Under the pieces are notes generated by a model that saw only the letters and a list, made by a program, of their open reading frames with translations, was not told where the DNA came from and did not search any database. This document shows, piece after piece, positions 1 to 64,000 of a DNA stretch of 64,000 nt. Each line of letters opens with the position of its first letter. Positions within the stretch are counted from its first letter, which is position 1. Both the position numbers and the translations under genes were made by a program. Origin of the DNA: a virus. Location: the IMG/VR virus record IMGVR_UViG_3300024581_000835, positions 3,622-67,621 of that record. One strand, written 5' to 3'.

Positions 1-2
1 CA

Positions 3-668
3 CACAGTTTCCTCAATTTAAACAGACGTTGGCGCATACACAGACCTATGTTTGTGGCAATGCTGGTAGCACACGGAATTATTGATCGCGGACTGGTCAG
101 TTTTGGTCCAGCAGATGATGGCAAGGATTGGAATGAGACTTGGATCGAAATAGAAAACCTCATGAGTGATTACCCGTTGGACTTTGAATATCTCAGTGCG
201 TACAAGCACAAAATAATCAATATGCCTCCACGCTATCTAGACACTGACGAGCTAGTCACAAACAGAGCCAAAATGGAAGGCACTGAAGGCTGGATGTATG
301 CTGACACATATTTCAGTTTGGTCAGCGAAACACATTACTTTGAACATCAGCAAGAGCACTCAGTGTTCTTCTCTGAAAAAGTGTTCAAGCCAATTGCATT
401 CAAACATCCATTTATATTGATTGCTCCGCCAGGTTCATTGAGTGCACTAAAAAGTTTAGGATATAAAACATTTTCAGGTTTAATTAACGAAACATACGAC
501 CAAGAACGTGATGACGTTAAACGATTAATTGCCATATTAGAAGAAACCAAGAGATTAGATTTATTAAAAGGACAAGAATTAACAGATTGGCTGGGCAAAG
601 CCAAAGAAATATGCGAATATAATTATGCATTATTGAGAACAAAGGACAGGTGGTTTCACCCTTATTAA
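3..668 (+). CDS. Putative glycosyltransferase-like protein, 5'-truncated by window edge (paralog 1 of 3)
   Basis: Frame is open from position 3 (HSFLNLNRRWRIHRP...). C-terminal SEKVFKPIAFKHPF...LGYKTF..NETYD motif is shared with 1485..3161 and 7779..9293 and resembles the GT10/GT-B nucleotide-sugar-binding region. Confidence 0.55.
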   Translation, partial: HSFLNLNRRWRIHRPMFVAMLVAHGIIDRGLVSFGPADDGKDWNETWIEIENLMSDYPLDFEYLSAYKHKIINMPPRYLDTDELVTNRAKMEGTEGWMYADTYFSLVSETHYFEHQQEHSVFFSEKVFKPIAFKHPFILIAPPGSLSALKSLGYKTFSGLINETYDQERDDVKRLIAILEETKRLDLLKGQELTDWLGKAKEICEYNYALLRTKDRWFHPY

Positions 669-669
669 C

Positions 670-1488
670 ATGCTATACAACAATCACAACATACACAACA
701 TTGACTTATCTAAATATAAAAGATTTGTTGCCATTGGGTGCAGTTTCACACGTTATCGCTGGGCCAGTTGGGCTGACTTATTGGCCAGTGAAATGCCACA
801 AGCAGAATACATCAACGTGGGCAGAAGCGGCGCCGGTAACACATACATAATGACAGCACTGCATCAACTCAAAAACAAACTGCAATTAAACAGCGATGAC
901 TTAGTGGGTATCATGTGGAGCACATATTGCAGAGAAGATAGGCTCTTAGACGGCAATTGGAGCACACCTGGAAACATATACACACAGGGCGACTACGACG
1001 AACAGTTTGTGCAAAAATTTGCTGACTTTGATTGGTACATGTTGCGGGACACAGCACTGATATCAACCACCATGCAAAGTCTAGAAACAGCAGAGTTTGA
1101 CTGTTTTGCAATGGAAGGAGTAAACCTCGATGAACAAGGATACTATGCTGGGTTCTCAGACGAGGATGTTAACATCAAAGTGTCAGCTGAACACAACACA
1201 TTAAAGCCTTCCTTGTTGAGTTATAACAAAGGTGAGTGGCCCGTGCATTACAGTTATATTAATTCACCACACAAGCCTTGGGGAGGAGATGGTTCTATAT
1301 TCGAAGACTATCATCCCAGTGCGCCTGTGTACAGACAATATTTACAACACTTGGGTTTTCCATTGACAGAATACAGTGAAACACTCAGTGAACTCAGTGA
1401 CAGCATGATGAAACAGGTACAAGGAGATGATGTGTTTGCAGATGAACAGTGGCCTTGGCAAGACCACTACGCAGGAGATTTAGTATGA
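670..1488 (+). CDS. SGNH/GDSL-fold hydrolase or acyltransferase-like protein
   Basis: N-terminal AIGCSFT (block I), G-x-G-N (block II) and C-terminal DYHP (DxH). Confidence 0.6.
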   Translation: MLYNNHNIHNIDLSKYKRFVAIGCSFTRYRWASWADLLASEMPQAEYINVGRSGAGNTYIMTALHQLKNKLQLNSDDLVGIMWSTYCREDRLLDGNWSTPGNIYTQGDYDEQFVQKFADFDWYMLRDTALISTTMQSLETAEFDCFAMEGVNLDEQGYYAGFSDEDVNIKVSAEHNTLKPSLLSYNKGEWPVHYSYINSPHKPWGGDGSIFEDYHPSAPVYRQYLQHLGFPLTEYSETLSELSDSMMKQVQGDDVFADEQWPWQDHYAGDLV

Positions 1489-3161
1489 ACGTAGAAGCCA
1501 TTCAACGAGAACAAATCAACGCATTAGTTGATGCAATAATTCTACACGGAAAACGTGTGAACCTGGTGGGTCTGGCAAACGAAGAAGACGCTCGCTCAAA
1601 AAACGAATTGCAGTTCGTTCAAGCGTTAACCGATGCTGGTGCACACATTGTGTATAATTGCGAAGATGAGCACCCACGATTTGACACCACAGTGGTAGTT
1701 AAACCCTGCGGACAATGGCGACATTACGACAGTGTAACACTGTTTATGATTCCTGAATCAGTGCATTGGGACTTATACGGTGCCGAAGGCTTTGATCCAT
1801 ACGACGGTTGGCCCGATATAGTACAGTGGCGTTGTAAAACAGCAAGTGCACAGCGTATTATTCACAGTAAATGGAGTTGTAAACCAGCAACATTGATATC
1901 TGAAGCATCAGAAAAACAGGTGCTCAAAGACCTCAATGAATATTACATGAACACTGTGGCATCACTGCATCCACAATTGATAAGACACTGGCACAACATT
2001 TGCTTTTTGTATGCAGGTGCTAATCAAGAATGGTGCATAGATCGTGTGCCTTACACTGACGTGATCAACTATGTCACTGAGCAACTAGCACAAGGTAAAA
2101 ACAGAGTGATATTTGTGAACAGCGATGAAGCTGTTTTACCCAGCAGTGTGCAAAAGTGCCACAGAATAATTAGACATTTCTCTGATTTACCTGCACACAC
2201 TTGGTTTTATGTGACCGGCAGTATCGATGGTGAAGAAACGTACCGTAATTATTGTGCACACATAGATGAAGAACCGCTGTTGAACATAATTTCAGGTTAC
2301 AGATTCGAGGGCGTTGCCAAAAGCACAGTGCAATTAGAAGTACAACCCAGCGAATTATGCATCAGCAGAAAAGAATTAATGGAAATTGACAGTTCACCTA
2401 GAATTAAATTGAAAAATTTTGTGTGCTTTAATCGCATGACACGCTGGCACAGAGTGCAGTTGTTGAGCTATTGTTTGGAAAACAATCTAGTAGATGATGC
2501 ATACTACAGTTTTGATTTCAGCACTGCTGATACTGGATATGATGTCAGAGAACGATGGAACCCCGACAGCACTGATCATGACGAATTTGATGGCGGTTAT
2601 CTCAGAGAATGGATGGACAGTTGGCCTCCCAGCAGTGCTATCTATAATCATTGGCACAAGTTTCCTCTGGTGCTAAATAGAACACAAGAAAGGGAAAATC
2701 CAGTTCAACTCTGTTCAGCAGACGTGAAATATCACAAGCACAGTTATTTCAGTGTTGTACCGGAAACTACGTTCCACAAGAGTTTGGGAGTACCTGGTGC
2801 ACCAACATCAATGAACCACACAGATGGTGTGTTCATTAGTGAAAAGATATATAAGCCTATTGCTTATAAACATCCTTTCATTGTTGCCAGCACTGCGGGC
2901 TATCTCACTCAGTTGAGACGATGCGGATACAAAACATTCCATCCTTTCATTGATGAAAGTTATGATAATGAGGTTGATGATCATAAAAGAATGATGATGA
3001 TTTGTGAGGAAATTAGTAGGCTGTGTGCACAAACAGACGAGCAGTGGTTAGAATTCCTCAGCTCAGTACAACAAACAGTAGAACACAACCTCACAGTGTT
3101 CCTTGATGATTCAAAGTCATTGGCAACTACAAAAATAAACATAGACGAGTATTTTAAATAA
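1485..3161 (+). CDS. Putative glycosyltransferase-like protein (paralog 2 of 3)
   Basis: ATG at 1485 follows GGAG. Contains FVCFNRMTRWHR and SEKIYKPIAYKHPF...GYKTF..DESYD motifs. Confidence 0.55.
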   Translation: MNVEAIQREQINALVDAIILHGKRVNLVGLANEEDARSKNELQFVQALTDAGAHIVYNCEDEHPRFDTTVVVKPCGQWRHYDSVTLFMIPESVHWDLYGAEGFDPYDGWPDIVQWRCKTASAQRIIHSKWSCKPATLISEASEKQVLKDLNEYYMNTVASLHPQLIRHWHNICFLYAGANQEWCIDRVPYTDVINYVTEQLAQGKNRVIFVNSDEAVLPSSVQKCHRIIRHFSDLPAHTWFYVTGSIDGEETYRNYCAHIDEEPLLNIISGYRFEGVAKSTVQLEVQPSELCISRKELMEIDSSPRIKLKNFVCFNRMTRWHRVQLLSYCLENNLVDDAYYSFDFSTADTGYDVRERWNPDSTDHDEFDGGYLREWMDSWPPSSAIYNHWHKFPLVLNRTQERENPVQLCSADVKYHKHSYFSVVPETTFHKSLGVPGAPTSMNHTDGVFISEKIYKPIAYKHPFIVASTAGYLTQLRRCGYKTFHPFIDESYDNEVDDHKRMMMICEEISRLCAQTDEQWLEFLSSVQQTVEHNLTVFLDDSKSLATTKINIDEYFK

Positions 3162-5443
3162 TGGCAGAGAAAAAAGATCCAATCGTTTTTGACTTCAACC
3201 TAACAGATTTAGCCAAAGCTGAAGCTGACGAAAATCGTTACGAGAAACCAGAGCTCAGTGTGGAGGATGCTCGCCATCAGCAGATGATGGACACCATTGC
3301 ACCTTACGCTAAAAAAGTGCGTCAGAAGAAAATGACACAAGTGGACATTGAGTATGCTACTCGCAATACCAAGATGATGCTGGTTATATGTCCTGAATGG
3401 GCACCAGAGTTTCCACCTTTTAACATGGCTAGACTAAGTGGCGTTGCCAAACGTGCTGGCTACGAAACACAAATACTGGATCTCAACATCAAAGCATACA
3501 ATGCTTTCCGCGATGATTGGCAACCAAATGAGAAAATACCTTTCCGCTTGTGGGATCCTAGTGCCAGTTGGCATTGGTTGGGCGACACATACATGCAGGA
3601 TATTCACCCTCTGTTAGAGCCAATACTGGAAAAAGGCATACAAGATATCATTAAATGGAATCCACAGTTGGTGGGTTTCACACAATATTATATTTCTGAA
3701 GAACCTACCAAATGGATGTGTGCACGATTAAAAGAATTACGTCCCGATATTAAAATTGCAGTGGGTGGCTCAAATGTGCAAAAAGATTGGTTTGCCAAAC
3801 ATGAGTTTTATGATTACATTTGCACAGGTGAAGGCGAAGCCGCTATACTTAATATACTAGACGACATTGAAAATGGTGTAGAGCGTGAGCCCATGTACAC
3901 CATCAAGCAAGCAGAAACAGAACGCATTGACATCAACGACATGCCTATGCCTGACTACAGTGGATTAGACTTCAACGAATACAAAGTGCCCAATGGTGTA
4001 ACATCAGAGTTCAGCAGAGGGTGTACTGCTAAGTGTACGTTCTGTGAAGAGACACACTTCTGGAAGTATCGTCAGCGTATGGCTGTGGACGTGGTCAGAG
4101 AAGCAGAATACCTGTACTATGAGAAAGGTGCAGACATCATGTGGTTCATTGATTCGTTAATAAATGGCAATGTAAACGAACTGCGAGCATTCGCACTAGC
4201 ACTCAAAGAAAAGAATGTTAAAATGCGCTGGACAGGCTATGCACGTTGCGACGGCAGAATGGACGATGCATACTTCAAAGACATATCCGAAGGCGGCTGT
4301 ATCATGTTAAACTACGGCTGTGAGAGTGGCTCGCAAAAAGTGCTAGACGACATGGCCAAGGGTGTAACCATCAAAGAGATGGAAGACAATTTCGCATCAG
4401 GTAAAAAGTATGGCGTAATGGCAGCCACCAACTGGATTGTGGGTTTCCCCACAGAAGAGCATGAAGACTTTGCACAAACAATGACATTCCTGTGGCGTAA
4501 TCGCAATGGCAACATCAACAACGTAGGTGCTGGTGTAGGAATGGCAGTAGGCCCAGAAACCATTGTAGGACAGAATCCACACAAGTATAACGTGAGTTAT
4601 CACAAGTTTATGAATCACTGGATCTCAAATGATCTACGCAAAGGCGGCACACATGTGATGCATCGTGTTAAACTGTTTCACATATTCTTAGACTTTATGA
4701 CTGGGTGTACAGATATTCCGTTTGGTTATCCTGTGCGTTATAATCTACGCAACGAGCACTATGTTATTCGACTGAATAATCCAGAAACTATTCACGAAAT
4801 AGAATACGAAAACTTTGATTACAACATAATTAAACCAGATATTAATCCTTTTGCAGACGCATTGGTAAATGAAATATGGCCTTTCTTGAGATTGTTATGG
4901 TTGACTCGAGGCGGTTATAGATTGCAACTGGACTTCAACCCCACAATTGATTTAAAAGAATTTGGTTCACAGTTTGGACCAGGTATGTTTTATGGACAGT
5001 ATAATTTTGTGATCACAGATGAAGGGCAGTGGAAAGCACACTTCCGTTATAAGTTTGATCAGAATGTGGAAAACCCATGGGACGGCAGACCAGATGATCG
5101 TAAAGGTGCGTTCTATGCACAAGACTACTCACGTATGCAATCAAATGCGGCCAAACGTGCTCGTAAGTTGGCCAAGCCCGAATGGGATTTGAACGAAGGA
5201 CGCAGTCAAAGTGATTTCGGTGATCTACTCAAAGAAGAAGAATGGTTAAACGAAAACATCGATTTCTCATTCGAGTACGAGTACAAAGACAAAGGCGAAT
5301 GGCAACGTGGCTCACACGACGTGGCAGTAAGCGACAAGATTTCAGCAGGTGTTAACGCAGACAATGTGCACCTGGGAGGCAAGCCCGAGGGTGTGGTTAT
5401 ATCAGACGCAATCAACATTGTGGATGTAAGTAACAATGGCTAA
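3161..5443 (+). CDS. Cobalamin-binding radical SAM enzyme (class B methyltransferase-like)
   Basis: SRGCTAKCTFC (CxxxCxxC), upstream B12-binding-type segment (VGGS...ICTGEGE), GCESGSQKVL and WIVGFPTE motifs. Confidence 0.85.
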   Translation: MAEKKDPIVFDFNLTDLAKAEADENRYEKPELSVEDARHQQMMDTIAPYAKKVRQKKMTQVDIEYATRNTKMMLVICPEWAPEFPPFNMARLSGVAKRAGYETQILDLNIKAYNAFRDDWQPNEKIPFRLWDPSASWHWLGDTYMQDIHPLLEPILEKGIQDIIKWNPQLVGFTQYYISEEPTKWMCARLKELRPDIKIAVGGSNVQKDWFAKHEFYDYICTGEGEAAILNILDDIENGVEREPMYTIKQAETERIDINDMPMPDYSGLDFNEYKVPNGVTSEFSRGCTAKCTFCEETHFWKYRQRMAVDVVREAEYLYYEKGADIMWFIDSLINGNVNELRAFALALKEKNVKMRWTGYARCDGRMDDAYFKDISEGGCIMLNYGCESGSQKVLDDMAKGVTIKEMEDNFASGKKYGVMAATNWIVGFPTEEHEDFAQTMTFLWRNRNGNINNVGAGVGMAVGPETIVGQNPHKYNVSYHKFMNHWISNDLRKGGTHVMHRVKLFHIFLDFMTGCTDIPFGYPVRYNLRNEHYVIRLNNPETIHEIEYENFDYNIIKPDINPFADALVNEIWPFLRLLWLTRGGYRLQLDFNPTIDLKEFGSQFGPGMFYGQYNFVITDEGQWKAHFRYKFDQNVENPWDGRPDDRKGAFYAQDYSRMQSNAAKRARKLAKPEWDLNEGRSQSDFGDLLKEEEWLNENIDFSFEYEYKDKGEWQRGSHDVAVSDKISAGVNADNVHLGGKPEGVVISDAINIVDVSNNG

Positions 5444-6281
5444 GTTATACTGTTTAGGAGATAGTTGGAGCTTTGGCTGGGCTGGCCATGACGAGGTGAA
5501 TAATGTTCATAAAAAACCGTTTGTGAAAAACTACTGTTATGTTTTAGCATCCAAGTTACAATTAGAGCTAGTAAATTTCAGCTTACCTGGAAACAGTTTC
5601 CCACAAATAACACAACAATTTTTCAGACGAGTAGCACCTATATTACAAAAAGGTGATGTGGTGTTCTTCACCATACCACCAGATGTGAGATGGCACAGAG
5701 CAGTACCCAAGGGCTTTAATGTAGATAATAATGGTTTTGGGTGGCATGATGATGAAGACACAATTTCCACATTATATTGTCACAGTGAAATTTCACATAA
5801 AATGATAGCACCAGGCTCAATTATCACTGACGATACATTCTGTTACTTGGAATCAGAGATAGCTCAAAACAATCATAATCCTTATTGGTTCAAGTACAAT
5901 ACCAGTTTACAATTAATTGCAATAACACATTATTGTGATGCTAAAAATATCACTTGTGCATTACAGCACAACTATGGTAATTTAGATGATTTATTGTGGG
6001 CGACACCAACACATTTATTGCTGGATAAAAATCACAGCATGTGGGAATGGATGGGACTACCACAGTTGAGGAACCTGTTGGATTTTCGCGAAGTGGACGG
6101 CGACGGTCCTAATGAGAGTGCATTACCAGAAGGTTGGACCATGTTTGATCTTCAACAGTTATGTGAGGAAAAATTACTAATGCAAGCAGATGGCGGAGGC
6201 ATAGATTGGCATCCTAATGCAAGCAGTCACAAACAAATAGGAGAAATACTGTATGACAAACTCAGTGAACGAATGGGGTAA
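5436..6281 (+). CDS. SGNH/GDSL-fold protein
   Basis: CLGDSWS at the N-terminus, DWHPN at the C-terminus. Confidence 0.6.
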   Translation: MAKLYCLGDSWSFGWAGHDEVNNVHKKPFVKNYCYVLASKLQLELVNFSLPGNSFPQITQQFFRRVAPILQKGDVVFFTIPPDVRWHRAVPKGFNVDNNGFGWHDDEDTISTLYCHSEISHKMIAPGSIITDDTFCYLESEIAQNNHNPYWFKYNTSLQLIAITHYCDAKNITCALQHNYGNLDDLLWATPTHLLLDKNHSMWEWMGLPQLRNLLDFREVDGDGPNESALPEGWTMFDLQQLCEEKLLMQADGGGIDWHPNASSHKQIGEILYDKLSERMG

Positions 6282-7215
6282 TTTAAAAAGAGTAATCGTG
6301 GGTTCAGCCACCGGTGCTCGTGTTCCTGAGTTAGACATCAGTATGCGACTGGTGAACTATGCGGACGTAGCCGATGAAAGCACCATTAACACAGGACCCT
6401 ATCCACAAATAGTCATAGACGAAGCCAACGAAGACTTAGAAACATTTGTTAAATTTTTAGAAGGCGAAGGAGTTGTAGTTGAACGTCCTAAGCCTGTAAC
6501 ACCTGTGTCTTATTATGATTATTGCCCCAGAGACATTGTGTTTGTGCACGGCAATCATGCTATTGCCACACCCATGCCCATCAAAGCAAGAGCATTTAAC
6601 TTCACCAATATAGGACATTGTTTTGATAACTTGCTTGTTGCACACAGACATGTTGGCACAGACTTGTACAATAACAAATGTTTAGGCGACCCAGATACAT
6701 TAGCACTCACAGATGTTGCACCTGCTTTTGATGCGGCAAACATTATTCGTGCAAATGATGATTTACTGTATTTGGTCAGTAATTCCGGTAATCGTGCCGG
6801 CGCAGATTGGTTACGACAGCACACAGGTTTAAACGTGCATCTATTAGAAGGTGTATATTCATACATGCACATAGACAGCACTGTGGCATTCTTGCGTGAA
6901 GGTTTGATGTTGCTCAACCCCAGCAGAATAAAAGACGTATCGGTGTTACCAGAGCCATTCAGAAGTTGGGATTACATCATGTGCCCAGAGCCTACCGAAA
7001 TGGGTTACTACGGCGACTACAACAATGCCAGCACATGGATCAATATGAATTTGTTCAGTGTAAATGAAAACTTGGTAGCACTGGAAGAGAATCAACACAG
7101 TCTGAGAATAGAATTAGAAAAGCACGGCATTGAATGTGCTATGTTACCCACTAGACATCAGCGTACATTAGGCGGCGGTTTCCATTGTGTGACATTGGAT
7201 TTAGAAAGAGAATAA
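6253..7215 (+). CDS. Amidinotransferase (glycine/inosamine-phosphate amidinotransferase family)
   Basis: NEWGNLKRVIVG start, CPRD, FDAAN (Asp), HIDS (His) and GGGFHCVTLD (catalytic Cys). Confidence 0.9.
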   Translation: MTNSVNEWGNLKRVIVGSATGARVPELDISMRLVNYADVADESTINTGPYPQIVIDEANEDLETFVKFLEGEGVVVERPKPVTPVSYYDYCPRDIVFVHGNHAIATPMPIKARAFNFTNIGHCFDNLLVAHRHVGTDLYNNKCLGDPDTLALTDVAPAFDAANIIRANDDLLYLVSNSGNRAGADWLRQHTGLNVHLLEGVYSYMHIDSTVAFLREGLMLLNPSRIKDVSVLPEPFRSWDYIMCPEPTEMGYYGDYNNASTWINMNLFSVNENLVALEENQHSLRIELEKHGIECAMLPTRHQRTLGGGFHCVTLDLERE

Positions 7216-7216
7216 T

Positions 7217-7777
7217 ATGGCAGAGCTGATAGAAGGACATTTACCCATAACCACAATACCTGGTTTCAGTGAGGATTACAAACAGTTTGAATATATAAGA
7301 CAGCCCATCAAGCAGTCAGAAATAGATGCTTGGCGTGAGCTGGGTTACACACACAACAGTTTCTCGGGTGTGATGTATGGACAAGCAGGCGGCAAAAATG
7401 CCATGCCACTGTGGGTATATGATGTTGCTAATTATTTGAATTTGGAAAACCCTGGCTTTGTGTTTTATAAAATGAGCTGTATGGAAGTTATGCCTGTGCA
7501 CGAAGATCATTTTGAAACATACTGCAAGGTGTTTAACTTACAGCGCATGGATGTGTGGCGTGGACTTGTGATGCTGGAAGATTGGAAAAGCGGGCATTAT
7601 TTAGAAATGGACAACCGTGCTTATGTTAATTGGAAGCAAGGCGATTACTTTTTGTGGAGTGCTGACACACCACATGCCGCATCCAACATTGGACCAGAAC
7701 CCAGATGGACACTGCAAATAACAGGTGTGCCCAGAACAAAGAATAGAATAGAATTATATCCACATAACGGAATGTAA
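7217..7777 (+). CDS. 2OG-Fe(II)/cupin-type dioxygenase
   Basis: HED (HxD), distal TPHAASN and RWTLQIT (2OG-binding Arg position). Confidence 0.65.
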   Translation: MAELIEGHLPITTIPGFSEDYKQFEYIRQPIKQSEIDAWRELGYTHNSFSGVMYGQAGGKNAMPLWVYDVANYLNLENPGFVFYKMSCMEVMPVHEDHFETYCKVFNLQRMDVWRGLVMLEDWKSGHYLEMDNRAYVNWKQGDYFLWSADTPHAASNIGPEPRWTLQITGVPRTKNRIELYPHNGM

Positions 7778-7778
7778 C

Positions 7779-9293
7779 ATGACAGACAAACACAGTGACG
7801 TAAAAGCAGGCACAGTAGAACTAGAAGCTGGCGCCAAAGAGCTAGACCTTGAAGTTATACACAGCAGTTTAGCACACTTTAACTTTCCAGAAGGCAGTAT
7901 GGACCATGCTCGCAATGTGATGCAAGCAACCATACACGATATACCACGTATTAGAACTTGGACAGAGTATCGCATACATTCTGAATACGAAGACCCTACG
8001 GCACCTTCTCTGTTTTATCAAGCCAACGGCGAAATCAAACAGTTGATCACACTGGAACATGATCCAGACACAGTTGCATACCTCAATGAAAGAGGACTGC
8101 ACATTTATCTATATGAACCATTGTGTTTGTACATAGACAACGATCCAATCAAAGGGATATGGGGCGGGCATTACAATTTTGGCTTTTATTCAGAATGGCC
8201 CAACGAAGCTGTGCACCCAAAGAAAGCAAGAGCAAGCGAATTAGACAGCATTGCATATTATATGGGGCAAAATGGTCTCAACAATGTGCATGTGCACACA
8301 GGTGATTACCGTGTAGAGGAACAATTACCTTACTATAATTTTATGAAATTATACTGCGACGATCCTTTTTTGAATGAATTAATGATGTACGACAATGCAG
8401 AGCGCACAATTAAGAGACGTTTTGAAAAACACTTTGTGTGCACCAGTTGGCGATTCACAACACCACGTGCAATTATGAGTGCTGTTATGGCAGACATCGA
8501 CAGTGTAAACATGATATGGTTCTTCCAAACGCCTGTGGAAAAATTAGGACTGCACAAAAGTCCACTAGGAGAAGAACTCAGCGAAGGCACACCATGGATG
8601 TGTTTCCAGAATGGTCATCCGGATAGACCAAAGTTTTATGATCAACTGGTTAGAGGCATGGAAAAAGTAAACAAAATAGTGCCTCTTACTTGTGATGTAA
8701 AAGCAGACAAACCCACAGTGCTTGATGAGATTGCTGGACACTGGTATCCTCAAGCAACCACATTTGACGGTATGGGTAATCCGGTTGTGATGAACCCCAC
8801 TATGTTGCCATTGGAGCCACTGTACAGAAATGCGTTCCTGGACATAGTGTGCGAAAGCAGATACGGTCAGCCTACAGGCAACATATCTGAGAAAGTGTTA
8901 CAGAGCATACAGTTTAAAACACCATTCCTATTAGTAGCGCCGCCGTACTGTTTGCGTTACATGAAAGAGTTAGGTTATAAAACATTTGATCGCTGGTGGG
9001 ACGAAAGTTACGACGAAACAGAAAACCATTTACACAGAATGGAAAAGATCATTGACATAGTGAATTGGATAGCCAGCCTCAGTTTAGAACAATGCCACGA
9101 CATGTATCTTGACATGTTGCCTGTGTTAAAGTATAATTACGAACAAATGGCTCGCAACAGCAGGCTCAAGCGTATCACACACCTGCACAAAGACGATTTA
9201 CTCAGCAGTACCAAAGCAGTAGAATGGGCACAAGGCGATGGCCCAGGGCTTGCTGAAATGATTGAGCGCAGTTCCAACAACAGAGAGTATTAA
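7779..9293 (+). CDS. Putative glycosyltransferase-like protein (paralog 3 of 3)
   Basis: SEKVLQSIQFKTPF...LGYKTFDRWWDESYD motif. Confidence 0.55.
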   Translation: MTDKHSDVKAGTVELEAGAKELDLEVIHSSLAHFNFPEGSMDHARNVMQATIHDIPRIRTWTEYRIHSEYEDPTAPSLFYQANGEIKQLITLEHDPDTVAYLNERGLHIYLYEPLCLYIDNDPIKGIWGGHYNFGFYSEWPNEAVHPKKARASELDSIAYYMGQNGLNNVHVHTGDYRVEEQLPYYNFMKLYCDDPFLNELMMYDNAERTIKRRFEKHFVCTSWRFTTPRAIMSAVMADIDSVNMIWFFQTPVEKLGLHKSPLGEELSEGTPWMCFQNGHPDRPKFYDQLVRGMEKVNKIVPLTCDVKADKPTVLDEIAGHWYPQATTFDGMGNPVVMNPTMLPLEPLYRNAFLDIVCESRYGQPTGNISEKVLQSIQFKTPFLLVAPPYCLRYMKELGYKTFDRWWDESYDETENHLHRMEKIIDIVNWIASLSLEQCHDMYLDMLPVLKYNYEQMARNSRLKRITHLHKDDLLSSTKAVEWAQGDGPGLAEMIERSSNNREY

Positions 9294-9294
9294 C

Positions 9295-10026
9295 ATGAAA
9301 GAAAAGATCATGCTGGTAACAGGTTGCTCACATGCAGGCGGCTCAGAGATAGACGGCACAGAAGATTCAGCATACAATAGAACACACAGTTTTGGCAATG
9401 TGTTAGGCAAAATACTGGGCCGTAGGTGTATAAACATCAGCATTGCATCACAAAGCAACAGTGCTATTGCCAGAGGTATAGTAGAATGGTTTGCCAACAA
9501 CTACGACCGAGAACAACACGATGTGATGGTCAGCGTGGGTTGGACAGAATGTACCAGACTGGAAATACCAATGGGATTGGATGTTGACCATGAATACAAC
9601 AATCCTGCCATAGACTATTATCCCAGGAACACTGCAAAGTTCTTACAAATCAATTCTGGATGGGAAGGCTTCACTGATTACGAAAAAGAAATCATGCCTT
9701 ATTGGCATGAGTTTATGGTAAAGAATGAAAAAATGTGTGAGATAATGAGTGCAAAAGATGCACTGATGACACAGTATTTTTTACAAAGTCAAGGCGCTGA
9801 TTGGATATTCTGTAATACCATGCCCAACTTTAAAAAGAATAGATATACCAATTTCTATATTTCACAACTAGACATGAGCAAATACTTTGAACCGTTTGCC
9901 GAAGAGGGCTTCTTTTGGTTTTATCGCAATCAAGGTTTTGAAAACCCCAAAGCAAAGTATTGGCACCATGATGAAACACCACACAGACTGCAAGCAGAAA
10001 GATTATTTGACTTTATAAACAGTTAA
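9295..10026 (+). CDS. SGNH/GDSL-fold protein
   Basis: VTGCSHAGG, SNSAI and C-terminal WHH. ATG at 9295 directly follows the previous stop. Confidence 0.55.
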   Translation: MKEKIMLVTGCSHAGGSEIDGTEDSAYNRTHSFGNVLGKILGRRCINISIASQSNSAIARGIVEWFANNYDREQHDVMVSVGWTECTRLEIPMGLDVDHEYNNPAIDYYPRNTAKFLQINSGWEGFTDYEKEIMPYWHEFMVKNEKMCEIMSAKDALMTQYFLQSQGADWIFCNTMPNFKKNRYTNFYISQLDMSKYFEPFAEEGFFWFYRNQGFENPKAKYWHHDETPHRLQAERLFDFINS

Positions 10027-10940
10027 TACAGTTTGGGCTTTGCACGTTCCAACATTTCCAGCACACCCTTTTCTGCCGACCCAGCATTAAAATTGGTTGC
10101 ACCTCTGTCAACACTCCACAAGTCTCTCCAGTCTTTCATGTTGGGCAAAGACTGGCGTTTTATTGGTTCGATCTCACCTCTGTATGTATGGTGTTGCTTT
10201 TCGTTCAATGAAGGAATTTTTTTATCGTAACTGCGTAATAAATTGTTTTGCTGTTTCATCCATTGACGCAAGTCAGTGCTGATTTCCCAACCCAATCCTG
10301 GATACACTTTGTATTTGAGAAACTGTAAATGCACCATTGGATTAGGGTGCCCATCTACTGCATTGATGTTGGGTGTTAAATCTCTGTACATTTTTCTAGC
10401 CGCTGTGTATTCTGTATCACCTCTGTCATAGAATTTGTTTTTGGGATCAAAGGTTTGAAAACTGTACAGCATTTCATCAGCGGGGTCTGGATCTTCGTTG
10501 GGACTGTATTCTTCATTGTGACCCATGTGTGCTTGATACGAAATGTTGAATGCACGATTGGCTGCCACAATAGCAGTTATGCTTTTCATAATGTAATTTT
10601 CAAACACAAAAAATTGGTCAGCAAAACTTTTATATGGTTGAACGTCTGTGTTTACGATACTACCTACTTTGCAAAACTGCGGACCTAGCCCTGTTTCAAA
10701 CAGCCTATCCTCTCGCATCCAACTGCTCCACAGCACACAGATTACATCATCATCTGTGAATTTGTGTTTGAGATCAGCCGCAACCAAACTGTTTAGTATG
10801 TGCTCGTTGCCCATACCAGAGTTACCATAGTTGTATGTTTCCCAGCCTTGTAGGTCTAAGTCGTAGCACATGCCATCTGCCCATGTTGCCCAGTTGTAGT
10901 CTGTGTACGAACAGCCAAAAGCAAAAAATCTATTAGACAT
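10023..10940 (-). CDS. SGNH/GDSL-fold protein
   Basis: MSNRFFAFGCSYT, GMGN and DGHPN. Start moved to the ATG at 10940. Confidence 0.6.
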   Translation of the reverse strand: MSNRFFAFGCSYTDYNWATWADGMCYDLDLQGWETYNYGNSGMGNEHILNSLVAADLKHKFTDDDVICVLWSSWMREDRLFETGLGPQFCKVGSIVNTDVQPYKSFADQFFVFENYIMKSITAIVAANRAFNISYQAHMGHNEEYSPNEDPDPADEMLYSFQTFDPKNKFYDRGDTEYTAARKMYRDLTPNINAVDGHPNPMVHLQFLKYKVYPGLGWEISTDLRQWMKQQNNLLRSYDKKIPSLNEKQHHTYRGEIEPIKRQSLPNMKDWRDLWSVDRGATNFNAGSAEKGVLEMLERAKPKLY

Positions 10941-11550
10941 AATACAGCATACCTTTGTCTTTGAACACAGGTTGTACACTTAAATCGGGATAGTTTGCCC
11001 AACTCCATTTGGTGGTGTGTCTAAGATGACTGTTGGGTAATTTTTCTATACCCTGTTGTGCAGTTTCAGGCGTCATATAATAATGATATCCTATGCTGTC
11101 TATGGTTTGTTGTGCCCAAGGTTCATCACCATATCGGCCATCGTAAGTGAGTTTTTTGAGCGCAATATAGTCGTCTACATTCTCACACAGCACAGCACCA
11201 CCTCTGCCTAAGTTAAGAGGCTTCTTGAACTGAAAGCTCAAACACTGTAATGTGCCAGTTAAGTATCTGCCTTGCTCCCAATACACAGCAGAATCCACAA
11301 TGTTTGTATTGCCTATGGTGTAATATTCGTGCCATTGTTCGTCTGTGAATTGCCAGGCTCTACCTAATTTTTCCAGTGTAAATGGAATACTGAGATATGT
11401 GTGCTTGGGCACAGTCAACATCAAGTTTGAATTTTGCATGCGTAAACACAGCTCTACAGCGTGTGTACAACAGTCTGTGGCCACAGCATAAGGCGCACCC
11501 CACCATTCGGCCAGTGCTATTTCAAAATCATTTACAGCGGAAAAACTCAT
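10933..11550 (-). CDS. DegT/DnrJ/EryC1/StrS-family PLP aminotransferase (short form)
   Basis: DCCTHAVEL, IVDSA and LSFQFKKPLNLGRGGAV (PLP lysine region). Only 205 aa. Confidence 0.8.
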   Translation of the reverse strand: MSFSAVNDFEIALAEWWGAPYAVATDCCTHAVELCLRMQNSNLMLTVPKHTYLSIPFTLEKLGRAWQFTDEQWHEYYTIGNTNIVDSAVYWEQGRYLTGTLQCLSFQFKKPLNLGRGGAVLCENVDDYIALKKLTYDGRYGDEPWAQQTIDSIGYHYYMTPETAQQGIEKLPNSHLRHTTKWSWANYPDLSVQPVFKDKGMLYYV

Positions 11551-11568
11551 TGTGTGCGTGTCCTGTGT

Positions 11569-11597
11569 TATAAATAGTAGTAGATAAAGTATTTATA
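11569..11597. promoter_or_regulatory. Two opposed T4-type late promoter boxes (TATAAATA)
   Basis: TATAAATA on + at 11569-11576 and on - at 11590-11597, between divergent genes 11550(-) and 11625(+). Confidence 0.7.
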
Positions 11598-11624
11598 CAC
11601 ACATTATGACACAGAGGATACAAC

Positions 11625-12599
11625 GTGGCTGAAGCAACTTATAAACCCAGCAGACTGATATTGCGTGAATGGCTAGCAAACAAGCGTATGGATTGGTACA
11701 GTGGTGACAGCGAACAAAACTTCAAAGACAATTTCGACGAAATCCCCAAGTACTTTCAAACAGCAATCATTGACTACAAATGGAATTCAGATGGATATCG
11801 CACTCCCTATGAGTTTGATGAGTTAGAAGCAGGTAATTTTGCACTGTGCTTTGGCTGTTCGTACACAGAAGGCGTTGGTGTAGGACATGGCGACACTTGG
11901 CCTGCACAATTAGAAGAATTAATTGATATGCCTTGTGCAAACATGGGTATATCGGGCAGTGGCAGTGACACTATTTCAGCAAACACTAGGCTGTGGATGA
12001 ACAACAGATACCCTAAGCCTTATTTTGTGTTTGTGCAAATACCCGAAGTCAGCAGAGAACCCAGAGTATACATTGACCCAGAACGAGGGCCAGATCATTT
12101 TTCAGGCGGTGTTGTGATGAATCCCAGTTGGGATTTAGACAGTTTTCATTGGGACAGAGACAAAGTGAGAACCATGGCTAGTCGAAAAAATCTCATCAGC
12201 AGATATTGGGTCACATCAAATAATTTATCGTTGGTTAGTGCGGCTTGGAGAGCATGGGGTGTGCCTGTGTTGTTTTTCTCATATGATCAAGACGGAGACA
12301 TCATGATGCACAGTGACGATGTAATGAGAATTCAGTCAGAACTTATGCATCGTGCTGACGGCGAAGTTGATTTTGCCAGAGACTTAGCGCACAATGGCCG
12401 TGTCACTAATGCAAACATTGCATCTGCATTGGCTAAACGTTATGACGATGTTGAAGCATGGAGGAAAAACCCAGGTATGGAACCACAGCCATATACCAGC
12501 AATCCAAATTGGCGAGACTTCCCAAGAGGCTGGGAGGATCTGCATCACGATCTCGATATGAAAGAACTCAAAGGGCGTCGGCCTTTTATATACGAATAA
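11625..12599 (+). CDS. SGNH/GDSL-fold protein
   Basis: CFGCSYTEGVG, NMGISGSG and DLAHNG. GTG start after AGAGGA. Confidence 0.6.
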   Translation: MAEATYKPSRLILREWLANKRMDWYSGDSEQNFKDNFDEIPKYFQTAIIDYKWNSDGYRTPYEFDELEAGNFALCFGCSYTEGVGVGHGDTWPAQLEELIDMPCANMGISGSGSDTISANTRLWMNNRYPKPYFVFVQIPEVSREPRVYIDPERGPDHFSGGVVMNPSWDLDSFHWDRDKVRTMASRKNLISRYWVTSNNLSLVSAAWRAWGVPVLFFSYDQDGDIMMHSDDVMRIQSELMHRADGEVDFARDLAHNGRVTNANIASALAKRYDDVEAWRKNPGMEPQPYTSNPNWRDFPRGWEDLHHDLDMKELKGRRPFIYE

Positions 12600-12608
12600 G
12601 GAATAATT

Positions 12609-12782
12609 ATGAGCGACAAAGATTACAAAGACAAGCAACAGGAATTAACTGAATTAAATTCCGACGGCAACAAAGGACTCGGTGAGGACGGAGAAAGTTT
12701 GACACCAGAGGAACTAGAAGAGCAAAAGTTTAAAAAGAGACTAGAAGAATTACGCAAACGTGATCCTTTCATTTATAGGTAA
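12609..12782 (+). CDS. Small acidic hypothetical protein (57 aa, ends LRKRDPFIYR)
   Basis: Not in the ORF track. ATG at 12609 after AAGGA; fills the gap to the carbamoyltransferase. Confidence 0.7.
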   Translation: MSDKDYKDKQQELTELNSDGNKGLGEDGESLTPEELEEQKFKKRLEELRKRDPFIYR

Positions 12783-12785
12783 AAC

Positions 12786-14297
12786 ATGAGAATATTGGGT
12801 ATTAGTTCACAATTCCACGACGCTTCAATCAGTGTGGTAGAAGATGGTAACATAGTGTATGCTGGACATGCAGAGCGTTACAGCAAGATCAAAAATGATG
12901 CATTCCTAAACAAGCAAATGGTTGCTGAAGCATTGAGTTTTGGCAAGCCTGACTATATTGCACTCCATGAAAAGAGTTGGGCAAAGCGTCTGCGACACAT
13001 CTACGGTAGGAACTGGGGTGCAGTCACAGAACCTAACACAGAACAGTGGATCAACAAGTTTTATCCAGAGCTACAAGGAATACCAGTTAAAAGTTATTGG
13101 CATCACGAAACACATGCCGCGGCAGGTGTGCTAACAAGTAATTTTGACGAGTGTGCAGTGATGGTAATTGACGCTATTGGTGAATTTGACACAGCCACTA
13201 TATGGCATTGGAACAATGGCAAACTCAAAAAGAAAGATTCTGTGTGGTTCCCCAGCAGTGTGGGATTGTTCTATTCTGCTGTTACAGCACACGTTGGTCT
13301 CAAGCCGATGGAAGACGAATACATCTTGATGGGCATGGCGGCATATGGTAAGCCCAAGTATGTGTGGGAAATGAATCGGTTATTCAAAGGCATCGACACA
13401 CTTAAAACACGCAAGAACTTACAACGTGGATTGCCATCTAGCTTCTGTCACAGAAACAAGCACACAACATTTGATGAATATCATCATACTGAAATTGATT
13501 ATGATATTGCCGCAAGTGCACAGGCAGTGGTAGAGCAAAAAGTCATGCACTATGCACGAAAGGCAAAAAAATTAACAGGCTGTAACAACTTGGTTTTCAT
13601 GGGAGGTGTTGCACTAAACTGTGTGGCTAACAGCAATTTGTACACACTGTTTGACAAAATACACATCATGCCTAACCCAGGCGATGCTGGTAGCAGTTTA
13701 GGCGCCGCTGGATTGTTGTGGAATGAGAAAACTAATAGAAGATTAAATGAATTTACTCCATACTTGGGCACAGAAATCCCTGGAGACTATCCTGTGAACA
13801 AAGCACTTGCTAGTTTGGAGAAAGGTGAGATATTTGGTATTGCGAACGGACGGGCCGAATTTGGACCACGTGCACTTGGAAACAGAAGTTTAATAGCAGA
13901 TCCCCGAGGAGGTGAAATCAAAGACCGCATGAATGTGATCAAGCGTCGACAAAAATTTCGCCCGTTCGCTCCAATGATATTAGCACAACATGCAAATGAT
14001 TACTTTGACATGCCTGGTGGCAAGATGTCACCATACATGCAGTATGTTGCACGTTGCAAGGATCCTGAACAGTTTCCTGCTATTGTGCATGCCGACGGAA
14101 CATCACGTGTGCAAACAGTCACACAATATGATAACCCAGGCTTGCACAAACTGCTCACAGAGTTCTACAATAAAACAGGATGCCCTATGTTGGTTAACAC
14201 ATCGCTTAACATCAAAGGACAGCCTATTGTGAATGACGTAGCAGACGCAAAAGCATTTGCTAGACATTATGGTGTGAAGGTTCACACCAGTGACTGA
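12786..14297 (+). CDS. Carbamoyltransferase (NodU/CmcH/TobZ family)
   Basis: HDAS, HHETHAAAG, DAIGE, GGVALNCVAN, GRAEFGPRALGNRS, RPFAP and NTSLN motifs. Confidence 0.93.
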   Translation: MRILGISSQFHDASISVVEDGNIVYAGHAERYSKIKNDAFLNKQMVAEALSFGKPDYIALHEKSWAKRLRHIYGRNWGAVTEPNTEQWINKFYPELQGIPVKSYWHHETHAAAGVLTSNFDECAVMVIDAIGEFDTATIWHWNNGKLKKKDSVWFPSSVGLFYSAVTAHVGLKPMEDEYILMGMAAYGKPKYVWEMNRLFKGIDTLKTRKNLQRGLPSSFCHRNKHTTFDEYHHTEIDYDIAASAQAVVEQKVMHYARKAKKLTGCNNLVFMGGVALNCVANSNLYTLFDKIHIMPNPGDAGSSLGAAGLLWNEKTNRRLNEFTPYLGTEIPGDYPVNKALASLEKGEIFGIANGRAEFGPRALGNRSLIADPRGGEIKDRMNVIKRRQKFRPFAPMILAQHANDYFDMPGGKMSPYMQYVARCKDPEQFPAIVHADGTSRVQTVTQYDNPGLHKLLTEFYNKTGCPMLVNTSLNIKGQPIVNDVADAKAFARHYGVKVHTSD

Positions 14298-14562
14298 TGA
14301 GATTGATGTTGTTCAACGTGTGTTAGAAGGTCGTTGTTGGTTATGCAACATAGAACTACCGGAACACACTGTGGACTGCAAGCTCAATCCCAACAGAGAT
14401 GTACTAGATAAATTAACCAACATACAGGTTCACATAGATGCTAAATTGCAAACAGTGAAAAAAATGATAGACAGTAACAAGATCAACATAGACGAACTTT
14501 CAGAACTGTTAGAACAAATAAAGTTTGACACATACAAAACACTCAATGAGGATAAAGAATAA
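14290..14562 (+). CDS. Small Cys/His (putative Zn-binding) protein, paralog A
   Basis: DEIDVVQRVLEGRCWLCNIELPEHTVDC; paralog of 19270..19479. Confidence 0.65.
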   Translation: MTDEIDVVQRVLEGRCWLCNIELPEHTVDCKLNPNRDVLDKLTNIQVHIDAKLQTVKKMIDSNKINIDELSELLEQIKFDTYKTLNEDKE

Positions 14563-17500
14563 ATGTTTGACGTATTTTACATAGGGGAAAATGAAAACTT
14601 AAAAAGTCATTTGCCACTTGCTCGTAAAATCTCAGATGCCAACGAAGCAGTCAGTAACACTAAGATGTATTGGTTGGTTGAAGAAAATGTAGAAGTTACA
14701 GACTACACAGTGTTTGAATATCGCCCACCAGAGCATGATGCAAAGTACCAGCATGTGTGGAAATGGGCTGAGAAGAAATACGGTGGTATACATTTATATC
14801 CCAGTAGACGTCAACCCACAGGTGTAAAAGAAATAGATCGTGTGGTGTGCAAACGTAAGTTTGACATATTCTATGTAGGCGAAAATCCTCGTATGGCACA
14901 CAATGTGCCCAGTGCTGTACAAGTTAAAACACTCAGTGAATGTGCTGAACAAGCAGGCACAAACATGTACTGGGTAGTTGAACCTAACATAGACATTGTG
15001 GACTTTACTGTGTTTGACTTCCGCCCGGAGCAGTGGGATCAGATTTACACACACGAGTTCAAGTGGAACACTGCAAACTATGGAGGTATCAAATTGATAC
15101 CCCGTGTAAATGATTCAGGCGAAGTAAAACAAGTGAATCGTGTGGTGTGTAAAAAGCGTTTTGACATATTGCGTGATGTTAAGCCAGGACAATATTTCAA
15201 AAGCAATCCCCTTGCAACACACGTTTGGTGTGTTGATCCAGAGTACAAAATAGATCACAGCATTGATTGGGCACCCAGTAATTTTGAACCAGACTTCATA
15301 CACAGTTTTCATTTGCGTGGACAATTAGAACACAAGTATCCAGCAAAGGAAGGCGGTGTTAAACTGTTTCCTCGTAACTGGCGCGAAGCAGATGTCAAGT
15401 TCCACAAGTTCTTGGATGCCGCCGCACGTTATCCTGTGAAGCGTGTATTAGATGTAAATGATAATTCACAGCGTGATGAATACACAGACGAGTATGTGTG
15501 GCTCATAGACGAAGCATATCAGATCAATGAAGAAACACTGGACTGGGTTCCTAATCCTTTTGAACAGGACTTTATACATCAGTTCCGCATGCCGTATCAG
15601 TTACGTGACAAGTATCCAGGCAGAGAAGGTGGTATACGTTTGGTACCCCGTGACTACGAAAGTGCTATACAGCGCATACACAACGGCACAGTGGTGCATT
15701 TGGACTGCCCCATCACTGATGTACAATATGATGTGTTTTACATCAACGACGAATTAGACGAAGAACTCATACAAGAGTTTGCTGACAGATCAAAAACAGA
15801 TTGGTTTTGGTTAGTAGACAAGGACTACGACATCAATGGCGAATTACGTTTTGTTCCTCAACGTGGAGAAACAGATTATAACCATGTGTTCAATATTCCA
15901 GGTATGGTCGAGGACAAGTACAGTTCGGAACTTGCAAACTCAGCATTCGAACACGATCCTCTCACCATTGGTGGTATCTGGTTGCTGAACAAACAGTTTG
16001 ATCTAACCAAGTGGAAGTATCAAGAAGGTGTTATCCCAGTACGTTACGATATATTTTACACAGACAACATAGACGCAGATTTAGAACAGTATGCTAGAAA
16101 AAGCACAACCAAGATGTTTTGGTTAGTGGAAAGTGAAGTAAGTATCACAGACGATATCAACTGGTTACCTCCATTGGAGTATCAGCGCAGTATCAATGAG
16201 TTTGAATTTGGAGACACAGGCATACGCACTAGACTTGTGCCAGTTAAGTACGAACACGCACAAATCATACAGCATGACAAATTACGCAATCTGTTCGAAG
16301 CATCATATGAAATATTCTCTTCAGAAGAAGAAGGTAGAGCAAACTGTAAGAACGATTGGTTCTGGGTAGTAGACCCAGATGTAGATGTGGTTGATGATTT
16401 TGATTGGGACTTTCAGCCAGAGAAATGGGACGGCAGTTTCCTAAATGAAGGTAAAACTCATGTGTGGCAAAAGATAAATCCTAAAACCAGCAAACAATAT
16501 GATTATGGTGGTGTGATGTTGTGCCCTAAAAAGCCACAAGCAAAAGGCAGACCCAAGTATATCATGGAACCAGGCTGTGTGCAAAAAGAATATCCACTGT
16601 TTCACATATCGCCAGAACACGACACAATCATACAGTTGGAAAACTTTGATGCACAATGCGAAACAGGAATGTTTTGGGTAGTGGATGCATTCACAGTCAT
16701 AGATGAGGACTTTAACTTTGATTACTATCCAACACAGTGGGACGTTAACAAGATACATGTGTTTGCTGACGAGGACGGTATTTACAGAAATGTGAGACTG
16801 TACCCTAAAGGAACATTTGCACCAGGGCATTCATATAACCAAGCAGACGTTGCATACAATCGCTTTACGCCTGTGCAAGATGTCAAACGCATGAGTGCAA
16901 CAGCCAGTTTACGTCCAGGTTGGCCTGTGCTAGACTTCATTGATTTCACTGTAGACGAACTCACTACCACACTGAACACATATCACAAGCGTGGTATTCC
17001 TTATGTGTGGACTGTGGACCCTGACGTAGAAGTTAACCGTCAAACACTACACGAAAAGTTTAATCCTCAAAGTTTAGACGAAGAAGCAAAAAGTGTTATT
17101 CCAGACTTTGATGAAGCAAGTCCAGAAAAAGTGCATGTGTGGCAACGTGTTAATCACAAAGGCAAAGTTATTAACAACTCCGGTCTTAGACTGTGGCCCA
17201 CAGATTATGACGCCACACACTTAACAGACAAGAAACTGAGATTGAATGAGATCGATGATCAGGTTTATGTTGATAAGCCTGGTTGTTCACAGCCTGATTT
17301 CCATGTGTACTACCTCAAGCCAGAGGACAATGTGATTGAGCAATTAGAGAAGTTTGATCAACAAAGTTACACATCAATGTATTGGGTAGTTGATCCTTTC
17401 ACACGCATAGACGGCGACTGGGAGTTTGATTCCTTTGTGCCAACCAAGTACGACGAAGGTTATGTGCATGTGTTTAAAAGTGAAGACGGCGATTACAGAA

Positions 17501-18618
17501 ACATTAGATTGTATCCACGCAACACATTCAAGGGTGTACACGGATACACTGTGGACAAAATAACCAACAACAGTTTTGAAAACCTCAAGAAAGTAGACAT
17601 TGTTGCCAGTAGTGTGCCCACATACCCTGTTATTGATCTTGGTCCAATCAACAAAGATCAGTTCTTGGAGCAGATGTCAGAGATGGCTCTCACACACGGC
17701 TTTGTGTGGACCAAGGATGGAGATGTAGATGCACACGAAGATGTTATCACATCAGGCTTCCTGCCAGCAATGAGCAACGCACACAAAGTTCATGTGTGGC
17801 AACGTATGAATCCACACAGCAACAAGACACACAGTTATGGTGGACTACGTTTATGGCCAACCACAGGCGACTACTCAGAGCTTACCACAGATGAACTGTT
17901 CTTAAACAAGATTAGAAACTTACAGTATGTGCGTAAGCCAGGTTGTACTTACAAGCCATACGAAATAGTGTTCTTATCATACCACGAACCATACGCTGAG
18001 GACGCATATAAGCGTCTCTCGCGACGTTTTGATGTGCACTGGGTCAAAGACATAGAAGGTATCTTTACAGCGCACCAAGAGGCGGCTAAAAAGGTCTCAA
18101 GCAGTATGTTTTGGGTAGTTGATGCTGATGCAGACATTGACGAGGACTTTGATTTCTCATATATGCCTGATGTGTACGATCAGAATGTGGTACATGTGTG
18201 GAACAGTAAAAACCCAATCACAGGCATGGAATATGGTTACGGTGGTGTTAAACTGTTTAACACACAGCAAGTATTAGACGCAAACAGTTGGGGACTTGAC
18301 TTCACAACAGGACTTAGCTCACGCTTTAAAGCAATGCCTGAAGTTAGTTGTATCACACGCTTTAATACAGATGCATACAGCACATGGCGTAGTGCATTCA
18401 GAGAATGTGTTAAGCTCACAATGAACGGTGACGACGAAAGCAAAAAGAGATTGGAAGGATGGTTGCATCCTGTGCCAGATGCTGACTTCAGACACGAAGC
18501 AAAAGCAGGCGCCGAAGAAGGCGTTGCATACGCAAAACAGTTTGCTAACAAACCATTGAAAATTGCCAAGATAAATGATTACGAATGGTTACAGGAACAG
18601 TATGAGAATAGAGCTTGA
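14563..18618 (+). CDS. Giant protein of 12 tandem degenerate GT-A-like domains
   Basis: Twelve W-x-(V/I)-(D/E)...GG-x-x-L-x-P units. Only the last unit has a clear DxD (WVVDAD), followed by a helical tail (WRSAFRECVKL). Confidence 0.7.
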   Translation: MFDVFYIGENENLKSHLPLARKISDANEAVSNTKMYWLVEENVEVTDYTVFEYRPPEHDAKYQHVWKWAEKKYGGIHLYPSRRQPTGVKEIDRVVCKRKFDIFYVGENPRMAHNVPSAVQVKTLSECAEQAGTNMYWVVEPNIDIVDFTVFDFRPEQWDQIYTHEFKWNTANYGGIKLIPRVNDSGEVKQVNRVVCKKRFDILRDVKPGQYFKSNPLATHVWCVDPEYKIDHSIDWAPSNFEPDFIHSFHLRGQLEHKYPAKEGGVKLFPRNWREADVKFHKFLDAAARYPVKRVLDVNDNSQRDEYTDEYVWLIDEAYQINEETLDWVPNPFEQDFIHQFRMPYQLRDKYPGREGGIRLVPRDYESAIQRIHNGTVVHLDCPITDVQYDVFYINDELDEELIQEFADRSKTDWFWLVDKDYDINGELRFVPQRGETDYNHVFNIPGMVEDKYSSELANSAFEHDPLTIGGIWLLNKQFDLTKWKYQEGVIPVRYDIFYTDNIDADLEQYARKSTTKMFWLVESEVSITDDINWLPPLEYQRSINEFEFGDTGIRTRLVPVKYEHAQIIQHDKLRNLFEASYEIFSSEEEGRANCKNDWFWVVDPDVDVVDDFDWDFQPEKWDGSFLNEGKTHVWQKINPKTSKQYDYGGVMLCPKKPQAKGRPKYIMEPGCVQKEYPLFHISPEHDTIIQLENFDAQCETGMFWVVDAFTVIDEDFNFDYYPTQWDVNKIHVFADEDGIYRNVRLYPKGTFAPGHSYNQADVAYNRFTPVQDVKRMSATASLRPGWPVLDFIDFTVDELTTTLNTYHKRGIPYVWTVDPDVEVNRQTLHEKFNPQSLDEEAKSVIPDFDEASPEKVHVWQRVNHKGKVINNSGLRLWPTDYDATHLTDKKLRLNEIDDQVYVDKPGCSQPDFHVYYLKPEDNVIEQLEKFDQQSYTSMYWVVDPFTRIDGDWEFDSFVPTKYDEGYVHVFKSEDGDYRNIRLYPRNTFKGVHGYTVDKITNNSFENLKKVDIVASSVPTYPVIDLGPINKDQFLEQMSEMALTHGFVWTKDGDVDAHEDVITSGFLPAMSNAHKVHVWQRMNPHSNKTHSYGGLRLWPTTGDYSELTTDELFLNKIRNLQYVRKPGCTYKPYEIVFLSYHEPYAEDAYKRLSRRFDVHWVKDIEGIFTAHQEAAKKVSSSMFWVVDADADIDEDFDFSYMPDVYDQNVVHVWNSKNPITGMEYGYGGVKLFNTQQVLDANSWGLDFTTGLSSRFKAMPEVSCITRFNTDAYSTWRSAFRECVKLTMNGDDESKKRLEGWLHPVPDADFRHEAKAGAEEGVAYAKQFANKPLKIAKINDYEWLQEQYENRA

Positions 18619-19273
18619 CACTTGGGATGATGTACGCAAATGGAGTGACCAAATGGGCACGTTCCCGCCTACCTATGTTGAACAGATCAACAGCGGTTTG
18701 TTTCCCAAGGATGCTTTCTCACTAGGTCAAGTTGTAAGTAAAATATGGTTGATCAATGTGCTACAGGTGTTAGCAAATACCAAAAACCTCAGGCCAGATA
18801 CTGTGGCAGTATTAGGTTGTTGGATAGGCAGTTTAGTACCACTGTTACACAGAACTACTAAAATAAATCGCATATACGGCTTTGATGTAGATCCTGTGGC
18901 AATATCACAAAGCGAAATGTTTAATAGACTGCACCTAGAAGATGGTTGGAAATACAAAGGTGTGGTTGCAGATGTGTCTATGATGGATACACATCACATG
19001 GAGTTTCAAACAGGTGGCGAACTAATCACTGTTACCCCAGACTGGTTAGTGAACACCAGTTGTGAGCACATGGACACAAGTTGGTTTGACTCAGCAGGAT
19101 CAGATCAACTTATTATTATGCAAACAAACAATTCACCTGACTTTGCAGGGCACGTTAACATCTGCGAAGACATGCAACAAGTAGAGCAAAAATATCCACT
19201 CAGTGATGTACTGTATTCTGGAGAATTGGTGACTCCGGTGTACACACGTTTTATGCAGATTGGATATAAATGA
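18602..19273 (+). CDS. Class I SAM-dependent methyltransferase-like protein
   Basis: VAVLGCWIG (motif I), GFDVD, VNTSCEHM. Confidence 0.65.
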   Translation: MRIELDTWDDVRKWSDQMGTFPPTYVEQINSGLFPKDAFSLGQVVSKIWLINVLQVLANTKNLRPDTVAVLGCWIGSLVPLLHRTTKINRIYGFDVDPVAISQSEMFNRLHLEDGWKYKGVVADVSMMDTHHMEFQTGGELITVTPDWLVNTSCEHMDTSWFDSAGSDQLIIMQTNNSPDFAGHVNICEDMQQVEQKYPLSDVLYSGELVTPVYTRFMQIGYK

Positions 19274-19479
19274 TGGACGATATAGATGTTGTACAAAGCA
19301 AATTGGAAGGCAGATGCGAGATATGTGATGGCACATTACCAGTACACAAAATGGGTTGCCCTCGCTTGCATCGATACTACGGACAGTTTGGAATCAAATC
19401 AGCAGAAGATCTCAAAAGGTATCAAAGCATGAACACAATACATCGTCAATTAGATCTTTTTGAGGACTTCGAACAATGA
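19270..19479 (+). CDS. Small Cys/His protein, paralog B
   Basis: DDIDVVQSKLEGRCEICDGTLPVHKMGC. Confidence 0.65.
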   Translation: MMDDIDVVQSKLEGRCEICDGTLPVHKMGCPRLHRYYGQFGIKSAEDLKRYQSMNTIHRQLDLFEDFEQ

Positions 19480-19847
19480 TAGAATTTTGGATATTAACTG
19501 CCTTACTAGGCAAGCACATTGTGTTTGATTACTTTGTGCAAACAGGATATATGATCAAAGACAAAGCAAACTATGGTGCACTTGGAGGAGTACTGCACAG
19601 TAAACTACATGGAGTGGGCACATTTATAGCCCTAGCACCGTTTGTAAGCGTCTCTACAGCGTTTTTGTACGCAGTGCTGGATAGTGTAGTCCATTACCAC
19701 ATAGACTACGTTAAAAGCAATGTAATGCGTCAGAGACAGCCTAATCCTGCACAGCAGGAGTATTGGATACTGCATGGAATAGATCAATTGCTACACACAT
19801 TAACTTATGTGGCTATTGTTTTATTGTGTATCACATACCCATGGTAA
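19476..19847 (+). CDS. DUF3307-like membrane protein
   Basis: KHIVFDYFVQT, HSKLH, HYHID and DQLLH motifs in hydrophobic helices. Confidence 0.7.
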   Translation: MIEFWILTALLGKHIVFDYFVQTGYMIKDKANYGALGGVLHSKLHGVGTFIALAPFVSVSTAFLYAVLDSVVHYHIDYVKSNVMRQRQPNPAQQEYWILHGIDQLLHTLTYVAIVLLCITYPW

Positions 19848-20079
19848 CATAGAAATCAACGCCGTCTATTTTATTCTTAAAGTGCACAACAGTTGCGTCA
19901 ATAACAATATCGTATCTGTATGCGATATCTTTTCTATCTATACCTAATCGGTCTATGTTTCGGAGGATTGTTTGATTACGCCTTCTACGACTAAGTTGAT
20001 AATCGTCCCAATGAACTTGAACAGTGTATTCAAATGGATCTTGGGGCGAAGGCGTGGATAGTTTTCTAATCTTCATCAA
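19831..20079 (-). CDS. Hypothetical protein
   Basis: ORF tiles with its neighbours on the minus strand. Confidence 0.55.
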   Translation of the reverse strand: MMKIRKLSTPSPQDPFEYTVQVHWDDYQLSRRRRNQTILRNIDRLGIDRKDIAYRYDIVIDATVVHFKNKIDGVDFYVTMGM

Positions 20080-20407
20080 ACAAAGAATCTAGTACAGCAT
20101 GACTAACAGAAGTTAATTCTTGTTTTACTGCATCTAGATCCACTACAACTTCAATGAGAGCGATGTCCCCTTTGAGTCCTAGCTTCTTCATTTGTTCTTC
20201 GATTCGAGTGTAGTCAATACCTTGATCAAGGTATTGTGAATCTACTTTGTATCTGCTTTCATCAACTAAGGTAATAAAAACGCTATCCAACAGCTCTGCA
20301 GGAACAGAGCTTGGTTGGATTTCTTTGATGAGATCGTGTGTTTCTTTATGATCTGCTTTTTTACCTTTGCCTAATATAACAACTTCTGGACCTTTACTAG
20401 TAGGCAC
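20066..20407 (-). CDS. Hypothetical protein
   Basis: ORF with SD (GGAGA). Confidence 0.7.
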   Translation of the reverse strand: MPTSKGPEVVILGKGKKADHKETHDLIKEIQPSSVPAELLDSVFITLVDESRYKVDSQYLDQGIDYTRIEEQMKKLGLKGDIALIEVVVDLDAVKQELTSVSHAVLDSLFDED

Positions 20408-20448
20408 ACCATCTCCCTCTTTATTTGTTTTATTACTAGTATTTATTA

Positions 20449-21033
20449 CTAGTTGGCAGTTTTAGGAGGTCTACCAGGACCACGCTTAGGCTTGAGACTT
20501 GGATCTAACTCATAAGCCTGTGCTCGCTTTGCTTCTGCTTCGGCAATCATTGCTTTAGCATCTGCTTCCATGAGATCGGCTTGTAAAATTAAACCTTCTG
20601 CACCACTTACGTCAGTTTGAACTGCACGAGCTTGCCCTTCGGCTAAATGTGCTGGATCAGTCTTGGGTGGAACAGGATCGTTTTCCAGTTTTCTCAGCTC
20701 AGCGTTTACGTCCGCAAGAGGGATAACATCTGTTGCTGTGGGTGTTAGGCTGACTAAACCAACAGGCACTTTGGTAATTTTCTTATTGAAGTGCAAGTAG
20801 TTCAGCATGTTCTCACCATTGGTGAACTGACGTCTGTTTAATACATTACTGACATCACCTGTGCCCTGTGCTTCTAGGCTACCGATAACTTCCATAAAGT
20901 CGTTGTGCTCGAGCTCAGGTAAACTGTCACTGAGAACAATCAAGCAATTTTCTGGTTCGTCTGGTACTTCTCGAAATACAACAATGCATTTCTTATCGCC
21001 ATACTTACCAACGTGTTTCATGATTCCAGCCAT
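20449..21033 (-). CDS. Hypothetical protein with C-terminal AT-hook-like motif
   Basis: Ends PKRGPGRPPKTAN; SD GAGGAG. Confidence 0.7.
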   Translation of the reverse strand: MAGIMKHVGKYGDKKCIVVFREVPDEPENCLIVLSDSLPELEHNDFMEVIGSLEAQGTGDVSNVLNRRQFTNGENMLNYLHFNKKITKVPVGLVSLTPTATDVIPLADVNAELRKLENDPVPPKTDPAHLAEGQARAVQTDVSGAEGLILQADLMEADAKAMIAEAEAKRAQAYELDPSLKPKRGPGRPPKTAN

Positions 21034-21036
21034 AAC

Positions 21037-21312
21037 TTACTCCTCAGGTGAGGCTTCTTCGTCACCTTCTTCTGCTTCTGCCGCGGCTGCCTGCTGTTCA
21101 GCAACGTACGATAAGAACGCATTTAATTTGTCAAAAATACCGCCAACCTGTGTGAGCTCTGCGCCGCCAAATGCGCCACGCTTGCTTGCTAGGTCAACAA
21201 TCTGTAAAAGTAACTGTAGGTCGTTGAGACTGATGCTCTCAGGTACTGCTTGCTCAGCTGGTGCTTCGCTTGCCGCTACTGCTTCTTCTGCTACTGCTTC
21301 TTGTTTAGCCAT
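21037..21312 (-). CDS. Small acidic hypothetical protein
   Basis: SD AGGAG; conserved-looking core LLQIVDLASKRGAF. Confidence 0.7.
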   Translation of the reverse strand: MAKQEAVAEEAVAASEAPAEQAVPESISLNDLQLLLQIVDLASKRGAFGGAELTQVGGIFDKLNAFLSYVAEQQAAAAEAEEGDEEASPEE

Positions 21313-21391
21313 TATATTTTACTCCTTAGGAAATGGTTAATTCTAATAGTATTTAATGAATACTGGTTTGGGTGATGAATTTTTTTGGTAA

Positions 21392-21682
21392 TTATTTGAT
21401 CATCTGTTGGATCATGCTTGCTACATATTGATGCTCTGAGGCTTGCTCAAAATAGTAAACCACATATCGACTGGTAGGACCAGTGCGCTTGTACCACAAT
21501 GCTTTTGTATTCAATTCGATAAAATCTTCAACAGCGTTAACAGTTGCGTTTGGTGTACTTACATCAAAGTAAACAACCAATCTATTTTTCATCATCTTTG
21601 CTAACAGATCTGTGCCCTGTAGCATTTCAAAATCATACAAATCCAGTTTGTTACTGACTCCTAGTTGAACAAAGTTACCCAT
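21392..21682 (-). CDS. Hypothetical protein
   Basis: ORF translationally coupled (TAATG) to the upstream small ORF. Confidence 0.6.
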   Translation of the reverse strand: MGNFVQLGVSNKLDLYDFEMLQGTDLLAKMMKNRLVVYFDVSTPNATVNAVEDFIELNTKALWYKRTGPTSRYVVYYFEQASEHQYVASMIQQMIK

Positions 21683-21819
21683 TAGTGCAATCTCCCTAAT
21701 ACATAACCTGCATAGAAAATAACTATATCAAAAACAAAATGCATCAAAAAAGATAAGGCAAAGATTTCTTTCCAATGCACTTTACAGATGTTCATCCAAT
21801 CTGCTAACTTCTCAAACAT
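21682..21819 (-). CDS. Small membrane protein (45 aa, MFEKLADWMNICKVHWKEIF...)
   Basis: Not in the ORF track. TAATG coupling at both ends; one hydrophobic helix. Confidence 0.6.
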   Translation of the reverse strand: MFEKLADWMNICKVHWKEIFALSFLMHFVFDIVIFYAGYVLGRLH

Positions 21820-23090
21820 TATAATTTCTCTCCTATGTCGAATCCTCTAAAGGTTTTGAACCTCGGAAACCTCAGACTGTATGCATGATGATCTTGACTG
21901 ATGGTTACAGCATCGGCTCTGATTTCTACAAGTTGCCCAATCACTGAGTCTTTGTTCGCCCAAATCTGTTCTCGATCAGAATCAGTTAGACCTGAACCTA
22001 CATTGAGGTGAAAGAACTTGCCATCATCTTCTCCCTCAACAACAAGAGCACCTAATAAACCTTCGTTCTTTCCTGTGCCTTCTTCTACTGCTACAACAGT
22101 GAGAGTTACTTCTATGAATGGTTTGATCTTTAACCAAGCATGCGAACGCTTGCAATGATACAGTGCGTTAGTAGGCTTGATCATGAGGCCCTCATAGCCT
22201 TCTTCTAGTGCACGTTTGTTCATGTCTGCAAACTGTGTGCGGCCTTCTTCTGTGTCTAAATTAACACGAGTTGCATCCACTACACGGATACAATCATCAA
22301 ACAACATTGGGAATGCCTCAAGTCTGTGTCTACGAACTGCGGCAGTTTCTTTGCTAACCCCGTCTGTAAACTCAGCGTAAGGTAATATATCAAACACTGC
22401 TAGATATGCATCTTGGGTTTGTGCTCCTTCCTTTCTGTGCACTTGCTTCATAAGTGCTTGAAAGTTCTCACTCATCACCTCGCCATCAAAAACAATACCG
22501 TTGAACTCGGGTTTGCTGAGTGCGGCTTCGATATGTGGGAAGTTACTGAGAAGTTTTCCGTTCCTACTATAAAGAGTAGCACTGCCATTTTGCACAATAG
22601 CAATAACACGCACACCGTCATACTTGTATTCAATGAAGCAATCTCCTGCAATTTTCTTTTCATGTTTTGCGCCATCGTGTGCTAACATGCAACCAAACAC
22701 AGGCACAGTGCCTGGTGCTACTTTGTTCACAGTCTTTTCTGAAACACCACAACGTAAATCCTTAATAAGGATTCGGCGATACCAATCATTCCATTCTTCT
22801 TGTGTGGCTTTAGCCATTGCTACTAGGATAGCATCACGAGCCGCATGCCCTGTGAGCACACGCTCTTCCAGATCCAATGCCAGTTGCTCAAAGTCGTCCC
22901 AATTGAGTCCTTCTCCAGTGGGGTCTTTCTTGACAGGAACGTCCTTTACACCAAACGTCACCAACGGGTCTAATGCTTTCATTAGCCCGTGCCTAAACTT
23001 GCTGTCGCCAATAAAATTGCTAACAACTTCTTCTTTGAACAAGCGACTGTTATCGCTTTCTAATTTCTGTATGATATTCCAAGGTTGCAT
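21819..23090 (-). CDS. lig: ATP-dependent DNA ligase
   Basis: EYKYDGVR (motif I), FDGEV, EGLMIK, WLKIK and SLRFPRF. Confidence 0.95.
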   Translation of the reverse strand: MQPWNIIQKLESDNSRLFKEEVVSNFIGDSKFRHGLMKALDPLVTFGVKDVPVKKDPTGEGLNWDDFEQLALDLEERVLTGHAARDAILVAMAKATQEEWNDWYRRILIKDLRCGVSEKTVNKVAPGTVPVFGCMLAHDGAKHEKKIAGDCFIEYKYDGVRVIAIVQNGSATLYSRNGKLLSNFPHIEAALSKPEFNGIVFDGEVMSENFQALMKQVHRKEGAQTQDAYLAVFDILPYAEFTDGVSKETAAVRRHRLEAFPMLFDDCIRVVDATRVNLDTEEGRTQFADMNKRALEEGYEGLMIKPTNALYHCKRSHAWLKIKPFIEVTLTVVAVEEGTGKNEGLLGALVVEGEDDGKFFHLNVGSGLTDSDREQIWANKDSVIGQLVEIRADAVTISQDHHAYSLRFPRFKTFRGFDIGEKL

Positions 23091-23106
23091 TAGTTTTATA
23101 TACACC

Positions 23107-23322
23107 TCACTTACCGCTTAAAGCCATCTGCGCTTTAGCGTCCTCAATGTCACGAGCATCAATCAGCTCAACTCTACCAACTGGCACAACCTCTGTTAAG
23201 TGGTCTTTGCCCTCTACATATTCGGTCCTACCCAAGAAACATTCGCTAGCAATCTTTTCCAACATGCTTACAGGCACAACTAACTTGCCGTAGCCCTCAA
23301 TGATTGCATACTTCTTACTCAT
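23107..23322 (-). CDS. Hypothetical protein
   Basis: Coupled to the VWA gene by TAATG. Confidence 0.6.
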   Translation of the reverse strand: MSKKYAIIEGYGKLVVPVSMLEKIASECFLGRTEYVEGKDHLTEVVPVGRVELIDARDIEDAKAQMALSGK

Positions 23323-24638
23323 TACGCATTCTCCCTCTCGTAAGGAACAGTGATACCAAACGGTGCTACAGGAGGCTCTCCATAACCGCCACCGTGTACA
23401 ATAAACAGTGTGTCACAGTAAGACTCGTCGCCCCAACTATCCCAAGGATAACCGTCTGTGAACATGATAAACTTCTTGGGCAAAATGCCTTCTTCTTTCA
23501 TAAAGTTGAAACAGCAATCGAAGTCTGTGCCGCCACCGCCGCCCAACTCATAGTCCATAAACTCTTCCATGTTGTTCTCTGTGAACACCTCTGGGTTATG
23601 CACACTGGTGTCAAAGCAGAACAAATGAATCTTGTAGTTGGTGTATTGATCCATGATACCTTTAACTTCACTGAGGAAGTCACGTGCCATTTCGTCCATG
23701 ATAGAACCACTCATGTCCAGTGCAACCACGATGTCAATAGTCTCATCATAGTCCATACCAGGCAAGTAAAAGCCTGCATCTAAACCTTTGCGGCTCGGAT
23801 TCATCATTGTGTAATCACTCTTGATCACTGATTGAATCTGCATTGCAATAAGTTCACGCCAGTTCAGTTGAGGGTTCAACAAGTCCTTGAGCAGTTTGCG
23901 TACACCGCCAGGCAAGTTACCAGCACCACCGGTTGCCTTGGCGCTGTTCATCACAGCATTCTTCATTTCGTCTGTGATCTGTTGCTTCTCTTCGTCGCTA
24001 TACTTGATAGGACCGTTAGTACCATCGTTGTCACCTTCGCCGGGTGCATCTTTAGGCTCGCCGCCTTCACCTTCACCATCACCGTCTAAGTGTACATCGA
24101 GAGTCTCCACGTACTGTACACGACCTTCTTCTTCTGCTTCTTTGAACAGCTCGTCGTAAACTTCTAACCAGCTCTTGCCACGATACTTCCAATCGTGACA
24201 AATCTGTACCAAGTTAATCAACTCACCGATGTTGGCTTCAACTAGGTCACCGTTAATAACATAGTCTTGAGCAATGTTAGCAAGACGCCTATCGCGTTTA
24301 CCCATCATCTCGGGATTCATGTGATCATATACTGCGTGGAGCACTTCGTGTCCAACAAGGAACGTTACCTGCTCCTCGGACTTTGCATGCAATGCGGCAA
24401 CGAAGTTTTTGTTGTAGTAAAAGTTTCTGCCGTCTGTTGCGGCAGTAGGACACCACTTGGTAGCGTCAATAAACTTGAGTCGGGTAGCAATGTTACCAAA
24501 GAAGGGCTGGTTGATCAGCAATTTAACTTTGGCGCGAATAAGGAGGTCTTGTACAGCCTCGCCGCTTAATGTAGTTTCGGGAATAGTAACACCGTCTGCT
24601 GACGTGCTACGCTTGCTTACATCGGTTGCTGTTGACAT
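23322..24638 (-). CDS. Metallopeptidase-VWA protein (DUF2201-like)
   Basis: TAATDG and HEVLH zincin motif; C-terminal VWA domain with DMSGS, GGGTDF and FTDG (MIDAS). Confidence 0.85.
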   Translation of the reverse strand: MSTATDVSKRSTSADGVTIPETTLSGEAVQDLLIRAKVKLLINQPFFGNIATRLKFIDATKWCPTAATDGRNFYYNKNFVAALHAKSEEQVTFLVGHEVLHAVYDHMNPEMMGKRDRRLANIAQDYVINGDLVEANIGELINLVQICHDWKYRGKSWLEVYDELFKEAEEEGRVQYVETLDVHLDGDGEGEGGEPKDAPGEGDNDGTNGPIKYSDEEKQQITDEMKNAVMNSAKATGGAGNLPGGVRKLLKDLLNPQLNWRELIAMQIQSVIKSDYTMMNPSRKGLDAGFYLPGMDYDETIDIVVALDMSGSIMDEMARDFLSEVKGIMDQYTNYKIHLFCFDTSVHNPEVFTENNMEEFMDYELGGGGGTDFDCCFNFMKEEGILPKKFIMFTDGYPWDSWGDESYCDTLFIVHGGGYGEPPVAPFGITVPYERENA

Positions 24639-24647
24639 ACTTACTCT

Positions 24648-24693
24648 CCTAACTTATATAACTATTATAGCAAATTCTGGTGTATTGTCAACC
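24648..24693 (-). promoter_or_regulatory. Sigma70-like early promoter
   Basis: GGTTGACA-16 nt-TATAAT with TGn extended -10, followed by the AGTTAGG leader. Confidence 0.85.
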
Positions 24694-24707
24694 GTTTTGA
24701 ACTGCTG

Positions 24708-24720
24708 TAAGTCATTGATT
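24708..24720 (-). promoter_or_regulatory. IHF consensus site
   Basis: AATCAATGACTTA matches WATCAANNNNTTR, just upstream of the -35 box. Confidence 0.6.
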
Positions 24721-24730
24721 TGTATAAGGT

Positions 24731-24794
24731 GACCCCCCTTGCGGGGGGTCTAACACTGGGCATCTTAGTTAGGTAGGAGGAGTAGGCGCCCAGT
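24731..24794 (-). ncRNA. Candidate two-hairpin small RNA in the 3' UTR of the AAA ATPase gene
   Basis: Stem ACTGGGC/GCCCAGT with a C-rich loop CCTACTCCTCCTACCTAACTAAGA, then GACCCCCC-GCAA-GGGGGGTC (GNRA loop on the minus strand). Confidence 0.45.
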
Positions 24795-24802
24795 GAAACT
24801 GA

Positions 24803-25897
24803 TTAAGCGATATACTTAGTGTATCGCTCGCTGAATACTTTGTACACGTCTTTGTCAAGATCGGTACGGATATTCAACTTGATCTTGTAGTCCTTCATGA
24901 TAGTCTTGAACATCAGCACTACCATTTCGGGGTCGAAGTTGTCGTATGCAAATCGAGCCGCATTGTTGAAAAACTTCTTGAAATCGCCTTTGCTGTTTTC
25001 GTTCACTTCGTTGAGCTCGTAAGTGAGACCTACTACCAGGCTATACTTGGCCGAAATCTCATTACCAAGCGAAGGATCAAGTTTCTTCACATTGCCCTCT
25101 AGAACTTCTGCAGGGTTAGGCAAGCGTCCAGCAATCCTACGATGTTCAATGAACTTGCCGCTCATACCTTCGCCAACTGCACCTGCAATCTCCGCCTTCT
25201 GTTCAGAGATATCTGCATCCTCGAAGCCTTCGGTGTACAGCATGTTGCTCACACCGCTAACCCACGAACGAGGAGTAGCAAATGCCTGTGAACTGCTCTT
25301 AGGATCAAAGTCAAACAGATCCTGCTTGGCGTATGAAAGATAACCAATAACGTCAGGATGGACATCGTTGTTCATTGCCCAACTAAGCCAATCACCAAAG
25401 TCAACGGTCATGTTAACATGACGGAAACGGTTAGCAAGCGGAGCAGGCATACGGTAAGTAACACCGCGGTCAGTCTCACGGTTACCAGCCGCAATGATCA
25501 CAACATTGTCTGGCAAGTGATATTGACCTACACGCCTGTTCAGCACCAACTGATAGGCAGCCGCCTGTACACTGGGAGGTGCACTGTTGAGCTCGTCTAA
25601 GAACAACACAATAGTGTCGTACTGATCAGCCATCTCTTGAGTAGGCAAGTCTGCTGGAGGTGCCCACTCCATGGTGTTTGTTTCGGGGTTGCGGAAAGGA
25701 TAACCACGCAAGTCGGTGGGCTCAAGTAGAGCCAATCGCATATCAATCATGATAGCGTTATCTAACGACTCGGTAATCTGCTGAACGATATCGGACTTAC
25801 CAATACCGGGTGCACCCCACAAGAAAATGGGTTTCTTAGCCTTTACACTACGACCAAGAATGTTTACTGCGTTGCTGGGTTTAACTGAAAGTTCCAT
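24803..25897 (-). CDS. MoxR-like AAA+ ATPase
   Basis: Walker A GAPGIGKS, Walker B LFLDELN, AAGNRETD, NRF and TPRSW. Confidence 0.9.
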   Translation of the reverse strand: MELSVKPSNAVNILGRSVKAKKPIFLWGAPGIGKSDIVQQITESLDNAIMIDMRLALLEPTDLRGYPFRNPETNTMEWAPPADLPTQEMADQYDTIVLFLDELNSAPPSVQAAAYQLVLNRRVGQYHLPDNVVIIAAGNRETDRGVTYRMPAPLANRFRHVNMTVDFGDWLSWAMNNDVHPDVIGYLSYAKQDLFDFDPKSSSQAFATPRSWVSGVSNMLYTEGFEDADISEQKAEIAGAVGEGMSGKFIEHRRIAGRLPNPAEVLEGNVKKLDPSLGNEISAKYSLVVGLTYELNEVNENSKGDFKKFFNNAARFAYDNFDPEMVVLMFKTIMKDYKIKLNIRTDLDKDVYKVFSERYTKYIA

Positions 25898-25917
25898 GTA
25901 TTTCTCCTACCAAATAT

Positions 25918-25962
25918 CTAACTAACAATACTATAATAGCATCAATTGACACAAAGTCAACC
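25918..25962 (-). promoter_or_regulatory. Sigma70-like early promoter
   Basis: GGTTGACT-16 nt-TATTAT (TGC extended -10), with AGTTAG leader. Confidence 0.75.
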
Positions 25963-26136
25963 GTTTTTGATGCTATCTCTGAAAAAAACTTTGAATTGAG
26001 CAAGTGCATCATCACGATCTAACAGCTCTTCTCCCCACTGCTCACGCTCATCGTTACACTGATAGAACCACTCATTGAAGTTCTGATCAAAGGTGAGATC
26101 AACGTCATACACAAACTGTTTGGTTTCCATGATCAT
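25957..26136 (-). CDS. Small acidic hypothetical protein (59 aa, MIMETKQFVYD...)
   Basis: Not in the ORF track. SD AGGAG; ATGA overlap with the upstream ORF. Confidence 0.6.
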   Translation of the reverse strand: MIMETKQFVYDVDLTFDQNFNEWFYQCNDEREQWGEELLDRDDALAQFKVFFRDSIKNG

Positions 26137-26291
26137 AGCTCTTCTCCTTTCTTTTTTAATTCTTGTTGAAGTTTGTAATGCTCTGCCATTTTGCGATCAA
26201 CTGAATCAAGTATACGTTTGGTACGCCACAAAATGAAACGCATTTCTAATTTATGATAGGCAGACTTGATTCGGTTGAACAATGACATCAT
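26133..26291 (-). CDS. Small basic hypothetical protein (52 aa, MMSLFNRIKS...)
   Basis: Not in the ORF track. Start abuts the upstream stop. Confidence 0.55.
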   Translation of the reverse strand: MMSLFNRIKSAYHKLEMRFILWRTKRILDSVDRKMAEHYKLQQELKKKGEEL

Positions 26292-26506
26292 CACGCGGCC
26301 TCCATCACCCGGGTCACACTGTTGTGATTAATAATGACCACATCGCCTGCTGGGCGATAGATGGGACCGTCTTTGATGCTGTTAAACAGCTCAACGTGAT
26401 GGTTGATGCCACCGCCATACTTGACACGGCTCAAAATGACTTTGCCTGCTACCGGAATGTCTAGGTAACTTGCTTCTACTGCCAAACCTTCTAAATTCCA
26501 ACTCAT
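26291..26506 (-). CDS. Hypothetical early protein
   Basis: SD GGAGG; coupled ORF. Confidence 0.65.
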   Translation of the reverse strand: MSWNLEGLAVEASYLDIPVAGKVILSRVKYGGGINHHVELFNSIKDGPIYRPAGDVVIINHNSVTRVMEAA

Positions 26507-26991
26507 TACGCCGCCTCCAACTGATCAGCTAACTGTTCGGCAGTACACCACCCTTTGGCAGTCTTGTACTGACATTTATAATCTGAACGGTCACCCTCTT
26601 CCAGCGGAATCCACTGCTCGCTTTTGGCAAGGATTTCACGACGCATATAACCAAACTCGTCATTGTTGGTGACACGCAAACAAGTCCAGCGGTCCATCGT
26701 CCACTGGAACTCAATTACAGAATCCCAATCGTCACACTCTTTAGCAGAGTCCTCAACGATCTCCCAGCCCAAGATGTACTCCTCAAAGGCTTCGCTTTTG
26801 CTCTCAATGAGCTTGGTGAGAGTGGGAATGCCTTGATCGGCAATCTTGTTGATGTGAGCAGAGCTCAAGTCACGCACCACGTAGGTGTTGCCACCCTTGA
26901 ACTTCCAGTACTGAGGGCACTGGCCCTTGCCGTCCCAATCATGGGCGCCATAGTTCTCACGGTGTTGCGTTTGGATAACTAATTTTGACAT
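26506..26991 (-). CDS. Hypothetical early protein
   Basis: First gene after an early promoter; SD AGGAG. Confidence 0.75.
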   Translation of the reverse strand: MSKLVIQTQHRENYGAHDWDGKGQCPQYWKFKGGNTYVVRDLSSAHINKIADQGIPTLTKLIESKSEAFEEYILGWEIVEDSAKECDDWDSVIEFQWTMDRWTCLRVTNNDEFGYMRREILAKSEQWIPLEEGDRSDYKCQYKTAKGWCTAEQLADQLEAA

Positions 26992-27008
26992 GCTTTCTAC
27001 TCCTGATT

Positions 27009-27054
27009 CCTAACTAACAATACTAGTATAGCAAAAGGAGCAGAAAAGTCAACC
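27009..27054 (-). promoter_or_regulatory. Sigma70-like early promoter (near-identical to 56532..56577)
   Basis: GGTTGACT-16 nt-TATACT, then TTAGTTAGG leader. Confidence 0.85.
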
Positions 27055-27057
27055 ATA

Positions 27058-27117
27058 TAAGTGCTTGATTTTGTTAGATTTTTTAAAAAAATTTTCTCTA
27101 ATAAAATCAATGACTTA
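27058..27117. promoter_or_regulatory. Pair of inverted IHF consensus sites
   Basis: AATCAAGCACTTA (- strand, 27058-27070) and AATCAATGACTTA (+ strand, 27105-27117). Confidence 0.6.
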
Positions 27118-27717
27118 CAGCACCCCTGGATCTGTGTGGTTATTTGCTTCAAATGCCCACGCTCTTTCCCTGCACCACCAGCACACTCCGCATCTAACAT
27201 CGGCAGTTTCTGTGCAACTGTGACTCAACTCCATCACAAAATCCAGGCCTTGCTCAATGGCTAATCCTACTGTGAAGTCTTTGGTGAGATCGAAAAAAGG
27301 TTGGCATGCTTTTTCACTGTCCACACGCAAACGCTCAAAATGGTTTGATTGCATGTGATCTGGCTGTGCTGTTTCAGCAGTAAACACCACATCATTTTCC
27401 ATCATGGCAACCTGCATGCCAGTCCACACTTGCTGGCTGTGATGTGCGTTACCATCTCCACGCATTTTGTGTTTGAGCTTGATGCCTAGGTTGGACTGAA
27501 TGGCTTTGCTCATGTTGTCAGCATGCGTGATGCTGTTATCAGGTCTTGGAGATGTATAAAGTGTGATTATGTTGTCTAGGTCATGGTCCTGCACTATTTT
27601 GCACAAACACCAAGTAAGTGTGCCACTGTCTAACCCACCGCTTAACATGATACCAACACGCTTGTTGTTTTCCAACACTGGCATCAACATGTCTTTGGTT
27701 TGTTCAAACAGTTTCAT
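27115..27717 (-). CDS. QueC-like adenine-nucleotide alpha hydrolase (PP-loop, Zn-binding Cys cluster)
   Basis: GIMLSGGLDS PP-loop and SHSCTE..RCGVCWWCRERAWAF. Confidence 0.7.
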   Translation of the reverse strand: MKLFEQTKDMLMPVLENNKRVGIMLSGGLDSGTLTWCLCKIVQDHDLDNIITLYTSPRPDNSITHADNMSKAIQSNLGIKLKHKMRGDGNAHHSQQVWTGMQVAMMENDVVFTAETAQPDHMQSNHFERLRVDSEKACQPFFDLTKDFTVGLAIEQGLDFVMELSHSCTETADVRCGVCWWCRERAWAFEANNHTDPGVL

Positions 27718-27733
27718 AACACCCTCATAAAAT

Positions 27734-27809
27734 TGGTACTCCCAAGGGGGTTCGAACCCCTGTTCCCGCCGTGAAAGGGCGGTGTCCTAGACCACTAGAC
27801 GATGGGAGC
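27734..27809 (-). tRNA. trnE: tRNA-Glu(TTC)
   Basis: Cloverleaf, anticodon TTC, GGTTCGAA T-loop, encoded CCA. Confidence 0.97.
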
Positions 27810-27812
27810 AAA

Positions 27813-27889
27813 TGGCGGAATGGACGAGACTCGAACTCGCGACCCCCTGCGTGACAGGCAGGTATTCTAACCAACTGAACTACCACTCC
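27813..27889 (-). tRNA. trnD: tRNA-Asp(GTC)
   Basis: Cloverleaf, anticodon GTC, encoded CCA. Confidence 0.97.
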
Positions 27890-27972
27890 GCATACAAACA
27901 GTCCACTCTGGGAATTTACAAGGACTACGCCTAACCCAATTTACGAAAGACCACTCAAGTTTGTATTAAGTA

Positions 27973-28000
27973 ATTATACATGTAGTATAATTTTTGTCAA
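27973..28000 (-). promoter_or_regulatory. Sigma70 consensus promoter for tRNA-Asp/Glu
   Basis: TTGACA-16 nt-TATAAT. Confidence 0.8.
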
Positions 28001-28001
28001 C

Positions 28002-28025
28002 AAAAAAGGGCGTAGACGCCCTTTT
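28002..28025 (-). terminator. Rho-independent terminator (probably bidirectional)
   Basis: AAAAGGGCG-loop-CGCCCTTTT with T tracts on both strands. Confidence 0.8.
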
Positions 28026-28044
28026 CTGCATCACGTGATTGTGA

Positions 28045-28311
28045 TTAGACTTCGCCGTTAGCGAGAGCGCGATAACCAGCCGCTACAACACGACGTGAAG
28101 GAGTTCCGAGACGATAAAAAGTCTTGGTACGACCTTTGGTGTCGGTGTGCTGGTTAGCATAGATTGCAAAGCCCTTCATACGAAGTGCTGATACAGTTGA
28201 ACGAGCGTTGCCTACGTTGAAGCGTGACTCGATTTGTGCCGCAGTAAGACCACGGTCATTTGATTGAAGAGCCGCAAGTACTTTTGACTCTTTGGTTACA
28301 GTGTTAGTCAT
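28045..28311 (-). CDS. Small winged-helix-like DNA-binding protein
   Basis: LTAAQIESRFNVGNARSTVSALRMKG HTH-like segment and YRLG wing. Confidence 0.6.
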   Translation of the reverse strand: MTNTVTKESKVLAALQSNDRGLTAAQIESRFNVGNARSTVSALRMKGFAIYANQHTDTKGRTKTFYRLGTPSRRVVAAGYRALANGEV

Positions 28312-28370
28312 TTAAGACCTCCTAATTTACCTTAGTTATCAGCCGTGCGTTATTGCACAACTTGTATACA

Positions 28371-28400
28371 ATTATACATGAAACTGCGGATTGGTCAACC
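28371..28400 (-). promoter_or_regulatory. Sigma70-like promoter
   Basis: GGTTGACC-16 nt-TATAAT. Confidence 0.75.
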
Positions 28401-28733
28401 TTTTTTGAGGTTATTTTTGTAAATTTCTAACATTTTGTAGAGATCTTGCAGTTTTTTAGTGGCATACTCTGCAATCTCAGGTGTTTCCTCTGCTAATATC
28501 TGAATGTCAAAACTGGCATCATGTAGGTCGTTTAGACGCTTATCATTCATTGATTCCTCAAACGATTTCATATCCGGCAAGCCCAATGCAACCAACTCGT
28601 CCTCTGAAATAACAAAATGAGGCCCATCATCGATTGATACAGTGATATGATCAATAATTGCTTTGGCAATTAGTTCAGCACTCTTTGGTTTTTTATCTGG
28701 TTCTTTGCGTTTAAAGTCAATTACATCGCCCAT
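28395..28733 (-). CDS. Hypothetical protein
   Basis: Start MGDVIDF, coupled by TAATG to the HNH gene. Confidence 0.65.
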   Translation of the reverse strand: MGDVIDFKRKEPDKKPKSAELIAKAIIDHITVSIDDGPHFVISEDELVALGLPDMKSFEESMNDKRLNDLHDASFDIQILAEETPEIAEYATKKLQDLYKMLEIYKNNLKKG

Positions 28734-29236
28734 TAGATATAGTCCTCCCAACTAGGGTGTTTAATTTCAAACGGCAGTCCTTTTCGAATAGCAACCAATT
28801 CGTAATAAGTTGGCTTATAAGGTTCTCTGCTAGGTTTGATTAATTTACTTCCTTTGGTGGTGTTACACTTCATACAACTTGCTACAATGTTTTCCCAACA
28901 AGTTTTACCACCCATACTAACTGGATAAACATGATCCATAGTAACAGTTGTTGTGCTTACATTTGTATTACAATATTGACATTGAAATCTATCTCGCAAT
29001 GTAACATTGAATTTAGAGAATCTCGGATACTTGTTCTTTCGAACATACTCTTTGACCATCATTACTGCTGGCACACGAGTTTCCCAATTTGCACTGTGCA
29101 CAATCCAGTCATCGTACCACTCGAGCACAGTGACTCGATCCATGCACATGTATTTGATTGCTTCTTTCCAACTCACTGCACTTAGTGGCAAAACACTAAT
29201 GGGAGATGCATCCTTATTCAGCATCAAGGTGTCCAT
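28733..29236 (-). CDS. HNH endonuclease (McrA-like)
   Basis: RDRFQCQYC, TMDHVYPVSMGG and NIVASCMKCNTTKG. Confidence 0.9.
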   Translation of the reverse strand: MDTLMLNKDASPISVLPLSAVSWKEAIKYMCMDRVTVLEWYDDWIVHSANWETRVPAVMMVKEYVRKNKYPRFSKFNVTLRDRFQCQYCNTNVSTTTVTMDHVYPVSMGGKTCWENIVASCMKCNTTKGSKLIKPSREPYKPTYYELVAIRKGLPFEIKHPSWEDYI

Positions 29237-29619
29237 TACAAATCCTCTGAAAACTTGATTATGTCACTGCCAGTTAACTTGAACCAACTGGCATCAATTT
29301 CGTTAAAGAAACTAATACTGGTCTTTCCTATATAATACGGCCATTCCATCTTTTTGTCAAGCATTATGAGTGATTGATTTGATGGTGCAGTGGTTATTGC
29401 ATACTTGTATTCAACAAAGTGTCTCTTCATCATAGTGCATCCTAAATACGTGAGTCGCAGTCCAAGATGTTTTGTAGAAGTTTTTCTGTAGTTAGAAAAT
29501 ATGCAGTTGAATATCTGATGATCAGTGATCTCAACATCAGTGGTATCGACTCTGCCGTTTATAGCACGGATACAACTGGTTCTGATTGTCTGTAATATGT
29601 AATCATGCAAGCTCAGCAT
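29236..29619 (-). CDS. Hypothetical protein
   Basis: Coupled ORF; TAAATA box upstream. Confidence 0.65.
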   Translation of the reverse strand: MLSLHDYILQTIRTSCIRAINGRVDTTDVEITDHQIFNCIFSNYRKTSTKHLGLRLTYLGCTMMKRHFVEYKYAITTAPSNQSLIMLDKKMEWPYYIGKTSISFFNEIDASWFKLTGSDIIKFSEDL

Positions 29620-29633
29620 ATTACATATTTATC

Positions 29634-29930
29634 TTAGATTTCGTGTTCTTGTACTACATCACCCTGCGTTAGTTTTACCACACAAAACTCTTGTGTGTCG
29701 AATATCTTGTTTAATCTGCTGGCTAAGTTGAATGCATGACCTGGATTTGAGAATGACACTTTTTTGTATTTGGGACCTGGATAACTTACCAAAGTATTAA
29801 GCGTTCTAAGATTAATAGGACTGCCTTGATAAAACACAGAGTAGATTGCTTCTGCTTTCAGCACTTGCTCTGCTTTGTACGATGATCTGTTTACTGCTTC
29901 TAGCAGTATAGTTGGCTTTGGTCTGCTCAC
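29634..29930 (-). CDS. Conserved-looking phage hypothetical protein (MSRPKP...)
   Basis: GTG start after AGGAG; YPGPKYKKVSFSNPGHAFNLA motif. Confidence 0.7.
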   Translation of the reverse strand: MSRPKPTILLEAVNRSSYKAEQVLKAEAIYSVFYQGSPINLRTLNTLVSYPGPKYKKVSFSNPGHAFNLASRLNKIFDTQEFCVVKLTQGDVVQEHEI

Positions 29931-29993
29931 TGTGTGTCTCCTGGTGTAATACAATTATATATGTATTTATCTAAAAAACACAGTTTTAATGAT

Positions 29994-30248
29994 TTATAGT
30001 TCTGCTGTTAGTATAACATTTGCCAAGTCTATAGGATCTTCAAAAGAGATATATGCTGTCTGATTTTCGTACCAATCCTCACGATGATAATTCATATCAT
30101 CATGGGGAATAAAATGCCAACCCCATTTTGATTGGCATATATGGTTCATCAATTCAATGAGTGTTCCTGGAACACCGTGTGTGTTCAAACAAAACTTGTG
30201 TGCATACACCCAATTATAACCACACTCTTCAGGTGCTTGAAGGCTCAT
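29994..30248 (-). CDS. Hypothetical protein
   Basis: Tiling ORF. Confidence 0.55.
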   Translation of the reverse strand: MSLQAPEECGYNWVYAHKFCLNTHGVPGTLIELMNHICQSKWGWHFIPHDDMNYHREDWYENQTAYISFEDPIDLANVILTAEL

Positions 30249-30423
30249 CGAACCCGCCTCCGTCTACATAACCATCTTTGCGTTTTGATACACTGCGTTG
30301 CTGTACGTTGCTTGTAGACGCTTGTAGTGCGTCTAGCAGGCCCTGTGTGCTGAATGTTGCTTTGGTTATGCCTTGTACTTTTAAATTGTTTAAGTATGCA
30401 ATAACGTCTTGCACACTGTTCAT
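30229..30423 (-). CDS. Hypothetical protein
   Basis: ATGA-coupled ORF. Confidence 0.55.
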   Translation of the reverse strand: MNSVQDVIAYLNNLKVQGITKATFSTQGLLDALQASTSNVQQRSVSKRKDGYVDGGGFDEPSST

Positions 30424-30944
30424 TTAGAAGTTTCTCTTTTTTGCTTGTTTAAGAAACGCAAACGTTGACGCATCTCTAATTCAGTTTTGTAAGGACCTTC
30501 GTATCCATACTTTTCAAGTGTGGCTAACTTGGGTGAGTTGGCTTGTTTCCAGCCTTTTTCAAAATTGATGCAGTAATAGCCTGCAGAGTAATACACACTG
30601 TTACCTTCTATTTTGCTGTACAGTGGCAAGTCTGGATTGTAGTCTGGATGACCTTCTTCGATCGCAAACGGATCAGGGTAGTCTACAGCGTATCCACCAA
30701 TATAATAAGTATCCTGTACTTTGGCACTGGTACCAATTTGTTCTTCAAACAGTTTAACATTACCAAAGTGTTCTTGCACTTGGTTATCGTTATCAAACTC
30801 CAACAACTCTTTGCCGGTGATGTAGAAGTAATGATCCTGGACGTCTTTGTTGAGAATACCCAACTTGTTTTCGCCTTGATGTACAAGCCATGCAACATCA
30901 GAAATCTGTTGCAACATAGTTTTATTATAATCTACTTTACCCAT
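30420..30944 (-). CDS. Hypothetical protein
   Basis: Start MGKVDY; YYSAGYYCINFEKGW...GPYKTE motif. Confidence 0.7.
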   Translation of the reverse strand: MGKVDYNKTMLQQISDVAWLVHQGENKLGILNKDVQDHYFYITGKELLEFDNDNQVQEHFGNVKLFEEQIGTSAKVQDTYYIGGYAVDYPDPFAIEEGHPDYNPDLPLYSKIEGNSVYYSAGYYCINFEKGWKQANSPKLATLEKYGYEGPYKTELEMRQRLRFLNKQKRETSK

Positions 30945-31137
30945 AATAGTGTGTCTCCGGTTTTGCGTCTGTTTTAACAACTTCTCTTTCCTTGCTAATC
31001 CACGGCGGCAATGATTCACCGTCTGGTGCTATCGGTCTTTTGTATACAGTTGAGTCAACTCTTTCAAAGATCCATGCTAACTTGGGATTACCGTTTTCTA
31101 GAATCCATTGTGCTTTTTCTGTGTCTGTCCAAATCAT
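30937..31137 (-). CDS. Hypothetical protein
   Basis: Start MIWTD, ATGA overlap. Confidence 0.55.
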   Translation of the reverse strand: MIWTDTEKAQWILENGNPKLAWIFERVDSTVYKRPIAPDGESLPPWISKEREVVKTDAKPETHYYG

Positions 31138-31382
31138 AGTTTGATTGCTAGTATTACCAATATTGCTACCAGTAGCAAGTTTGTCATGAAAATTTCTATT
31201 GCTAATATTGTGTGATACCATATCCATCTTGTCTTGTATGCATTTTCTATTGTGACTTCATTAGGGTCAGTATCGTCCTTCATTACATCAACCACTGTGG
31301 GTTGAGGTTGCTCTGGCTCAATGGGTTCTGGTTTGCTCCAGAAACTAATTAGCCATGCTTTCAGTTTGTGCCACCATGACAT
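31134..31382 (-). CDS. Small membrane protein
   Basis: C-terminal hydrophobic helix. Confidence 0.6.
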   Translation of the reverse strand: MSWWHKLKAWLISFWSKPEPIEPEQPQPTVVDVMKDDTDPNEVTIENAYKTRWIWYHTILAIEIFMTNLLLVAILVILAIKL

Positions 31383-32391
31383 TGTTGTCCTCCGATTTTA
31401 AGTTTCTTATATCGCTATTTAGCATCGTGCCAAATTCAGTGGCGGCATCAGTCAATTTTACAAGGTTCCATTGATTACAGAACTTCATAAAATGTATTCC
31501 CACATTTCTAACCGGCTCTTTATTTACTGCCTCATTTACTACTTGCTGGCAGTGTTGTTTAATCTCATCAGGTTGTTGTGTGAGATCAATCAGTATACGA
31601 TTACGCTCGTAGTCGTCCTTGACACGATGTTCTACATCTTCGTGATCTGTCCAACGCTGTAACATAAAGTTATTATAGTTGAACCCACCTCTACCCATGT
31701 CTTCAAATGCTTCTTGCATGCCTGTTTTATTCTTACTGCCTTTCTTTCTAGCACCGGGGTATGCACTAAACACATTATCTGAACTATCGCCACGTACACA
31801 CTTTTCAAACAGCATCCACTGTGGATTGGGTACTTCTTTTTCTTTGCCTGTCTTTTTGTCAATCACACGTTCACCGGTCTTCGCATTGAGAAATCCGTCT
31901 AGGCTCACAATCTGATCAGTTGTGCCATTGTATTGACATACATTAGGTGCAAGCAATTGATAAAAGTCAGAGTCTGTGCTGATGATGATGTGATTGTCAT
32001 CCGGGTGTTGCTGTATCCATGTAGCAATCAAATCATCTGCTTCTGCTTGCGGGCAACGAATAACACTGGCATTTGTTTTGTCATTGAAAAACTCAACCAT
32101 TGCATTGTAGCTCTCAAAGAACATTTCATCATCTTCTTGTTCTTTGGGTGTGCGCTTGTCTGCGATAACTTTGCGATTTGCTTTGTATGGAGGATAAAAG
32201 TCTTTGCGCCAACTACGTCCTTCTAAACAGAACACAATGTGATCGCCATTAAAGTCGTTCCACACTTTCTTAATACTGTTGAACATGATGTGCATGGCCA
32301 TGCCCACACGCATGTCAATGTCCTTACCGCCACCCACATGCTTGGCTCGCATGAACATGTTGAGGCTGTCTACCAGTATGTAATTAGCCAT
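31345..32391 (-). CDS. rnh: T4 RNase H / FEN-like 5'-3' exonuclease
   Basis: ILVDSLN, SWRKDFYPPYKANR, EADDLI, ISTDSDFYQL and GDSSDNV. Confidence 0.9.
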   Translation of the reverse strand: MANYILVDSLNMFMRAKHVGGGKDIDMRVGMAMHIMFNSIKKVWNDFNGDHIVFCLEGRSWRKDFYPPYKANRKVIADKRTPKEQEDDEMFFESYNAMVEFFNDKTNASVIRCPQAEADDLIATWIQQHPDDNHIIISTDSDFYQLLAPNVCQYNGTTDQIVSLDGFLNAKTGERVIDKKTGKEKEVPNPQWMLFEKCVRGDSSDNVFSAYPGARKKGSKNKTGMQEAFEDMGRGGFNYNNFMLQRWTDHEDVEHRVKDDYERNRILIDLTQQPDEIKQHCQQVVNEAVNKEPVRNVGIHFMKFCNQWNLVKLTDAATEFGTMLNSDIRNLKSEDNNVMVAQTESMAN

Positions 32392-32626
32392 TGTCAAAGT
32401 CCTTTAGTAAATCATCAAATGGTGAATCTTTGTAGTTGGTTGTTTTTGCTTTCTCAAAATCAGGCTCTAGGTTGATCTTGAGATAGTTCCTATAGTTTGC
32501 CAGTATGTAATCAATCACAGCAGGCTCCATGTCAGCAACGTGTTCTTTGATCACAGGTTCTACCGCTTGCATCAACGTTGCCAAACTATTCTTTGCTTTG
32601 CTTGCTGTTTGTGACGATGACATCAT
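32384..32626 (-). CDS. Hypothetical protein
   Basis: Tiling ORF. Confidence 0.55.
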   Translation of the reverse strand: MMSSSQTASKAKNSLATLMQAVEPVIKEHVADMEPAVIDYILANYRNYLKINLEPDFEKAKTTNYKDSPFDDLLKDFDNG

Positions 32627-33020
32627 CCCTACCTTGCTGTTGCATACCGTAATCTAAATCTCGCTCTGCGTCTAATAACACAGTGCGACACACACCATTA
32701 AACCATTTGTTAACAATGTCCTCGTCTGAGGCGCCAGTAATACCTGCATCGCTTAACATCTTAACAAATTCGTCGTTCCAATCTAATTCAAAGTAACCTT
32801 GTACAACGTTGTCTGGGTTGATACCCATCTTGATTACATTCACCCACGGCTCACCGGCCTCAGTTGCTTTTGACTTTTCGTCAGCAAGTTCAAGCTCTTC
32901 CTTCTTTGCTTCGAACTCTTCGCCGTCGCCAAGATTGTACTTTGCTTCAGCAATATCTCTGTCTAATCCTTTCTTGCCCCAACTGCTAGGGTGCATATAA
33001 AAAGGTAATATGTTCTTCAT
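32586..33020 (-). CDS. Conserved-looking phage hypothetical protein
   Basis: GEPWVNVI...GYFELDWNDEFV...W motif; start MKNILP. Confidence 0.7.
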   Translation of the reverse strand: MKNILPFYMHPSSWGKKGLDRDIAEAKYNLGDGEEFEAKKEELELADEKSKATEAGEPWVNVIKMGINPDNVVQGYFELDWNDEFVKMLSDAGITGASDEDIVNKWFNGVCRTVLLDAERDLDYGMQQQGRDDVIVTNSKQSKE

Positions 33021-33040
33021 AGTTATACTCCAATACACTT

Positions 33041-33069
33041 ATTATATATTATCATATACTTTGTGTCAA
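33041..33069 (-). promoter_or_regulatory. Sigma70-like promoter
   Basis: TTGACA-17 nt-TATAAT. Confidence 0.65.
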
Positions 33070-33088
33070 CTGTTTTGGTGTACTGCAT

Positions 33089-33991
33089 TTACTTGCCTAT
33101 AGCATTGCCGTATATGTGAACGTGCACACGGCTGGAATAATTATATCCTCTGGCAATGGCCTCATCGGCAATGTCTGCCTCAGTAATCTTAAGTCCTTCC
33201 AAGGTGCCGCCGACGCCCATGATCCACACAGGATAATCAACACCAGCATCACGGAATGCTTTTGTATGTTCTTCAACTTCACGCCAACTTTCCTCTGACC
33301 CATTTACCACGAACTTTAATTGTCCATGTGGTGTACATTTTGCATACTGTGCAACAAACTCTGGCTTGATAGCACGTTTAGACTTCTCACCTGCTGTGCT
33401 CCACAGTTTAGGCGATAGGCTCCAATACCATTCTCTGTCTGCTACATCTGTGAAATTGTTTTGTATGTAGTAAAACAAGTCGTCGCTTAGTTCACGAGTT
33501 CCGTTTGTTTCTACAGTTACATTGCGTGGGAAGTTATCTCTTCTCTTGAACTCTTCTAACACACCAATGATACCTGGCTGAGTAGGATGTAGTAAAGGTT
33601 CGCCACCGGTGAACACCATGTGTACCCACTGCTTGCTAACAGGATGTTGAAACTTACCGCCTGGTAACAGCGCAGTAAGCTCGTCTACACCTTGTTGCAC
33701 AGTTCTATTTGTGATCAAATGTCTGTACTTTCTACTCCAAGTATATGAACTATCACAGCCTTTGTCAAACACGGGCAAGTCACGTACATCAGTTATGTTA
33801 GAAATATCAATCTCTTCAAACGGTAATTCATATGTATCTGGATTAGTTGGATCTTCTTGTCCAAACCCATGACATTGTAAGTTACACAAAAAGAAGCGCA
33901 TCCACAAACTAGGAATGCCAATATACTGACCTTCCCCTTGTGCTGAGTAAAAAGTTTCGGAATACTTTATGATATCATTCTGAGAGTTCAT
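33089..33991 (-). CDS. queE: 7-carboxy-7-deazaguanine synthase (radical SAM)
   Basis: ETFYSAQGEG, CNLQC...CDS, FTGGEPLL, VETNGT and SPKL; linked to folE. Confidence 0.9.
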   Translation of the reverse strand: MNSQNDIIKYSETFYSAQGEGQYIGIPSLWMRFFLCNLQCHGFGQEDPTNPDTYELPFEEIDISNITDVRDLPVFDKGCDSSYTWSRKYRHLITNRTVQQGVDELTALLPGGKFQHPVSKQWVHMVFTGGEPLLHPTQPGIIGVLEEFKRRDNFPRNVTVETNGTRELSDDLFYYIQNNFTDVADREWYWSLSPKLWSTAGEKSKRAIKPEFVAQYAKCTPHGQLKFVVNGSEESWREVEEHTKAFRDAGVDYPVWIMGVGGTLEGLKITEADIADEAIARGYNYSSRVHVHIYGNAIGK

Positions 33992-34520
33992 TTATAGTGT
34001 CCTCATCTATTTTAAGCCATCTCAGTATCTGCCTTGCTAGCGTTGCATCAACCTTGTGAAACTTTTTTTCAAACTCGCCAAACACACATTCGTGTAGCTC
34101 GCTCATTTTATAATGATCTTGACCTGCTACAATATCAAAACAGCAGTCTGTGATAATTGATTCTAAGCCATATGCATGTTGAGTAGCAGGATTGTCTATC
34201 TCAGGGTGACTCAATCTGCCCAAGCTGAGTAAACTGAGAAACACCCAATCGCTGATGCCTGTTGTTTGTACATCAAACTCTCCATTGTTTTCGTACACAC
34301 TGAGAGTGATAAAATCATCTGATGTTATTTTTCTTACATCTGTCCATGCTTCTGCACATGCATACACTTCGTCCATGTTGATAGCAAACCTACGTTGTAT
34401 CAACCTGTGGTCGCCACCTATGCACAACTGGTCGCAAACATCTGCAATTGGTACACAGTTTCTGTCCAATACCAGTGTATTGCGAGGTCCTCTTGTGCTG
34501 ATCGCCACATTACTTGCCAC
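33975..34520 (-). CDS. Hypothetical protein with possible N-terminal DUF433-like HTH
   Basis: GTG start after AGGAG. VPIADVCDQLCIGGDHRLIQRRFAINMDEVYAC resembles the DUF433 pattern. Confidence 0.5.
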   Translation of the reverse strand: MASNVAISTRGPRNTLVLDRNCVPIADVCDQLCIGGDHRLIQRRFAINMDEVYACAEAWTDVRKITSDDFITLSVYENNGEFDVQTTGISDWVFLSLLSLGRLSHPEIDNPATQHAYGLESIITDCCFDIVAGQDHYKMSELHECVFGEFEKKFHKVDATLARQILRWLKIDEDTINELSE

Positions 34521-35199
34521 ACGCAAACTCCTGCTGTAGTTTGATGTTGTCAAAGAACTCTTTCTTTGTGCCAGGATCATCTTTAAACGCACCACGGAGT
34601 ACTGTTGTTTGTGTAAGTGAACTATGTGCCATAATACCGCGGTTCTCACAACAACCGTGTGTTGCTTGAATGTAAACACCTAAATGTTCTGCACCTGTTG
34701 CTTTTGCAATTTCACGTGCAATATCATTTGCAAGTTCTTCTTGCAGTGTACCACGTCTAGCACACCATTGTGCAATGCGTGTGTACTTGCTGAGTCCGAT
34801 TAGTTTCTCACTAGCAATAATACCAATGTATGCAGTACCTGCTACTGGCTGGTGATGGTGCGAACACATGCTTTTTAGTTCAGAACGTACTACTAGCATA
34901 CCCTCATAACGATCTTCGCTATCGTTAGGAAATGCCGTTGCACTAGGTGCATGATCATAACGTCCTGCCATGATTTCATTGAAGTACATTTTAGCAAGTC
35001 GACGTGCAGTGCCTTCCGAGTTAGGGTCATTGTGTCTATCAATGATTAGACAATCAAGCACCTGCTCAAACGCTTCAGTTGCTTCGTCGATAAGTTGATC
35101 TTTTTCGCCGTCCTGAATAAGGCGACTAATGTTATCACCAGCCCAGAACCGCTTATCAGCGTTCTTGCATCGCTGGATTATTTCTTCGTATTTTTTCAT
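34510..35199 (-). CDS. folE: GTP cyclohydrolase I
   Basis: SMCSHHHQP, GLSKYTR, QEEL, HGCCENRG and TTVLRG. Confidence 0.95.
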   Translation of the reverse strand: MKKYEEIIQRCKNADKRFWAGDNISRLIQDGEKDQLIDEATEAFEQVLDCLIIDRHNDPNSEGTARRLAKMYFNEIMAGRYDHAPSATAFPNDSEDRYEGMLVVRSELKSMCSHHHQPVAGTAYIGIIASEKLIGLSKYTRIAQWCARRGTLQEELANDIAREIAKATGAEHLGVYIQATHGCCENRGIMAHSSLTQTTVLRGAFKDDPGTKKEFFDNIKLQQEFACGK

Positions 35200-35235
35200 G
35201 TATTTTCTCCGAGTTTAAGACGAGGATGTCTTGGT

Positions 35236-36210
35236 TTAGTTTTTATGATTCTTGCTCTCCCATGCCCAAGCATGACTAACAATATCATCGAGACCGTATT
35301 GTGGCTCCCAACCAAATGCTTCTCTGGCTTTGGTGTTGTCCGCCCATGTTTTAGGCGGATCGCCTGCTCTACGTTCTGCAATCGTGTGTGGTACTTGTTC
35401 GCCAGTGATGCGTTCAAATGCATCAATTACTTGTTTCACGCTGTTAGTACCGTTAGCACCAATGTTGAATATGCCGCTTTCGCCGCCGTCATCTAAGTAG
35501 TGCATAGCCGCCAAGTGTGCAGTAGCAATGTCAAACACATGAGTATAGTCTCTTTCACAAGTACCATCTGCTGTGTCGTAATCGTCGCCAAACACTTCGA
35601 ACGGCTCTTTATTTAGAATAGCTCTGCACACAATTGGAATAATGTGGCTAGCCGCTTCTTGATTATAACCGTGTTGCATTTCAGGATCAGCACCTGCCGC
35701 ATTGAAATATCTCAGTGCAGTATAGTTGATGTTGTGTGCAACGGCATAATCTTCTAGCATGTCTTCAACCATGCTCTTGGTTTTACCATATGGACTCATT
35801 GGAGCCTTAGGTGAGTTTTCTGTGGTAGGAAACTCAGTGATGTCACCGTACACGGAACTTGAGCTACTGAATATAAAGTTCTTAACACCGTTACGCACTG
35901 CACTGTTCAGCAGATAGATAGTGTTGCTTACATTGTTCCAGTAAAACACGTCAGGTTCTAACACACTGCGACCAACTTCGTGGTCCGCCGCAAAGTGCAT
36001 GATGGTATCAGGCTTTGTGAGCTTGATAATACCGTCAATCTGCTTGCTTTCAATGTCAAACGGATACAGTGTTACACCTGGTATGTCCTTTTTGCGTCTG
36101 TCAATATTGATCACATTGTGACCACTATCTACCAGCAAGCGACATACCATGCCGCCAATGTAACCACTACCGCCTGTTACTAAAACTGTTTTTTGATCTT
36201 GACTATTCAT
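35236..36210 (-). CDS. galE: UDP-glucose 4-epimerase
   Basis: TGGSGYIG, FSSSSSVYG, YGKTK (YxxxK), LRYFNAAGA and RDYTHV. Confidence 0.92.
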   Translation of the reverse strand: MNSQDQKTVLVTGGSGYIGGMVCRLLVDSGHNVINIDRRKKDIPGVTLYPFDIESKQIDGIIKLTKPDTIMHFAADHEVGRSVLEPDVFYWNNVSNTIYLLNSAVRNGVKNFIFSSSSSVYGDITEFPTTENSPKAPMSPYGKTKSMVEDMLEDYAVAHNINYTALRYFNAAGADPEMQHGYNQEAASHIIPIVCRAILNKEPFEVFGDDYDTADGTCERDYTHVFDIATAHLAAMHYLDDGGESGIFNIGANGTNSVKQVIDAFERITGEQVPHTIAERRAGDPPKTWADNTKAREAFGWEPQYGLDDIVSHAWAWESKNHKN

Positions 36211-37411
36211 ATTTTGCTCTTGCGACATGCTTACGGAAATCCCAATCATTCCTTGCCCATCGCTCTCCGTTACCTTCCAGTACATCTAGTGTACGGTCAA
36301 TTGTACCATTTTGGTATTCTGATATCTTACCAATATTATACTTTGATAAGTCATCGTTGTCAATGCTTTCAAACATTCTTTTTAACTTTTCTACAGCATC
36401 CTCAATACTCCAAGGTGTGTACAAATGGTTGTGATTGTTTGCAAACACTTCTGGAAAACTTCTGTAAGCAGGAAACAGTGTGAGTGTACCAAACGTGTCT
36501 GCCTCACTTACAGTGTTGCTAGTCCAATCTTGTAGTGCACAATTGAACAGCACTTGGCTGTCTGCTAACAGATTGTAGTAGTCATCCTTCTTCAATCCTG
36601 TGTACACTTTTAAGTTTGCTGTGCCCAGTCTGTTGTGTCCGCCTTCATATGCTAATGCTCTAGCAACGTAATCAGCACGGTTGCTTTTCAGTTCCGGGTG
36701 CCCACAGAACACAGCAAATTCTACTTCGGGGTCAATCTTGTAATACGCTTCTGCGAAGTCCATGTAAAAGTCTGGTTGCTTCTCATCGTCCCAACGTGCC
36801 GCAAATGCCACTCGCTTCTTACGATCCTTCAACGGTATGTTAGAGTCAATACGCCCTCTAACTTCGTTTTTACCAAACGGCAATCCTGTTACATAGATTG
36901 GTGCAAGCATACCTGCAATACGCAAGTGTGCCGCAAATTCTTCATTGGCTACACAAATACCACTTACCACATGATCGCACATTTCCTCATACTTTCGCAT
37001 CCAGTGAAACATGCCTTCTCTGATCAAGAAATCATCTGGGTCAGTGGTTTGTGCCAAGAAACGTAAAAACACCTTAGGTCTATATTCAGGTGGAGATTGG
37101 TCCATGATGTATGGCAAGCATTCAATACCGGGAGTGAACATGTCCTCATAGAAGATTACATCATCACTGGTAAGTTCACCATTCTTCATCATTTGAACCA
37201 AGTTCATTGTTTGGCTCAAACTGTAATACGAGCGACCATGAGCATCTAACACGCTACCTGTTACAATAGCCTTGCTGTTGTCGAGTTCTTGACCTGTGAT
37301 AATTTCATAGTCAATTCCACGACGTTTGAACACACGTTCGTTCCAGTCTTGCAGTTGTAAGGTATAGCGAGCCTCGTAACTCTCTAGTCCCATGTAAAAC
37401 AGTTTACGCAT
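36203..37411 (-). CDS. GT-B fold glycosyltransferase (GT4/phage DNA glucosyltransferase-like)
   Basis: AARWDDEKQP and FNCALQDWTSNTVSEADTFG..LFPAYRSFPE, which occupy the positions of the GT4 nucleotide-sugar-binding motifs. Confidence 0.75.
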   Translation of the reverse strand: MRKLFYMGLESYEARYTLQLQDWNERVFKRRGIDYEIITGQELDNSKAIVTGSVLDAHGRSYYSLSQTMNLVQMMKNGELTSDDVIFYEDMFTPGIECLPYIMDQSPPEYRPKVFLRFLAQTTDPDDFLIREGMFHWMRKYEEMCDHVVSGICVANEEFAAHLRIAGMLAPIYVTGLPFGKNEVRGRIDSNIPLKDRKKRVAFAARWDDEKQPDFYMDFAEAYYKIDPEVEFAVFCGHPELKSNRADYVARALAYEGGHNRLGTANLKVYTGLKKDDYYNLLADSQVLFNCALQDWTSNTVSEADTFGTLTLFPAYRSFPEVFANNHNHLYTPWSIEDAVEKLKRMFESIDNDDLSKYNIGKISEYQNGTIDRTLDVLEGNGERWARNDWDFRKHVARAKYE

Positions 37412-37414
37412 AAG

Positions 37415-37606
37415 TTATTTCTCCGAATCTAAATTATTACCATAATCGGTGTTGTCAGGTTTTTCTTCGCCTAGTCCTTCGCCATAATCAACAACATGTG
37501 TAATCTTGTCATCGAGACCCTGTGCATAAGACTTCATACGATCTGCATCGGTCTTAGAGATCTTTTTAGGTGCTGGACTAAACTCGGGTTTGTCTGAACT
37601 AGCCAT
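37415..37606 (-). CDS. Small hypothetical protein
   Basis: TAATG-coupled ORF. Confidence 0.55.
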   Translation of the reverse strand: MASSDKPEFSPAPKKISKTDADRMKSYAQGLDDKITHVVDYGEGLGEEKPDNTDYGNNLDSEK

Positions 37607-37785
37607 TACATTGAGTTCTTTTTGTCTTGAATTTCAGCACGTCGAGTCTTAGCAAGTTTGCCAAGTTCGCCAAGTGCCTTTCTAGCTCTAGCCGCAGATG
37701 CTTTAACACCTTTGGTTTCAAACTTTTCATTTTCGTCGAGGTATTCCTCAAAAAACTTTTTAATTTGTAAATGAGTCTCTGTCAT
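37606..37785 (-). CDS. Histone H1-like (Hc1-type) small basic protein
   Basis: KGVKASAARARKALGELGKLAKTRR motif; SD AGGAG. Confidence 0.65.
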   Translation of the reverse strand: MTETHLQIKKFFEEYLDENEKFETKGVKASAARARKALGELGKLAKTRRAEIQDKKNSM

Positions 37786-37802
37786 TTTATTCTCCTTAGT
37801 TA

Positions 37803-38177
37803 TTATCCTGTTACAGGATATTCCATTTCGCAACCGTTCTCATTATCTTCGGCTACTGAAATCTTTAACCAGCGATTGGGGTACATTGCTTGTACATGCT
37901 CCGCTAGTTCATCTGCAATCATTTCACAACTCTTGTAATCCAATTGCAATGTGTCTTGTGCATACAGTCTTTCCATCCATCTCTTGAACTGTATAAATTC
38001 TACGTCTCTGTCATCATGAAACACTTCAAGCCATACTTTAAAGTGAAAGATGTGTCTATGTGGATAACCTAAGAAACTTACATCATCCCAATCGCCCGTT
38101 GCTAGATTAGGATCCTCCAGTGCCGCTGGATACTTGTGTATCCCCTCCTTCTGAAACGTTACCCAAATGCTTCTCAT
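37803..38177 (-). CDS. T-fold QueD-like protein (LxxxHRHxF variant, DpdL-like)
   Basis: LGYPHRHIF, SCEMIA and EDNENG; lacks the QueD CxxxHGH motif. Confidence 0.75.
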   Translation of the reverse strand: MRSIWVTFQKEGIHKYPAALEDPNLATGDWDDVSFLGYPHRHIFHFKVWLEVFHDDRDVEFIQFKRWMERLYAQDTLQLDYKSCEMIADELAEHVQAMYPNRWLKISVAEDNENGCEMEYPVTG

Positions 38178-38458
38178 GTGTTGTCTCCGTCGAAGTACTT
38201 GACTTTGCTTTTATCAAATACGCCTGTCTTTGTTGTCGAAGTCGCATTTGACTTCTGTTGATTTGTGTTTGTCTCCACGCTCGCTTCATTGTTGGCATCT
38301 CCAATAGGCCTGTCGTAATAATCTGTTAAACCTGCACGTTGTCTTGCTTTCTTCTCGCTTACTAACACACTGCTCATGTATGCAAAAAAACCTGCAACTA
38401 CCACAAGAAGCAAACCAAAAATAAAATTAACTACTGTCATAAAGGCTTCAATCATCAT
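38174..38458 (-). CDS. Small membrane protein
   Basis: N-terminal TM helix. Confidence 0.6.
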   Translation of the reverse strand: MMIEAFMTVVNFIFGLLLVVVAGFFAYMSSVLVSEKKARQRAGLTDYYDRPIGDANNEASVETNTNQQKSNATSTTKTGVFDKSKVKYFDGDNT

Positions 38459-38633
38459 TGTATTCCTCTAAGATATCTAACAATTCATCAGGAAACTCGG
38501 CGCCTAGTACACCGAGGAAATCAACCATACTGAGAAAAACTTCCTGTAAGTTTTCCTCTGACTTTAAGTCGTCTACATTTATCACAGTAGATATTTCAGA
38601 TCTACCTTTTTTACTGCTAAGAGTTATTTCCAT
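38448..38633 (-). CDS. Small acidic hypothetical protein
   Basis: Tiling ORF. Confidence 0.55.
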   Translation of the reverse strand: MEITLSSKKGRSEISTVINVDDLKSEENLQEVFLSMVDFLGVLGAEFPDELLDILEEYNDD

Positions 38634-38642
38634 AGTTTTATA

Positions 38643-38903
38643 TTATACATTATTTTTAGATCCTGTCAACCTAAAATACTTGATCAAACCATACACGCTG
38701 AGAGAGAACCAAAACACTTCTATCACCATGCTTGCAAGGTTAAAATTATAAAGCAGGCTAACAGTTACCAATACTGCTACCACTGCGTTGTTAAAACTGT
38801 ACCAAAAGCCTTTGGGGTCTATGCGATCAAACTGCAATAAACCGTATGTGGTTATAAGTAATGCCACACCTAATAGCCCAACTGCATCTGGTAATCCTAT
38901 CAA
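38643..38903 (-). CDS. Three-TM membrane protein (CBU_0592-like)
   Basis: GLLGVALLITTYGLLQ...YSFNN...NLASMVIEVFW pattern. Confidence 0.6.
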   Translation of the reverse strand: MIGLPDAVGLLGVALLITTYGLLQFDRIDPKGFWYSFNNAVVAVLVTVSLLYNFNLASMVIEVFWFSLSVYGLIKYFRLTGSKNNV

Positions 38904-39406
38904 TCTATTACCTCATCTGACGTGTATTTGGTCCAATCAGTGAATGTGGACCTATCCATGAGATCGTGTAAACTATGACACCAAACACCAGGATTGGTTG
39001 CACGGAAATCTCTGTCGTCAATCTTTAACGTGGTGTTGTAGTTAAACTGTTTGATGTAAGGCAACTTAACACTGATCATAGGAATAAAGTTATCATACTC
39101 AGTTGGACCGCCTTCCAACAACTGCTCTGCATGCTTAACGTCTAAGTCAAGTGTTACCCAAATGTCATCACGCAAAAGATCAAGGATAAGATTATCCCAT
39201 TGTATCCACTCCTCGTTGCTTTGAGGATCAAAACTTTGATTTGCACCCAAGTAAATATGTGGACAAGCATTATTCAATGCTCTTGCAAGGATTTCTTCTT
39301 TTGGTTGTAGTCCAACCACAAACAGAGTTCGTTGCCCAAATGCAGGTGACTTTTCTACTTCGGTGCCAACAAAGTATGTGTTGTTTTCGTGTCCTTCTCT
39401 GTTCAT
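38900..39406 (-). CDS. Hypothetical protein in the dpd operon
   Basis: GTEVE..TLFVVG, HIYLGANQSF and KIDDRDFRATNPGVWCH. Confidence 0.75.
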   Translation of the reverse strand: MNREGHENNTYFVGTEVEKSPAFGQRTLFVVGLQPKEEILARALNNACPHIYLGANQSFDPQSNEEWIQWDNLILDLLRDDIWVTLDLDVKHAEQLLEGGPTEYDNFIPMISVKLPYIKQFNYNTTLKIDDRDFRATNPGVWCHSLHDLMDRSTFTDWTKYTSDEVID

Positions 39407-39407
39407 A

Positions 39408-39596
39408 TTACCACCTAGTGTAACCTAGCCTTTCTAGATACTGCTGTTTGGTAACAGCCTCATCAATGTTTATATTTAGGCAAGGCATGGTTGCGTCATT
39501 GAAAATTTCCGTCACCTTTACAGTTTCATCATCATTGACTTGAAAGTGCACAATATGCCCTTCGCACTCGTAATGCCCTGACCAAATAGTTTTCAT
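39408..39596 (-). CDS. Small hypothetical protein
   Basis: ATGA-coupled ORF. Confidence 0.55.
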   Translation of the reverse strand: MKTIWSGHYECEGHIVHFQVNDDETVKVTEIFNDATMPCLNINIDEAVTKQQYLERLGYTRW

Positions 39597-39910
39597 AGAT
39601 CCGCCTCTTTAACAAACACCCCATCAACCATCTTGCCTTTGCGATCTTTGATGTCATTGTATGCAACTTCCAGGCACTCAGTTAAACTGAGGTTGTTGCG
39701 TTCAGCAATGTTAATCAGCACAACCATCATGTCACCGATATCGTCCTTGATGTCACGCTCTTTGCAGATGTTGTCGCTGAGTTCACCTGCTTCTTGAATC
39801 AATTTAGCAAACTGTGTTTTGTCGTCACTGCCTTGAATCAAGTTACGATCATAGTGCCACTGCTTTACCATTTCGCATAGTACAATTAATCTTTCGCCTT
39901 CAACAGTCAT
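39593..39910 (-). CDS. mazG: MazG-like NTP pyrophosphohydrolase
   Basis: KLIQEAGEL, DDIGDMMVVL, AYNDIKDRKG. Confidence 0.85.
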   Translation of the reverse strand: MTVEGERLIVLCEMVKQWHYDRNLIQGSDDKTQFAKLIQEAGELSDNICKERDIKDDIGDMMVVLINIAERNNLSLTECLEVAYNDIKDRKGKMVDGVFVKEADL

Positions 39911-41476
39911 TTAAAATCCCTCAAAGAATGTTCCAATTACTTCTTCTTTAACACCGTCATCCTCGCCACCCATACTAAAGTGTGCAAGCATGTCTGCATG
40001 CTTTTTGATAAGTTCTCTGGCATTTGTGCATGCAGGGTCTAACACAGTTTCCACAAAGTTCTGGAAGTACAGAATATTAACAGGCACATAAGGAGATACC
40101 TCTTGTGCTTTACTGCTCTTCTTCTCTGGCTTCCTCCAATTATTGAAGTCTACTGCTTCTCTGTAACGCTCAACATCTGCCAGTCTATTTGCTTCCTGCA
40201 CAGCATCAATGTGGTTGAACACACTGTGACCCATGTAGTACAAATAACTTTGTGTATCCCAACTGGTGCTGTCACGCTCTGCAAACAGTTGATTACCTTG
40301 TGCATCCAACTTGGGTTTGCCTTCCTTGTCTACCAACGGCTGACCTTCTGCTAACTTCATATTACCATTCTTGTCCAAGTCGCCTGCTGACATAGGGCAT
40401 AAGTCACCCATTGTGAGTCTGCTCATCACAGGCGAATGCCCAAACGGTGCAGGCAAGTCACTGTCCTTGAATGACTGCTGATCAAATGCACGATCCATAA
40501 AGTAGCCAAACTTACCAGGCTCAAAGAAGTTGTGTGCATAGGTTTGACCATATGCAGTGTTAACAAATGGCGATGCGGCATCGAAGCTCAACGTAATGTT
40601 TGGGTTATCATGCAATCTCAACTGTCTCTGTATAGCAGTTAGGAAACAGGCCCATTGCAGTTTACCGGTACCTAAGAAGTGTATCCAATCTTTGCCTTCC
40701 AGCAAACCATCTTGTCTTAGATCTAATAGACGGTTCAGCACACAACTTAGGTCTTTCATGTTGATACCAGCAAAGGCGTAACCTTCGAGTGCCCTGCTTG
40801 CATCGCCGTAACCTTCAGCAACAAACGAAGGATCACTAAAGCATTTAACAGAGTCATACCACTGTTTGCTAGTTGCTTCGTCTGTGCCACTTAGCACATT
40901 GAGAAACTTTGTTGCACCCGGTACACGGTTACGCACAAAGTAATCCAAGTTCAATAAACTGATGTCTAGTGTGTCTTCAAATCTTGTCAAGCCTGTTTTT
41001 TTGCTCAGTGGTTCTACTGCGGCAAAGGCTGGAATGTCTAATGTCATACTCCAGTCTGCTGTGTGTTCTAACCAACGTAGAATACTTTCGCACATCTTTG
41101 TACGAGCAGGATCGCTTGGATCCTTTGCGTTTGTCCAATCCAGTTTAAGTACACCTGTAGCGATCTGGAATCCACCGGAGTCGCCTAAGATAACTTTTAC
41201 AGTATTACGATCACGCTCTTGAATCATAGGCTCAGCATCGTGGCTTTTGTCGATGTCGAGGTGTGCGTGACCTGCTGAATATAATCCGTAAGGATAATGA
41301 AAGTAACTATTTTGTGCTTGTAGGAAATCCAAGCCCTCATTACCGTGTTCGAAACCTGCAGGAACTCGACTTTCTGCTTTTTTCTTGTTGCAGATTTTGT
41401 CCAACTGCTTAGTATAGAAACTACTGATCGCAGGGAGATAAACTGCGTAGTCTCTTTGTCTTTTGCCTAAATCCAT
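39911..41476 (-). CDS. dpdA: DNA deazaguanine transglycosylase (TGT-fold, DpdA-like)
   Basis: ILGDSGGFQI, MTLDIP, IHFLGTG and SFDAASPF; co-located with folE and queE. Confidence 0.85.
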   Translation of the reverse strand: MDLGKRQRDYAVYLPAISSFYTKQLDKICNKKKAESRVPAGFEHGNEGLDFLQAQNSYFHYPYGLYSAGHAHLDIDKSHDAEPMIQERDRNTVKVILGDSGGFQIATGVLKLDWTNAKDPSDPARTKMCESILRWLEHTADWSMTLDIPAFAAVEPLSKKTGLTRFEDTLDISLLNLDYFVRNRVPGATKFLNVLSGTDEATSKQWYDSVKCFSDPSFVAEGYGDASRALEGYAFAGINMKDLSCVLNRLLDLRQDGLLEGKDWIHFLGTGKLQWACFLTAIQRQLRLHDNPNITLSFDAASPFVNTAYGQTYAHNFFEPGKFGYFMDRAFDQQSFKDSDLPAPFGHSPVMSRLTMGDLCPMSAGDLDKNGNMKLAEGQPLVDKEGKPKLDAQGNQLFAERDSTSWDTQSYLYYMGHSVFNHIDAVQEANRLADVERYREAVDFNNWRKPEKKSSKAQEVSPYVPVNILYFQNFVETVLDPACTNARELIKKHADMLAHFSMGGEDDGVKEEVIGTFFEGF

Positions 41477-41479
41477 ATA

Positions 41480-42235
41480 TTAGTTCTTCGCAGGTAGTAA
41501 GTATGTGTATTCACCAATGCCGCTGTCTACTTTGATCTGTAGCAAGCCTTTTGCATTGAAACTCATAACAATGTTTGCATTGTCGCCTAAACGTAAAATC
41601 TTTAATGCTACATCCAGTGGCCAATGAAACTCGTGTGTCATTGAACCTTCAACTCCTTCTGCAATCAACACTTTGGTTCTGTCGCCGCCGTTGTCGCCAA
41701 TGTAGAAGTACAATTTGTTGTCCTCAGTACGTGGCGAGAACGTGCTCTCAAAAGCGCCTAACACGCTGTTAAAATAACCTAACTCCTTGAGATTCTTTGC
41801 ACTAGGCACAATATTCACATCAAACTCTGCGCCTTTGAATGTGATGTCTTTGAGCTGTTGATTAACTACATCTGCTAACATAAAACGATAGTGTGCATCT
41901 GTGCCTTCTTGGCTAACAAACTTTACTTCAACTGGTACATCGGCGCCATTACGTTCCTGTGTTACTACTTCTACTGTTGCATCCTCATCATCGAATCCTG
42001 GAAAACGCAAGTAGCCGTCTAACACGCTCATGCGACTTAGTCCAACTGTTGATTCAACAAAGTCAGGAACTGGGTTAATAGTTTTGCCTTTGAAGATCAC
42101 AGTTTTATCTGCATCCACAGTTTCAATAGTGGTCTCTTCCACTGTGCCTTTTACTTTGACCATCTCAAAGATACCCAAACTGTGCGTGTGTTTGAGAACA
42201 TCTTTCAGTGTGTCTTTGATATAATTGTTAGCCAT
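41480..42235 (-). CDS. DNA polymerase sliding clamp (gp45/PCNA-like)
   Basis: About 250 aa, all-beta/alpha pattern, ends GEYTYLLPA; lies beside polB. Confidence 0.7.
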   Translation of the reverse strand: MANNYIKDTLKDVLKHTHSLGIFEMVKVKGTVEETTIETVDADKTVIFKGKTINPVPDFVESTVGLSRMSVLDGYLRFPGFDDEDATVEVVTQERNGADVPVEVKFVSQEGTDAHYRFMLADVVNQQLKDITFKGAEFDVNIVPSAKNLKELGYFNSVLGAFESTFSPRTEDNKLYFYIGDNGGDRTKVLIAEGVEGSMTHEFHWPLDVALKILRLGDNANIVMSFNAKGLLQIKVDSGIGEYTYLLPAKN

Positions 42236-42255
42236 GTTTATCTCCTTTGATGTAT

Positions 42256-42513
42256 TTAGGCGGTGCCTTCAATCCTAGCCTGTTTTTTCAGTTGCTCTTT
42301 TTCAAAGTACAACCTAATAATTGTTTTGCGTATGATTGCATACAGTGTGAATATGGTAGTTAATATCACGCTGGTCCACAATGTACCAATCTGCCATACG
42401 TCAATACACAGATATACCAATATAAAATTAAGTGGTATGTTAATTACAGCCGCAATACCTGTGTCAGTTACTGCTTCGTAGAATGCTTGTCTAATCTGTC
42501 TATTCGTAGGCAT
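42256..42513 (-). CDS. Small two-TM membrane protein
   Basis: Start MPTNRQ; two hydrophobic helices. Confidence 0.6.
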   Translation of the reverse strand: MPTNRQIRQAFYEAVTDTGIAAVINIPLNFILVYLCIDVWQIGTLWTSVILTTIFTLYAIIRKTIIRLYFEKEQLKKQARIEGTA

Positions 42514-42521
42514 AATAGTGT

Positions 42522-42549
42522 ATTTTACATGTTTATTTAGAAAAGTCAA
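42522..42549 (-). promoter_or_regulatory. Sigma70-like promoter
   Basis: TTGACT-16 nt-TAAAAT. Confidence 0.6.
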
Positions 42550-42573
42550 TCAAAATACTCAACTTTTTTTAGA

Positions 42574-45255
42574 TTAAAAATCAAAAAACTCTTGCAGTGC
42601 TTCACTCTCGTTCATCCTATCCAAGTCCCAATTCATTGCACCCAGCACATTCTTTATCTTTTTGTTGAGTACGCTTTCTTCCATTGCTTCATCATCAAAC
42701 GGCATCTGCTTGAACCAGTCTGGCAGTTGTAGTTCATCAGTGGGGTACGCTATGCTGGCATAGCCCATTGCATTACTTTTGAGCTTGCACACAATCACTT
42801 TCATACCGTCAGTGATAGTCATGCTGTAGTTGTCGCTCATTGCTTGTTTGATTTCGTTCCAGTTGATGCTTGCTCTAACATGCCCAGGTATCATGTTGTT
42901 CTCGGGTGCTTGGTCTGTAAGTCGCTTCAACTTATAATTTCGAGTTTCTACACGTCGTTGTTTTGCCAACTTTTCGCCGTACATGGTGAGATTGTTTACA
43001 CGCTTGGGCATGCCTTTTAACCAAGGATTCATACCTTGGAATTCTTTCTTAAAGTCTTTGATCTTTTGTAGTACATCGCTCTCGCTCACACCTTCTAGTG
43101 CATTGTCTAATATCTCTTCTAAGAAGTCTTGTATAAACTCAGGAGTGTCTGAACGCTTGATGTCCATGCCCATGATCTTGAGCTTGCCGCCTTCTGGTTG
43201 CCAGCCTTCTAGATCCAACACTTTGATGGCATAACGCTTCTTGGTAATAAAAAGTCCTGCTCGTCCAACTACTTCTCTGCCTGCTTTCATCACTGCACCC
43301 ATATCCTTGGGCACGTTGAATTTATCCTTCAGCATCTGTGGGAAGGTGTCACTGACAGTATCTGAAATATGATCGTACAGTGCTACTGCACTGTCTAAGT
43401 CTAATTGTTGTCCGGGCTCCAGGGCAGGGGTTGCTGTGAAATACACTGAGTCTGTATCACCATATATGATACATTCCCCCGTATGGTCATAGGAGCCGGT
43501 AAGCATTCTGTTTGTTTCGGCACCCATGTGCTTAGTAATGGCTCTTCCTGTAAGTGTTGTGGATTGACCAATCCGCTTATCGAAAAAACGGCAGCCAGGA
43601 TTAAGGATAGCACCGTACAAACTGTTAAGGTTAATCTTTTTAACCAACTGTCGTTTGTCCCAAAACGCTTTGTCCGCATCAGTTGTTGCATCTTTTTTCT
43701 TTGCTTGTAAGTCTTTACGCTCCGCATACCATCTCTCCAATAGTCCGGGCACAATGCCCTGGAAGTCTGTTTTAAAGATAGTACCGTTAGCACTGATATT
43801 CCAAGGTTGCCCTGAATTAAAAATTAAATTATAGACGTCTGCTCCAGTTACTTCTACTGTAGTACCGTCCTCCATGTCCAAATGCATAGTGTGGTTAACG
43901 TCCTTGCTCATAACCATTTCGTATTCATTTGAACCAAACTTGCCTAACCATGCATCTGCAAATGACTTCTTCTCCAGTGTCATTTTATTTTTGACTTCTT
44001 CCTCTGTGTAGTCCTGACGCAGTTGCCCCACAATAGTCTCTGGAGCCATATTAAGTGCACGGAACACACTTGGATACAGACTGTTCAAGTCCATCGAGCC
44101 CACCCATTCGTGGAATCCTTTTTTGGGGAAGGCAACATAAGCACCTGCGGCCTGTGTGTTACCACGCTCTTCACGTTTGCGATCTGGTACAACATAACCA
44201 CGTCTGTGACTTTCATTGATGATTGCTTGTTCTGTGGTCGCCACTGCACCCATTGTGGTTGGAAGTAGCACAGTGTTGTCGTGTGCAATAGTGTTAGCAA
44301 GATCAATAAACTGTAGTTTCTTATCCAGTTTATCCAACAGCATGACGTCTTGAATGTTGTATTCTAAGAACTTCTTGAAATCATGATTGTACAGTTTATC
44401 CAGTGATCCTTCATAGGCTACTTTCTTTTCGCCTACTTCCATCTCACCAATGTAGTCTAGTCTGTAACTGTGTCGTTCTTCATAGTTGTATTTGCGATAC
44501 AGTTGCATATAGTCCAAGTGCACACGACCTAAGATGTCATAGCTTTGCCGTTCTGCACCAAACGCTTCGTATGTGCGCTCTCTGGGAAACTGATCCCACA
44601 AACACATTCTGCGAGTTTCGCCTTTGCCCATCACTTTGATGATGCGGTTAATGGTGTAAGGAATATCATAGCCCTCACTGTTCCAGCCACTCAGTATGTC
44701 AGCATCTTCAATTAGTGTGAGGAATGTGTTCAGCATTTCTTTTTCAGACTTGAACAGTATTACCTCAGGCATGTCTGCAACAATAGCTTCGGCTTGTTCC
44801 CAACTTAGAGTCTTGGGAGGCACAGCCAAACACACCATTGCATCCATCCACTGCAAGTACACACCAATAGATGTAATCTCCATGAATGCATCTTCAGGTG
44901 AACTGTAACCACGTTCTGGATCAAAGTCCACCTCGATGTCGAAAAATGCTGTTTGTAGTATCGGAGGTTCAGCACCGTTGTAGTGCTTGGCTATTGTTTT
45001 GTTTAGTGGCTTGATGTCGCTTTCGAATGTTTTGTTGCCTTTGTTGATAGCAACATTCTTACGAAACTCTTTGACGTTTTTACACCGCACTTCTTGTACA
45101 GCTTCGCCATAGATGCTTTTGTGTGATCCTCTGGGATCAGCAATGTAAAAATTGTATTCGGGCTTGTGGTCTACTAGAATGCGTTTACCATCTACACGCT
45201 CAACCACTCGAATCAGATCGAGTTTCTTATCGTAGATTGCATCTACATAACTCAT
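42574..45255 (-). CDS. polB: Family B DNA polymerase (gp43-like)
   Basis: Exo motifs FFDIEV, GWNSEGYDIPY and YNIQDV; pol motifs DLNSLYP, KINLNSLYG and YGDTDS. No intein. Confidence 0.97.
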   Translation of the reverse strand: MSYVDAIYDKKLDLIRVVERVDGKRILVDHKPEYNFYIADPRGSHKSIYGEAVQEVRCKNVKEFRKNVAINKGNKTFESDIKPLNKTIAKHYNGAEPPILQTAFFDIEVDFDPERGYSSPEDAFMEITSIGVYLQWMDAMVCLAVPPKTLSWEQAEAIVADMPEVILFKSEKEMLNTFLTLIEDADILSGWNSEGYDIPYTINRIIKVMGKGETRRMCLWDQFPRERTYEAFGAERQSYDILGRVHLDYMQLYRKYNYEERHSYRLDYIGEMEVGEKKVAYEGSLDKLYNHDFKKFLEYNIQDVMLLDKLDKKLQFIDLANTIAHDNTVLLPTTMGAVATTEQAIINESHRRGYVVPDRKREERGNTQAAGAYVAFPKKGFHEWVGSMDLNSLYPSVFRALNMAPETIVGQLRQDYTEEEVKNKMTLEKKSFADAWLGKFGSNEYEMVMSKDVNHTMHLDMEDGTTVEVTGADVYNLIFNSGQPWNISANGTIFKTDFQGIVPGLLERWYAERKDLQAKKKDATTDADKAFWDKRQLVKKINLNSLYGAILNPGCRFFDKRIGQSTTLTGRAITKHMGAETNRMLTGSYDHTGECIIYGDTDSVYFTATPALEPGQQLDLDSAVALYDHISDTVSDTFPQMLKDKFNVPKDMGAVMKAGREVVGRAGLFITKKRYAIKVLDLEGWQPEGGKLKIMGMDIKRSDTPEFIQDFLEEILDNALEGVSESDVLQKIKDFKKEFQGMNPWLKGMPKRVNNLTMYGEKLAKQRRVETRNYKLKRLTDQAPENNMIPGHVRASINWNEIKQAMSDNYSMTITDGMKVIVCKLKSNAMGYASIAYPTDELQLPDWFKQMPFDDEAMEESVLNKKIKNVLGAMNWDLDRMNESEALQEFFDF

Positions 45256-45321
45256 GTGTGTTTGTCTCCGAGCATCACTTGTGGCTGACGCAATACCAAG
45301 TTAATAATAATAGTTATGCTA

Positions 45322-45585
45322 TTAGAGTGTTCTACCAACAGTTTCTAGGATAGTTTCAAGTTCATCGAACTTGTCGTATTCATCTTGGAAACTGGCCTTG
45401 TGTGCGATGCGAATTGCTTTGTTTAGTACACCAGGCTTGAGGTCCATCTCTTCTGCGATTGCTTTCACAGTATCACGTAGACCTTCTTTGAGGGTGTCAA
45501 TTTCGTAAGAAACTTGCATGCCTTCATCAATTAACTTCTTGAGACGTGCTTGTTCTTCTGCGTTGAATGTTCTATTAAATGCCAT
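45322..45585 (-). CDS. DsbA/GapR-like dsDNA-binding protein
   Basis: Short helical protein: LKEGLRDTVKAIAEEMDLKPGVLNKAIRIAHK. Confidence 0.6.
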   Translation of the reverse strand: MAFNRTFNAEEQARLKKLIDEGMQVSYEIDTLKEGLRDTVKAIAEEMDLKPGVLNKAIRIAHKASFQDEYDKFDELETILETVGRTL

Positions 45586-45630
45586 TATAGTTCCTCGTTA
45601 ATGTAGCAATATTTAGTTACTGATTAACCT

Positions 45631-45660
45631 ATTATAGCAGAATTGTGAATGATGTCAACC
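45631..45660 (-). promoter_or_regulatory. Sigma70-like promoter
   Basis: GGTTGACA-16 nt-TATAAT with TGC extended -10. Confidence 0.8.
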
Positions 45661-46022
45661 TAGTCGACGCTGTAGTAAAACCAGTCTGTTGCATCACCTG
45701 GTTGCATTACTTTTTTGTTAACACCACGTTCCATGCCATTGGGTGTTGATTTTGCATAGTTGGTTAACAATGTTATAGGTCCTGGTGCACTTGGAAGTAA
45801 AACCCAACGATCAGCCATTTCCATACCACCTTGGGGTTCAGAATGTTTTTCAGCATAACCAAGTTTTTCCAAGTCTCCCCATGCAGGTCCTTGTATGGTA
45901 TAACCAGCATTGTGAATCTCCGGCGCATCACCGTCCTCAATGGAACGCTTGAGTCCTTTGAGTTTAGCTTCTGCTTGCTTGACTTGGTCTTCTTGTGTTA
46001 AAAATAATTCTTGTAGTTTCAT
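45660..46022 (-). CDS. Hypothetical protein (starts MKLQELF)
   Basis: Start follows AGAGGA and the upstream stop. Confidence 0.65.
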   Translation of the reverse strand: MKLQELFLTQEDQVKQAEAKLKGLKRSIEDGDAPEIHNAGYTIQGPAWGDLEKLGYAEKHSEPQGGMEMADRWVLLPSAPGPITLLTNYAKSTPNGMERGVNKKVMQPGDATDWFYYSVD

Positions 46023-46023
46023 T

Positions 46024-46431
46024 TTACCAATCTGTTCCTCTGGTCCTGTGATACGAAGCTTGGCCGTCTTCGGCACCTTTTGCTTTTGCTGGCGCCTTAT
46101 TGCCAAACTCAGCATTATAATCTGCCAGTGCTTTTTCTTGTGCTTTGACATTGATTATTCTTTGTAAGGTAGGAGTGATAGTTTTTCCTGATTTCTTTGC
46201 CTGCATAGTGAAGAACTTTTTATAGGTATCGGTCTTTGCCTGGACTATTTCCACTTTGTCGCCCATGTCGTTCCAACTCATGCCCATTTGATCGGCACCT
46301 GCATCTGCTTTAGCACCTGCACTGCCCATTGCCATTGCACCAGCTAATCCGGCTGCCGCTACACCCTTACCAATCTTTTTCCAATTGATTTCTTCTAGTT
46401 CTTGGGGCGACATTACTTCATCTAATCTCAT
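46024..46431 (-). CDS. Hypothetical protein (starts MRLDEV; Ala/Gly-rich hydrophobic segment)
   Basis: SD GGAG; coupled ORF. Confidence 0.65.
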   Translation of the reverse strand: MRLDEVMSPQELEEINWKKIGKGVAAAGLAGAMAMGSAGAKADAGADQMGMSWNDMGDKVEIVQAKTDTYKKFFTMQAKKSGKTITPTLQRIINVKAQEKALADYNAEFGNKAPAKAKGAEDGQASYHRTRGTDW

Positions 46432-46736
46432 TATATCTCCAGGCTGGTTTCAAAATCAAAATCAAAATCAAACTCTTCGTCTAGTTGATCTGAAATGTCC
46501 TCACCTTCATCTATATCAATTTGCTCTTGTAAAACAATTTCGTATATGTTCAGGTCGTTGCTACCTTCGTACACAATTACTTCTGCGCTAACACGTTCGC
46601 CGTCGTCGGTGTAACCAACAACCAATTTGGCAGGCACAACACTCTGAACTATGTCAAAGTATTCTGCAACTTGATTGTTATCCAATTGTTCCCCGGTGAT
46701 CAATCTGCAAAAGTGTTTTACGAATGTGATAGGCAT
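46431..46736 (-). CDS. Acidic hypothetical protein
   Basis: Tiling ORF. Confidence 0.65.
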   Translation of the reverse strand: MPITFVKHFCRLITGEQLDNNQVAEYFDIVQSVVPAKLVVGYTDDGERVSAEVIVYEGSNDLNIYEIVLQEQIDIDEGEDISDQLDEEFDFDFDFETSLEI

Positions 46737-46740
46737 TTAA

Positions 46741-47076
46741 TTACTTACCCTTGGTCCATGCTTGTGCACCAAAGAATGCGGCAACGATACCAGCAACGGC
46801 TACAAAGTATGTAGGCGCCATATCGCCTAATGTTGCTTGGGCTTGATCTAATCCTGCTAAACTTGCACATACCACTGCAAATGGATACAACAGCATACCT
46901 AATAATGAGAACCATGCCATCTTACGTTGTGCATCTCTCATTGCGTCTTGGTCTTCAAGCTCTTTGCGTTTGAATTCTAAATACATCTGTTCTTCTGCTT
47001 TAGACACTTTACCATCTCCGTTAACATCAGCAGGATGATAATGTGTCGTTGATACGTTTGCTTGCTCTTCAGCCAT
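46741..47076 (-). CDS. Two-TM membrane protein (holin-like) with N-terminal EF-hand loop
   Basis: DVNGDGKVSKAE canonical EF loop; TM helices MAWFSLLGMLLYP... and TYFVAVAGIVAAFFG. Confidence 0.6.
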   Translation of the reverse strand: MAEEQANVSTTHYHPADVNGDGKVSKAEEQMYLEFKRKELEDQDAMRDAQRKMAWFSLLGMLLYPFAVVCASLAGLDQAQATLGDMAPTYFVAVAGIVAAFFGAQAWTKGK

Positions 47077-47098
47077 GTGTGTTCTCCTACTTTATATG

Positions 47099-47124
47099 TA
47101 TTTATCATATAAACTTAATAAATA
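47099..47124. promoter_or_regulatory. Back-to-back late-type TAAATA boxes
   Basis: GATAAATA (-, 47099-47106) and AATAAATA (+, 47117-47124) between divergent genes. Confidence 0.6.
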
Positions 47125-47140
47125 TATGCAGGAGACACAC

Positions 47141-48355
47141 ATGGCTACATACGATCTTTTTTCGTTTGCTCAACGCAACGGCAATCCAGCATTATTAGTA
47201 ACACCGCAACGATGCGGTTCTTCGTTTACTAAAAAAATACTAACAAACCTCAAACCACATGAAAGGAATTATCTCACTTGGCTAGGATTTAGTGATCGGC
47301 ATCCTGATAGTCTTGATGTAAATGACGTGTTAATGCTGAGAGGATTGTATAAGCCTCAAGAACATTGGAGCTATCGGGTAAATAGATCAGCAACTTGGTT
47401 TGATCCTGCGATAAAAATTAACTTGTTGTATAGAAGCCCCACTGCTAGATATATGTCTGGGCTACATTTTTTAAATGGTACCTGGGGAGATTATTTCGCC
47501 ATACCACTCAGAGATTGGGCAACTGAAGACGGAATAGAAGACAAACCTCAGCGCCGAGAATTTGTACACAAATTGATGAAAATTCTAGGTAGGCGATTTT
47601 CACCATATGATAACGTCACAGGTGATGATATCCCAGAAACACACACATGGCATCTTCAAGAATTCGAACTAAACTGTGTTTTGCCTGTCCTTGCCAATCT
47701 CCCTGAGAGGGAGATTCATAGCATTAAGCGGCCAATGCCAGATTTCACCTTTGGCGAAACTCATTTAGAACCTGCAATGGTTTGGTGTGCGTTTATTGCT
47801 TGCATGTTTGACCGCAGTGACTTTGTGTTACTGGAAGGATACACTGATTGGGTTCAAGAAAATTTGATCGCTGAAGGCACACCAGTCTCAGATGTCGAAG
47901 GCGAAGAACAACTAGAAATGTGGAAAACAGGCAGGCAAGATATAAAAGATTCCAAGTATGTCACAGGTCAGTCACAAGCAATGATGGATATATTGGTTAA
48001 ACACATACCACAGATGGTAGATAACTATGACAATGAAAACGGACAAATGATCAATTGGACAAAATGGATTGGCATCGAAGAAGAAGTGTTTGACTTTATA
48101 CTCAGCCAAAAAGGTAGATTCAGTACGCCAAATGACAAACGTGTATTAATAGATTACATGATAGATTTGTTAGACCGAGAAGACTTGTGTGTAGTGCGAG
48201 ATTATTCGTTGCTGTATTGGCTCACGTTAGATGAGTCAATGAATAGATTGCCCAAAGACTTACGACTTGCACTTCAGAGAAATATTGGTCGAGGATCTAG
48301 ATTACTGTGTGATATGGGCCCGTTTAACTGGGCCCTGTGGGCAAGAAAATGGTGA
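47141..48355 (+). CDS. Sulfotransferase-like protein
   Basis: VTPQRCGSSF (5'-PSB-like) and LYRSPTARYMSG (3'-PB-like); SD GGAG. Confidence 0.5.
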   Translation: MATYDLFSFAQRNGNPALLVTPQRCGSSFTKKILTNLKPHERNYLTWLGFSDRHPDSLDVNDVLMLRGLYKPQEHWSYRVNRSATWFDPAIKINLLYRSPTARYMSGLHFLNGTWGDYFAIPLRDWATEDGIEDKPQRREFVHKLMKILGRRFSPYDNVTGDDIPETHTWHLQEFELNCVLPVLANLPEREIHSIKRPMPDFTFGETHLEPAMVWCAFIACMFDRSDFVLLEGYTDWVQENLIAEGTPVSDVEGEEQLEMWKTGRQDIKDSKYVTGQSQAMMDILVKHIPQMVDNYDNENGQMINWTKWIGIEEEVFDFILSQKGRFSTPNDKRVLIDYMIDLLDREDLCVVRDYSLLYWLTLDESMNRLPKDLRLALQRNIGRGSRLLCDMGPFNWALWARKW

Positions 48356-49564
48356 TTAGAACTGATCGGATTCTGTGCTGTCAGCCATAGCGGCTACACT
48401 GTTAGCACCCACTGCTTGACTGATTAAATCAAAGTAACCAACGCCAACTTCTCGCTGATGCTTGGTACTGGTATAGCCTCGAGCTTCTGCCTCAAACTCA
48501 GCTTCTTGTAATTGACTGTAAGCCAGCATTCCGTTTTGCTTGTACTTGTATGCAAAGTCGTGCACTGCATAGTTGGTAGCATGAAAACCTGCTAGAGTAA
48601 TAAACTGGAATCTGAATCCTAACTTGCTTAACTCCCATTGGAAGTCTGCTAGTTCTTGATCACCAGGGATACTCTTTCTCCAGTTGAAACTTGGTGAGCA
48701 GTTGTATGCTAACATTTGGTTTGGGAAGGCACCTCTCACACCATCAGCAAAACGTTTGGCTTCTTTGAGACACGGCTTCGACGTTTCACACCAAATCAAG
48801 TCTGCGACTTCGGCGTATGCTTGTCCACGCTCAATGCAGTAATCAAATCCTCCGTTGATTTTATAGAAACCTTCTTCTGTGCGTTCGCCTGTGCAGAATC
48901 TGCGATCAATCTCGTCAACATCATTGCTTAACAGTTTAGCACTTTCAGCATCAGTGCGAGCAATAATCACTGTGTCTGTTTCTGCAACATCGCTGGCCAA
49001 TCTTGCGGCTGTTAGATTGCGTACTGCTTGACTGGTGGGGATAAGCACCTTGCCACCTAAGTGTCCGCATTTCTTTTCTGATGCAAGTTGGTCTTCAAAG
49101 TGTACAGCCGCCGCACCTGCTTCGATTAAATTTCGTGCGAGTTCGTATGCATTGAGCGCACCCCCGAACCCTGCTTCCGCATCAGCAATAATTGGCGCAA
49201 ATGTAAATCCTTCTCCGCCTTCAGACACTTCGATTTGATCTTGTCTGCGAAACGCATTGTTGATACTACGAACCACATTTGGTACTGAGTCAACCGCATA
49301 CAAACTCTGATCAGGATATGTCTCATTCGTGCTATTAGCAGAAGCCGCGACTTGCCATCCTGATAGATATATAGCGTCAAGTCCCGCTTTAACATGTTGT
49401 ACAGCTTGTTGACCATTGTATGCTCCAAATGTGTTCACGTAAGGTTTAGTTGCGAACAACTTCCTTAAATTTTCTGCACCACGCTTTGCTAGTGTGTGCT
49501 CAATTTTTACTGACCCTTGAAGTTGCTTAACTTGTTCCGGGGTATAACTTCTTTTTGTGCCCAT
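48356..49564 (-). CDS. aceA: Isocitrate lyase
   Basis: [32 protein letters not shown] (catalytic), [15 protein letters not shown] and [11 protein letters not shown]. Confidence 0.97.
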
Positions 49565-49578
49565 GTTTGTATGTCCTT

Positions 49579-49776
49579 TTAATTTTTTGGTGACGGTATT
49601 ATACCATTCTCCCAATTTTCCTTAACGTCCTCTGCATAATGTATATTATGATTTCCGAGGCATCTACGCTCGACGAGTTGATCGTTTTCGTACAACATTA
49701 CAACCCACTCAGTATCAGGCCCCCGGGAAGAGTTTCCTCCCCTGATACTTTTTCTAATTTGTGCTCTACGAGCCAC
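49579..49776 (-). CDS. Small hypothetical protein
   Basis: Fills the gap between the GT and aceA genes; start uncertain. Confidence 0.45.
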
Positions 49777-50857
49777 GTATGTATTCCATTGGGTCTTTGG
49801 TCCAATCAAATTCATATATAGGATTTTCCTTTCCGAATGCTTTTGGCTTTAACAGTTTTTGTTCTAAGTCTATGCCGCTCCACTTTGCAAAATCTTTTAG
49901 TGTGCGTTCAGTACCTAATCCGTACTCACCAGTTACTTTACCGGTGTATACATCTCTTTGTCTCAGTTTGCCCTGTTCAGCTAACACAGTCCACGCTGTC
50001 TTTAGTTGGTGATTTCCGCTCCAGTGATTTTGATGTGCTTTGTACTCTGGTGCATAATAATGTCTAATAGGATAACCACCTCTTCTGTGAAACACGTTCC
50101 ACCCTCGGGTCCATGCTTTTACAACAGCCAGTTGTTCCTCGCCAGAAAAGTAAGTTCTTTCATCCCAGGGTACTTCCTTGATGAAACTACCTAATGTAAA
50201 TGTGCCACCTCCGCTGAATCCATATCCATGGGCGTACGGTTGCTCAGCATCATATACATGATCGGAACCAAAGAACCAAATGTAGTTATCTGCTTCGTTT
50301 TGAAATTCTACATGACATTGTCCCGGATGAATCAATTTACCTTTGCTGTTCTTTTTTACATCACCGGCACCAACCATCATGACAATGATGTTGTCTGTGC
50401 CAGTTGGCTCGAAAAATTCAGGTAATGGATTAGCAATAGGGTCATCGTCTTTTGCTTCCATGCTTTCAGGATAGCAAGTGATGATAGGTTTCTCATGATA
50501 CTGCATCAACTCTTCCATGGATTTGATGTACTTGGTATCCCAACCTTTTTCAAATCCGGTGTGCGAATCAATCTGTAAATAATACTTTTGGTCTGTGTAT
50601 TCTCGTTGTGCTAGTGATCGAGCCCAACTACAACCTCTGCTGTCTGTGGGACTATACAGTTTGTAGTGTGTTTGCTTTTTCCATTGTGCTAATTGAGGAT
50701 TTGTCCAGTCTAGAGCATGCTCAGGATATTCCTGTTCGATGATGCTCATGGTGATGTTTTCAGGGTTATCAGCATTGCCAAAACAGTTGCGAACAGTGTA
50801 TTCCAACAGCGGGTCGCAAAGAGATGGAATGCCTACATAGATAGAGTTAGTGTCCAT
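49766..50857 (-). CDS. GT-A glycosyltransferase, GT60/Skp1-hydroxyproline GlcNAc-transferase-like
   Basis: IYVGIPSLCD, SRGCSWARS, YYLQIDSHTGF..GWD and YFSGEE..AWTRGW. Confidence 0.8.
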   Translation of the reverse strand: MDTNSIYVGIPSLCDPLLEYTVRNCFGNADNPENITMSIIEQEYPEHALDWTNPQLAQWKKQTHYKLYSPTDSRGCSWARSLAQREYTDQKYYLQIDSHTGFEKGWDTKYIKSMEELMQYHEKPIITCYPESMEAKDDDPIANPLPEFFEPTGTDNIIVMMVGAGDVKKNSKGKLIHPGQCHVEFQNEADNYIWFFGSDHVYDAEQPYAHGYGFSGGGTFTLGSFIKEVPWDERTYFSGEEQLAVVKAWTRGWNVFHRRGGYPIRHYYAPEYKAHQNHWSGNHQLKTAWTVLAEQGKLRQRDVYTGKVTGEYGLGTERTLKDFAKWSGIDLEQKLLKPKAFGKENPIYEFDWTKDPMEYIRGS

Positions 50858-50861
50858 GCTT

Positions 50862-51044
50862 CTATTTATTGTTGGGTGAAGTTTCTTGCATTTTTTTAAG
50901 GTAAGCCATCTTTTCTTCTTCGGGTATTATGTTAATGTATACCTTCTGATGACCCCACCACCATTGCCCGTATTCATCACGTCTAGGCACGATCCATTTT
51001 TGCATGGTGTGGCGTTTGTCTCTATCAGTCCCAGAGGCTTTCAT
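50862..51044 (-). CDS. Small hypothetical protein
   Basis: Tiling ORF. Confidence 0.45.
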   Translation of the reverse strand: MKASGTDRDKRHTMQKWIVPRRDEYGQWWWGHQKVYINIIPEEEKMAYLKKMQETSPNNK

Positions 51045-51684
51045 AATACTTTCCGAACAATCGGAATCCATTTGAAATACGATCTTGATATGCTTGCATA
51101 CCTTCTCGATCTACTTTAAAAGTGTTGTTAGGTCCATGTTTCAATTCGCTCATACCCGCTTCGCCAGGAACCTTCTCAAAGTAAACATCGTGTTTGCCAC
51201 TGTAGAACTGATCTTCCCAATCCTCCATCTTGCTAGCAAACGCAAAAATCATTTCATCCACCACCCAATCCCAGCGAGCAAAGAAGTGAATATCAGTTTG
51301 ACCATTTGTACGGTATGCTTCTTCTTCGGCTTCATTTGGCCACAAGTCTTTAGGCACATCTTCTTTATCAACATTGGGTGCACCGTGCTTGGTTTCCTTT
51401 AGTTGTATCAGCATGGGCAACACAATGTGTGCAAGTGTACCATCCATGTTCCAAGTGTCCCAACGGTCAATGTGTACTTTTACTTTCTGTGTACGTCTAT
51501 CAAACCACAGCCAGTTAAACACATTGTAAAAGTCTTGCACACGGTCATCCAGCCAATTTAAACAGTGTTCAAATCGTGTATGTTCTGCGGGCCAATCTAC
51601 ACAACCATATTTTTTATTCATATAGTTATTGTATAGTTTGCACATTAGCCTGTCTGGGTAATTGCCGATTTTAACTCTCACCAC
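51025..51684 (-). CDS. Conserved-looking phage hypothetical protein
   Basis: IDRWDTWNMDGTLAHIVLPML...HGAP and NGFRLFGKYYESLWD. Confidence 0.75.
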   Translation of the reverse strand: MVRVKIGNYPDRLMCKLYNNYMNKKYGCVDWPAEHTRFEHCLNWLDDRVQDFYNVFNWLWFDRRTQKVKVHIDRWDTWNMDGTLAHIVLPMLIQLKETKHGAPNVDKEDVPKDLWPNEAEEEAYRTNGQTDIHFFARWDWVVDEMIFAFASKMEDWEDQFYSGKHDVYFEKVPGEAGMSELKHGPNNTFKVDREGMQAYQDRISNGFRLFGKYYESLWD

Positions 51685-52010
51685 TCAATCTCCCGCCAGT
51701 CTGTATCTTCAGGCATCAAGTAAACTTGACTCTCAAAGTCTTCTTTCGCTTTAAGTTGATTATACACTCCACTGTTAGCCATTGTCAAGCGATAATTATC
51801 CTTGTGACAACGATAGCAACTGCCGCTGGCTCCGTAGAATTCGTAATAGTCGCCATCTTGTTTGACTTCAGTGATACCACTGTTCATTCGCCAACTGTCA
51901 CCGTCCAACCAGCCGCCACTCCATCCAGCAAGTACTTTGTAGAACCCACGGTCGTACTTGCCTTCTTTGATTTTCAATATAACCCAGTTGTCAGGTGTGT
52001 ATTCACTCAT
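51678..52010 (-). CDS. Conserved-looking phage hypothetical protein
   Basis: YTPDNWV, YKVLAGWSGG..DGDSWRMNSGI and GASGSCYRC. Confidence 0.75.
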   Translation of the reverse strand: MSEYTPDNWVILKIKEGKYDRGFYKVLAGWSGGWLDGDSWRMNSGITEVKQDGDYYEFYGASGSCYRCHKDNYRLTMANSGVYNQLKAKEDFESQVYLMPEDTDWREIEW

Positions 52011-52026
52011 GCACTTCAATCCTTAT

Positions 52027-52101
52027 TGGCAGACGAGCACGGATTCGAACCGCGACCACGAGTTTTGGAGACTCACATGCTACCGTTAACACCACTCGCC
52101 T
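52027..52101 (-). tRNA. trnW: tRNA-Trp(CCA)
   Basis: Anticodon loop CTCCAAA; encoded CCA end. Confidence 0.93.
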
Positions 52102-52179
52102 TTACTACTCTGGATCTTGCTTGTTATAGAAGTATCTCTTCCAATACTCTCAAGACCCAGATATCTACACTCCAATACT

Positions 52180-52270
52180 TGGCGGAGAAGGAGGGATTCG
52201 AACCCTCGAAAGGCTACTAACCTTTGCCGGTTTTCAAGACCGGTGCATTCAACCACTCTGCCACCTCTCC
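52180..52270 (-). tRNA. trnS: tRNA-Ser(TGA)
   Basis: Anticodon TGA, long variable arm, encoded CCA. Confidence 0.96.
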
Positions 52271-52275
52271 GTACT

Positions 52276-52351
52276 TGGTAGGACTGGATGGAGTTGAACC
52301 ATCTACCTCCCGCTTATAAGACGGATGCTCTCACCGTTGAGCTACAGTCCC
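52276..52351 (-). tRNA. trnI: tRNA-Ile(TAT)
   Basis: Anticodon loop CTTATAA, A73, encoded CCA. Confidence 0.9.
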
Positions 52352-52629
52352 TCTTCTCCAGCAGGAGGTGCCTCATAGTCTGTGGGCAACTTATATCCTG
52401 TTGGGTACTTTGACAATGTTAATTTCTCTCCGTCCCATACACACCATATGTCTCTGACGCCAACTGTGAAGTGATGTGCTTCATAATCACCTAACAGAGA
52501 CTCTGGCAGTATTTCTCCTGTGCGCTTATCACGCATAGGCCCAGTGCCAATGATGTATTCCACTCTGGCGCCGCCCCATCTGTTCCATGCATCTTCGATA
52601 AGATCGAAGCAGTCTACCATGTGTTCCAT
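52342..52629 (-). CDS. Hypothetical protein between tRNAs (starts MEHMVD)
   Basis: Start moved to 52629 to exclude tRNA-Val. The last 10 nt overlap the tRNA-Ile 5' end. Confidence 0.6.
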   Translation of the reverse strand: MEHMVDCFDLIEDAWNRWGGARVEYIIGTGPMRDKRTGEILPESLLGDYEAHHFTVGVRDIWCVWDGEKLTLSKYPTGYKLPTDYEAPPAGEEGL

Positions 52630-52643
52630 ACTGTTTCCTAATT

Positions 52644-52719
52644 TGGTGGTCACTGCTGGGTTCGAACCAGCGACCCTCGCCTTGTAAGGGCGATGCTCTC
52701 CCAACTGAGCTAAGTGACC
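52644..52719 (-). tRNA. trnV: tRNA-Val(TAC)
   Basis: Anticodon loop CTTACAA; encoded CCA. Confidence 0.96.
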
Positions 52720-52724
52720 TTATT

Positions 52725-52801
52725 TGGTGGGCCTTGTAGGACTTGAACCTACGACCTGCCGATTATGAGTCGGATGCTCTAACCAACTGAGCTAAAGGCC
52801 C
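52725..52801 (-). tRNA. tRNA-CAT, probably Ile2 (lysidine type) rather than Met
   Basis: Anticodon CAT. Acceptor GGGCCTT has the C4-G69 and C5-G68 pairs that TilS reads in enterobacterial tRNA-Ile2. Confidence 0.8.
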
Positions 52802-52807
52802 TAAACT

Positions 52808-52882
52808 TTAATCGTCCTCGCCATCAATGATGACCCACGTTACAAATATTGCTACAGCAATAATACCGAGTACAAACTCCAT
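52808..52882 (-). CDS. 24-aa single-TM micro-protein (MEFVLGIIAVAIFVTWVIIDGEDD)
   Basis: TAATG-coupled to the upstream ORF. Confidence 0.4.
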   Translation of the reverse strand: MEFVLGIIAVAIFVTWVIIDGEDD

Positions 52883-53157
52883 TACTTACTTACCTTTTTA
52901 ATCATCAGACCATTATCAGTTTGCTCAACACACACAGTGTCGCCTGGCTTTATGTTAGCCGCTTTGCATACCTCTGGAGGAATGTTCATCAGCACGTGAT
53001 CCTCATCTCCGGGAATGTCTTCGAACAGGTCTTCGGACCTCACAGTGAGGCCATCAAAGTTTAGGTCATGCTTGATCAGTTTGTAAGTTTGCCAACCACA
53101 GTATACTACTACAACACATATAATCACAAACAACGGTAACAAATATAATGGATCCAT
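52882..53157 (-). CDS. Membrane-anchored protein with AbrB/SpoVT-like C-terminus
   Basis: N-terminal TM helix; IPPEVCKAANIKPGDTVCVEQTDNGLMIKK. Confidence 0.6.
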   Translation of the reverse strand: MDPLYLLPLFVIICVVVVYCGWQTYKLIKHDLNFDGLTVRSEDLFEDIPGDEDHVLMNIPPEVCKAANIKPGDTVCVEQTDNGLMIKKVSK

Positions 53158-53172
53158 TGTGCTCTCCTCATT

Positions 53173-53248
53173 TGGTGCCGGCAGAGAGAATCGAACTCCC
53201 GACCTGATGCTTACAAGGCAACTGCTCTACCTGCTGAGCTATACCGGC
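53173..53248 (-). tRNA. trnT: tRNA-Thr(TGT)
   Basis: Anticodon loop CTTGTAA; encoded CCA. Confidence 0.96.
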
Positions 53249-53253
53249 ATGTT

Positions 53254-53329
53254 TGGCTCCGCGACCTGGGCTCGAACCAGGGACCGATGGATTAACAGTC
53301 CATTGCTCTACCAACTGAGCTATCGCGGA
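53254..53329 (-). tRNA. trnN: tRNA-Asn(GTT)
   Basis: Anticodon loop CTGTTAA; encoded CCA. Confidence 0.96.
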
Positions 53330-53375
53330 ATAAATTGTTGCCTCTCATTTTACCCTGGGAGAGGCACACCAGAAT

Positions 53376-53462
53376 TGGTACCAGTGGCCGGACTCGAACC
53401 GGCACAGCATTTCTGCCGAGGGATTTTAAGTCCCTTGTGTCTACCAATTTCACCACACTGGC
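53376..53462 (-). tRNA. trnL: tRNA-Leu(TAA)
   Basis: Anticodon TAA, long variable arm, encoded CCA. Confidence 0.96.
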
Positions 53463-53603
53463 ATGTTTTGTTACTTAGTTGAATAGGCCCCGCTTGCCTT
53501 ATTTGTTTCGGCTCCAACGCACATCACGACTCCGGTATGTAGAGTTAACATACAAAATCCTTTGCCGCCTATTCTTGCCCTTAAAATATTACCCTCTTTT
53601 GTT

Positions 53604-53680
53604 TGGTCGGAGAAGCAGGATTCGAACCTACGACCCCCTGCTCCCAAAGCAGGTGCTCTACCAAGCTGAGCTATACTCCG
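53604..53680 (-). tRNA. trnP: tRNA-Pro(TGG)
   Basis: Anticodon loop TTTGGGA; encoded CCA. Confidence 0.96.
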
Positions 53681-53839
53681 TTATACTCGGACCGCCTTAA
53701 TGCTGTCCAATCCAGTGCCAGTGTAACGACTTGCACCACCATGCTTCATGTAATACTGCTCACGAGCACTGTACTCACTCATCGCCCTGACATACCCTTT
53801 GCTACTACCGCTAACAAAAATTTCCCAAATGTAAATCAT
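53681..53839 (-). CDS. Small hypothetical protein (52 aa, MIYIWEIFVSG...)
   Basis: Not in the ORF track. SD AGGAG; sits between tRNA-Arg and tRNA-Pro. Confidence 0.6.
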   Translation of the reverse strand: MIYIWEIFVSGSSKGYVRAMSEYSAREQYYMKHGGASRYTGTGLDSIKAVRV

Positions 53840-53891
53840 CTTCTACTCCTTGTGCAAATGGCGTCTACTGTTTTCAACGCATTCACTTCTT

Positions 53892-53968
53892 TGGCACGCC
53901 CGGCTGGACTCGAACCAGCAACCTACAGCTTAGAAGGCTGTTGCACTATCCAATTGTGCTACGAGCGC
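53892..53968 (-). tRNA. trnR: tRNA-Arg(TCT)
   Basis: Anticodon loop CTTCTAA; encoded CCA. Confidence 0.96.
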
Positions 53969-53976
53969 ATTAAACT

Positions 53977-54396
53977 TTAATCTAACTTGTCAAACTCAGC
54001 AACCATTTTGTGTTGCAGACGTCGAGCTTCTTTTTCCCAGGGCTGATCCCAGTAATCGATATTTTCACAGTACTTGTTGCTCTTCCATTGAGTGAGAGCT
54101 GAATCAAGTTCTCCTTTTGCAAACTGTTTTACATGCACCATTTCGTGTGCTAGTGTACTTAGCCAATTGCCAAACAGTGCTACGTCAATTATGAAATTTC
54201 TGTTGTCTAAACATTCGCACAAACCTTCTGTGCCAATATCACCAACATGAATCTTGCTGTGCATACGCACCACAATGTTTGTGCGTAGTCGACTGATACC
54301 AAGTTGCTTGGCAAAACTACGCATGGCTAGAATAGCATAAGCCTGTAAGCCAGTATCCAACACACCACCTTTCGGCCCTTCAACGGAAATATTCAA
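53977..54396 (-). CDS. Zincin-like metallopeptidase
   Basis: TLAHEMVHVKQ and DQPWEKEA. Confidence 0.75.
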   Translation of the reverse strand: MNISVEGPKGGVLDTGLQAYAILAMRSFAKQLGISRLRTNIVVRMHSKIHVGDIGTEGLCECLDNRNFIIDVALFGNWLSTLAHEMVHVKQFAKGELDSALTQWKSNKYCENIDYWDQPWEKEARRLQHKMVAEFDKLD

Positions 54397-54405
54397 TGTA
54401 GTCTC

Positions 54406-55095
54406 CTATTGGATAAATGCGACACGATTTACCATGGTCTCTTTGCCCCCATGGTACTTGCTTATGTCTTGCGACTTCACATACGCTTTGATAGTAATAA
54501 TACTACCCACTGCTAGGTTTGTCAAGTCTTTTGAGTCGTTGATGAAAAATTTAATGATGTTGCCCTCAGAACTGCAACATACCAAACTGCTACCAACGCT
54601 AGAAATGTAGCGAATGTTTTCAACAACAATCTTCTCAAATGCACAACGGGTGTGCAATTTGCCAACAAACTCACTGGTTTCACACAGTTCAGCTTCACGC
54701 TCTGTCCATGTGTCTTGGTTCAGTTTGTTAAGATATACTTTAGGCAAACTGGCCGCAATGCCAATTTGGTCTTTAGCAACATACTCAGAGGTGATTAACT
54801 TGAGCACGTTCTTTTCGAAATCAGTGAGGTCACGTTCCATGGCCTTGAAACTGAGACCCGACAAATAATCTACAATGTCATTCGCCTGTACATAGTCAGC
54901 TTCTGTGATGTTCACAATCTGTCGAGTAGGCTTGTTTTCGCCCTTAACGTGTGTGCCCAGGAAGTGGTTGTACAGCAATTTGCTGTTCGGCGTCAAACCT
55001 TCTTCGTTGTGGATATCATGGCTTTTGATAAAGCCCTTGTTAATTCTGTGTATAGCGCAACTAGCCGCTAGTACTTCGTTAACTGTAAATGACAT
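54406..55095 (-). CDS. Hypothetical early protein, possible C-terminal OB fold
   Basis: First gene after an early promoter; beta-rich C-terminus ending ETMVNRV. Confidence 0.65.
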   Translation of the reverse strand: MSFTVNEVLAASCAIHRINKGFIKSHDIHNEEGLTPNSKLLYNHFLGTHVKGENKPTRQIVNITEADYVQANDIVDYLSGLSFKAMERDLTDFEKNVLKLITSEYVAKDQIGIAASLPKVYLNKLNQDTWTEREAELCETSEFVGKLHTRCAFEKIVVENIRYISSVGSSLVCCSSEGNIIKFFINDSKDLTNLAVGSIITIKAYVKSQDISKYHGGKETMVNRVAFIQ

Positions 55096-55110
55096 TCTGC
55101 ACTCCTAATT

Positions 55111-55155
55111 CCTAACTATGTGTACATTATACACGGATCGAGCCCAAAGTCAACC
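55111..55155 (-). promoter_or_regulatory. Sigma70-like early promoter
   Basis: GGTTGACT-16 nt-TATAAT with AGTTAGG leader. Confidence 0.8.
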
Positions 55156-55193
55156 GTTTTTGGGCATTAAAAAATTGTAATAAAAACAATAAC

Positions 55194-55814
55194 TTAGCGT
55201 GTATATGGCTGTGGTTTTTCAGAAGATACAACTAAATTGTAGATATCTTCCCACTTTTTAGCCACAAATGAGCCATCAAAATTCATGTTGTGTCCGTGCT
55301 CAATTAGGATGCCTTGAAAGCCTGCTTTTACACCTGCTTCTACATTCTCTGGCTTGTCCTCAATCCAGTAGTTACCTTGGTACTTTTGAGCAAGTTCTGC
55401 TAATGCTTCATCCTTGTCAGCACCTGTTTCTAAACAGATCACATCAACAAAGTAGTCGCCAAATATCTTCTTGAGGTTACGTTCCCTTAGTGCTTGTGCA
55501 TATGGATCAGTACTTAGGCTGGTTAGGACAAGAAACTTGTATTGGTGTTTCTCTGCTAACAGCTTCACATAGTACTGTGCATCACGCAACGGCGGCAAAA
55601 AGCCAATTGCCGCGCTTTCATTGAATGTCTTAATCAACTTTCTGGCTTGGTCCTTGGTAATACCATAACGTTCGCCAATGTCGTACATGAACTGAAAGCC
55701 TTCTACCTTCTCATGTCCATGATGTTCCATCCACACAGAAAAACCTTCTTCCCAATCTAGGAGAACGCCGTCACAGTCTGTGAGAATGATCTTCTCTTTG
55801 TTAAATTTTTTCAT
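55194..55814 (-). CDS. HAD-family 5'(3')-deoxyribonucleotidase-like phosphatase
   Basis: LTDCDGVLLDW, LTSL and WIEDKPEN. Confidence 0.85.
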   Translation of the reverse strand: MKKFNKEKIILTDCDGVLLDWEEGFSVWMEHHGHEKVEGFQFMYDIGERYGITKDQARKLIKTFNESAAIGFLPPLRDAQYYVKLLAEKHQYKFLVLTSLSTDPYAQALRERNLKKIFGDYFVDVICLETGADKDEALAELAQKYQGNYWIEDKPENVEAGVKAGFQGILIEHGHNMNFDGSFVAKKWEDIYNLVVSSEKPQPYTR

Positions 55815-55847
55815 TAATTTTTTAATATGGATCTCCTTAATCCTGCT

Positions 55848-55924
55848 TGGCGCGGCTGTAGGGATTCGAACCCCAGACCTTCTGGTTCGTAGCCAGATGC
55901 TCTATCCTGCTGAGCTACAGCCGC
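55848..55924 (-). tRNA. trnR: tRNA-Arg(ACG)
   Basis: Anticodon loop CTACGAA; encoded CCA. Confidence 0.96.
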
Positions 55925-55932
55925 ATTGTTCT

Positions 55933-56175
55933 TTAGCACTTAAACACTCCGCTGTCGTGCTGTTCTTTGTAACCTTGTGCATACGCAGTTACTTGTTCAG
56001 CAGTCATGTTATCCTTTTCAACCAACGGACTGCTGTAAGTGTCGCCCTCATAGTAATGAGGATTGAAAGGACGCTGATAATATGCATCAGCACTGCCCCT
56101 GTCATAAGGCCCGCCGTGCCTATCGTTAGTGTATTTCACTGCGGACAAAGAATGTAAATCAGCCATCAAATTCAT
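55933..56175 (-). CDS. Hypothetical early protein
   Basis: HGGPYDRGSADAYY motif; start moved to 56175. Confidence 0.65.
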   Translation of the reverse strand: MNLMADLHSLSAVKYTNDRHGGPYDRGSADAYYQRPFNPHYYEGDTYSSPLVEKDNMTAEQVTAYAQGYKEQHDSGVFKC

Positions 56176-56176
56176 C

Positions 56177-56515
56177 TTACATGCTCCAGTATCTTTCAGT
56201 GAACGGATCGCAAACGCCACCTACATCATTCACACTCATTGTGATGGTGGACTCTTTGCCTGTGCCTGGCATGATGCCAGTCCTGGTGACTTGCTTCTCA
56301 ATATTATCATAGTAATACTGAGCTTCAGCAATGCCGTAGATGAACTGCGGATCCTTGTCGATGTTGTAATCCGCTTCTTCTTGAGCCGCTTTGCTCAACC
56401 TGGTGATAGCCGCTTTGGCAGCCGCTTCAGACTTGTAACTTGAAGTTACTCTGTAAGGTCTATGCTTAACAATCTCTTTGATTGCTGTGCTTGCTTTGTT
56501 ATAAATCACGTACAT
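56177..56515 (-). CDS. Hypothetical early protein
   Basis: First gene after an early promoter; SD GGAG. Confidence 0.7.
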   Translation of the reverse strand: MYVIYNKASTAIKEIVKHRPYRVTSSYKSEAAAKAAITRLSKAAQEEADYNIDKDPQFIYGIAEAQYYYDNIEKQVTRTGIMPGTGKESTITMSVNDVGGVCDPFTERYWSM

Positions 56516-56531
56516 ATTTTCTACTCCATTT

Positions 56532-56606
56532 CCTAACTAACAATATTAGTATAGCAAAACTAGCAGAAAAGTCAACCGTTTTTTCTATAATAAAATCAAT
56601 AACTTA
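56532..56606 (-). promoter_or_regulatory. Sigma70-like early promoter plus IHF consensus site
   Basis: GGTTGACT-16 nt-TATACT; AATCAATAACTTA at 56594-56606. Confidence 0.85.
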
Positions 56607-56897
56607 CGCACTTCCGTACTTCTTCTCTGTTTTTTCAGGCACTTTTTTAGTGGGTTTATCTGTTTTAGGTAATACTACAGCGCATGCAATAGGCATACCA
56701 TTGATTATAGCAATGTTTCGTGTCATGCAAGATAACAGTATTTCATTGAGTGTGAGTTCTCTAGTTACTTCGTATACTTTGATTTTGGTATCTTCGAGCG
56801 ATTGATTTAGTACTTGTAACGACGCAATTCCGCCTGCACCAAATGCCAATATAATCAAAGACAACATGATCGAAATATTTCTAATAGATTTTAACAT
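56604..56897 (-). CDS. Membrane-anchored hypothetical protein
   Basis: N-terminal TM helix, Lys-rich tail. Confidence 0.6.
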   Translation of the reverse strand: MLKSIRNISIMLSLIILAFGAGGIASLQVLNQSLEDTKIKVYEVTRELTLNEILLSCMTRNIAIINGMPIACAVVLPKTDKPTKKVPEKTEKKYGSA

Positions 56898-56975
56898 GGT
56901 GTGTCCTGCCTAAAAGGTTACTATTATTTAGCGAAAAGGTGTAAATAGTAGCATTAGTGAAATTAGGAATCCCAT

Positions 56976-57569
56976 ATGAAGTTTGACTCACCTACCATGA
57001 CGCCTTATACCGTTTTCCCCGAATGGGTATTTGACGGCAAGTTAGAAATAATGGAGGAGCAAAGAAGATCGTTAATACAGTATGCAAGTTCATTGCCCCG
57101 TATTGACACACATTCAGGTTGGACTACTAAATTTGCACACATGAAAGATCAATTATTAACAGCCAGTAATTTGGTTGGAAACATGTTCTTTCAGAATGTT
57201 GTGAGCTATTATGCATTACCCGACAAGCTCAGAGATATATCAGTAACTGACAGCCAATTCACAATGGTGAAACCAGGCGCCACAGTGCCAGCTCACATTG
57301 TGAGAATGCGATGGTATACTGGTGTTCTCATGCTTGACGGCGGAAAGGGCGGTAGCCAGTTATACTTAGATCCAATGGATAAAAAGATGTATGCTACGCC
57401 GTCTCCGTTAATTCAAGAGTTCACACACTTTATAGAATATAAACCTTTGAGGCTAGTGTTCTTTCCTGCACACATACCGTGGGGGTTCACACCTAATCAA
57501 AGCGATATAAACAGTTTGTTTTATACATTCTCGTTCCATATAACTCCACAAGATCAGAAAAAGAGGTAA
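56976..57569 (+). CDS. 2OG-Fe(II) oxygenase-fold protein (TIGR02466-like), metal ligands apparently degenerate
   Basis: PAHIVRMRWYTGVL and LVFFPAHIPWGFTPN; the expected second and distal His positions are substituted. Confidence 0.55.
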   Translation: MKFDSPTMTPYTVFPEWVFDGKLEIMEEQRRSLIQYASSLPRIDTHSGWTTKFAHMKDQLLTASNLVGNMFFQNVVSYYALPDKLRDISVTDSQFTMVKPGATVPAHIVRMRWYTGVLMLDGGKGGSQLYLDPMDKKMYATPSPLIQEFTHFIEYKPLRLVFFPAHIPWGFTPNQSDINSLFYTFSFHITPQDQKKR

Positions 57570-57571
57570 TA

Positions 57572-57898
57572 ATGGCTTTTATAGTAGGTAGTGCTTGTGT
57601 CGGCTGTAAAGACACAGAATGCGTTAGTGTATGTCCTGTAGATTGTTTTTACGAAGGACCTAACATGCTGGTAATTGATCCTGACGAATGTATTGATTGT
57701 GCATTGTGTCAACCTGCTTGTCCTGTAAATGCTATATTTCCTGAAAACGAAGTTCCAGAAGAAGAAATACCGTTCATTGCTATTAATGCAGAAAAAGTAG
57801 ACGAGTACGAAAACATATACGAGCAAAAAGAAGCAATGTCTGAAGCATCACCTTACACTGTACAAGAAGCTATTGAATTAATTCGGAGTGAGGGCTAA
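57572..57898 (+). CDS. fdxA: Dicluster ferredoxin (FdxA type)
   Basis: CVGCKDTECVSVCPVDCF and IDPDECIDCALCQPACPVNAI; acidic tail. Confidence 0.92.
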   Translation: MAFIVGSACVGCKDTECVSVCPVDCFYEGPNMLVIDPDECIDCALCQPACPVNAIFPENEVPEEEIPFIAINAEKVDEYENIYEQKEAMSEASPYTVQEAIELIRSEG

Positions 57899-57914
57899 TA
57901 GCCCCCACTTACTC

Positions 57915-58052
57915 TTAATACCAAGGATTATTAGTCACATAGCTAGGTAGTTTCCTATCACTGGGAAACTGTAACTTTCTTGACTGTTTTCTTTCTTTGA
58001 TTAGTTGTTGCCTAATGGCACGTTTGAGTTTTATAATTTGGTATTGAGTCAT
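57915..58052 (-). CDS. Small basic protein (45 aa, MTQYQIIKLKRAIR...NNPWY)
   Basis: Not in the ORF track. SD AAGGAG; preceded by a structured leader. Confidence 0.6.
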   Translation of the reverse strand: MTQYQIIKLKRAIRQQLIKERKQSRKLQFPSDRKLPSYVTNNPWY

Positions 58053-58074
58053 AACATCTCCTTTTAAAAAGATG

Positions 58075-58120
58075 CGTTCCTTCAACTTGATTGTTTACTT
58101 CCGTCCGTAATGGATGAACG
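58075..58120 (-). ncRNA. Candidate three-way-junction leader RNA
   Basis: CGTTC...GAACG closing stem with TCC/GGA and AAC/GTT inner hairpins and purine-rich joiners. Confidence 0.45.
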
Positions 58121-58136
58121 TAATAATATTTATCAT

Positions 58137-58163
58137 AAAAAAAGCAGGCCTAAGCCTGCTTTT
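58137..58163 (-). terminator. Rho-independent terminator (bidirectional type)
   Basis: AAAAGCAGGC-CTAA-GCCTGCTTTT with a long T tract on the minus strand. Confidence 0.85.
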
Positions 58164-58208
58164 GATGTGACATAACGTCACGATCCCTAAGGTAGTAAGG
58201 ATTCTATA

Positions 58209-58454
58209 TTAACCACCGAAAGTTGCGATTAATGTGCAACCTGTGATTGAAGGTACTTTACCAGCGCCTTGAAGAGCAATGTGTGAGCCTGAAGTTAAAC
58301 CTTCAACGCCTACAACAATGAAGCCTTCGTTTTGTGCTTCTGTACATGCCGCTTCAACTGTTACTGCTGTTACGTCATCTACTTCTAAGATATCTGTACG
58401 TGGGCCTAGACCATTACCTGCTCTAACTGCCGCATTTGGATTTGCTTGTGCCAT
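58209..58454 (-). CDS. Small putative virion protein
   Basis: Late region; Ala/Gly/Thr-rich. Confidence 0.6.
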   Translation of the reverse strand: MAQANPNAAVRAGNGLGPRTDILEVDDVTAVTVEAACTEAQNEGFIVVGVEGLTSGSHIALQGAGKVPSITGCTLIATFGG

Positions 58455-58522
58455 TTTGATTCTCCGAATTTATATGCATAGTCTTTTCTATGCTTCTTTG
58501 TATTTATTTATCTTTTTTAGTC

Positions 58523-58550
58523 AAAAAGAAAGGGCGTTAAACGCCCTTTC
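58523..58550 (-). terminator. Rho-independent terminator after the fibre gene
   Basis: GAAAGGGCG-loop-CGCCCTTTC followed by TTTTT on the minus strand. Confidence 0.8.
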
Positions 58551-58569
58551 CGGTTGGTTTAATGTTTAA

Positions 58570-61500
58570 TTAAACCCAGTTGTAGTGTACAGATATTGTA
58601 CCAGAACCTGCTGTTGTAGTAGATGATGTAATACCATCGCTCTGCATGAACTGTACCTGTATGGCTTGTCCTGCTGTAATAGCCTGCTCGCCATCAAGTT
58701 CAACACTGTATGTACCTGCTGTTGCCGCATCAGCGTCATCGGCCGCTACTAGCGTAGTGCCTGAACCACCGTTCTCTTTAACAAGGATATGGTTGAAAGA
58801 ACCACCACTAAATGCTGTGCCAATCTTGACAACAACCTTAGTTGCGTAGTATGTTCTGCCTGCAACGTTTGGCACTGCTGGAGTGTCAATTGTTGTAGAA
58901 CCGTTTGTTAAAGTTGCTCTGACTAATAAACCGTCTGGAGCATTAGAGTCAACGTATGCTTTGACTGATTGCTGTGTAGGTACAAGTGTAGCACTATCAC
59001 TAGCCATGTTGTCTTCGTCAACGAAGCCAGTTACTGTGATTGAGCCGTCACTTAAATCACCAAATGTAACAGTACCCGATGCAGTAACGTTGGCACCGCT
59101 AAGGTTGCCTGTTGTTGTTACATCGCCTGCTAAGTTTGTGATATTACCTGTGTACGCACCAATTGCTGAGTTTGCTCTAGCAGTTGTGTAGTACAAGTTA
59201 GTACCTTCTGACAAGTCAGTTGTGCTGTGGTTGCTGATATCGCTAACTGTACCAGTTACATCACCGATAAAGTTTGCAGTTGCAGTAACGTTATTAAATG
59301 TTACATCTGAAGATGTAGCAACGTCCTGACCAATGCTGATGTTACCAGATGCAATAGTTACGCCAGTACCACCTGAGAAGTGAGCTCTTACTTCACTAGC
59401 ACTTGGGCCAGTGTAAGTGATTTCACCTGTAGCACTGTTGTAGCTCATTGAGCCATCGCCACCTGCGTCTGTTACAGAAATTGCATTTCTAGCTCTTGCA
59501 TCAGTGTAATACAAGTTAGTTGCACCTTCTGCTAAATCATCAGTGTCATGGTTGCTTAAACTGCTAACTGTACCAGTTACATCACCAGTTAAGTCACCAA
59601 CAAATGTTGTAGCGTTAACTGTTTCGTTACCAAATGTCCACTCGCTTGTAGCACCATCATAGATGATCTGCTTCATGCTACCGCCAACATTGGCTTCAAA
59701 ACCTACGTCAGTACCTGTTGTACCGTCGCTGTTTACGCGGAAGATTGGGTCACTTGCTTGAACAGTTGTTGATTCAACAACAGTTTGTGTACCTTGAACT
59801 GTTAAGTTACCAGTAATAACAGCGTCACCATTAACATTAACTGTAGATGATGTGATATCATCCGATGTGAATGTACCAGTTACTGTTAAGTTTGCAATGC
59901 TTGCGCCATCTACGATACCAACTTCAACACTGTTGTTAGTGATTGTTGTCTCAACCTGACCGGCTGTACCAACAATGCTTAATGTCTCACCACCCAAGAT
60001 TTGGTCTGATGAACCATTGTCACCGTCAACGTTAAAGCCTGTAGCAATAGTAGAAGTGCTTACACCAGTGATACGACCTTGCTGGTCTACTGTGATATTT
60101 GGAACTGCTGTAGCACTACCGTATGATCCAGGTGTTACTGCTGTATCGTCGAGATCAATTTGACCTGCTGTGATACTGATACCTGTTCCACCAGTAAAGT
60201 GTGCTCTAACTTCGCTAGCACTTGGACCAGTGTAAGCAATTACACCAGTTGATGCGTTGTATGATAATGCACCGTCGCCACCGTTGTCAGTTACTGAGAT
60301 CGCCTGTCTAGCTCTACCGTCTGTGAAGTACAGGTTAGTTGAACCTTCTGCTAAATCATCAGTGTCGTGGTTTGAAATGTCACTAACTTGACCAGTAACA
60401 TCACCAGTTAAGTCACCGCTGAATGTTGTTGAACTTACGCTTGATAAGCCGCTTAATGAGCTATCAAGTGATACTGACAAGCCTTGTGCATTTGCTGAAG
60501 TAGTAATGTTGTTACCACCTGTGATAGCAAATGTCTGGCTGTCTAAGTCAACTGAACCTGTGCCGCTGTCACCTGAGAAGTCTAAATCTTCTGCTGTAAC
60601 TTTAGCATCAACGTATGCTTTAACAGATTGCTGTGTTGGAACTAATGTATCGCTGTCGCTAGCCATGTTGTCTTCGTCAACAAAGCCTGCGATAGTGATT
60701 GAACCATCACTTAAACCACCAAACGATAATGTACCGCTGAAGTCACCATCTACTGCTGAAACTTCGCCAGTTGCATCAAAGTTTGCCGCGCTTACGTTAC
60801 CACTGAAGTCACCAGTAGTTGCACCGCTTAAAGCGCCTGAACTTAATGTTGCTGTACCGTCTGATAGTGATCCACCTTGTACTGCACCACTGAATGTTGC
60901 GCTTACACCTGATGTGATTCTACCAGAAGCAATACTTAATGTGCTATCTGTTAATGTTGCGAATGTTGCAGTACCTGAACCAGATACGTTAACTGCGCCT
61001 GTTAAAGAACCACTGCTTAATGTAGCAACGCCATCAGTTAATGAACCACCTTCAATAGCACCCGAAGCATCAACACTTGTTAAAGTGATGTCGCCGTCTA
61101 AGTTAACTGTTAAAGTATCGGTTGCACTTGTTGCAGTATTAATGTTTGTACCACCTGCGATACGGATAGTGTCACCATTGCCTAAATCTTGATCAACACC
61201 ACTATCGCCTGCTAACGTCATACCAGTTGAGATTGAAGCAGTGCTGGCAGAAGTGATACGACCTTGTGCATCAACAGTAATTACTGGAATAGCTGTGGTT
61301 GAACCATAGTTGCCTGCTGTTACTGCTGTATCAGCAAGATCAATAGTGCCTGATGTATAATCAATACCAGTGCCACCCACCAAGTATGCGTCCATTGCCG
61401 CATTACCACGTGCTGTTGTCCAGTAGAGGTTTGAACCTTCTGCTAAGTCACCAGTGTCATGGTTGCTGATGTCGCTAACAGTACCTGTAACATCACCAGT

Positions 61501-63261
61501 TAAGTCACCAGTTACATCACCAGTTACATTACCTGTCAAGTTACCAGTTACATCACCTGTAACATCACCAGTTAAGTTACCAGTTACGTCACCTGTTACA
61601 TTACCTGTAACATCACCAGTTAAGTCACCAGTTACGTCACCTGTGAATGTTGCATTTGAACCGTCTGTTCCGTTTTCGAGGATCTTCTGACCTAATGAAG
61701 AGTAAATGTCACCAGTTACATCACCAGTTAAGTCACCTGTTACATTACCAGTTACATCACCTGTAACGTCACCAGTTAAGTTACCTGTTACGTCACCAGT
61801 TACGTCACCAGTTAAGTCGCCTTCAAATGTGCTTGCTACAAATGTTTCAGAGCCTACGCTCCACTTGCTACCTGCGCCTAAGTAAACGATCTGCTTCATT
61901 GAGCCACCAACGTTGGCTTCAAAACCTACGTCTGTGCCTGTAGTACCATCACTGTTTACACGGAAGATTGGATCTGCCGCTTGTACTGTGGTGGATTCAA
62001 CTGTTGTCTGAGTACCTTGCACAATCAAGTTACCTGTGATGATTGCGTCACCGTTAACACTAACCTGAGAAGATGTAATGTCGTCCGATGTGAATGTACC
62101 AGTTACAGTCAAGTTTGCTATAGTAGCACCGTCAGCAATACCAATTTCTAAGTGGTTGTCTGTTACGGTTGTTTCGATCTGGCCTGCTGTACCTTCAACA
62201 GTAAGTGTTTCACCACCTACGATCACGTCAGTGTTACCTGCGTCACCTGCTAAGTTGAAACCAGATGTGATTGTTACAGTGCTTGCTGATGTTACACGAC
62301 CTTTAGAGTCGATTGTAAGCACTGGAGTTGCAACATTACTACCATATACGCCAGCAGTTACGCCTGAAGCCGCTAAAGTAGTTGTAATTGTTGCAGTGTC
62401 GCCTGCGTTTTGGAATGTAGCAGAACCAGTAGCATCGCCACTTAGTCCAACTGTTACTGCGCTAGAAAGTGCATCTGCATCATCTGCTGTACCAGTTAAG
62501 TCACCTGTTACGTTACCAGTTACATCACCAGTTAAGTTACCAGTTACATCACCAGTTACATCACCAGTTAAGTTACCAGTTACATCACCTGTTAAGTTAC
62601 CAGTTACATCACCTGTTACGTTGCCTGTCAAGTTACCAGTTACATCGCCTGTGACATCACCTGTTAAGTTACCAGTTACATCACCTGTTACGTTGCCTGT
62701 CAAGTTACCAGTTACATCGCCTGTGACATCACCTGTAACATCACCAGTTAAGTTACCAGTGATACCAGAATTAACAGCTAGTGTAGTAAACGTGCCTGCG
62801 CCAGGTGTGCTTGCACCTATTGTTACGCCGTTTAAAGCGCCGCCAGTAAGATTTACATTACTGAAGTCTTGAGTTGCTATAGAGCCTAAGCCCAAATTAG
62901 TTCTTGCACCGCTTGCTGTTGTAGCACCAGTACCACCGTTGCTTAGTGAAAGTGTTCCACTTACGAAACTAGCATTTCCTAAATCAACTGTGCTTGCTGT
63001 TGCAACACCATTTGTAAACGATACAATACCTGTAGAGCTTGAGAAATCTTGTCCAGTACCGCCGTACTGTGTGCCGATTTCCGTGCCTGTCCAGTTACCA
63101 GCAACAACACTACCAAAACGAATGTTTTCTAATGTTGTACCATCTGATTGGGTTAAGTCAAATCTACCATTTGCAGAATCATACTTGAGCTTACCACCGC
63201 TCTTACCCATTTGGACGTCAGCCGCAAGACCTTTTATACCAAAGTTCTTAATGTCAGCCAT
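58570..63261 (-). CDS. Long tail-fibre-like structural protein with G-(D/N)-(V/L)-T repeats and duplicated modules
   Basis: 1563 aa, Gly/Thr/Ser/Asp-rich, tetrapeptide tracts and internally duplicated segments. Confidence 0.8.
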   Translation of the reverse strand: MADIKNFGIKGLAADVQMGKSGGKLKYDSANGRFDLTQSDGTTLENIRFGSVVAGNWTGTEIGTQYGGTGQDFSSSTGIVSFTNGVATASTVDLGNASFVSGTLSLSNGGTGATTASGARTNLGLGSIATQDFSNVNLTGGALNGVTIGASTPGAGTFTTLAVNSGITGNLTGDVTGDVTGDVTGNLTGNVTGDVTGNLTGDVTGDVTGNLTGNVTGDVTGNLTGDVTGNLTGDVTGDVTGNLTGDVTGNVTGDLTGTADDADALSSAVTVGLSGDATGSATFQNAGDTATITTTLAASGVTAGVYGSNVATPVLTIDSKGRVTSASTVTITSGFNLAGDAGNTDVIVGGETLTVEGTAGQIETTVTDNHLEIGIADGATIANLTVTGTFTSDDITSSQVSVNGDAIITGNLIVQGTQTTVESTTVQAADPIFRVNSDGTTGTDVGFEANVGGSMKQIVYLGAGSKWSVGSETFVASTFEGDLTGDVTGDVTGNLTGDVTGDVTGNVTGDLTGDVTGDIYSSLGQKILENGTDGSNATFTGDVTGDLTGDVTGNVTGDVTGNLTGDVTGDVTGNLTGNVTGDVTGDLTGDVTGTVSDISNHDTGDLAEGSNLYWTTARGNAAMDAYLVGGTGIDYTSGTIDLADTAVTAGNYGSTTAIPVITVDAQGRITSASTASISTGMTLAGDSGVDQDLGNGDTIRIAGGTNINTATSATDTLTVNLDGDITLTSVDASGAIEGGSLTDGVATLSSGSLTGAVNVSGSGTATFATLTDSTLSIASGRITSGVSATFSGAVQGGSLSDGTATLSSGALSGATTGDFSGNVSAANFDATGEVSAVDGDFSGTLSFGGLSDGSITIAGFVDEDNMASDSDTLVPTQQSVKAYVDAKVTAEDLDFSGDSGTGSVDLDSQTFAITGGNNITTSANAQGLSVSLDSSLSGLSSVSSTTFSGDLTGDVTGQVSDISNHDTDDLAEGSTNLYFTDGRARQAISVTDNGGDGALSYNASTGVIAYTGPSASEVRAHFTGGTGISITAGQIDLDDTAVTPGSYGSATAVPNITVDQQGRITGVSTSTIATGFNVDGDNGSSDQILGGETLSIVGTAGQVETTITNNSVEVGIVDGASIANLTVTGTFTSDDITSSTVNVNGDAVITGNLTVQGTQTVVESTTVQASDPIFRVNSDGTTGTDVGFEANVGGSMKQIIYDGATSEWTFGNETVNATTFVGDLTGDVTGTVSSLSNHDTDDLAEGATNLYYTDARARNAISVTDAGGDGSMSYNSATGEITYTGPSASEVRAHFSGGTGVTIASGNISIGQDVATSSDVTFNNVTATANFIGDVTGTVSDISNHSTTDLSEGTNLYYTTARANSAIGAYTGNITNLAGDVTTTGNLSGANVTASGTVTFGDLSDGSITVTGFVDEDNMASDSATLVPTQQSVKAYVDSNAPDGLLVRATLTNGSTTIDTPAVPNVAGRTYYATKVVVKIGTAFSGGSFNHILVKENGGSGTTLVAADDADAATAGTYSVELDGEQAITAGQAIQVQFMQSDGITSSTTTAGSGTISVHYNWV
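61480..62765 (-). repeat. Three tracts of 12-bp degenerate tandem repeats encoding GDVT/GNLT/GNVT
   Basis: Units such as accagttacatc and acctgttaagtt at about 61480-61645, 61710-61820 and 62485-62765. Confidence 0.9.
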
Positions 63262-63355
63262 TTATGTCTCCTAAATACATGTATTTTGTTATCGATAACG
63301 TCTAGATTTTTATGCCTGAACGTTATCTATATTTATCGTTTTTAGGAGATTGAGT

Positions 63356-64000
63356 TTAAATGTACGTTAGTTTGACCGTCACTACACCAGCAGTTGAACC
63401 ATAGTGCCAACACCTTGCTACCACAGTTAAATCCTGTGTTTCGGTGCTAGGATGCACATATTCTGGTGTACACATAAACGATCCGTTTGCTTCTGTGAGA
63501 TCATTGCTGGGAGAATCACAGAACTTGTCTGGATCAGTGAGGATGCCAACTTCAATATTGGGGTCTGTTGTGCCTGTATATCCTGTAAATGGTGTATCTA
63601 CTTTTATACTGACACTTTGTATTTTGCCACCGGGAGATATATTGCCCAGTGTTTGATTAGTGCTATAACCAAATCCGCTTGCTGGCATTGTGAATGTTGT
63701 GGTGTATGTTCTTGCATCAGTGGTGCTACTGTCTCTGTCTGAGATTTTAACCCAACTAGATCCATCATATAGGAACAATGCCCATTCGCCGTCCTCTGCG
63801 GCGAGAACATGTGCTTGATCACCAACGCCTGGGTTAAGTGCATCACGTGCCGCAATGTTAGCCACAACCTTAACGCTAGCACTCTTAATACCGCCTGTAA
63901 CGTTGATTGCAAGTGGATACATACCTGTGTGCCCACTGCTGATACCGGTGTTTACACGAAAGAATTCCGTACCTTCATAGATCAATATCTCACCACCATC
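63356..64000 (-). CDS. Putative virion structural protein, 5'-truncated by window edge
   Basis: Frame is open to 64000; beta-rich; adjacent to the fibre gene. Confidence 0.7.
   Translation of the reverse strand, partial: DGGEILIYEGTEFFRVNTGISSGHTGMYPLAINVTGGIKSASVKVVANIAARDALNPGVGDQAHVLAAEDGEWALFLYDGSSWVKISDRDSSTTDARTYTTTFTMPASGFGYSTNQTLGNISPGGKIQSVSIKVDTPFTGYTGTTDPNIEVGILTDPDKFCDSPSNDLTEANGSFMCTPEYVHPSTETQDLTVVARCWHYGSTAGVVTVKLTYI

Follow-up and report, generated by a model that had tools for sequence, protein, structure and literature searches.

To our knowledge, self-regulation through pairing of a message's two untranslated ends has been described for only a handful of bacterial mRNAs, icaR and hbs among them, and these two cases rest on mutagenesis in one species. 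In Staphylococcus aureus, a UCCCCUG motif in icaR's 3′ untranslated region (3′ UTR) pairs with the Shine-Dalgarno (SD) sequence, blocks the initiation complex and yields a substrate for RNase III (PMC3868564), with the choice between cis and trans pairing left open by the authors (Ruiz de los Mozos et al. 2013, PMC3868564). In Bacillus subtilis, a 14-bp interaction of the hbs 5′ UTR with its 3′ UTR modulates RNase Y cleavage and protects the leader (Braun et al. 2017, PMC5737220). Anti-SD 8-mers put into a 3′ UTR repress a reporter (PMC12697547), and the CcsR RNAs arise by processing of the ccaF 3′ UTR (PMC8034643). We found no report in the literature of an anti-leader hairpin in a phage 3′ UTR.

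The site described here lies in a stretch of 64,000 nucleotides (the window), a 64-kb part of a 70-kb viral contig from IMG/VR. Since CheckV rates this 70-kb contig as ∼20% complete, we take it to come from a jumbo phage; when the window was compared with phage records by megablast, tRNAs were the sole matches. The site is on the minus strand, along which the genes run, between the gene for a MoxR-type AAA+ ATPase of 364 aa (24803-25897, minus strand; Pfam AAA_3, AAA_5 and bpMoxR; PHROG 1297 ATPase, E = 4.5e-98) and, downstream of it, a metallopeptidase-VWA gene assigned by family match to DUF2201 (23322-24638, minus strand).

Two hairpins follow the AAA stop codon. The one that we call the anti-leader hairpin (24754-24795, minus strand) was delineated by RNAfold, descriptor scans, a covariance model (R1) and comparison with relatives. 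It starts 7 nt past the stop codon, and its arms (5′ arm 24795-24788, 3′ arm 24761-24754) enclose a pyrimidine-rich loop of 26 nt (24787-24762). The first-pass annotation had drawn this hairpin with a 7-bp stem; the hairpin exists as claimed, with a stem of 8 Watson-Crick pairs plus one possible G-U pair, and the anti-SD word that had been read in its loop, CUCCUCCU, is present there. The second, terminator-like hairpin begins 3 nt later (24750-24731, minus strand) and has the 8-bp GC stem and GCAA tetraloop described before, evident in the sequence and also returned by RNAfold. Folding of the whole tail gave exactly these two hairpins at −34.2 kcal/mol (z = −4.2), a value that none of 200 shuffled sequences equalled. 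The U tract after the GC hairpin is weak in this phage and a terminator scan made no call there; the GC hairpin is found in all lineages, and a clear T run follows its homologue in most relatives. Two descriptor scans and model R1 found the anti-leader hairpin once in the 64-kb window.

To place the element in its relatives, we fetched 80 viral and 80 metagenomic loci with homologues of the AAA protein. The two-hairpin tail stands directly after the AAA stop in every lineage with at least 54% AAA identity and also in L066 (51%). In these relatives the gap from stop to stem is 2 to 14 nt (median, 7), the loop is 14 to 30 nt (median, 25) and the stem is 6 to 15 bp, and the anti-leader hairpin occurs as one copy per locus, always 3′ of the AAA stop. 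Stem sequences are unrelated between clades and the loop words CCUAC and ACUCC(U/C)UAC are kept, the opposite of a conserved stem around a free loop: here the stems vary freely and the loop motifs persist. None of the cultured phages has the anti-leader hairpin; the nearest isolates, the PA5oct group (46.6% AAA identity), carry a plain terminator only. An exact 16-mer scan of viral contigs returned the known relatives and three chance coding matches, and nothing else.

The stem is maintained by compensatory change. In alignment A4, which covers the close clade, is the sole usable one and is the source of model R1, 96.9% of the cells are paired and both sides change in four of the eight pairs. 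Its covariation score of 0.506, compared with 0.240 for shuffled alignments, was reached in 0 of 500 shuffles, and the signal was lost when partners were slid by 1 to 3 columns. MAFFT alignments of the divergent hairpins (A1, A2 and A3) misaligned the stems and were left out of the pair counts. Model R1 gave one match per locus at the expected place and did not reach the distant lineages even with its filters off; because it is too narrow for them, the statistics across all lineages were obtained with a loop-anchored script of our own. These comprise 31 distinct 8-bp stems, 96% paired compared with 47% for arms mixed from different stems, and four to six pair types occur at every position. Covariation in related genomes, which the first-pass annotation had proposed as a check, is therefore seen in the compensatory stem changes and also in the loop and leader, which co-vary across lineages as set out below.

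The first-pass annotation had looked for the partner of the loop among the leaders of other early genes and overlooked another member of this leader family, the leader of the AAA gene itself. A sigma70-like consensus scan places the AAA promoter at 25933-25960 (minus strand; −35 TTGACT, 16-nt spacer, −10 TATTAT, 10 of 12 consensus matches, TG before the −10 box), followed by a 35-nt leader (25898-25932, minus strand) with a 5′ box (25918-25925) and an SD box (25904-25910), both complementary to loop positions 24765-24779. In the window, these 15 contiguous loop bases can pair as 8 + 7 nt with the 5′ box and with bases −13 to −7, the SD region, leaving a 7-nt bulge in the leader. The duplex is predicted at −18.7 kcal/mol, an energy that ignores the topology of pairing a loop with a strand and that 0.3% of shuffled loops equalled. 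The leader alone is nearly unstructured (−3.4 kcal/mol in the window). RNAcofold, which models the pairing only by opening the hairpin stem, was used just to show that leaders are unstructured, and energy matrices of whole 3′ UTRs against leaders were discarded as noisy, the noise coming from the GC terminators.

Every related lineage has a consensus host-type promoter (GGTTGAC, 16 to 17 nt, TATAAT-like) directly upstream of the AAA gene and then a leader of ∼30 to 35 nt, and the gene is therefore a self-contained predicted unit. In all lineages this unit runs from promoter and leader through the AAA ORF to the anti-leader hairpin and the terminator, its ends being consensus predictions; we infer both the transcript ends and the pairing in the cell from sequence. 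Loop and own leader are complementary in all 51 distinct combinations, with 7 to 11 contiguous Watson-Crick pairs centred on the SD, and a second complementary block often coincides with the first bases after the −10 box. The pairing was better than that of shuffled loops in 10 of 11 lineages (p ≤ 0.012). When loops and leaders were reassigned in permutation tests, which ignore phylogeny, the true assignment was the best of 5040 for seven distinct clades, and for 25 representatives it stood at z = −5.4, with 0 of 200000 permutations as good.

Individual lineages illustrate how private these words can be. L011, L122 and L123 share an 11-mer of their own, reaching from the SD toward the start codon, that is matched between loop and leader; in the 122-kb record of L011 it is confined, with one mismatch allowed, to the AAA leader and to its complement in the loop. 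L066 has a 10 + 11-nt match built on a different SD flavour, and in the 115-kb record of L066/L067 the exact 11-mer is again confined to the AAA leader and, as complement, to the loop. L006, L010 and L016 each have loop and leader words of their own. Among local leaders, the AAA gene's own ranks first in 9 of 14 loci, and its perfect match is longer than that of the downstream VWA leader in 30 lineages, shorter in 7 and tied in 11; in the L016/L152 clade, the VWA leader equals or surpasses the AAA leader in its predicted pairing with the loop. In L011 and L144, the boxes lie in the loop in reverse order relative to the leader, so that a single uninterrupted helix cannot include both. The match amounts in many lineages to little more than the common SD flavour of the phage (GGUAGGAG); some of the co-variation may thus reflect the SD style of the whole genome and not a single leader.

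Complementarity of the two ends extends to distant AAA lineages that have no anti-leader hairpin and whose UTR sequences are unrelated. In L081, a 10-nt complementarity between 5′ and 3′ UTR overlaps the stop codon (3960-4003 with 5054-5070), and in L047 and L048 the leader matches the first 25 nt after the AAA stop over 8 + 7 nt, with a compensatory change between the two. Other AAA lineages have different short conserved words right after the stop, ahead of the terminator, within the first 18 nt in L025, L030, L033, L036 and L040 and within the first 25 nt in L050, L058, L064, L068, L076 and L080. One of these words includes UUCUCCUG and another GCUAGUCAC; no convincing partner for them was found in the leaders of these lineages.

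Complementarity of the loop to other early leaders, the original claim, also holds for this phage. The bipartite 9 + 4 + 8 pattern of the loop complement occurs without mismatch at 24765-24785 (plus strand), which lies within the loop itself, and at 26997-27017 (minus strand), the early leader named before, where the match has the same 9 + 8 nt and the same 4-nt spacing; with three mismatches it occurs at 55099-55119 (minus strand). These three matches in the window compare with 0.07 expected, and 0 of 100 shuffles reached three. The similar leaders that had been reported ahead of the genes at 24638, 55095 and 56515 were all found. The strongest predicted partner is the promoter and leader of a 161-aa gene (gene 26506-26991; promoter and leader 26992-27052, minus strand; 9 + 8 nt, −25.4 kcal/mol), followed by that of a 112-aa gene (56516-56575, minus strand), a near-copy of the leader cassette and a predicted trans partner at −23.5 kcal/mol. 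The leader of a 229-aa gene of PHROG 2319, a family of unknown function, is a weaker member of the family (55096-55153, minus strand; −20.3 kcal/mol), and the leader of the metallopeptidase-VWA gene, behind a perfect TTGACA-16-TATAAT promoter (24639-24691, minus strand), is a moderate partner at −14 to −15.5 kcal/mol. The gene at 26991 matched no known family, and the 112-aa gene at 56515 matched no Pfam or PHROG family.

Among ∼131 start regions, the gene at 26991 ranks first as a target, that at 56515 second and that at 55095 fourth; the own leader is only the third-best target in the window, behind the leaders at 26997-27017 and 56516-56547. Three promoter-leader cassettes (27052-26992, 25960-25898 and 56575-56516) share an almost identical sequence from the −10 box up to and including the SD, which suggests, by analogy with the promoter early stem-loops (PeSLs) of T4-type phages, that they are duplicated mobile regulatory cassettes. 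From 26991 to 25957 the ORFs are tightly packed, with four small ORFs before the AAA gene, and a scan of the intergenic parts between the 26992-27052 promoter and the AAA gene found no terminator-like site. A transcript from the promoter at 27052 therefore probably reads through the four small ORFs and the AAA gene to both hairpins, and, as it would share the AAA tail, the 26997-27017 target may also act in cis. The block 25957-27052 with its four small ORFs is missing from the equivalent place in the relative L003.

Because across lineages the loop is matched most consistently by the own leader, the model that best accommodates these data is 5′ UTR-3′ UTR pairing of one message, and we consider it probable that pairing of the loop with the SD-containing leader of its own message controls translation or stability. 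The anti-leader hairpin would then serve the early MoxR-AAA message as a conserved 3′ UTR regulatory element, its large single-stranded loop holding the complement of the message's own SD region and, in many lineages, also of the leader's first bases. Loop and leader could pair within one molecule or between copies, and in this phage the loop should also pair with three or four other messages bearing copies of the leader cassette. Pairing would cover the ribosome-binding site and so limit translation, and might create a target for a double-stranded RNase, as in icaR. The sequences support selection of the loop as antisense to SD-containing early leaders. To that extent the earlier proposal of an RNA antisense to early leaders stands, loop and leader co-varying as it implies; its choice of partner is not supported across lineages, the most consistent one being the leader of the AAA gene itself. 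On the sequences compared, paralogous leaders join the predicted partners in this phage only.

The hairpin is best read, by comparison, as an icaR-like pairing of 3′ UTR and 5′ UTR that would occlude the SD, a likeness of mechanistic class and not of sequence family. As in icaR, a short monocistronic message carries, within its 3′ UTR, a pyrimidine-rich anti-SD word complementary to its own SD region, and by analogy blocked ribosome loading and a double-stranded RNase substrate would be expected here too. Given the predicted transcript ends, one transcript holds both the SD and, in its 3′ UTR, the anti-SD word; the SD region is covered and compensatory changes are present, in the form of natural co-variation only. 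The bacterial icaR differs from this phage element, in which the anti-leader sequence sits in a dedicated hairpin loop 2 to 14 nt past the stop and before the terminator, and in which the pairing is often bipartite, taking in the leader 5′ end and the SD. The evidence differs as well, mutagenesis for icaR and natural co-variation across dozens of lineages for the phage element. The element would share with hbs the long-range pairing of both UTRs of one short, highly expressed message, and in several phage lineages the predicted pairing takes in the leader's first bases and could protect the 5′ end. In hbs, however, the leader is protected from cleavage and the SD is not occluded, and if the phage element acted alike the sign of regulation would be opposite. 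Since the hbs pairing is protective, the sign of the effect is only inferred here, and by analogy with icaR we favour repression over 5′-end protection as in hbs.

A wider function had also been put forward, the sequestration of SD sequences in general. This is unlikely, because CCUCCU is not conserved (the loops of relatives carry ACUCCCUAC or ACUCCUAC in its place) and only four to five of the ∼131 start regions in the window are strong targets. More credible, though still in our estimation unlikely, is the model of the first-pass annotation, a small RNA that comes from the 3′ UTR and acts in trans: a processed tail of ∼75 nt (anti-leader hairpin plus terminator) would accumulate as a stable RNA and pair with early leaders that form a regulon, the VWA leader among them, shutting off or coordinating early translation as infection proceeds. 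If that were true, the phage would encode a switch for early-gene translation. The best window targets are indeed the leaders of other genes (26991, 56515 and 55095), and an own leader at −18.7 behind targets at −25.4 and −23.5 kcal/mol fits a trans regulon as well as it fits cis pairing; the 26997-27017 leader, however, is probably on a transcript with the same 3′ end and may itself be a cis target. Likewise, in the L016 clade the loop finds its best local partner in the VWA leader, which in most lineages is beaten by the own leader. A conserved seed directly before a terminator hairpin is the layout of known 3′ UTR-derived small RNAs and of CcsR, whereas the U tail in this phage is weak. Early leaders are duplicated in related genomes too, yet L011, whose matched 11-mer occurs nowhere else in 122 kb, would have no regulon beyond its own leader.

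The remaining alternatives give the complementarity no primary role, or none at the level of RNA. The loop could be where an RNA-binding protein of the host or the phage binds or directs processing, or the whole hairpin a stabiliser against 3′ exonucleases, with the likeness to the leader secondary. Hairpins at 3′ ends commonly protect messages, and CCUAC occurs two or three times in the large loop in the manner of protein-binding arrays. A stabiliser does not need a conserved loop, though, and a protein site leaves unexplained both the lineage-private loop words mirrored in the leader of the same gene and the complementary but unrelated UTR pairs of distant lineages; we regard this explanation as improbable. 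Least probable of all, in our judgement, is an explanation at the DNA level, in which the loop is an inverted copy of a promoter-leader cassette, left by PeSL-like recombination, or a double-stranded operator working in two orientations, with no RNA-RNA function. Promoter-leader cassettes are clearly duplicated in this genome, a 16-nt motif stands in both orientations upstream of two promoters, and T4-type phages undergo shuffling by way of composite terminator/promoter cassettes (PMC4122927). An inverted relic, the alternative that the first-pass annotation had kept in reserve, would nevertheless not account for a hairpin retained with compensatory stem changes (31 stem variants) down to ∼51 to 54% AAA identity and fixed at one place across this deep divergence. 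The idea fails on this maintenance of the stem and on the extent of the mirrored sequence, which is confined to the transcribed leader and in every case leaves out the promoter hexamers. Box spacing varies from 0 to 7 nt in the loop and from 4 to 21 nt in the leader, which RNA looping can tolerate and a protein operator would not. Three smaller candidates were also rejected: a plus-strand ORF behind the loop complement has 7 to 8 codons and is not conserved, a Rho-utilisation site would be too short, and the CACC word after the second hairpin, considered as a mimic of the 16S 3′ end, is not conserved.

No Rfam family fits the site, as judged by searching the window at the gathering threshold and the site together with seven related loci at an E-value threshold. 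The closest in design are the cuckoo/CcsR RNAs of alphaproteobacteria (alpha-r14, RF02344), which likewise have highly variable stems and a conserved pyrimidine-rich anti-SD loop motif (PMC4615179, PMC8034643). They consist of two to four adjacent hairpins each with CCUCCUCCC, whereas in the phage a single hairpin bears CCUAC/ACUCCUAC words; host range is another difference, and the targets in the phage would be its own leaders. Membership was rejected because RF02344 scored 11.1 bits (E = 7.7), short of its gathering score of 58.8, in addition to the single hairpin and the other motif. A whalefall-1 match (RF01762; 22.7 bits against 37) lay on the non-transcribed strand with its second helix broken and was found in none of the seven related loci; it was treated as a chance likeness to the GC hairpin. 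Sub-threshold matches to Chlorobi-1 and ar14 were likewise rejected.

Two phage systems share parts of the design. As summarised elsewhere, the c4 RNA of phages P1 and P7 is a phage RNA whose loops are complementary to stretches flanking a ribosome-binding site in a transcript of the same region, and its specificity evolves through matched changes in RNA and target (PMC12197685). As described there, c4 is a separately processed immunity RNA, encoded upstream of its target, that controls ant, and not a 3′ UTR element of the gene it regulates (PMC12197685). The PeSLs of T4-type phages combine a terminator stem-loop with a closely following host-type early promoter between early genes (PMC2839356, PMC4122927). 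The layout here is similar, the GC hairpin being followed ∼40 nt downstream by the perfect TTGACA-16-TATAAT promoter, and near-identical promoter-leader cassettes are repeated in the genome in both cases. PeSLs are described as recombination substrates, and a second hairpin with a loop antisense to a leader is not reported for them.

The anti-leader hairpin lies so near the stop codon that terminating ribosomes could, we speculate, modulate it. In a broader form of this idea, tail-leader pairing of the MoxR-AAA message would be a general translation-sensing design of large phages, reinvented with unrelated sequences and with a private SD/anti-SD code in each lineage, which we think doubtful, more so than a trans-acting small RNA. 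With the anti-leader sequence 2 to 14 nt from the stop (overlapping it in L047 and L081), each terminating ribosome would melt it and leave the leader open, and the message would lock shut only after the last ribosome had left, making it a self-timing early mRNA of one burst.

If own-message pairing is correct, a whole clade of uncultured jumbo phages would use, in an early message, the logic known from bacterial UTR pairs, with the compensatory-mutation experiment already done many times by evolution. The element is a compact part of ∼45 nt that can be tested easily, and it suggests a way in which phages may control, with no regulatory protein, how much of an early remodelling ATPase is made or when. 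By the same comparison, it may serve as a warning for annotation: what is labelled a "terminator region" behind a phage gene can conceal a second, functional hairpin.

Several other features of the window were recorded. The 16-nt word mentioned above occurs in opposite orientations at 24705-24720 (minus strand) and 27105-27120 (plus strand), each shortly upstream of a sigma70-like −35 box, and could be bound by a factor or act like an UP element; its count in the window is no higher than chance (3 matches with up to three mismatches, compared with 1.1 expected). Words akin to it stand between the terminator and the next promoter in the relatives L008, L010, L011 and L013. Thirteen tRNA genes form two clusters (27734-27889 and 52027-55924, minus strand), the first of which adjoins a truncated QueC-like ORF (27115-27717), and the tRNA-Asp is ∼94% identical to the enterobacterial tRNA-Asp. 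A glutamine riboswitch aptamer (RF01739; 58071-58122, minus strand) scored 54 bits against a gathering score of 35, with a terminator-like hairpin before it and an SD and a small ORF (start 58051, minus strand) directly after it.

Follow-up and report, generated by a model that had tools for sequence, protein, structure and literature searches.

The conversion of GTP into 7-carboxy-7-deazaguanine by enzymes of the FolE, QueD and QueE families is established chemistry. A sugar on a 7-deazaguanine derivative is known from animal tRNA, where galactosyl- and mannosyl-queuosine derive from a base inserted by a TGT-family enzyme, and where the sugar is carried by the cyclopentenediol of queuosine, a group missing from 7-deazaguanine. 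In phage DNA, the alpha- and beta-glucosyltransferases of T4 (AGT and BGT) act on 5-hydroxymethylcytosine, so that a GT-B enzyme decorates a non-canonical base with a UDP-sugar after replication, as we propose here for a system that needs no hmC-forming enzyme and in which a purine analogue that lacks a hydroxyl presumably accepts the sugar.

In the literature we found a single documented case of an enzyme glycosylating the 7-deazaguanine ring: HuiG, a GT4-type enzyme of the huimycin pathway that attaches a sugar to the 2-amino group of such a base (PMC7439116). In the huimycin and dapiramicin producers (Kutzneria, Streptomyces; PMC7439116), a GT4-type (PF13439) gene lies next to FolE, QueD and QueE, and the exocyclic 2-amino group carries the sugar. 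However, the substrate of HuiG is the free O-methylated preQ0 base, neither DpdA nor DNA is involved, and the organisms are cellular. Likened to the phage glycosyltransferase by description and family, HuiG may be taken by analogy as a chemical precedent for a sugar on 7-deazaguanine.

Two phage systems are also close to the locus described here. Cellulophaga phage phiST, in whose DNA plain dDG replaces every G, encodes FolE, QueD, QueE, DpdL (LxxxHRHxF), a MazG-like gene and the DpdA-type transglycosylase DpdA3, with no QueC (Hutinet, Cui et al., NAR 2023, PMC10516641). The role of DpdL as a 7-carboxy-7-deazaguanine decarboxylase was put forward by Hutinet et al. 2023 (PMC10516641) as a proposal rather than a biochemical demonstration. 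The DNA of PA5oct (Wroclawvirus) resists G-containing restriction enzymes (PMC12191111), and no report on the nature of its G modification was found in the accessible literature.

We analysed a window of 64,000 nucleotides from a 70-kb record (IMGVR_UViG_3300024581_000835) of an uncultured, abundant, marine jumbo phage with a backbone akin to that of Pseudomonas phage PA5oct. As the record covers only ~20% of a genome of roughly 350 kb, absences within the window mean little. The ORFs named in a preliminary description of this DNA were all found at their positions on the minus strand, forming a single tight gene run (33089-41476) that reads TGT-fold DpdA-like protein, MazG, small ORFs, T-fold protein, Hc1, GT-B, GalE, FolE, a hypothetical protein and QueE. 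The run lies between the DNA polymerase and clamp genes and that of RNase H. In minus-strand order, the features are:

42574-45255, minus strand: B-family DNA polymerase, heading a conserved replication-linked block (52% identity to the split PA5oct DNA polymerase; PF03104/PF00136 in relatives)
41480-42235, minus strand: probable sliding clamp, 251 aa (42% identity to PA5oct EST35_0314; its positional counterpart in Phosso is annotated as a sliding clamp)
39911-41476, minus strand: DpdA-like guanine transglycosylase with a TGT fold, divergent subfamily, 521 aa (Foldseek, motifs, PA5oct homologue)
39593-39910, minus strand: MazG-like nucleotide pyrophosphohydrolase (PF03819, 23.2 bits, cut-off 22; phrog_715, E 3e-37)
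39408-39596, minus strand: hypothetical 62-aa ORF (ORF list; relatives have a 62-aa gene at the same position)
38900-39406, minus strand: p168 family, 168-aa conserved hypothetical protein (4602 homologues)
38643-38903, minus strand: 86-aa membrane protein (ORF; its 84-aa counterpart in relatives matches PF26604 CBU_0592)
38174-38633, minus strand: two small hypothetical ORFs of 61 aa and 94 aa (ORF list)
37803-38177, minus strand: DpdL, QueD paralogue, proposed 7-carboxy-7-deazaguanine decarboxylase (motif and identity; phrog_17812)
37606-37785, minus strand: Hc1-like, histone H1-like DNA-binding protein (PF07432, E 9e-10; a 59-aa gene at the same place in relatives)
37415-37606, minus strand: hypothetical 63-aa acidic ORF (ORF list; 6 of 80 glycosyltransferase loci)
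36203-37411, minus strand: GT-B (GT4-like) glycosyltransferase of a DpdL-linked family (predicted fold and neighbourhood)
35236-36210, minus strand: GalE, UDP-glucose 4-epimerase (TIGR01179, 355.6 bits, cut-off 262.3; best PDB matches all GalE)
34510-35199, minus strand: FolE, GTP cyclohydrolase I (PF01227, E 3e-39; phrog_2197)
33975-34502, minus strand: hypothetical protein of ~175 aa, start uncertain (ORF 33975-34679; relatives have a 175-aa gene here)
33089-33991, minus strand: QueE-like radical SAM enzyme, 7-carboxy-7-deazaguanine synthase (phrog_2076, E 5e-51)

The T-fold protein, described beforehand as QueD-like, turned out to be DpdL instead: its motif LGYPHRHIF matches the DpdL consensus, it shares 56% identity with the ACP17 protein and 34% with that of phiST, and a PF01242 search gave no match; it is not QueD. 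The pathway thus most likely yields 7-deazaguanine without a substituent and, since this has no hydroxyl, O-glycosylation of the hmC type is not simply transferable to it. QueD is absent from the 70-kb record and encoded elsewhere in complete relatives. No convincing QueC was detected in relatives. The QueE-like protein shares 35% identity with the annotated QueE of PA5oct and is matched by the NCBIfam QueE models only under their cut-offs.

The 521-aa protein has no match in Pfam (including PF01702), PHROG or NCBIfam. Its AlphaFold model (pLDDT 74) retrieved only tRNA-guanine transglycosylases among the top 50 PDB matches of Foldseek, and it carries the motifs DSGGFQ (residues 99-104) and SFDAASP (residues 297-303). 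It is 52% identical to PA5oct EST35_0316 and aligns with the DpdA of the ACP17/X1 type across the catalytic motifs (hhalign E 2e-4), whereas phiST DpdA3, of 259 aa, has no detectable similarity to it (hhalign probability 10%). In phiST, the MazG gene likewise adjoins DpdL. The locus of PA5oct (EST35_0316-0322), whose genes are annotated as hypothetical, has the same polB-clamp-DpdA block, a DpdL (EST35_0318, 60% identity), QueE and a member of the glycosyltransferase family (EST35_0317, profile E 7e-41), which is shorter at 353 aa and only ~22% identical to the glycosyltransferases of relatives. PA5oct has no full GalE.

The glycosyltransferase scores 19.6 bits in Pfam, under the curated cut-off of 26.4, and its model (pLDDT 94.6) has a GT-B fold. 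Its Foldseek neighbours are generic GT4 enzymes acting on small molecules (BshA, MshA, PimA, PglA, and also LmbT, SenB and a tetrahydrobiopterin glucosyltransferase), not DNA glucosyltransferases, with T4 AGT and BGT absent from the top 50 fold matches. Residues R206, E210, K211 and E303 are invariant, and R206, K211 and E303 are candidate donor-binding residues. As noted beforehand, the glycosyltransferase stop (36203-36205) overlaps the start of galE, by 8 nt from the ATG at 36210, which is the start used in relatives, and galE ends at 35236, 36 nt before the start of folE at 35199. GalE, which has a Thr at the position equivalent to human Cys307, adjoins the glycosyltransferase in 64 of 80 loci; these span two backbones, and the overlap is kept on both.

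The family comprises 824 clusters at 50% identity, and its co-occurrence check, suggested in the preliminary description, found it travelling with DpdL, FolE, QueE and DpdA-type genes rather than with hmC/hmU pathways, and adjoining DpdL and FolE/QueD/QueE wherever sufficient flanking sequence was available. DpdL lies within 3 kb of the glycosyltransferase in 78 of 80 IMG/VR loci, both exceptions being cut contigs, and, with DpdL as the starting point, the glycosyltransferase was found within 10 kb in 73 of 80 loci. This pairing spans 23-88% glycosyltransferase identity and unrelated backbones: the jumbo one is of the polB-clamp-DpdA type, and the T4-like cyanophage one has UvsW and gp46/47-like genes together with a DpdA type of its own. 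It includes six cultured lineages (PA5oct, ACP17, Phosso, X1, BCSR5 and BUCT-ZZ01) and all five distant representatives sampled (32-42% identity), where a DpdL-profile match stands beside the glycosyltransferase, with QueD, QueE or FolE also present in four. Among 185,579 prokaryote species genomes only seven copies were found, all on MAG contigs, and DpdL is upstream of each of the six full-length ones. On every contig of sufficient length the pair comes with a DpdA-type transglycosylase; none was recognised in three short contigs bearing distant copies. The dependence is one-way: the glycosyltransferase was not found in the whole genomes of the DpdL-bearing phages phiST (whose cluster also lacks GalE), RHph_I1_18, Ahp1, Bakedbeans, D479 and MA9V-3. 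Given that such phages exist, phiST with its plain dDG among them, the glycosyltransferase most likely acts after DpdL.

We lean, a little beyond an even chance, towards a replication-linked hypermodification module that makes a glycosylated 7-deazaguanine in DNA. FolE and QueE, together with a QueD from another part of the genome, would convert GTP into 7-carboxy-7-deazaguanine, from which DpdL would take off the carboxyl to give 7-deazaguanine. The divergent DpdA-like enzyme would then exchange this base for guanine in phage DNA, and the GT4-like enzyme would add a sugar to it, either in DNA or as the free base, using UDP-galactose or UDP-GalNAc presumably supplied by the translationally coupled GalE. 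The product would hinder host nucleases. Of the earlier claim that the glycosyltransferase puts a galactosyl-type sugar on the deazaguanine, the part that neighbourhood conservation strongly supports is that this enzyme and GalE belong functionally to the deazaguanine module, whereas the route through a QueD in the cluster gave way to DpdL; the sugar on the base is predicted from gene neighbourhood and fold. The pairing of a glycosyltransferase with a UDP-galactose-making enzyme, recurrent in many unrelated phages, thus predicts a sugar-bearing purine in DNA, of which our literature search, in agreement with the preliminary description, found no published report.

The substrate might instead be 7-deazaguanine, CDG or a pterin intermediate as a free small molecule, its glycoside being an end product or a transient that never enters DNA, as with huimycin and dapiramicin in actinomycetes. 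The small-molecule enzymes among the nearest folds (BshA, MshA, LmbT, SenB, tetrahydrobiopterin glucosyltransferase) and the action of HuiG on a free base fit this, as does the fact that DpdL, thought to work on the free base, is often translationally coupled to the glycosyltransferase. Yet every long-enough contig pairs the two with a transglycosylase, the module is flanked by polymerase, clamp and RNase H genes, PA5oct DNA is itself modified at G, and it is not obvious what a lytic phage would do with a free glycoside, so we regard it as unlikely.

We assign a distinctly low probability to the glycosyltransferase and GalE being unrelated to deazaguanine, acting on virion proteins, a phage glycan or the host envelope and clustering here through shared expression timing. 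The window is described as holding a glycan-building island of ~20 kb as well as a GT60-like gene (as annotated from the letters alone in the preliminary description), GalE is a general UDP-Gal supplier that could also serve other glycan genes, and by fold the glycosyltransferase is close to ordinary GT4 enzymes of the cell envelope. Against this, DpdL and the glycosyltransferase adjoin in at least six cultured lineages, in both viral counts and in the distant representatives, across unrelated backbones without the glycan island, so that chance linkage cannot explain the pairing; the few prokaryotic copies, when full-length, also adjoin DpdL.

Little credence is given to the GT-fold protein being an accessory of DpdL or DpdA, as a nucleotide-binding partner or scaffold, with plain dDG as the final base. 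It is true that ACP17 dpdL and dpdA, expressed in E. coli without the glycosyltransferase (gp124), produced no dDG, and that the copies in PA5oct, ACP17 and Phosso are short (342-363 aa) and matched by the family profile in two pieces. However, phiST reaches full replacement without any glycosyltransferase and its dpdL and dpdA also produced no dDG in E. coli, the candidate donor-binding residues are invariant, and a conserved, coupled GalE is sensible only with sugar transfer.

A role in tRNA, in which position 34 of GUN-anticodon tRNAs would carry a glycosylated deazaguanosine much like the galactosyl- and mannosyl-queuosine of animals, seems very improbable. The window encodes 13 tRNAs, including tRNA-Asp(GUC) and tRNA-Asn(GUU), and the solved structures nearest the 521-aa protein are tRNA-guanine transglycosylases; but the DpdL system of phiST places dDG in DNA, PA5oct combines the same DpdA type with G-modified DNA, the DpdA-like gene adjoins polymerase and clamp with MazG alongside, and 7-deazaguanine has no cyclopentenediol to bear the sugar. 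Queuosine itself is out of reach of this pathway, which lacks QueC, QueF and QueA.

That no hmC- or hmU-forming gene is visible in the window, as first described, holds for PF00303 (thymidylate-synthase family), without a match in the 70-kb record. A hydroxymethylated pyrimidine as target, as in T-even phages, is scarcely credible even with 80% of the genome unsequenced and a PF00303-family enzyme in four of five large relatives, for the scores of these (266-350 bits) are like those of ordinary thymidylate synthases, the glycosyltransferase tracks DpdL and not ThyA-like genes, its top fold matches exclude the T4 enzymes, and the complete relative G003 (352,754 bp, terminal repeats), with the full cluster and no PF00303 match, argues against hmC or hmU.

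As for the remaining genes, that between folE and queE exists as described; its 'DUF433-like' label is weak, coming only from an Atlas lead (score 0.76). The Hc1-like ORF spans 37606-37833, its start at 37785 following from the gene length in relatives. The 61-aa and 94-aa ORFs are poorly conserved (1-2 of 80 loci). Pfam and PDB searches with p168, its profile included, gave no match; the protein is present in 52 of 80 glycosyltransferase loci, with gp122 as the ACP17 member, and the probable sliding clamp in 62.

The gene run at 33089-41476 (minus strand) represents the known DpdA/DpdL type of deazaguanine modification plus a proposed sugar step, which would be carried out by a GT-B glycosyltransferase (GT). 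All ORFs named in the preliminary description were recovered on the minus strand in the ORF listing, and profile searches supported MazG, Hc1, GalE (above its equivalog cut-off), FolE, and a QueE-like radical SAM enzyme; as far as sequence can tell, the identities of FolE, GalE, MazG, and Hc1 are established. The features on which the argument turns are the following:

34510-35199, minus strand, FolE
35236-36210, minus strand, GalE
36203-37411, minus strand, GT
37803-38177, minus strand, T-fold protein (DpdL)
38900-39406, minus strand, 168-aa protein (p168 family)
39911-41476, minus strand, 521-aa DpdA-like protein

The source record is a linear IMG/VR sequence of 70,146 bp, of which the window covers bases 3622-67621, with a completeness of about 20% (CheckV). 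Since its complete relatives with terminal repeats measure 353-365 kb, the window is a fragment of a jumbo-phage genome, and genes missing here may lie in the unsequenced part. Its backbone is akin to that of Pseudomonas phage PA5oct, in which the DNA polymerase, a 251-aa clamp-like protein, the 521-aa protein, the T-fold protein, QueE, and RNase H match in the same order; searched with megablast, 50,697 phage records yielded no match to the region. The lineage is abundant, with close homologues in marine metagenomes, Tara among them, that number in the thousands for each of three proteins (the GT, the 521-aa protein, and the 168-aa protein).

The T-fold protein, previously taken for a QueD-like enzyme, is DpdL instead, both by its signature and by its homology to the founding members of that family. 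DpdL proteins are characterized by LxxxHRHxF in place of the QueD motif CxxxHGH (Hutinet et al., PMC10516641), and the window protein carries the fitting sequence LGYPHRHIF, with H40, R41, H42, and F44 invariant in the family alignment. In tblastn, it is 56% identical (E 3e-40) to the protein of phage ACP17 and 34% identical (E 8e-8) to CGPG_00067 of phage phiST, the two founding members (PMC10516641). A PTPS/QueD profile found nothing in the 70-kb record, and the same profile found a canonical QueD in each of the four near-complete relatives, at another site in the genome. The QueE-like protein matches phrog_2076 over its full length (E 5e-51) and is 35% identical to the annotated PA5oct QueE, with the NCBIfam QueE equivalogs and Pfam Radical_SAM scoring below their cut-offs. 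QueC profile matches in the relatives were short partial PP-loop pieces and were not counted as QueC. The gene set found is that of DpdL-type systems, with FolE, QueE, and DpdA in the window, QueD in the relatives, and no convincing QueC in the relatives. FolE, QueD, and QueE make 7-carboxy-7-deazaguanine (CDG). Given DpdL, QueD in the relatives, and no convincing QueC, the pathway would be of the phiST type, leading from GTP to CDG and, by a proposed decarboxylation, to 7-deazaguanine. The action of DpdL as CDG decarboxylase is so far a proposal of the literature; in phiST DNA every G is replaced by deoxy-7-deazaguanosine (dDG) (PMC10516641).

That the GT is linked to this DpdL-type pathway is, in our view, very probable, and the evidence comes from its gene neighbourhoods. 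The GT family comprises 824 clusters at 50% identity. Among the best 80 IMG/VR loci (54-88% identity), DpdL lies no more than 3 kb from the GT in 78, the two exceptions being contigs cut beside the GT, and the same 80 loci include GalE (in 64), a DpdA-like gene (in 62), and FolE (in 55). Two backbones are involved: the jumbo type with polB, clamp, and DpdA, and a T4-like type of cyanophages, to which the cultured Synechococcus phage BUCT-ZZ01 belongs; in this second type, the genes run UvsW, sigma factor, QueE, FolE, exonuclease, a second weak GT, a 428-aa DSGGLQ protein, DpdL, GT, GalE, QueD, and gp47/46-like genes. The family profile also places the GT next to DpdL in the PA5oct group (EST35_0317), ACP17 (gp124), Phosso, Xanthomonas phage X1, and Burkholderia phage BCSR5. 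All five distant GT representatives, found on unrelated small contigs with 32-42% identity, have a DpdL-profile match beside the GT with L...HRH.F intact, and four of them also have QueD, QueE, or FolE, the fifth contig being only 4.4 kb long. A scan of 185,579 prokaryote species genomes, made with a 9-sequence alignment, found the GT in only seven contigs, all of them MAG contigs, and DpdL lies immediately upstream of all six full-length copies. A MAG contig labelled Chloroflexi (L110:7908-8339) encodes nothing of the GT beyond residues 284-402, its C-terminal third, and lacks a DpdL nearby; this piece may be a disrupted copy or an artefact of joining during assembly.

Seen from the DpdL side, counting the 80 nearest IMG/VR loci to the window DpdL, 73 have the GT within 10 kb, and four of the seven lacking it are cut contigs. 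Three contigs (L130, L165, and L167) encode a DpdL 69-73% identical to that of the window with no GT in the available 6-10 kb, so loss or relocation of the GT occurs even in close relatives. Moreover, the family is absent from the complete genomes of the DpdL phages phiST, RHph_I1_18, Ahp1, Bakedbeans, D479, and MA9V-3, in a search that recovered the GT in each of four positive controls. Because every GT with enough flank is accompanied by DpdL and DpdL also occurs alone, the dependence is one-way. The simplest reading would be that the GT works downstream of DpdL as an additional step, plain dDG being the base of phiST, the one GT-free lineage measured. The co-occurrence check called for at the outset thus shows a GT family that travels with DpdL, FolE/QueD/QueE, and DpdA-type genes across backbones; the earlier interpretation is supported in part, these counts favouring the link between the GT and deazaguanine synthesis, and the part that gave way was the assignment of the T-fold protein to QueD.

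The 521-aa protein had no match in Pfam (including PF01702), PHROGs, or NCBIfam, and a single-sequence PDB search with it returned nothing. Its AlphaFold model is of moderate quality (pLDDT 74), and the top 50 Foldseek matches in the PDB are all tRNA-guanine transglycosylases (TGT; E ~1e-5, probability 1.00, TM by target ~0.55), so the protein is predicted to have the (beta/alpha)8-barrel fold of these enzymes. Two catalytic-Asp motifs, GDSGGFQ (residues 98-104) and SFDAASP (residues 297-303), are invariant in 15 homologues and match the corresponding motifs of the ACP17/X1-type DpdA in alignment (hhalign, 47% probability, E 2e-4). Against phiST DpdA3, the hhalign probability was 10%, and the protein falls outside the described subfamilies (PF01702 or DpdA1-4). 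Its motifs and predicted fold point to a divergent DpdA-type enzyme of an unnamed subfamily. DpdA enzymes exchange G in DNA, and such an exchange for 7-deazaguanine by the 521-aa protein is supported indirectly by PA5oct, whose homologue is 52% identical and whose DNA is G-modified. Given a contig of sufficient length, a DpdA-type transglycosylase with DSGG[F/L]Q always adjoins the GT-DpdL pair, and at least three DpdA sequence types stand beside the pair (PA5oct/window, ACP17/X1/BUCT-ZZ01, and BCSR5), which argues that the GT tracks the base-making enzyme and not a particular inserting enzyme. On the short contigs L087, L089, and L092, which carry distant GT copies, no DpdA was found by motif, Pfam, or hhalign. 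On the second of these, a small phage contig with GT, QueD, QueE, and FolE, one gene (L089:9381-10607) specifies a protein of 408 aa that has a domain of the uracil-DNA-glycosylase superfamily (PF03167, E 3e-24); this protein might conceivably perform the base exchange in that lineage.

Regarding the GT itself, a single-sequence PDB search returned nothing, and its score against Pfam Glycos_transf_1 was 19.6 bits, below the curated cut-off of 26.4; some relatives do have precomputed PF00534 matches. Its structural model (pLDDT 94.6, pTM 0.92) has two Rossmann-like domains and gives more than 500 PDB matches at E < 1e-3, led by BshA, MshA, PimA, PglA, and glycogen synthase. The model thus indicates a GT-B enzyme whose nearest folds are those of the retaining GT4 enzymes BshA, MshA, PimA, and PglA. 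R206, E210, K211, and E303, invariant in 44 sequences, are candidates for the donor-binding residues of the C-terminal domain, which in GT4 enzymes comprise Arg/Lys for the diphosphate and a Glu of the EX7E region. A complex prediction of GT and DpdL scored 0.00 and carries no weight either way. Weak matches to the GT in Xanthomonas and Erwinia jumbo phages (23% identity, E ~1e-3), which adjoin GlmS and a deacetylase, were treated as a different GT4 family.

GalE scores 355.6 bits against TIGR01179 (cut-off 262.3), and its best 33 PDB matches are all GalE. The overlap between the GT stop and the galE start noted in the preliminary description amounts to 8 nt, with the galE ATG at 36210, a start shared by relatives, and is kept on both backbones; the 36-nt gap from the end of galE to folE was likewise found. 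By alignment with human Cys307, the gatekeeper position of GalE (Tyr299 in E. coli) is a Thr and not a bulky Tyr, so both hexose and HexNAc (UDP-GalNAc) would be possible. Other possible users of the GalE product would be a putative glycan-building island of about 20 kb (3-19847) and a putative GT60-like gene (49766-50857).

In the proposed mechanism, the GT would glycosylate 7-deazaguanine, probably once the base sits in DNA, drawing on a UDP-sugar that reaches it by way of GalE. We give an even chance that the pathway ends in DNA containing a sugar-bearing deazaguanine. The wider proposal, in which the guanine of the phage DNA is replaced by a sugar-bearing 7-deazaguanine, the first glycosylated purine known in natural DNA and one common in the sea, falls a little short of that. 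7-Deazaguanine has no hydroxyl. One precedent for the site is huimycin biosynthesis, where the GT4-type HuiG N-glycosylates the 2-amino group of the 7-deazaguanine base (PMC7439116), and by analogy the sugar may be placed on that group. More speculatively, it could be attached to the pyrrole carbon as a C-glycoside, which is conceivable because the GT strictly needs DpdL, the step freeing C7.

Two other targets have to be weighed. Genes for tRNA-Asp(GUC) and tRNA-Asn(GUU), whose anticodon class is given queuosine in cells, are present in the window and make tRNA a conceivable target of the GT; the DNA data for phiST and PA5oct, together with the replisome context, speak against this, and PA5oct is restricted by a defence nuclease that senses modified G (PMC12191111). 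The two tRNA genes are part of a set of 13 on the minus strand (27734-27889 and 52027-55924). DNA binding cannot be judged from isoelectric points, since every one of these phage proteins, the polymerase included, is acidic. Glycosylation of hmC/hmU is a weak alternative, since T4 AGT and BGT, which are partnered with a dCMP or dUMP hydroxymethylase, are absent from the top 50 PDB fold matches of the GT, and no thymidylate-synthase-family (PF00303) gene is present either in the 70-kb record, in agreement with the first inspection of the window, or in G003, a complete relative with the whole cluster.

To our knowledge, the natural DNA glycosylations described so far are all on hydroxymethyl-pyrimidines, and the deazaguanines of DNA have either a small group at C7 or no group there. 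In a glycosylated deazaguanine, if true, the two strategies would be united in a new class of base. The literature searched, with the 2024 MMBR review (PMC10966956) outside its scope, contained no report of a glycosylated 7-deazaguanine in DNA and none describing this GT family. For these abundant phages, the effects of such a base would extend to restriction, to recognition by CRISPR and type IV defences, and to sequencing chemistry; the base would be common in the sea, considering the thousands of marine metagenome variants of the group. The prediction is directly testable, as six cultured phage lineages carry the DpdL-GT pair, and phiST, which has the same FolE/QueD/QueE/DpdL-type pathway but no GT and contains plain dDG in its DNA, offers a natural control. 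The sugar step may also explain the failure of ACP17 dpdL and dpdA in E. coli and may account for the G modification of the therapy candidate PA5oct.

Several further proteins accompany the cluster. A 154-aa phosphoribosyltransferase (PF00156, E 6e-14), not present in this 70-kb record, lies between galE and folE in relatives (L004:12221-12685, and also L005 and L006); the gene occurs in 27 of 80 loci and in the BUCT-ZZ01 cluster (L001:4093-4554), and its product may recycle guanine released by DpdA towards GTP or make a deazaguanine nucleotide. Cyanophage-type clusters encode, two genes upstream of DpdL, a second, distant GT-B protein of 447-457 aa (L042:6903-8276; L001:6010-7353 in BUCT-ZZ01), whose weak Glycos_transf_1 matches and GT family-profile E of 2e-8 hint at two sugar transfers in that lineage. 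The p168 family, with 4602 homologues, is highly conserved (invariant E16, E18, N56, D87, K128, D130, D131, and W142) and restricted to the marine jumbo group and ACP17 gp122; searches of Pfam, PHROG, NCBIfam, Atlas, and the PDB found no match to it, also when a profile was used. For the 175-aa product of the gene separating folE from queE, a weak DUF433 lead (Atlas score 0.76) was the only result. Finally, the 251-aa protein (41480-42235) is annotated as 'structural protein' in PA5oct (EST35_0314, L002:6912-7658), and the Phosso gene in the corresponding place bears the annotation sliding clamp, which suits the position of this protein better.

Follow-up and report, generated by a model that had tools for sequence, protein, structure and literature searches.

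The 124-amino-acid protein encoded by an intact open reading frame at positions 37803-38177 (minus strand) of the 64,000-nucleotide stretch of viral DNA that we analyzed (the window) genuinely belongs to the DpdL family of T-fold proteins, which are paralogues of QueD, and is an ordinary addition to that family. For the locus as a whole, the best explanation, which we regard as probable, is that this DpdL (P0001) sits in a 7-deazaguanine DNA-modification cluster, with a pathway that is inferred, in an uncultured marine jumbo phage with a genome of approximately 350 kb. The apparent lack of QueD would then be a product of an incomplete contig.

The three strings singled out in the preliminary description, LGYPHRHIF, SCE, and EDNENG, were all confirmed in this open reading frame, as was the lack of Cys in the His motif. 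The His motif reads F-LGYPHRHIF-HF (L36xxxH40-R41-H42-x-F44), and further motifs are Y-K-SCE-M (S83-C84-E85) and A-EDNENG-C (E110 to G115). In an alignment of 33 homologues with identities down to 40%, residues conserved at 90% or more included H14, A19, V33, L36, H40, R41, H42, F44, V52, R57, E60, S83, C84, E85, E110, D111, and G115. Invariant residues between P0001 and nine DpdLs from phage isolates were G12, H14, L36, H40, H42, F44, H54, R57, E60, S83, C84, E85, and E110. As judged from these alignments, the three strings are near-invariant motifs of the family and no chance matches. The DpdLs of PA5oct and Aeromonas phage Ahp1 have HFHYF in place of HRHxF, indicating that the Arg of the motif is not universal in DpdL. 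P0001 and the open reading frame upstream of it (38174-38458) are joined by an ATGA, in which the ATG start codon of the former shares letters with the stop codon of the latter, the pattern expected within an operon.

Family assignment was supported by tblastn with P0001 against 50,697 phage records, 28 of which were matched. These included the DpdLs of Sinorhizobium phage Phosso (66% identity; E 1e-47) and of PA5oct-like Pseudomonas jumbo phages (60%; E 5e-42) and, with more than 90% of the length covered, those of Acidovorax phage ACP17 (ASD50405.1; 56%; E 3e-40) and Cellulophaga phage phiST (CGPG_00067; 34%; E 8e-8). DpdL was named in 2023 from precisely the latter two proteins, with LxxxHRHxF instead of the QueD motif CxxxHGH as its mark (Hutinet et al., NAR, PMC10516641). 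Our matches fall exactly on the two founding DpdLs, and the statement in the preliminary description that LxxxHRHxF marks DpdL was accurate. Domain databases were less informative: P0001 had no match in Pfam, even at E<=10, or in NCBIfam, and its sole match in PHROGs was the unnamed phrog_17812 (E 9e-33). A phmmer search of P0001 against PDB sequences returned noise only, and no isolate phage was matched when the 8.5-kb cluster was used as a megablast query. The family itself is very large: clustering at 50% identity gives 1,969 or more groups (E<=1e-3), and all 8,000 of the 8,000 candidates scored among 90%-identity clusters passed E<=1e-3. Many of these sequences come from TARA and further marine samples. 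For a family of this size whose proposed chemistry is still predicted, recurrent partner genes provide a lead on function.

The genes surrounding DpdL, all on the minus strand, encode a DNA polymerase (42574-45255), a clamp-like protein (41480-42235), a 521-amino-acid DpdA-like (TGT-like) putative DNA transglycosylase (39911-41476), a MazG-like nucleotide pyrophosphohydrolase (39593-39910; PF03819 at 23.2 bits versus a cut-off of 22), and a 168-amino-acid protein with no assigned fold (38900-39406), which is the commonest DpdL neighbor in this phage group. On the other side of DpdL are a 402-amino-acid GT-B-like glycosyltransferase (36203-37411), for which the PF00534 match was weak and below the cut-off (E 7e-4), a GalE-like NAD-dependent sugar-nucleotide epimerase/dehydratase (35236-36285; PF01370, E 1.4e-55), the GTP cyclohydrolase I FolE (34510-35199; PF01227, E 3.3e-39), and a QueE-like radical SAM enzyme, the CDG synthase (33089-33991). 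The last protein matched phrog_2076, "QueE-like radical SAM domain" (E 4.6e-51), and matched NCBIfam QueE models weakly. Of 80 related viral contigs, most have the order polymerase, clamp, DpdA-like protein, 168-amino-acid protein, DpdL, FolE, and QueE, with the glycosyltransferase and epimerase placed between DpdL and FolE where they occur.

This neighborhood resembles those of the founding DpdLs, which also have FolE, QueE, MazG, and a divergent DpdA near DpdL, and in phiST the MazG-like gene likewise adjoins DpdL. P0001 shares with the ACP17 and phiST proteins full-length homology, LxxxHRHxF, the conserved His and Glu residues with SCE, and the T-fold. The ACP17 cluster also shares the 168-amino-acid and GT-B-like genes with the present cluster; relative to phiST, these two genes and the epimerase gene are extra here. 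Unlike the founding-DpdL clusters, the present contig fragment lacks QueD and has a QueC-like gene 10 kb from DpdL. The Wroclawvirus cluster of PA5oct, also a jumbo phage, has a 60%-identical DpdL (gp166), a GT-B-like protein encoded next to it (gp167), and a 51%-identical DpdA-like protein (gp168). It differs in the HFHYF motif of its DpdL and in the location of its homologue of the 168-amino-acid gene, which lies 27 kb off and is not adjacent.

Candidate residues for catalysis in the DpdA-like protein were found among the invariant positions of 33 sequences: D99-S-G-G-(F)-Q104, D147, H266xLG, and D299. DSGGFQ is the active-site motif of TGT. The 424-amino-acid protein encoded upstream of DpdL in ACP17 matched the DpdA-like protein weakly in BLASTP, with DSGGFQ/DSGGLQ and HFLGxG in common. 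A search of the contig with PF01702 found no match, nor did searches of PDB sequences with this protein or with the profile of the 33 sequences, or Pfam searches with the counterparts from ACP17, PA5oct, and X1. Because no Pfam or PDB sequence match backs the assignment, we infer the DpdA-like identity from motifs and synteny only.

We used structure prediction and profile comparison to relate DpdL to QueD. The AlphaFold2 model of P0001, built from a 33-sequence alignment, had a mean pLDDT of 95.6, and among PDB structures Foldseek matched it best to Pyrococcus PTPS (2dj6) and to E. coli QueD (4ntk and related entries; probability 1.0; TM 0.66-0.70), followed by further T-fold enzymes, namely dihydroneopterin aldolase and QueF-like proteins. 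With the DpdL profile against PDB sequences, PTPS 2dj6 was again first, at an E value of 0.12 that is not significant alone, and the alignment placed HRH on HGH, SCE on TTE(N), and EDxENG on EGxxNG. A comparison by hhalign of the DpdL profile with 11 phage QueDs was stronger (84% probability; E 7.7e-6), mapping Leu36 onto the Cys of the QueD motif CxxxHG[HY] and SCE onto the G[CA]E/TAE motif. The PTPS/QueD equivalents in P0001 are the three zinc-binding His residues H14, H40, and H42 and the Glu residues E85 (of SCE) and E110 (of EDNENG). Thus, P0001 shares with QueD/PTPS-I (PF01242; EC 4.1.2.50) the T-fold, the His triad, a TxE-like Glu, and a Glu near the C terminus but has Leu for the catalytic Cys and Arg for the Gly that follows the first His of the motif. 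These comparisons establish DpdL as a QueD paralogue in which the predicted metal site and Glu positions are kept and the catalytic Cys is replaced by Leu36.

Complete genomes provided a further means to separate DpdL from QueD. All nine complete genomes of DpdL phages that we tested encode a separate QueD that scores above the curated cut-off of PF01242, at distances from DpdL ranging from 0.1 to 222 kb. The approximate distances were 0.1 kb in BCSR5, 2 kb in phiST, 3 kb in RHph_I1_18, 4 kb in ACP17, 13 kb in Bakedbeans, 52 kb in Ahp1, 55 kb in PA5oct (which has two copies), 98 kb in X1, and 222 kb in Phosso. DpdL therefore never substitutes for QueD in the complete genomes tested, and the constant presence of a real QueD alongside supports DpdL as a paralogue with a different role.

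These findings bear on an alternative offered in the preliminary description, that P0001 is itself a variant QueD. In that event P0001 would make CPH4, with Cys84 of SCE replacing the motif Cys, and no other QueD would be needed. This alternative would accommodate the PTPS/QueD proteins as the closest T-folds to P0001, the retention of the zinc-binding His and substrate-anchoring Glu residues, the existence of another near-invariant Cys in the family, and a 70-kb contig without QueD. However, Cys84 aligns to the ring-binding TTE/TAE motif of PTPS beside the conserved Glu rather than to the catalytic position, where 90% or more of the family has Leu, and QueD without its motif Cys is reported to be inactive (Hutinet et al. 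2023, PMC10516641). Furthermore, the Pfam QueD model is blind to P0001 even at E<=10, although the same model finds the QueDs of the nine DpdL phages, and some marine relatives have a QueD within the cluster itself. Considering these points together with the separate QueD in nine of nine complete genomes, we disfavor a variant QueD and consider it very improbable.

The statement that no canonical QueD is present held for the contig. A PF01242 search of all six frames of the whole 70,146-bp IMG/VR contig of which the window is part returned no match at E<=10, and tblastn with six phage QueDs over the window was likewise negative. The QueDs of DpdL phages carry CxxxHGY rather than CxxxHGH, so a search by eye for CxxxHGH would miss them; a profile search would not. 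We also considered a cryptic QueD in the slot between FolE and QueE (open reading frame 33975-34400), where some relatives have QueD, and rejected it, with hhalign probabilities of 0.2% for QueD and 0.3% for DpdL. CheckV estimated the contig to be about 20% complete, implying a genome of roughly 350 kb, and a 92%-identical DpdL (P0062) is encoded on a contig of 346 kb. With only about 20% of the genome in view, the absence of QueD from the contig says little about the phage.

Related contigs indicate where a QueD could lie. Among the marine relatives, QueD was within 10 kb of DpdL in 5 of 80 loci, and on two of five long related contigs QueD was found upstream of DpdL on the same strand, at 62 kb (G003) and 97 kb (G005). 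On G001, the nearest long relative with 88% DpdL identity, we did not find QueD from 62 kb upstream to 35 kb downstream of DpdL. A gene for a 1,563-amino-acid marker protein (58570-63261) lies 20 to 25 kb upstream of DpdL in the window, and the same marker is 17 to 20 kb upstream in G001 and 29 to 32 kb upstream in G005. By this landmark, the window is collinear with these relatives. Since the present contig stops approximately 28 kb upstream of DpdL, a QueD at the position seen in G003 or G005 would be well past its end. These results suggest that the phage very probably encodes its own QueD off the contig, in the unsampled 80% or so of its genome.

The preliminary description had instead proposed that QueD is borrowed from the host, which would make the phage truly devoid of QueD and dependent on CPH4 drawn from the host queuosine pathway. 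Many bacteria encode QueD, and the lack of QueD on this contig and over approximately 97 kb of G001 would be expected of such a phage. This proposal is nevertheless unsupported by our analysis, since so little of the genome has been seen, each of the nine DpdL phages with complete genomes has a QueD of its own, however distant from the cluster, and two collinear relatives have QueD 62 to 97 kb upstream. We therefore regard host-derived CPH4 as unlikely and favor a QueD encoded by the phage.

In the likely pathway, FolE would convert GTP to H2NTP, a canonical QueD, most probably encoded off the contig, would convert H2NTP to CPH4, and QueE would yield CDG (7-carboxy-7-deazaguanine). The 7-substituent of the deazaguanine, as a free base, may then be the target of DpdL, and the DpdA-like transglycosylase may exchange the DpdL product for guanine in phage DNA, which would shield the DNA from restriction. 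The published proposal for DpdL is that CDG undergoes zinc-assisted decarboxylation as a free base, giving 7-deazaguanine, which a DpdA of altered specificity then inserts (PMC10516641). That proposal is based on the full replacement of dG by dDG in phiST-type phages and on DpdL being the best candidate left over, and coexpression of dpdL and dpdA from phiST or ACP17 in E. coli produced no dDG (PMC10516641). In the literature that we searched, we found no later validation of DpdL decarboxylase activity.

That P0001 keeps the His triad and the Glu positions is consistent with action on a free 2-amino-4-oxo-deazapurine base. A fusion of DpdL to a YhhQ-like domain in another family member (P0220; PF02592 at 31.6 bits versus a cut-off of 27.2) also fits such a substrate. 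YhhQ is a preQ0 transporter. A chemical parallel is found in tubercidin biosynthesis, in which a UbiD-family decarboxylase takes the C7 carboxyl from a CDG-derived intermediate, as proposed for DpdL, but that enzyme has an unrelated fold and cofactor and belongs to secondary metabolism rather than to DNA modification. On balance, we consider the chances evenly divided on whether P0001 has the predicted activity of a CDG decarboxylase. dDG has been measured solely in phiST-type phages (PMC10516641), and phiST lacks the GT-B-like and 168-amino-acid genes, which counts against plain dDG as the base here. These conserved partners, together with the QueC-like gene nearby, leave room for a base other than the plain 7-deazaguanine put forward in the preliminary description. 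For PA5oct, the DNA is known to resist restriction enzymes with G in their recognition sites (PMC12191111).

The recurrence of these partner genes raises the possibility, which we hold tentatively, that DpdL is not simply a CDG decarboxylase but acts with the 168-amino-acid and GT-B-like proteins to build an elaborate, maybe glycosylated or amide-linked, 7-deazaguanine in the ACP17, PA5oct, and marine jumbo phage clusters. With similar reservation, DpdL might act with PP-loop or LmbE-like domains in other lineages. Plain dDG would then not be the final base.

The distribution of the 168-amino-acid gene is in line with such a partnership. Of 80 related loci, 65 have this gene, usually some 0.6 kb upstream of DpdL; in some loci it runs into the start of DpdL, and its product is fused to DpdL in one representative (P0188). 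Homologues occur in PA5oct (49% identity) and in the 7-deazaguanine cluster of ACP17 (ASD50402.1; E 5e-12). Its AlphaFold2 model (pLDDT 90) had no Foldseek match at E<=0.001 and no usable match in the ESM Atlas, and its best VIA-align score was a Z of 6.2, among generic alpha/beta folds; partial barrels of QueE scored a Z of 5.6 to 5.8, within noise. Comparison of the 168-amino-acid protein with phiST CGPG_00066 and with the Phosso "glycosylase" led us to reject a relationship to either.

GT-B-like genes show a similar association. Homologues adjoin DpdL in Phosso, PA5oct (gp167), and ACP17 (ASD50404), with E values of 1e-11 to 2e-15; in Synechococcus phage BUCT-ZZ01 a 55%-identical homologue lies 37 nucleotides downstream of DpdL, and in BCSR5 the homologue is 3 kb away. 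A GT-B-like gene was thus within 3 kb of DpdL in these five isolates as well as in 37 of 80 marine loci, where it co-occurs with the epimerase gene. The GT-B-like protein had no match among PDB sequences. Elsewhere in the family, one DpdL carries a fused PP-loop domain (P0198) that is 40% identical to a PAPS-reductase-family gene product from the DpdL cluster of Xanthomonas phage X1, and fusions to LmbE/PIG-L-like domains with an H.DDE motif were found in at least seven representative clusters. Neither the contig nor the 80 related loci contained an LmbE/PIG-L gene.

Natural products provide precedents for both kinds of elaboration. The glycosyltransferase HuiG of the huimycin pathway acts on a 7-deazapurine with UDP-GlcNAc (preprint), and in the roseomycin pathway QueC homologues are amide synthetases acting on adenylated CDG (preprint). 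Working against a role for the partners in a more elaborate base are phiST, which has DpdL and dDG without 168-amino-acid or GT-like partners, and the absence of the glycosyltransferase and epimerase from roughly one in two related loci with DpdL, which marks these two genes as accessory. The failure of ACP17 dpdL and dpdA alone to yield dDG (PMC10516641) points the other way, and if the partners do contribute to the base, missing partners would account for the lack of dDG in E. coli. We thus see some chance, though a minor one, that a DpdA-like protein, the 168-amino-acid protein, a GT-B-like protein (sometimes with an epimerase), and DpdL constitute a module leading to a possibly sugar-bearing 7-deazaguanine in DNA. 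Such a module could conceivably span very abundant marine jumbo phages together with ACP17, PA5oct-like phages, Phosso, BUCT-ZZ01, and BCSR5, an extent that we suggest with equal caution. The preliminary description had stated that glycosylation of the inserted base would need unusual chemistry, which is speculation. In huimycin and dapiramicin, the sugar is on the 2-amino group. By analogy, the N2 option mentioned there may have a precedent if this placement in huimycin is correct.

Because ACP17, PA5oct, and BUCT-ZZ01 are cultured and carry the partner genes, the inserted base and the role of DpdL are directly testable in these phages. The identity of the base also bears on PA5oct-type therapeutic phages with respect to restriction resistance and sensing by END nucleases.

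Finally, the window encodes a divergent QueC-family PP-loop ATPase of 200 amino acids (27115-27717, minus strand; PF06508 at 34 bits versus a cut-off of 22), whose TIGR00364 score of 32 is far below the cut-off of 150. We did not find this gene in four long relatives, which makes it an accessory gene whose place in the pathway is uncertain, and published DpdL phages are without QueC (Hutinet et al. 2023, PMC10516641). Among isolates, the sole match was in RsoM2USA, where the neighborhood of the homologue held nothing informative. The protein of the window has an SGGLDS PP-loop motif and a C-terminal Cx7CxxCxxC motif.

The most constant neighbor of DpdL was the 168-aa protein encoded at window positions 38900-39406 on the minus strand, which accompanied it in 65 of the 80 related loci. 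In P0188, DpdL and the 168-aa protein are joined in one fused polypeptide. Homologues of this neighbor were also detected in PA5oct and within the cluster of Acidovorax phage ACP17. Comparison of its confident AF2 model with the PDB yielded no convincing match (best Z 6.2).

DpdL fusions to other partners were also observed. The partners included LmbE/PIG-L-like deacetylase-type domains with an H.DDE motif (P0140, P0167, P0176, P0202, P0236, P0240, and P0266), a YhhQ/Vut_1 transporter-like domain (P0220), and a PAPS-reductase-family PP-loop domain (P0198) that is 40% identical to a gene product of the Xanthomonas X1 DpdL cluster. In Vibrio phage Bakedbeans gp176 (383 aa; L098:4215-5366), DpdL forms the C-terminal part.

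A homologue of the GT-B-like protein (36203-37411, minus strand) is directly adjacent to DpdL in ACP17, PA5oct, Phosso, BCSR5, and Synechococcus phage BUCT-ZZ01, the last of these being 55% identical; homologues beside DpdL were located at L001:7972-9000, L004:8843-9904, and L003:10366-11457. The published reconstitution, in which dpdL and dpdA were co-expressed in E. coli, was performed without the GT-B-like protein (Hutinet et al. 2023, PMC10516641).

DpdL homologues of PA5oct (L004:9989-10366) and Aeromonas phage Ahp1 (L096:4971-5363) carry HFHYF in place of HRHxF, which shows that not every member has the Arg that the motif was published with. As for QueD in DpdL-carrying phages, the prevailing motif was H-C-x3-H-G-Y rather than the textbook CxxxHGH, as read in loci L005-L009, L090, and L091 and in the QueD ORFs of L018, L031, L073, and L078. 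Both motif types occur in PA5oct, whose two copies of QueD differ in this respect.

The minus-strand gene at 27115-27717 encodes a 200-aa PP-loop ATPase, a divergent member of the QueC family (PF06508, 34 bits). This protein retains SGGLDS and ends in a C-terminal Cx7CxxCxxC, and it scored far under the NCBIfam QueC equivalog cut-off. Its sole match among isolates was in Ralstonia phage RsoM2USA, and none was found in four long related contigs. Amidation or conjugation of CDG is a possible activity of the QueC-like protein, which may equally be unconnected with DNA modification. The QueC-like gene is separated from the block of replication and modification genes by one for an HNH endonuclease (28733-29236, minus strand; PF14279/PF01844).

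The FolE-QueE interval, the slot of QueD in some relatives, contains a small minus-strand ORF (33975-34400) that just 8 of the 80 related loci share; it was rejected as QueD or DpdL, being related to neither. In the adjacent 300-aa QueE homologue (33089-33991, minus strand), approximately 38 residues separate CNLQCHGF from the Cys that follows it, and by eye an insertion appears to lie inside the radical-SAM cluster-binding motif.
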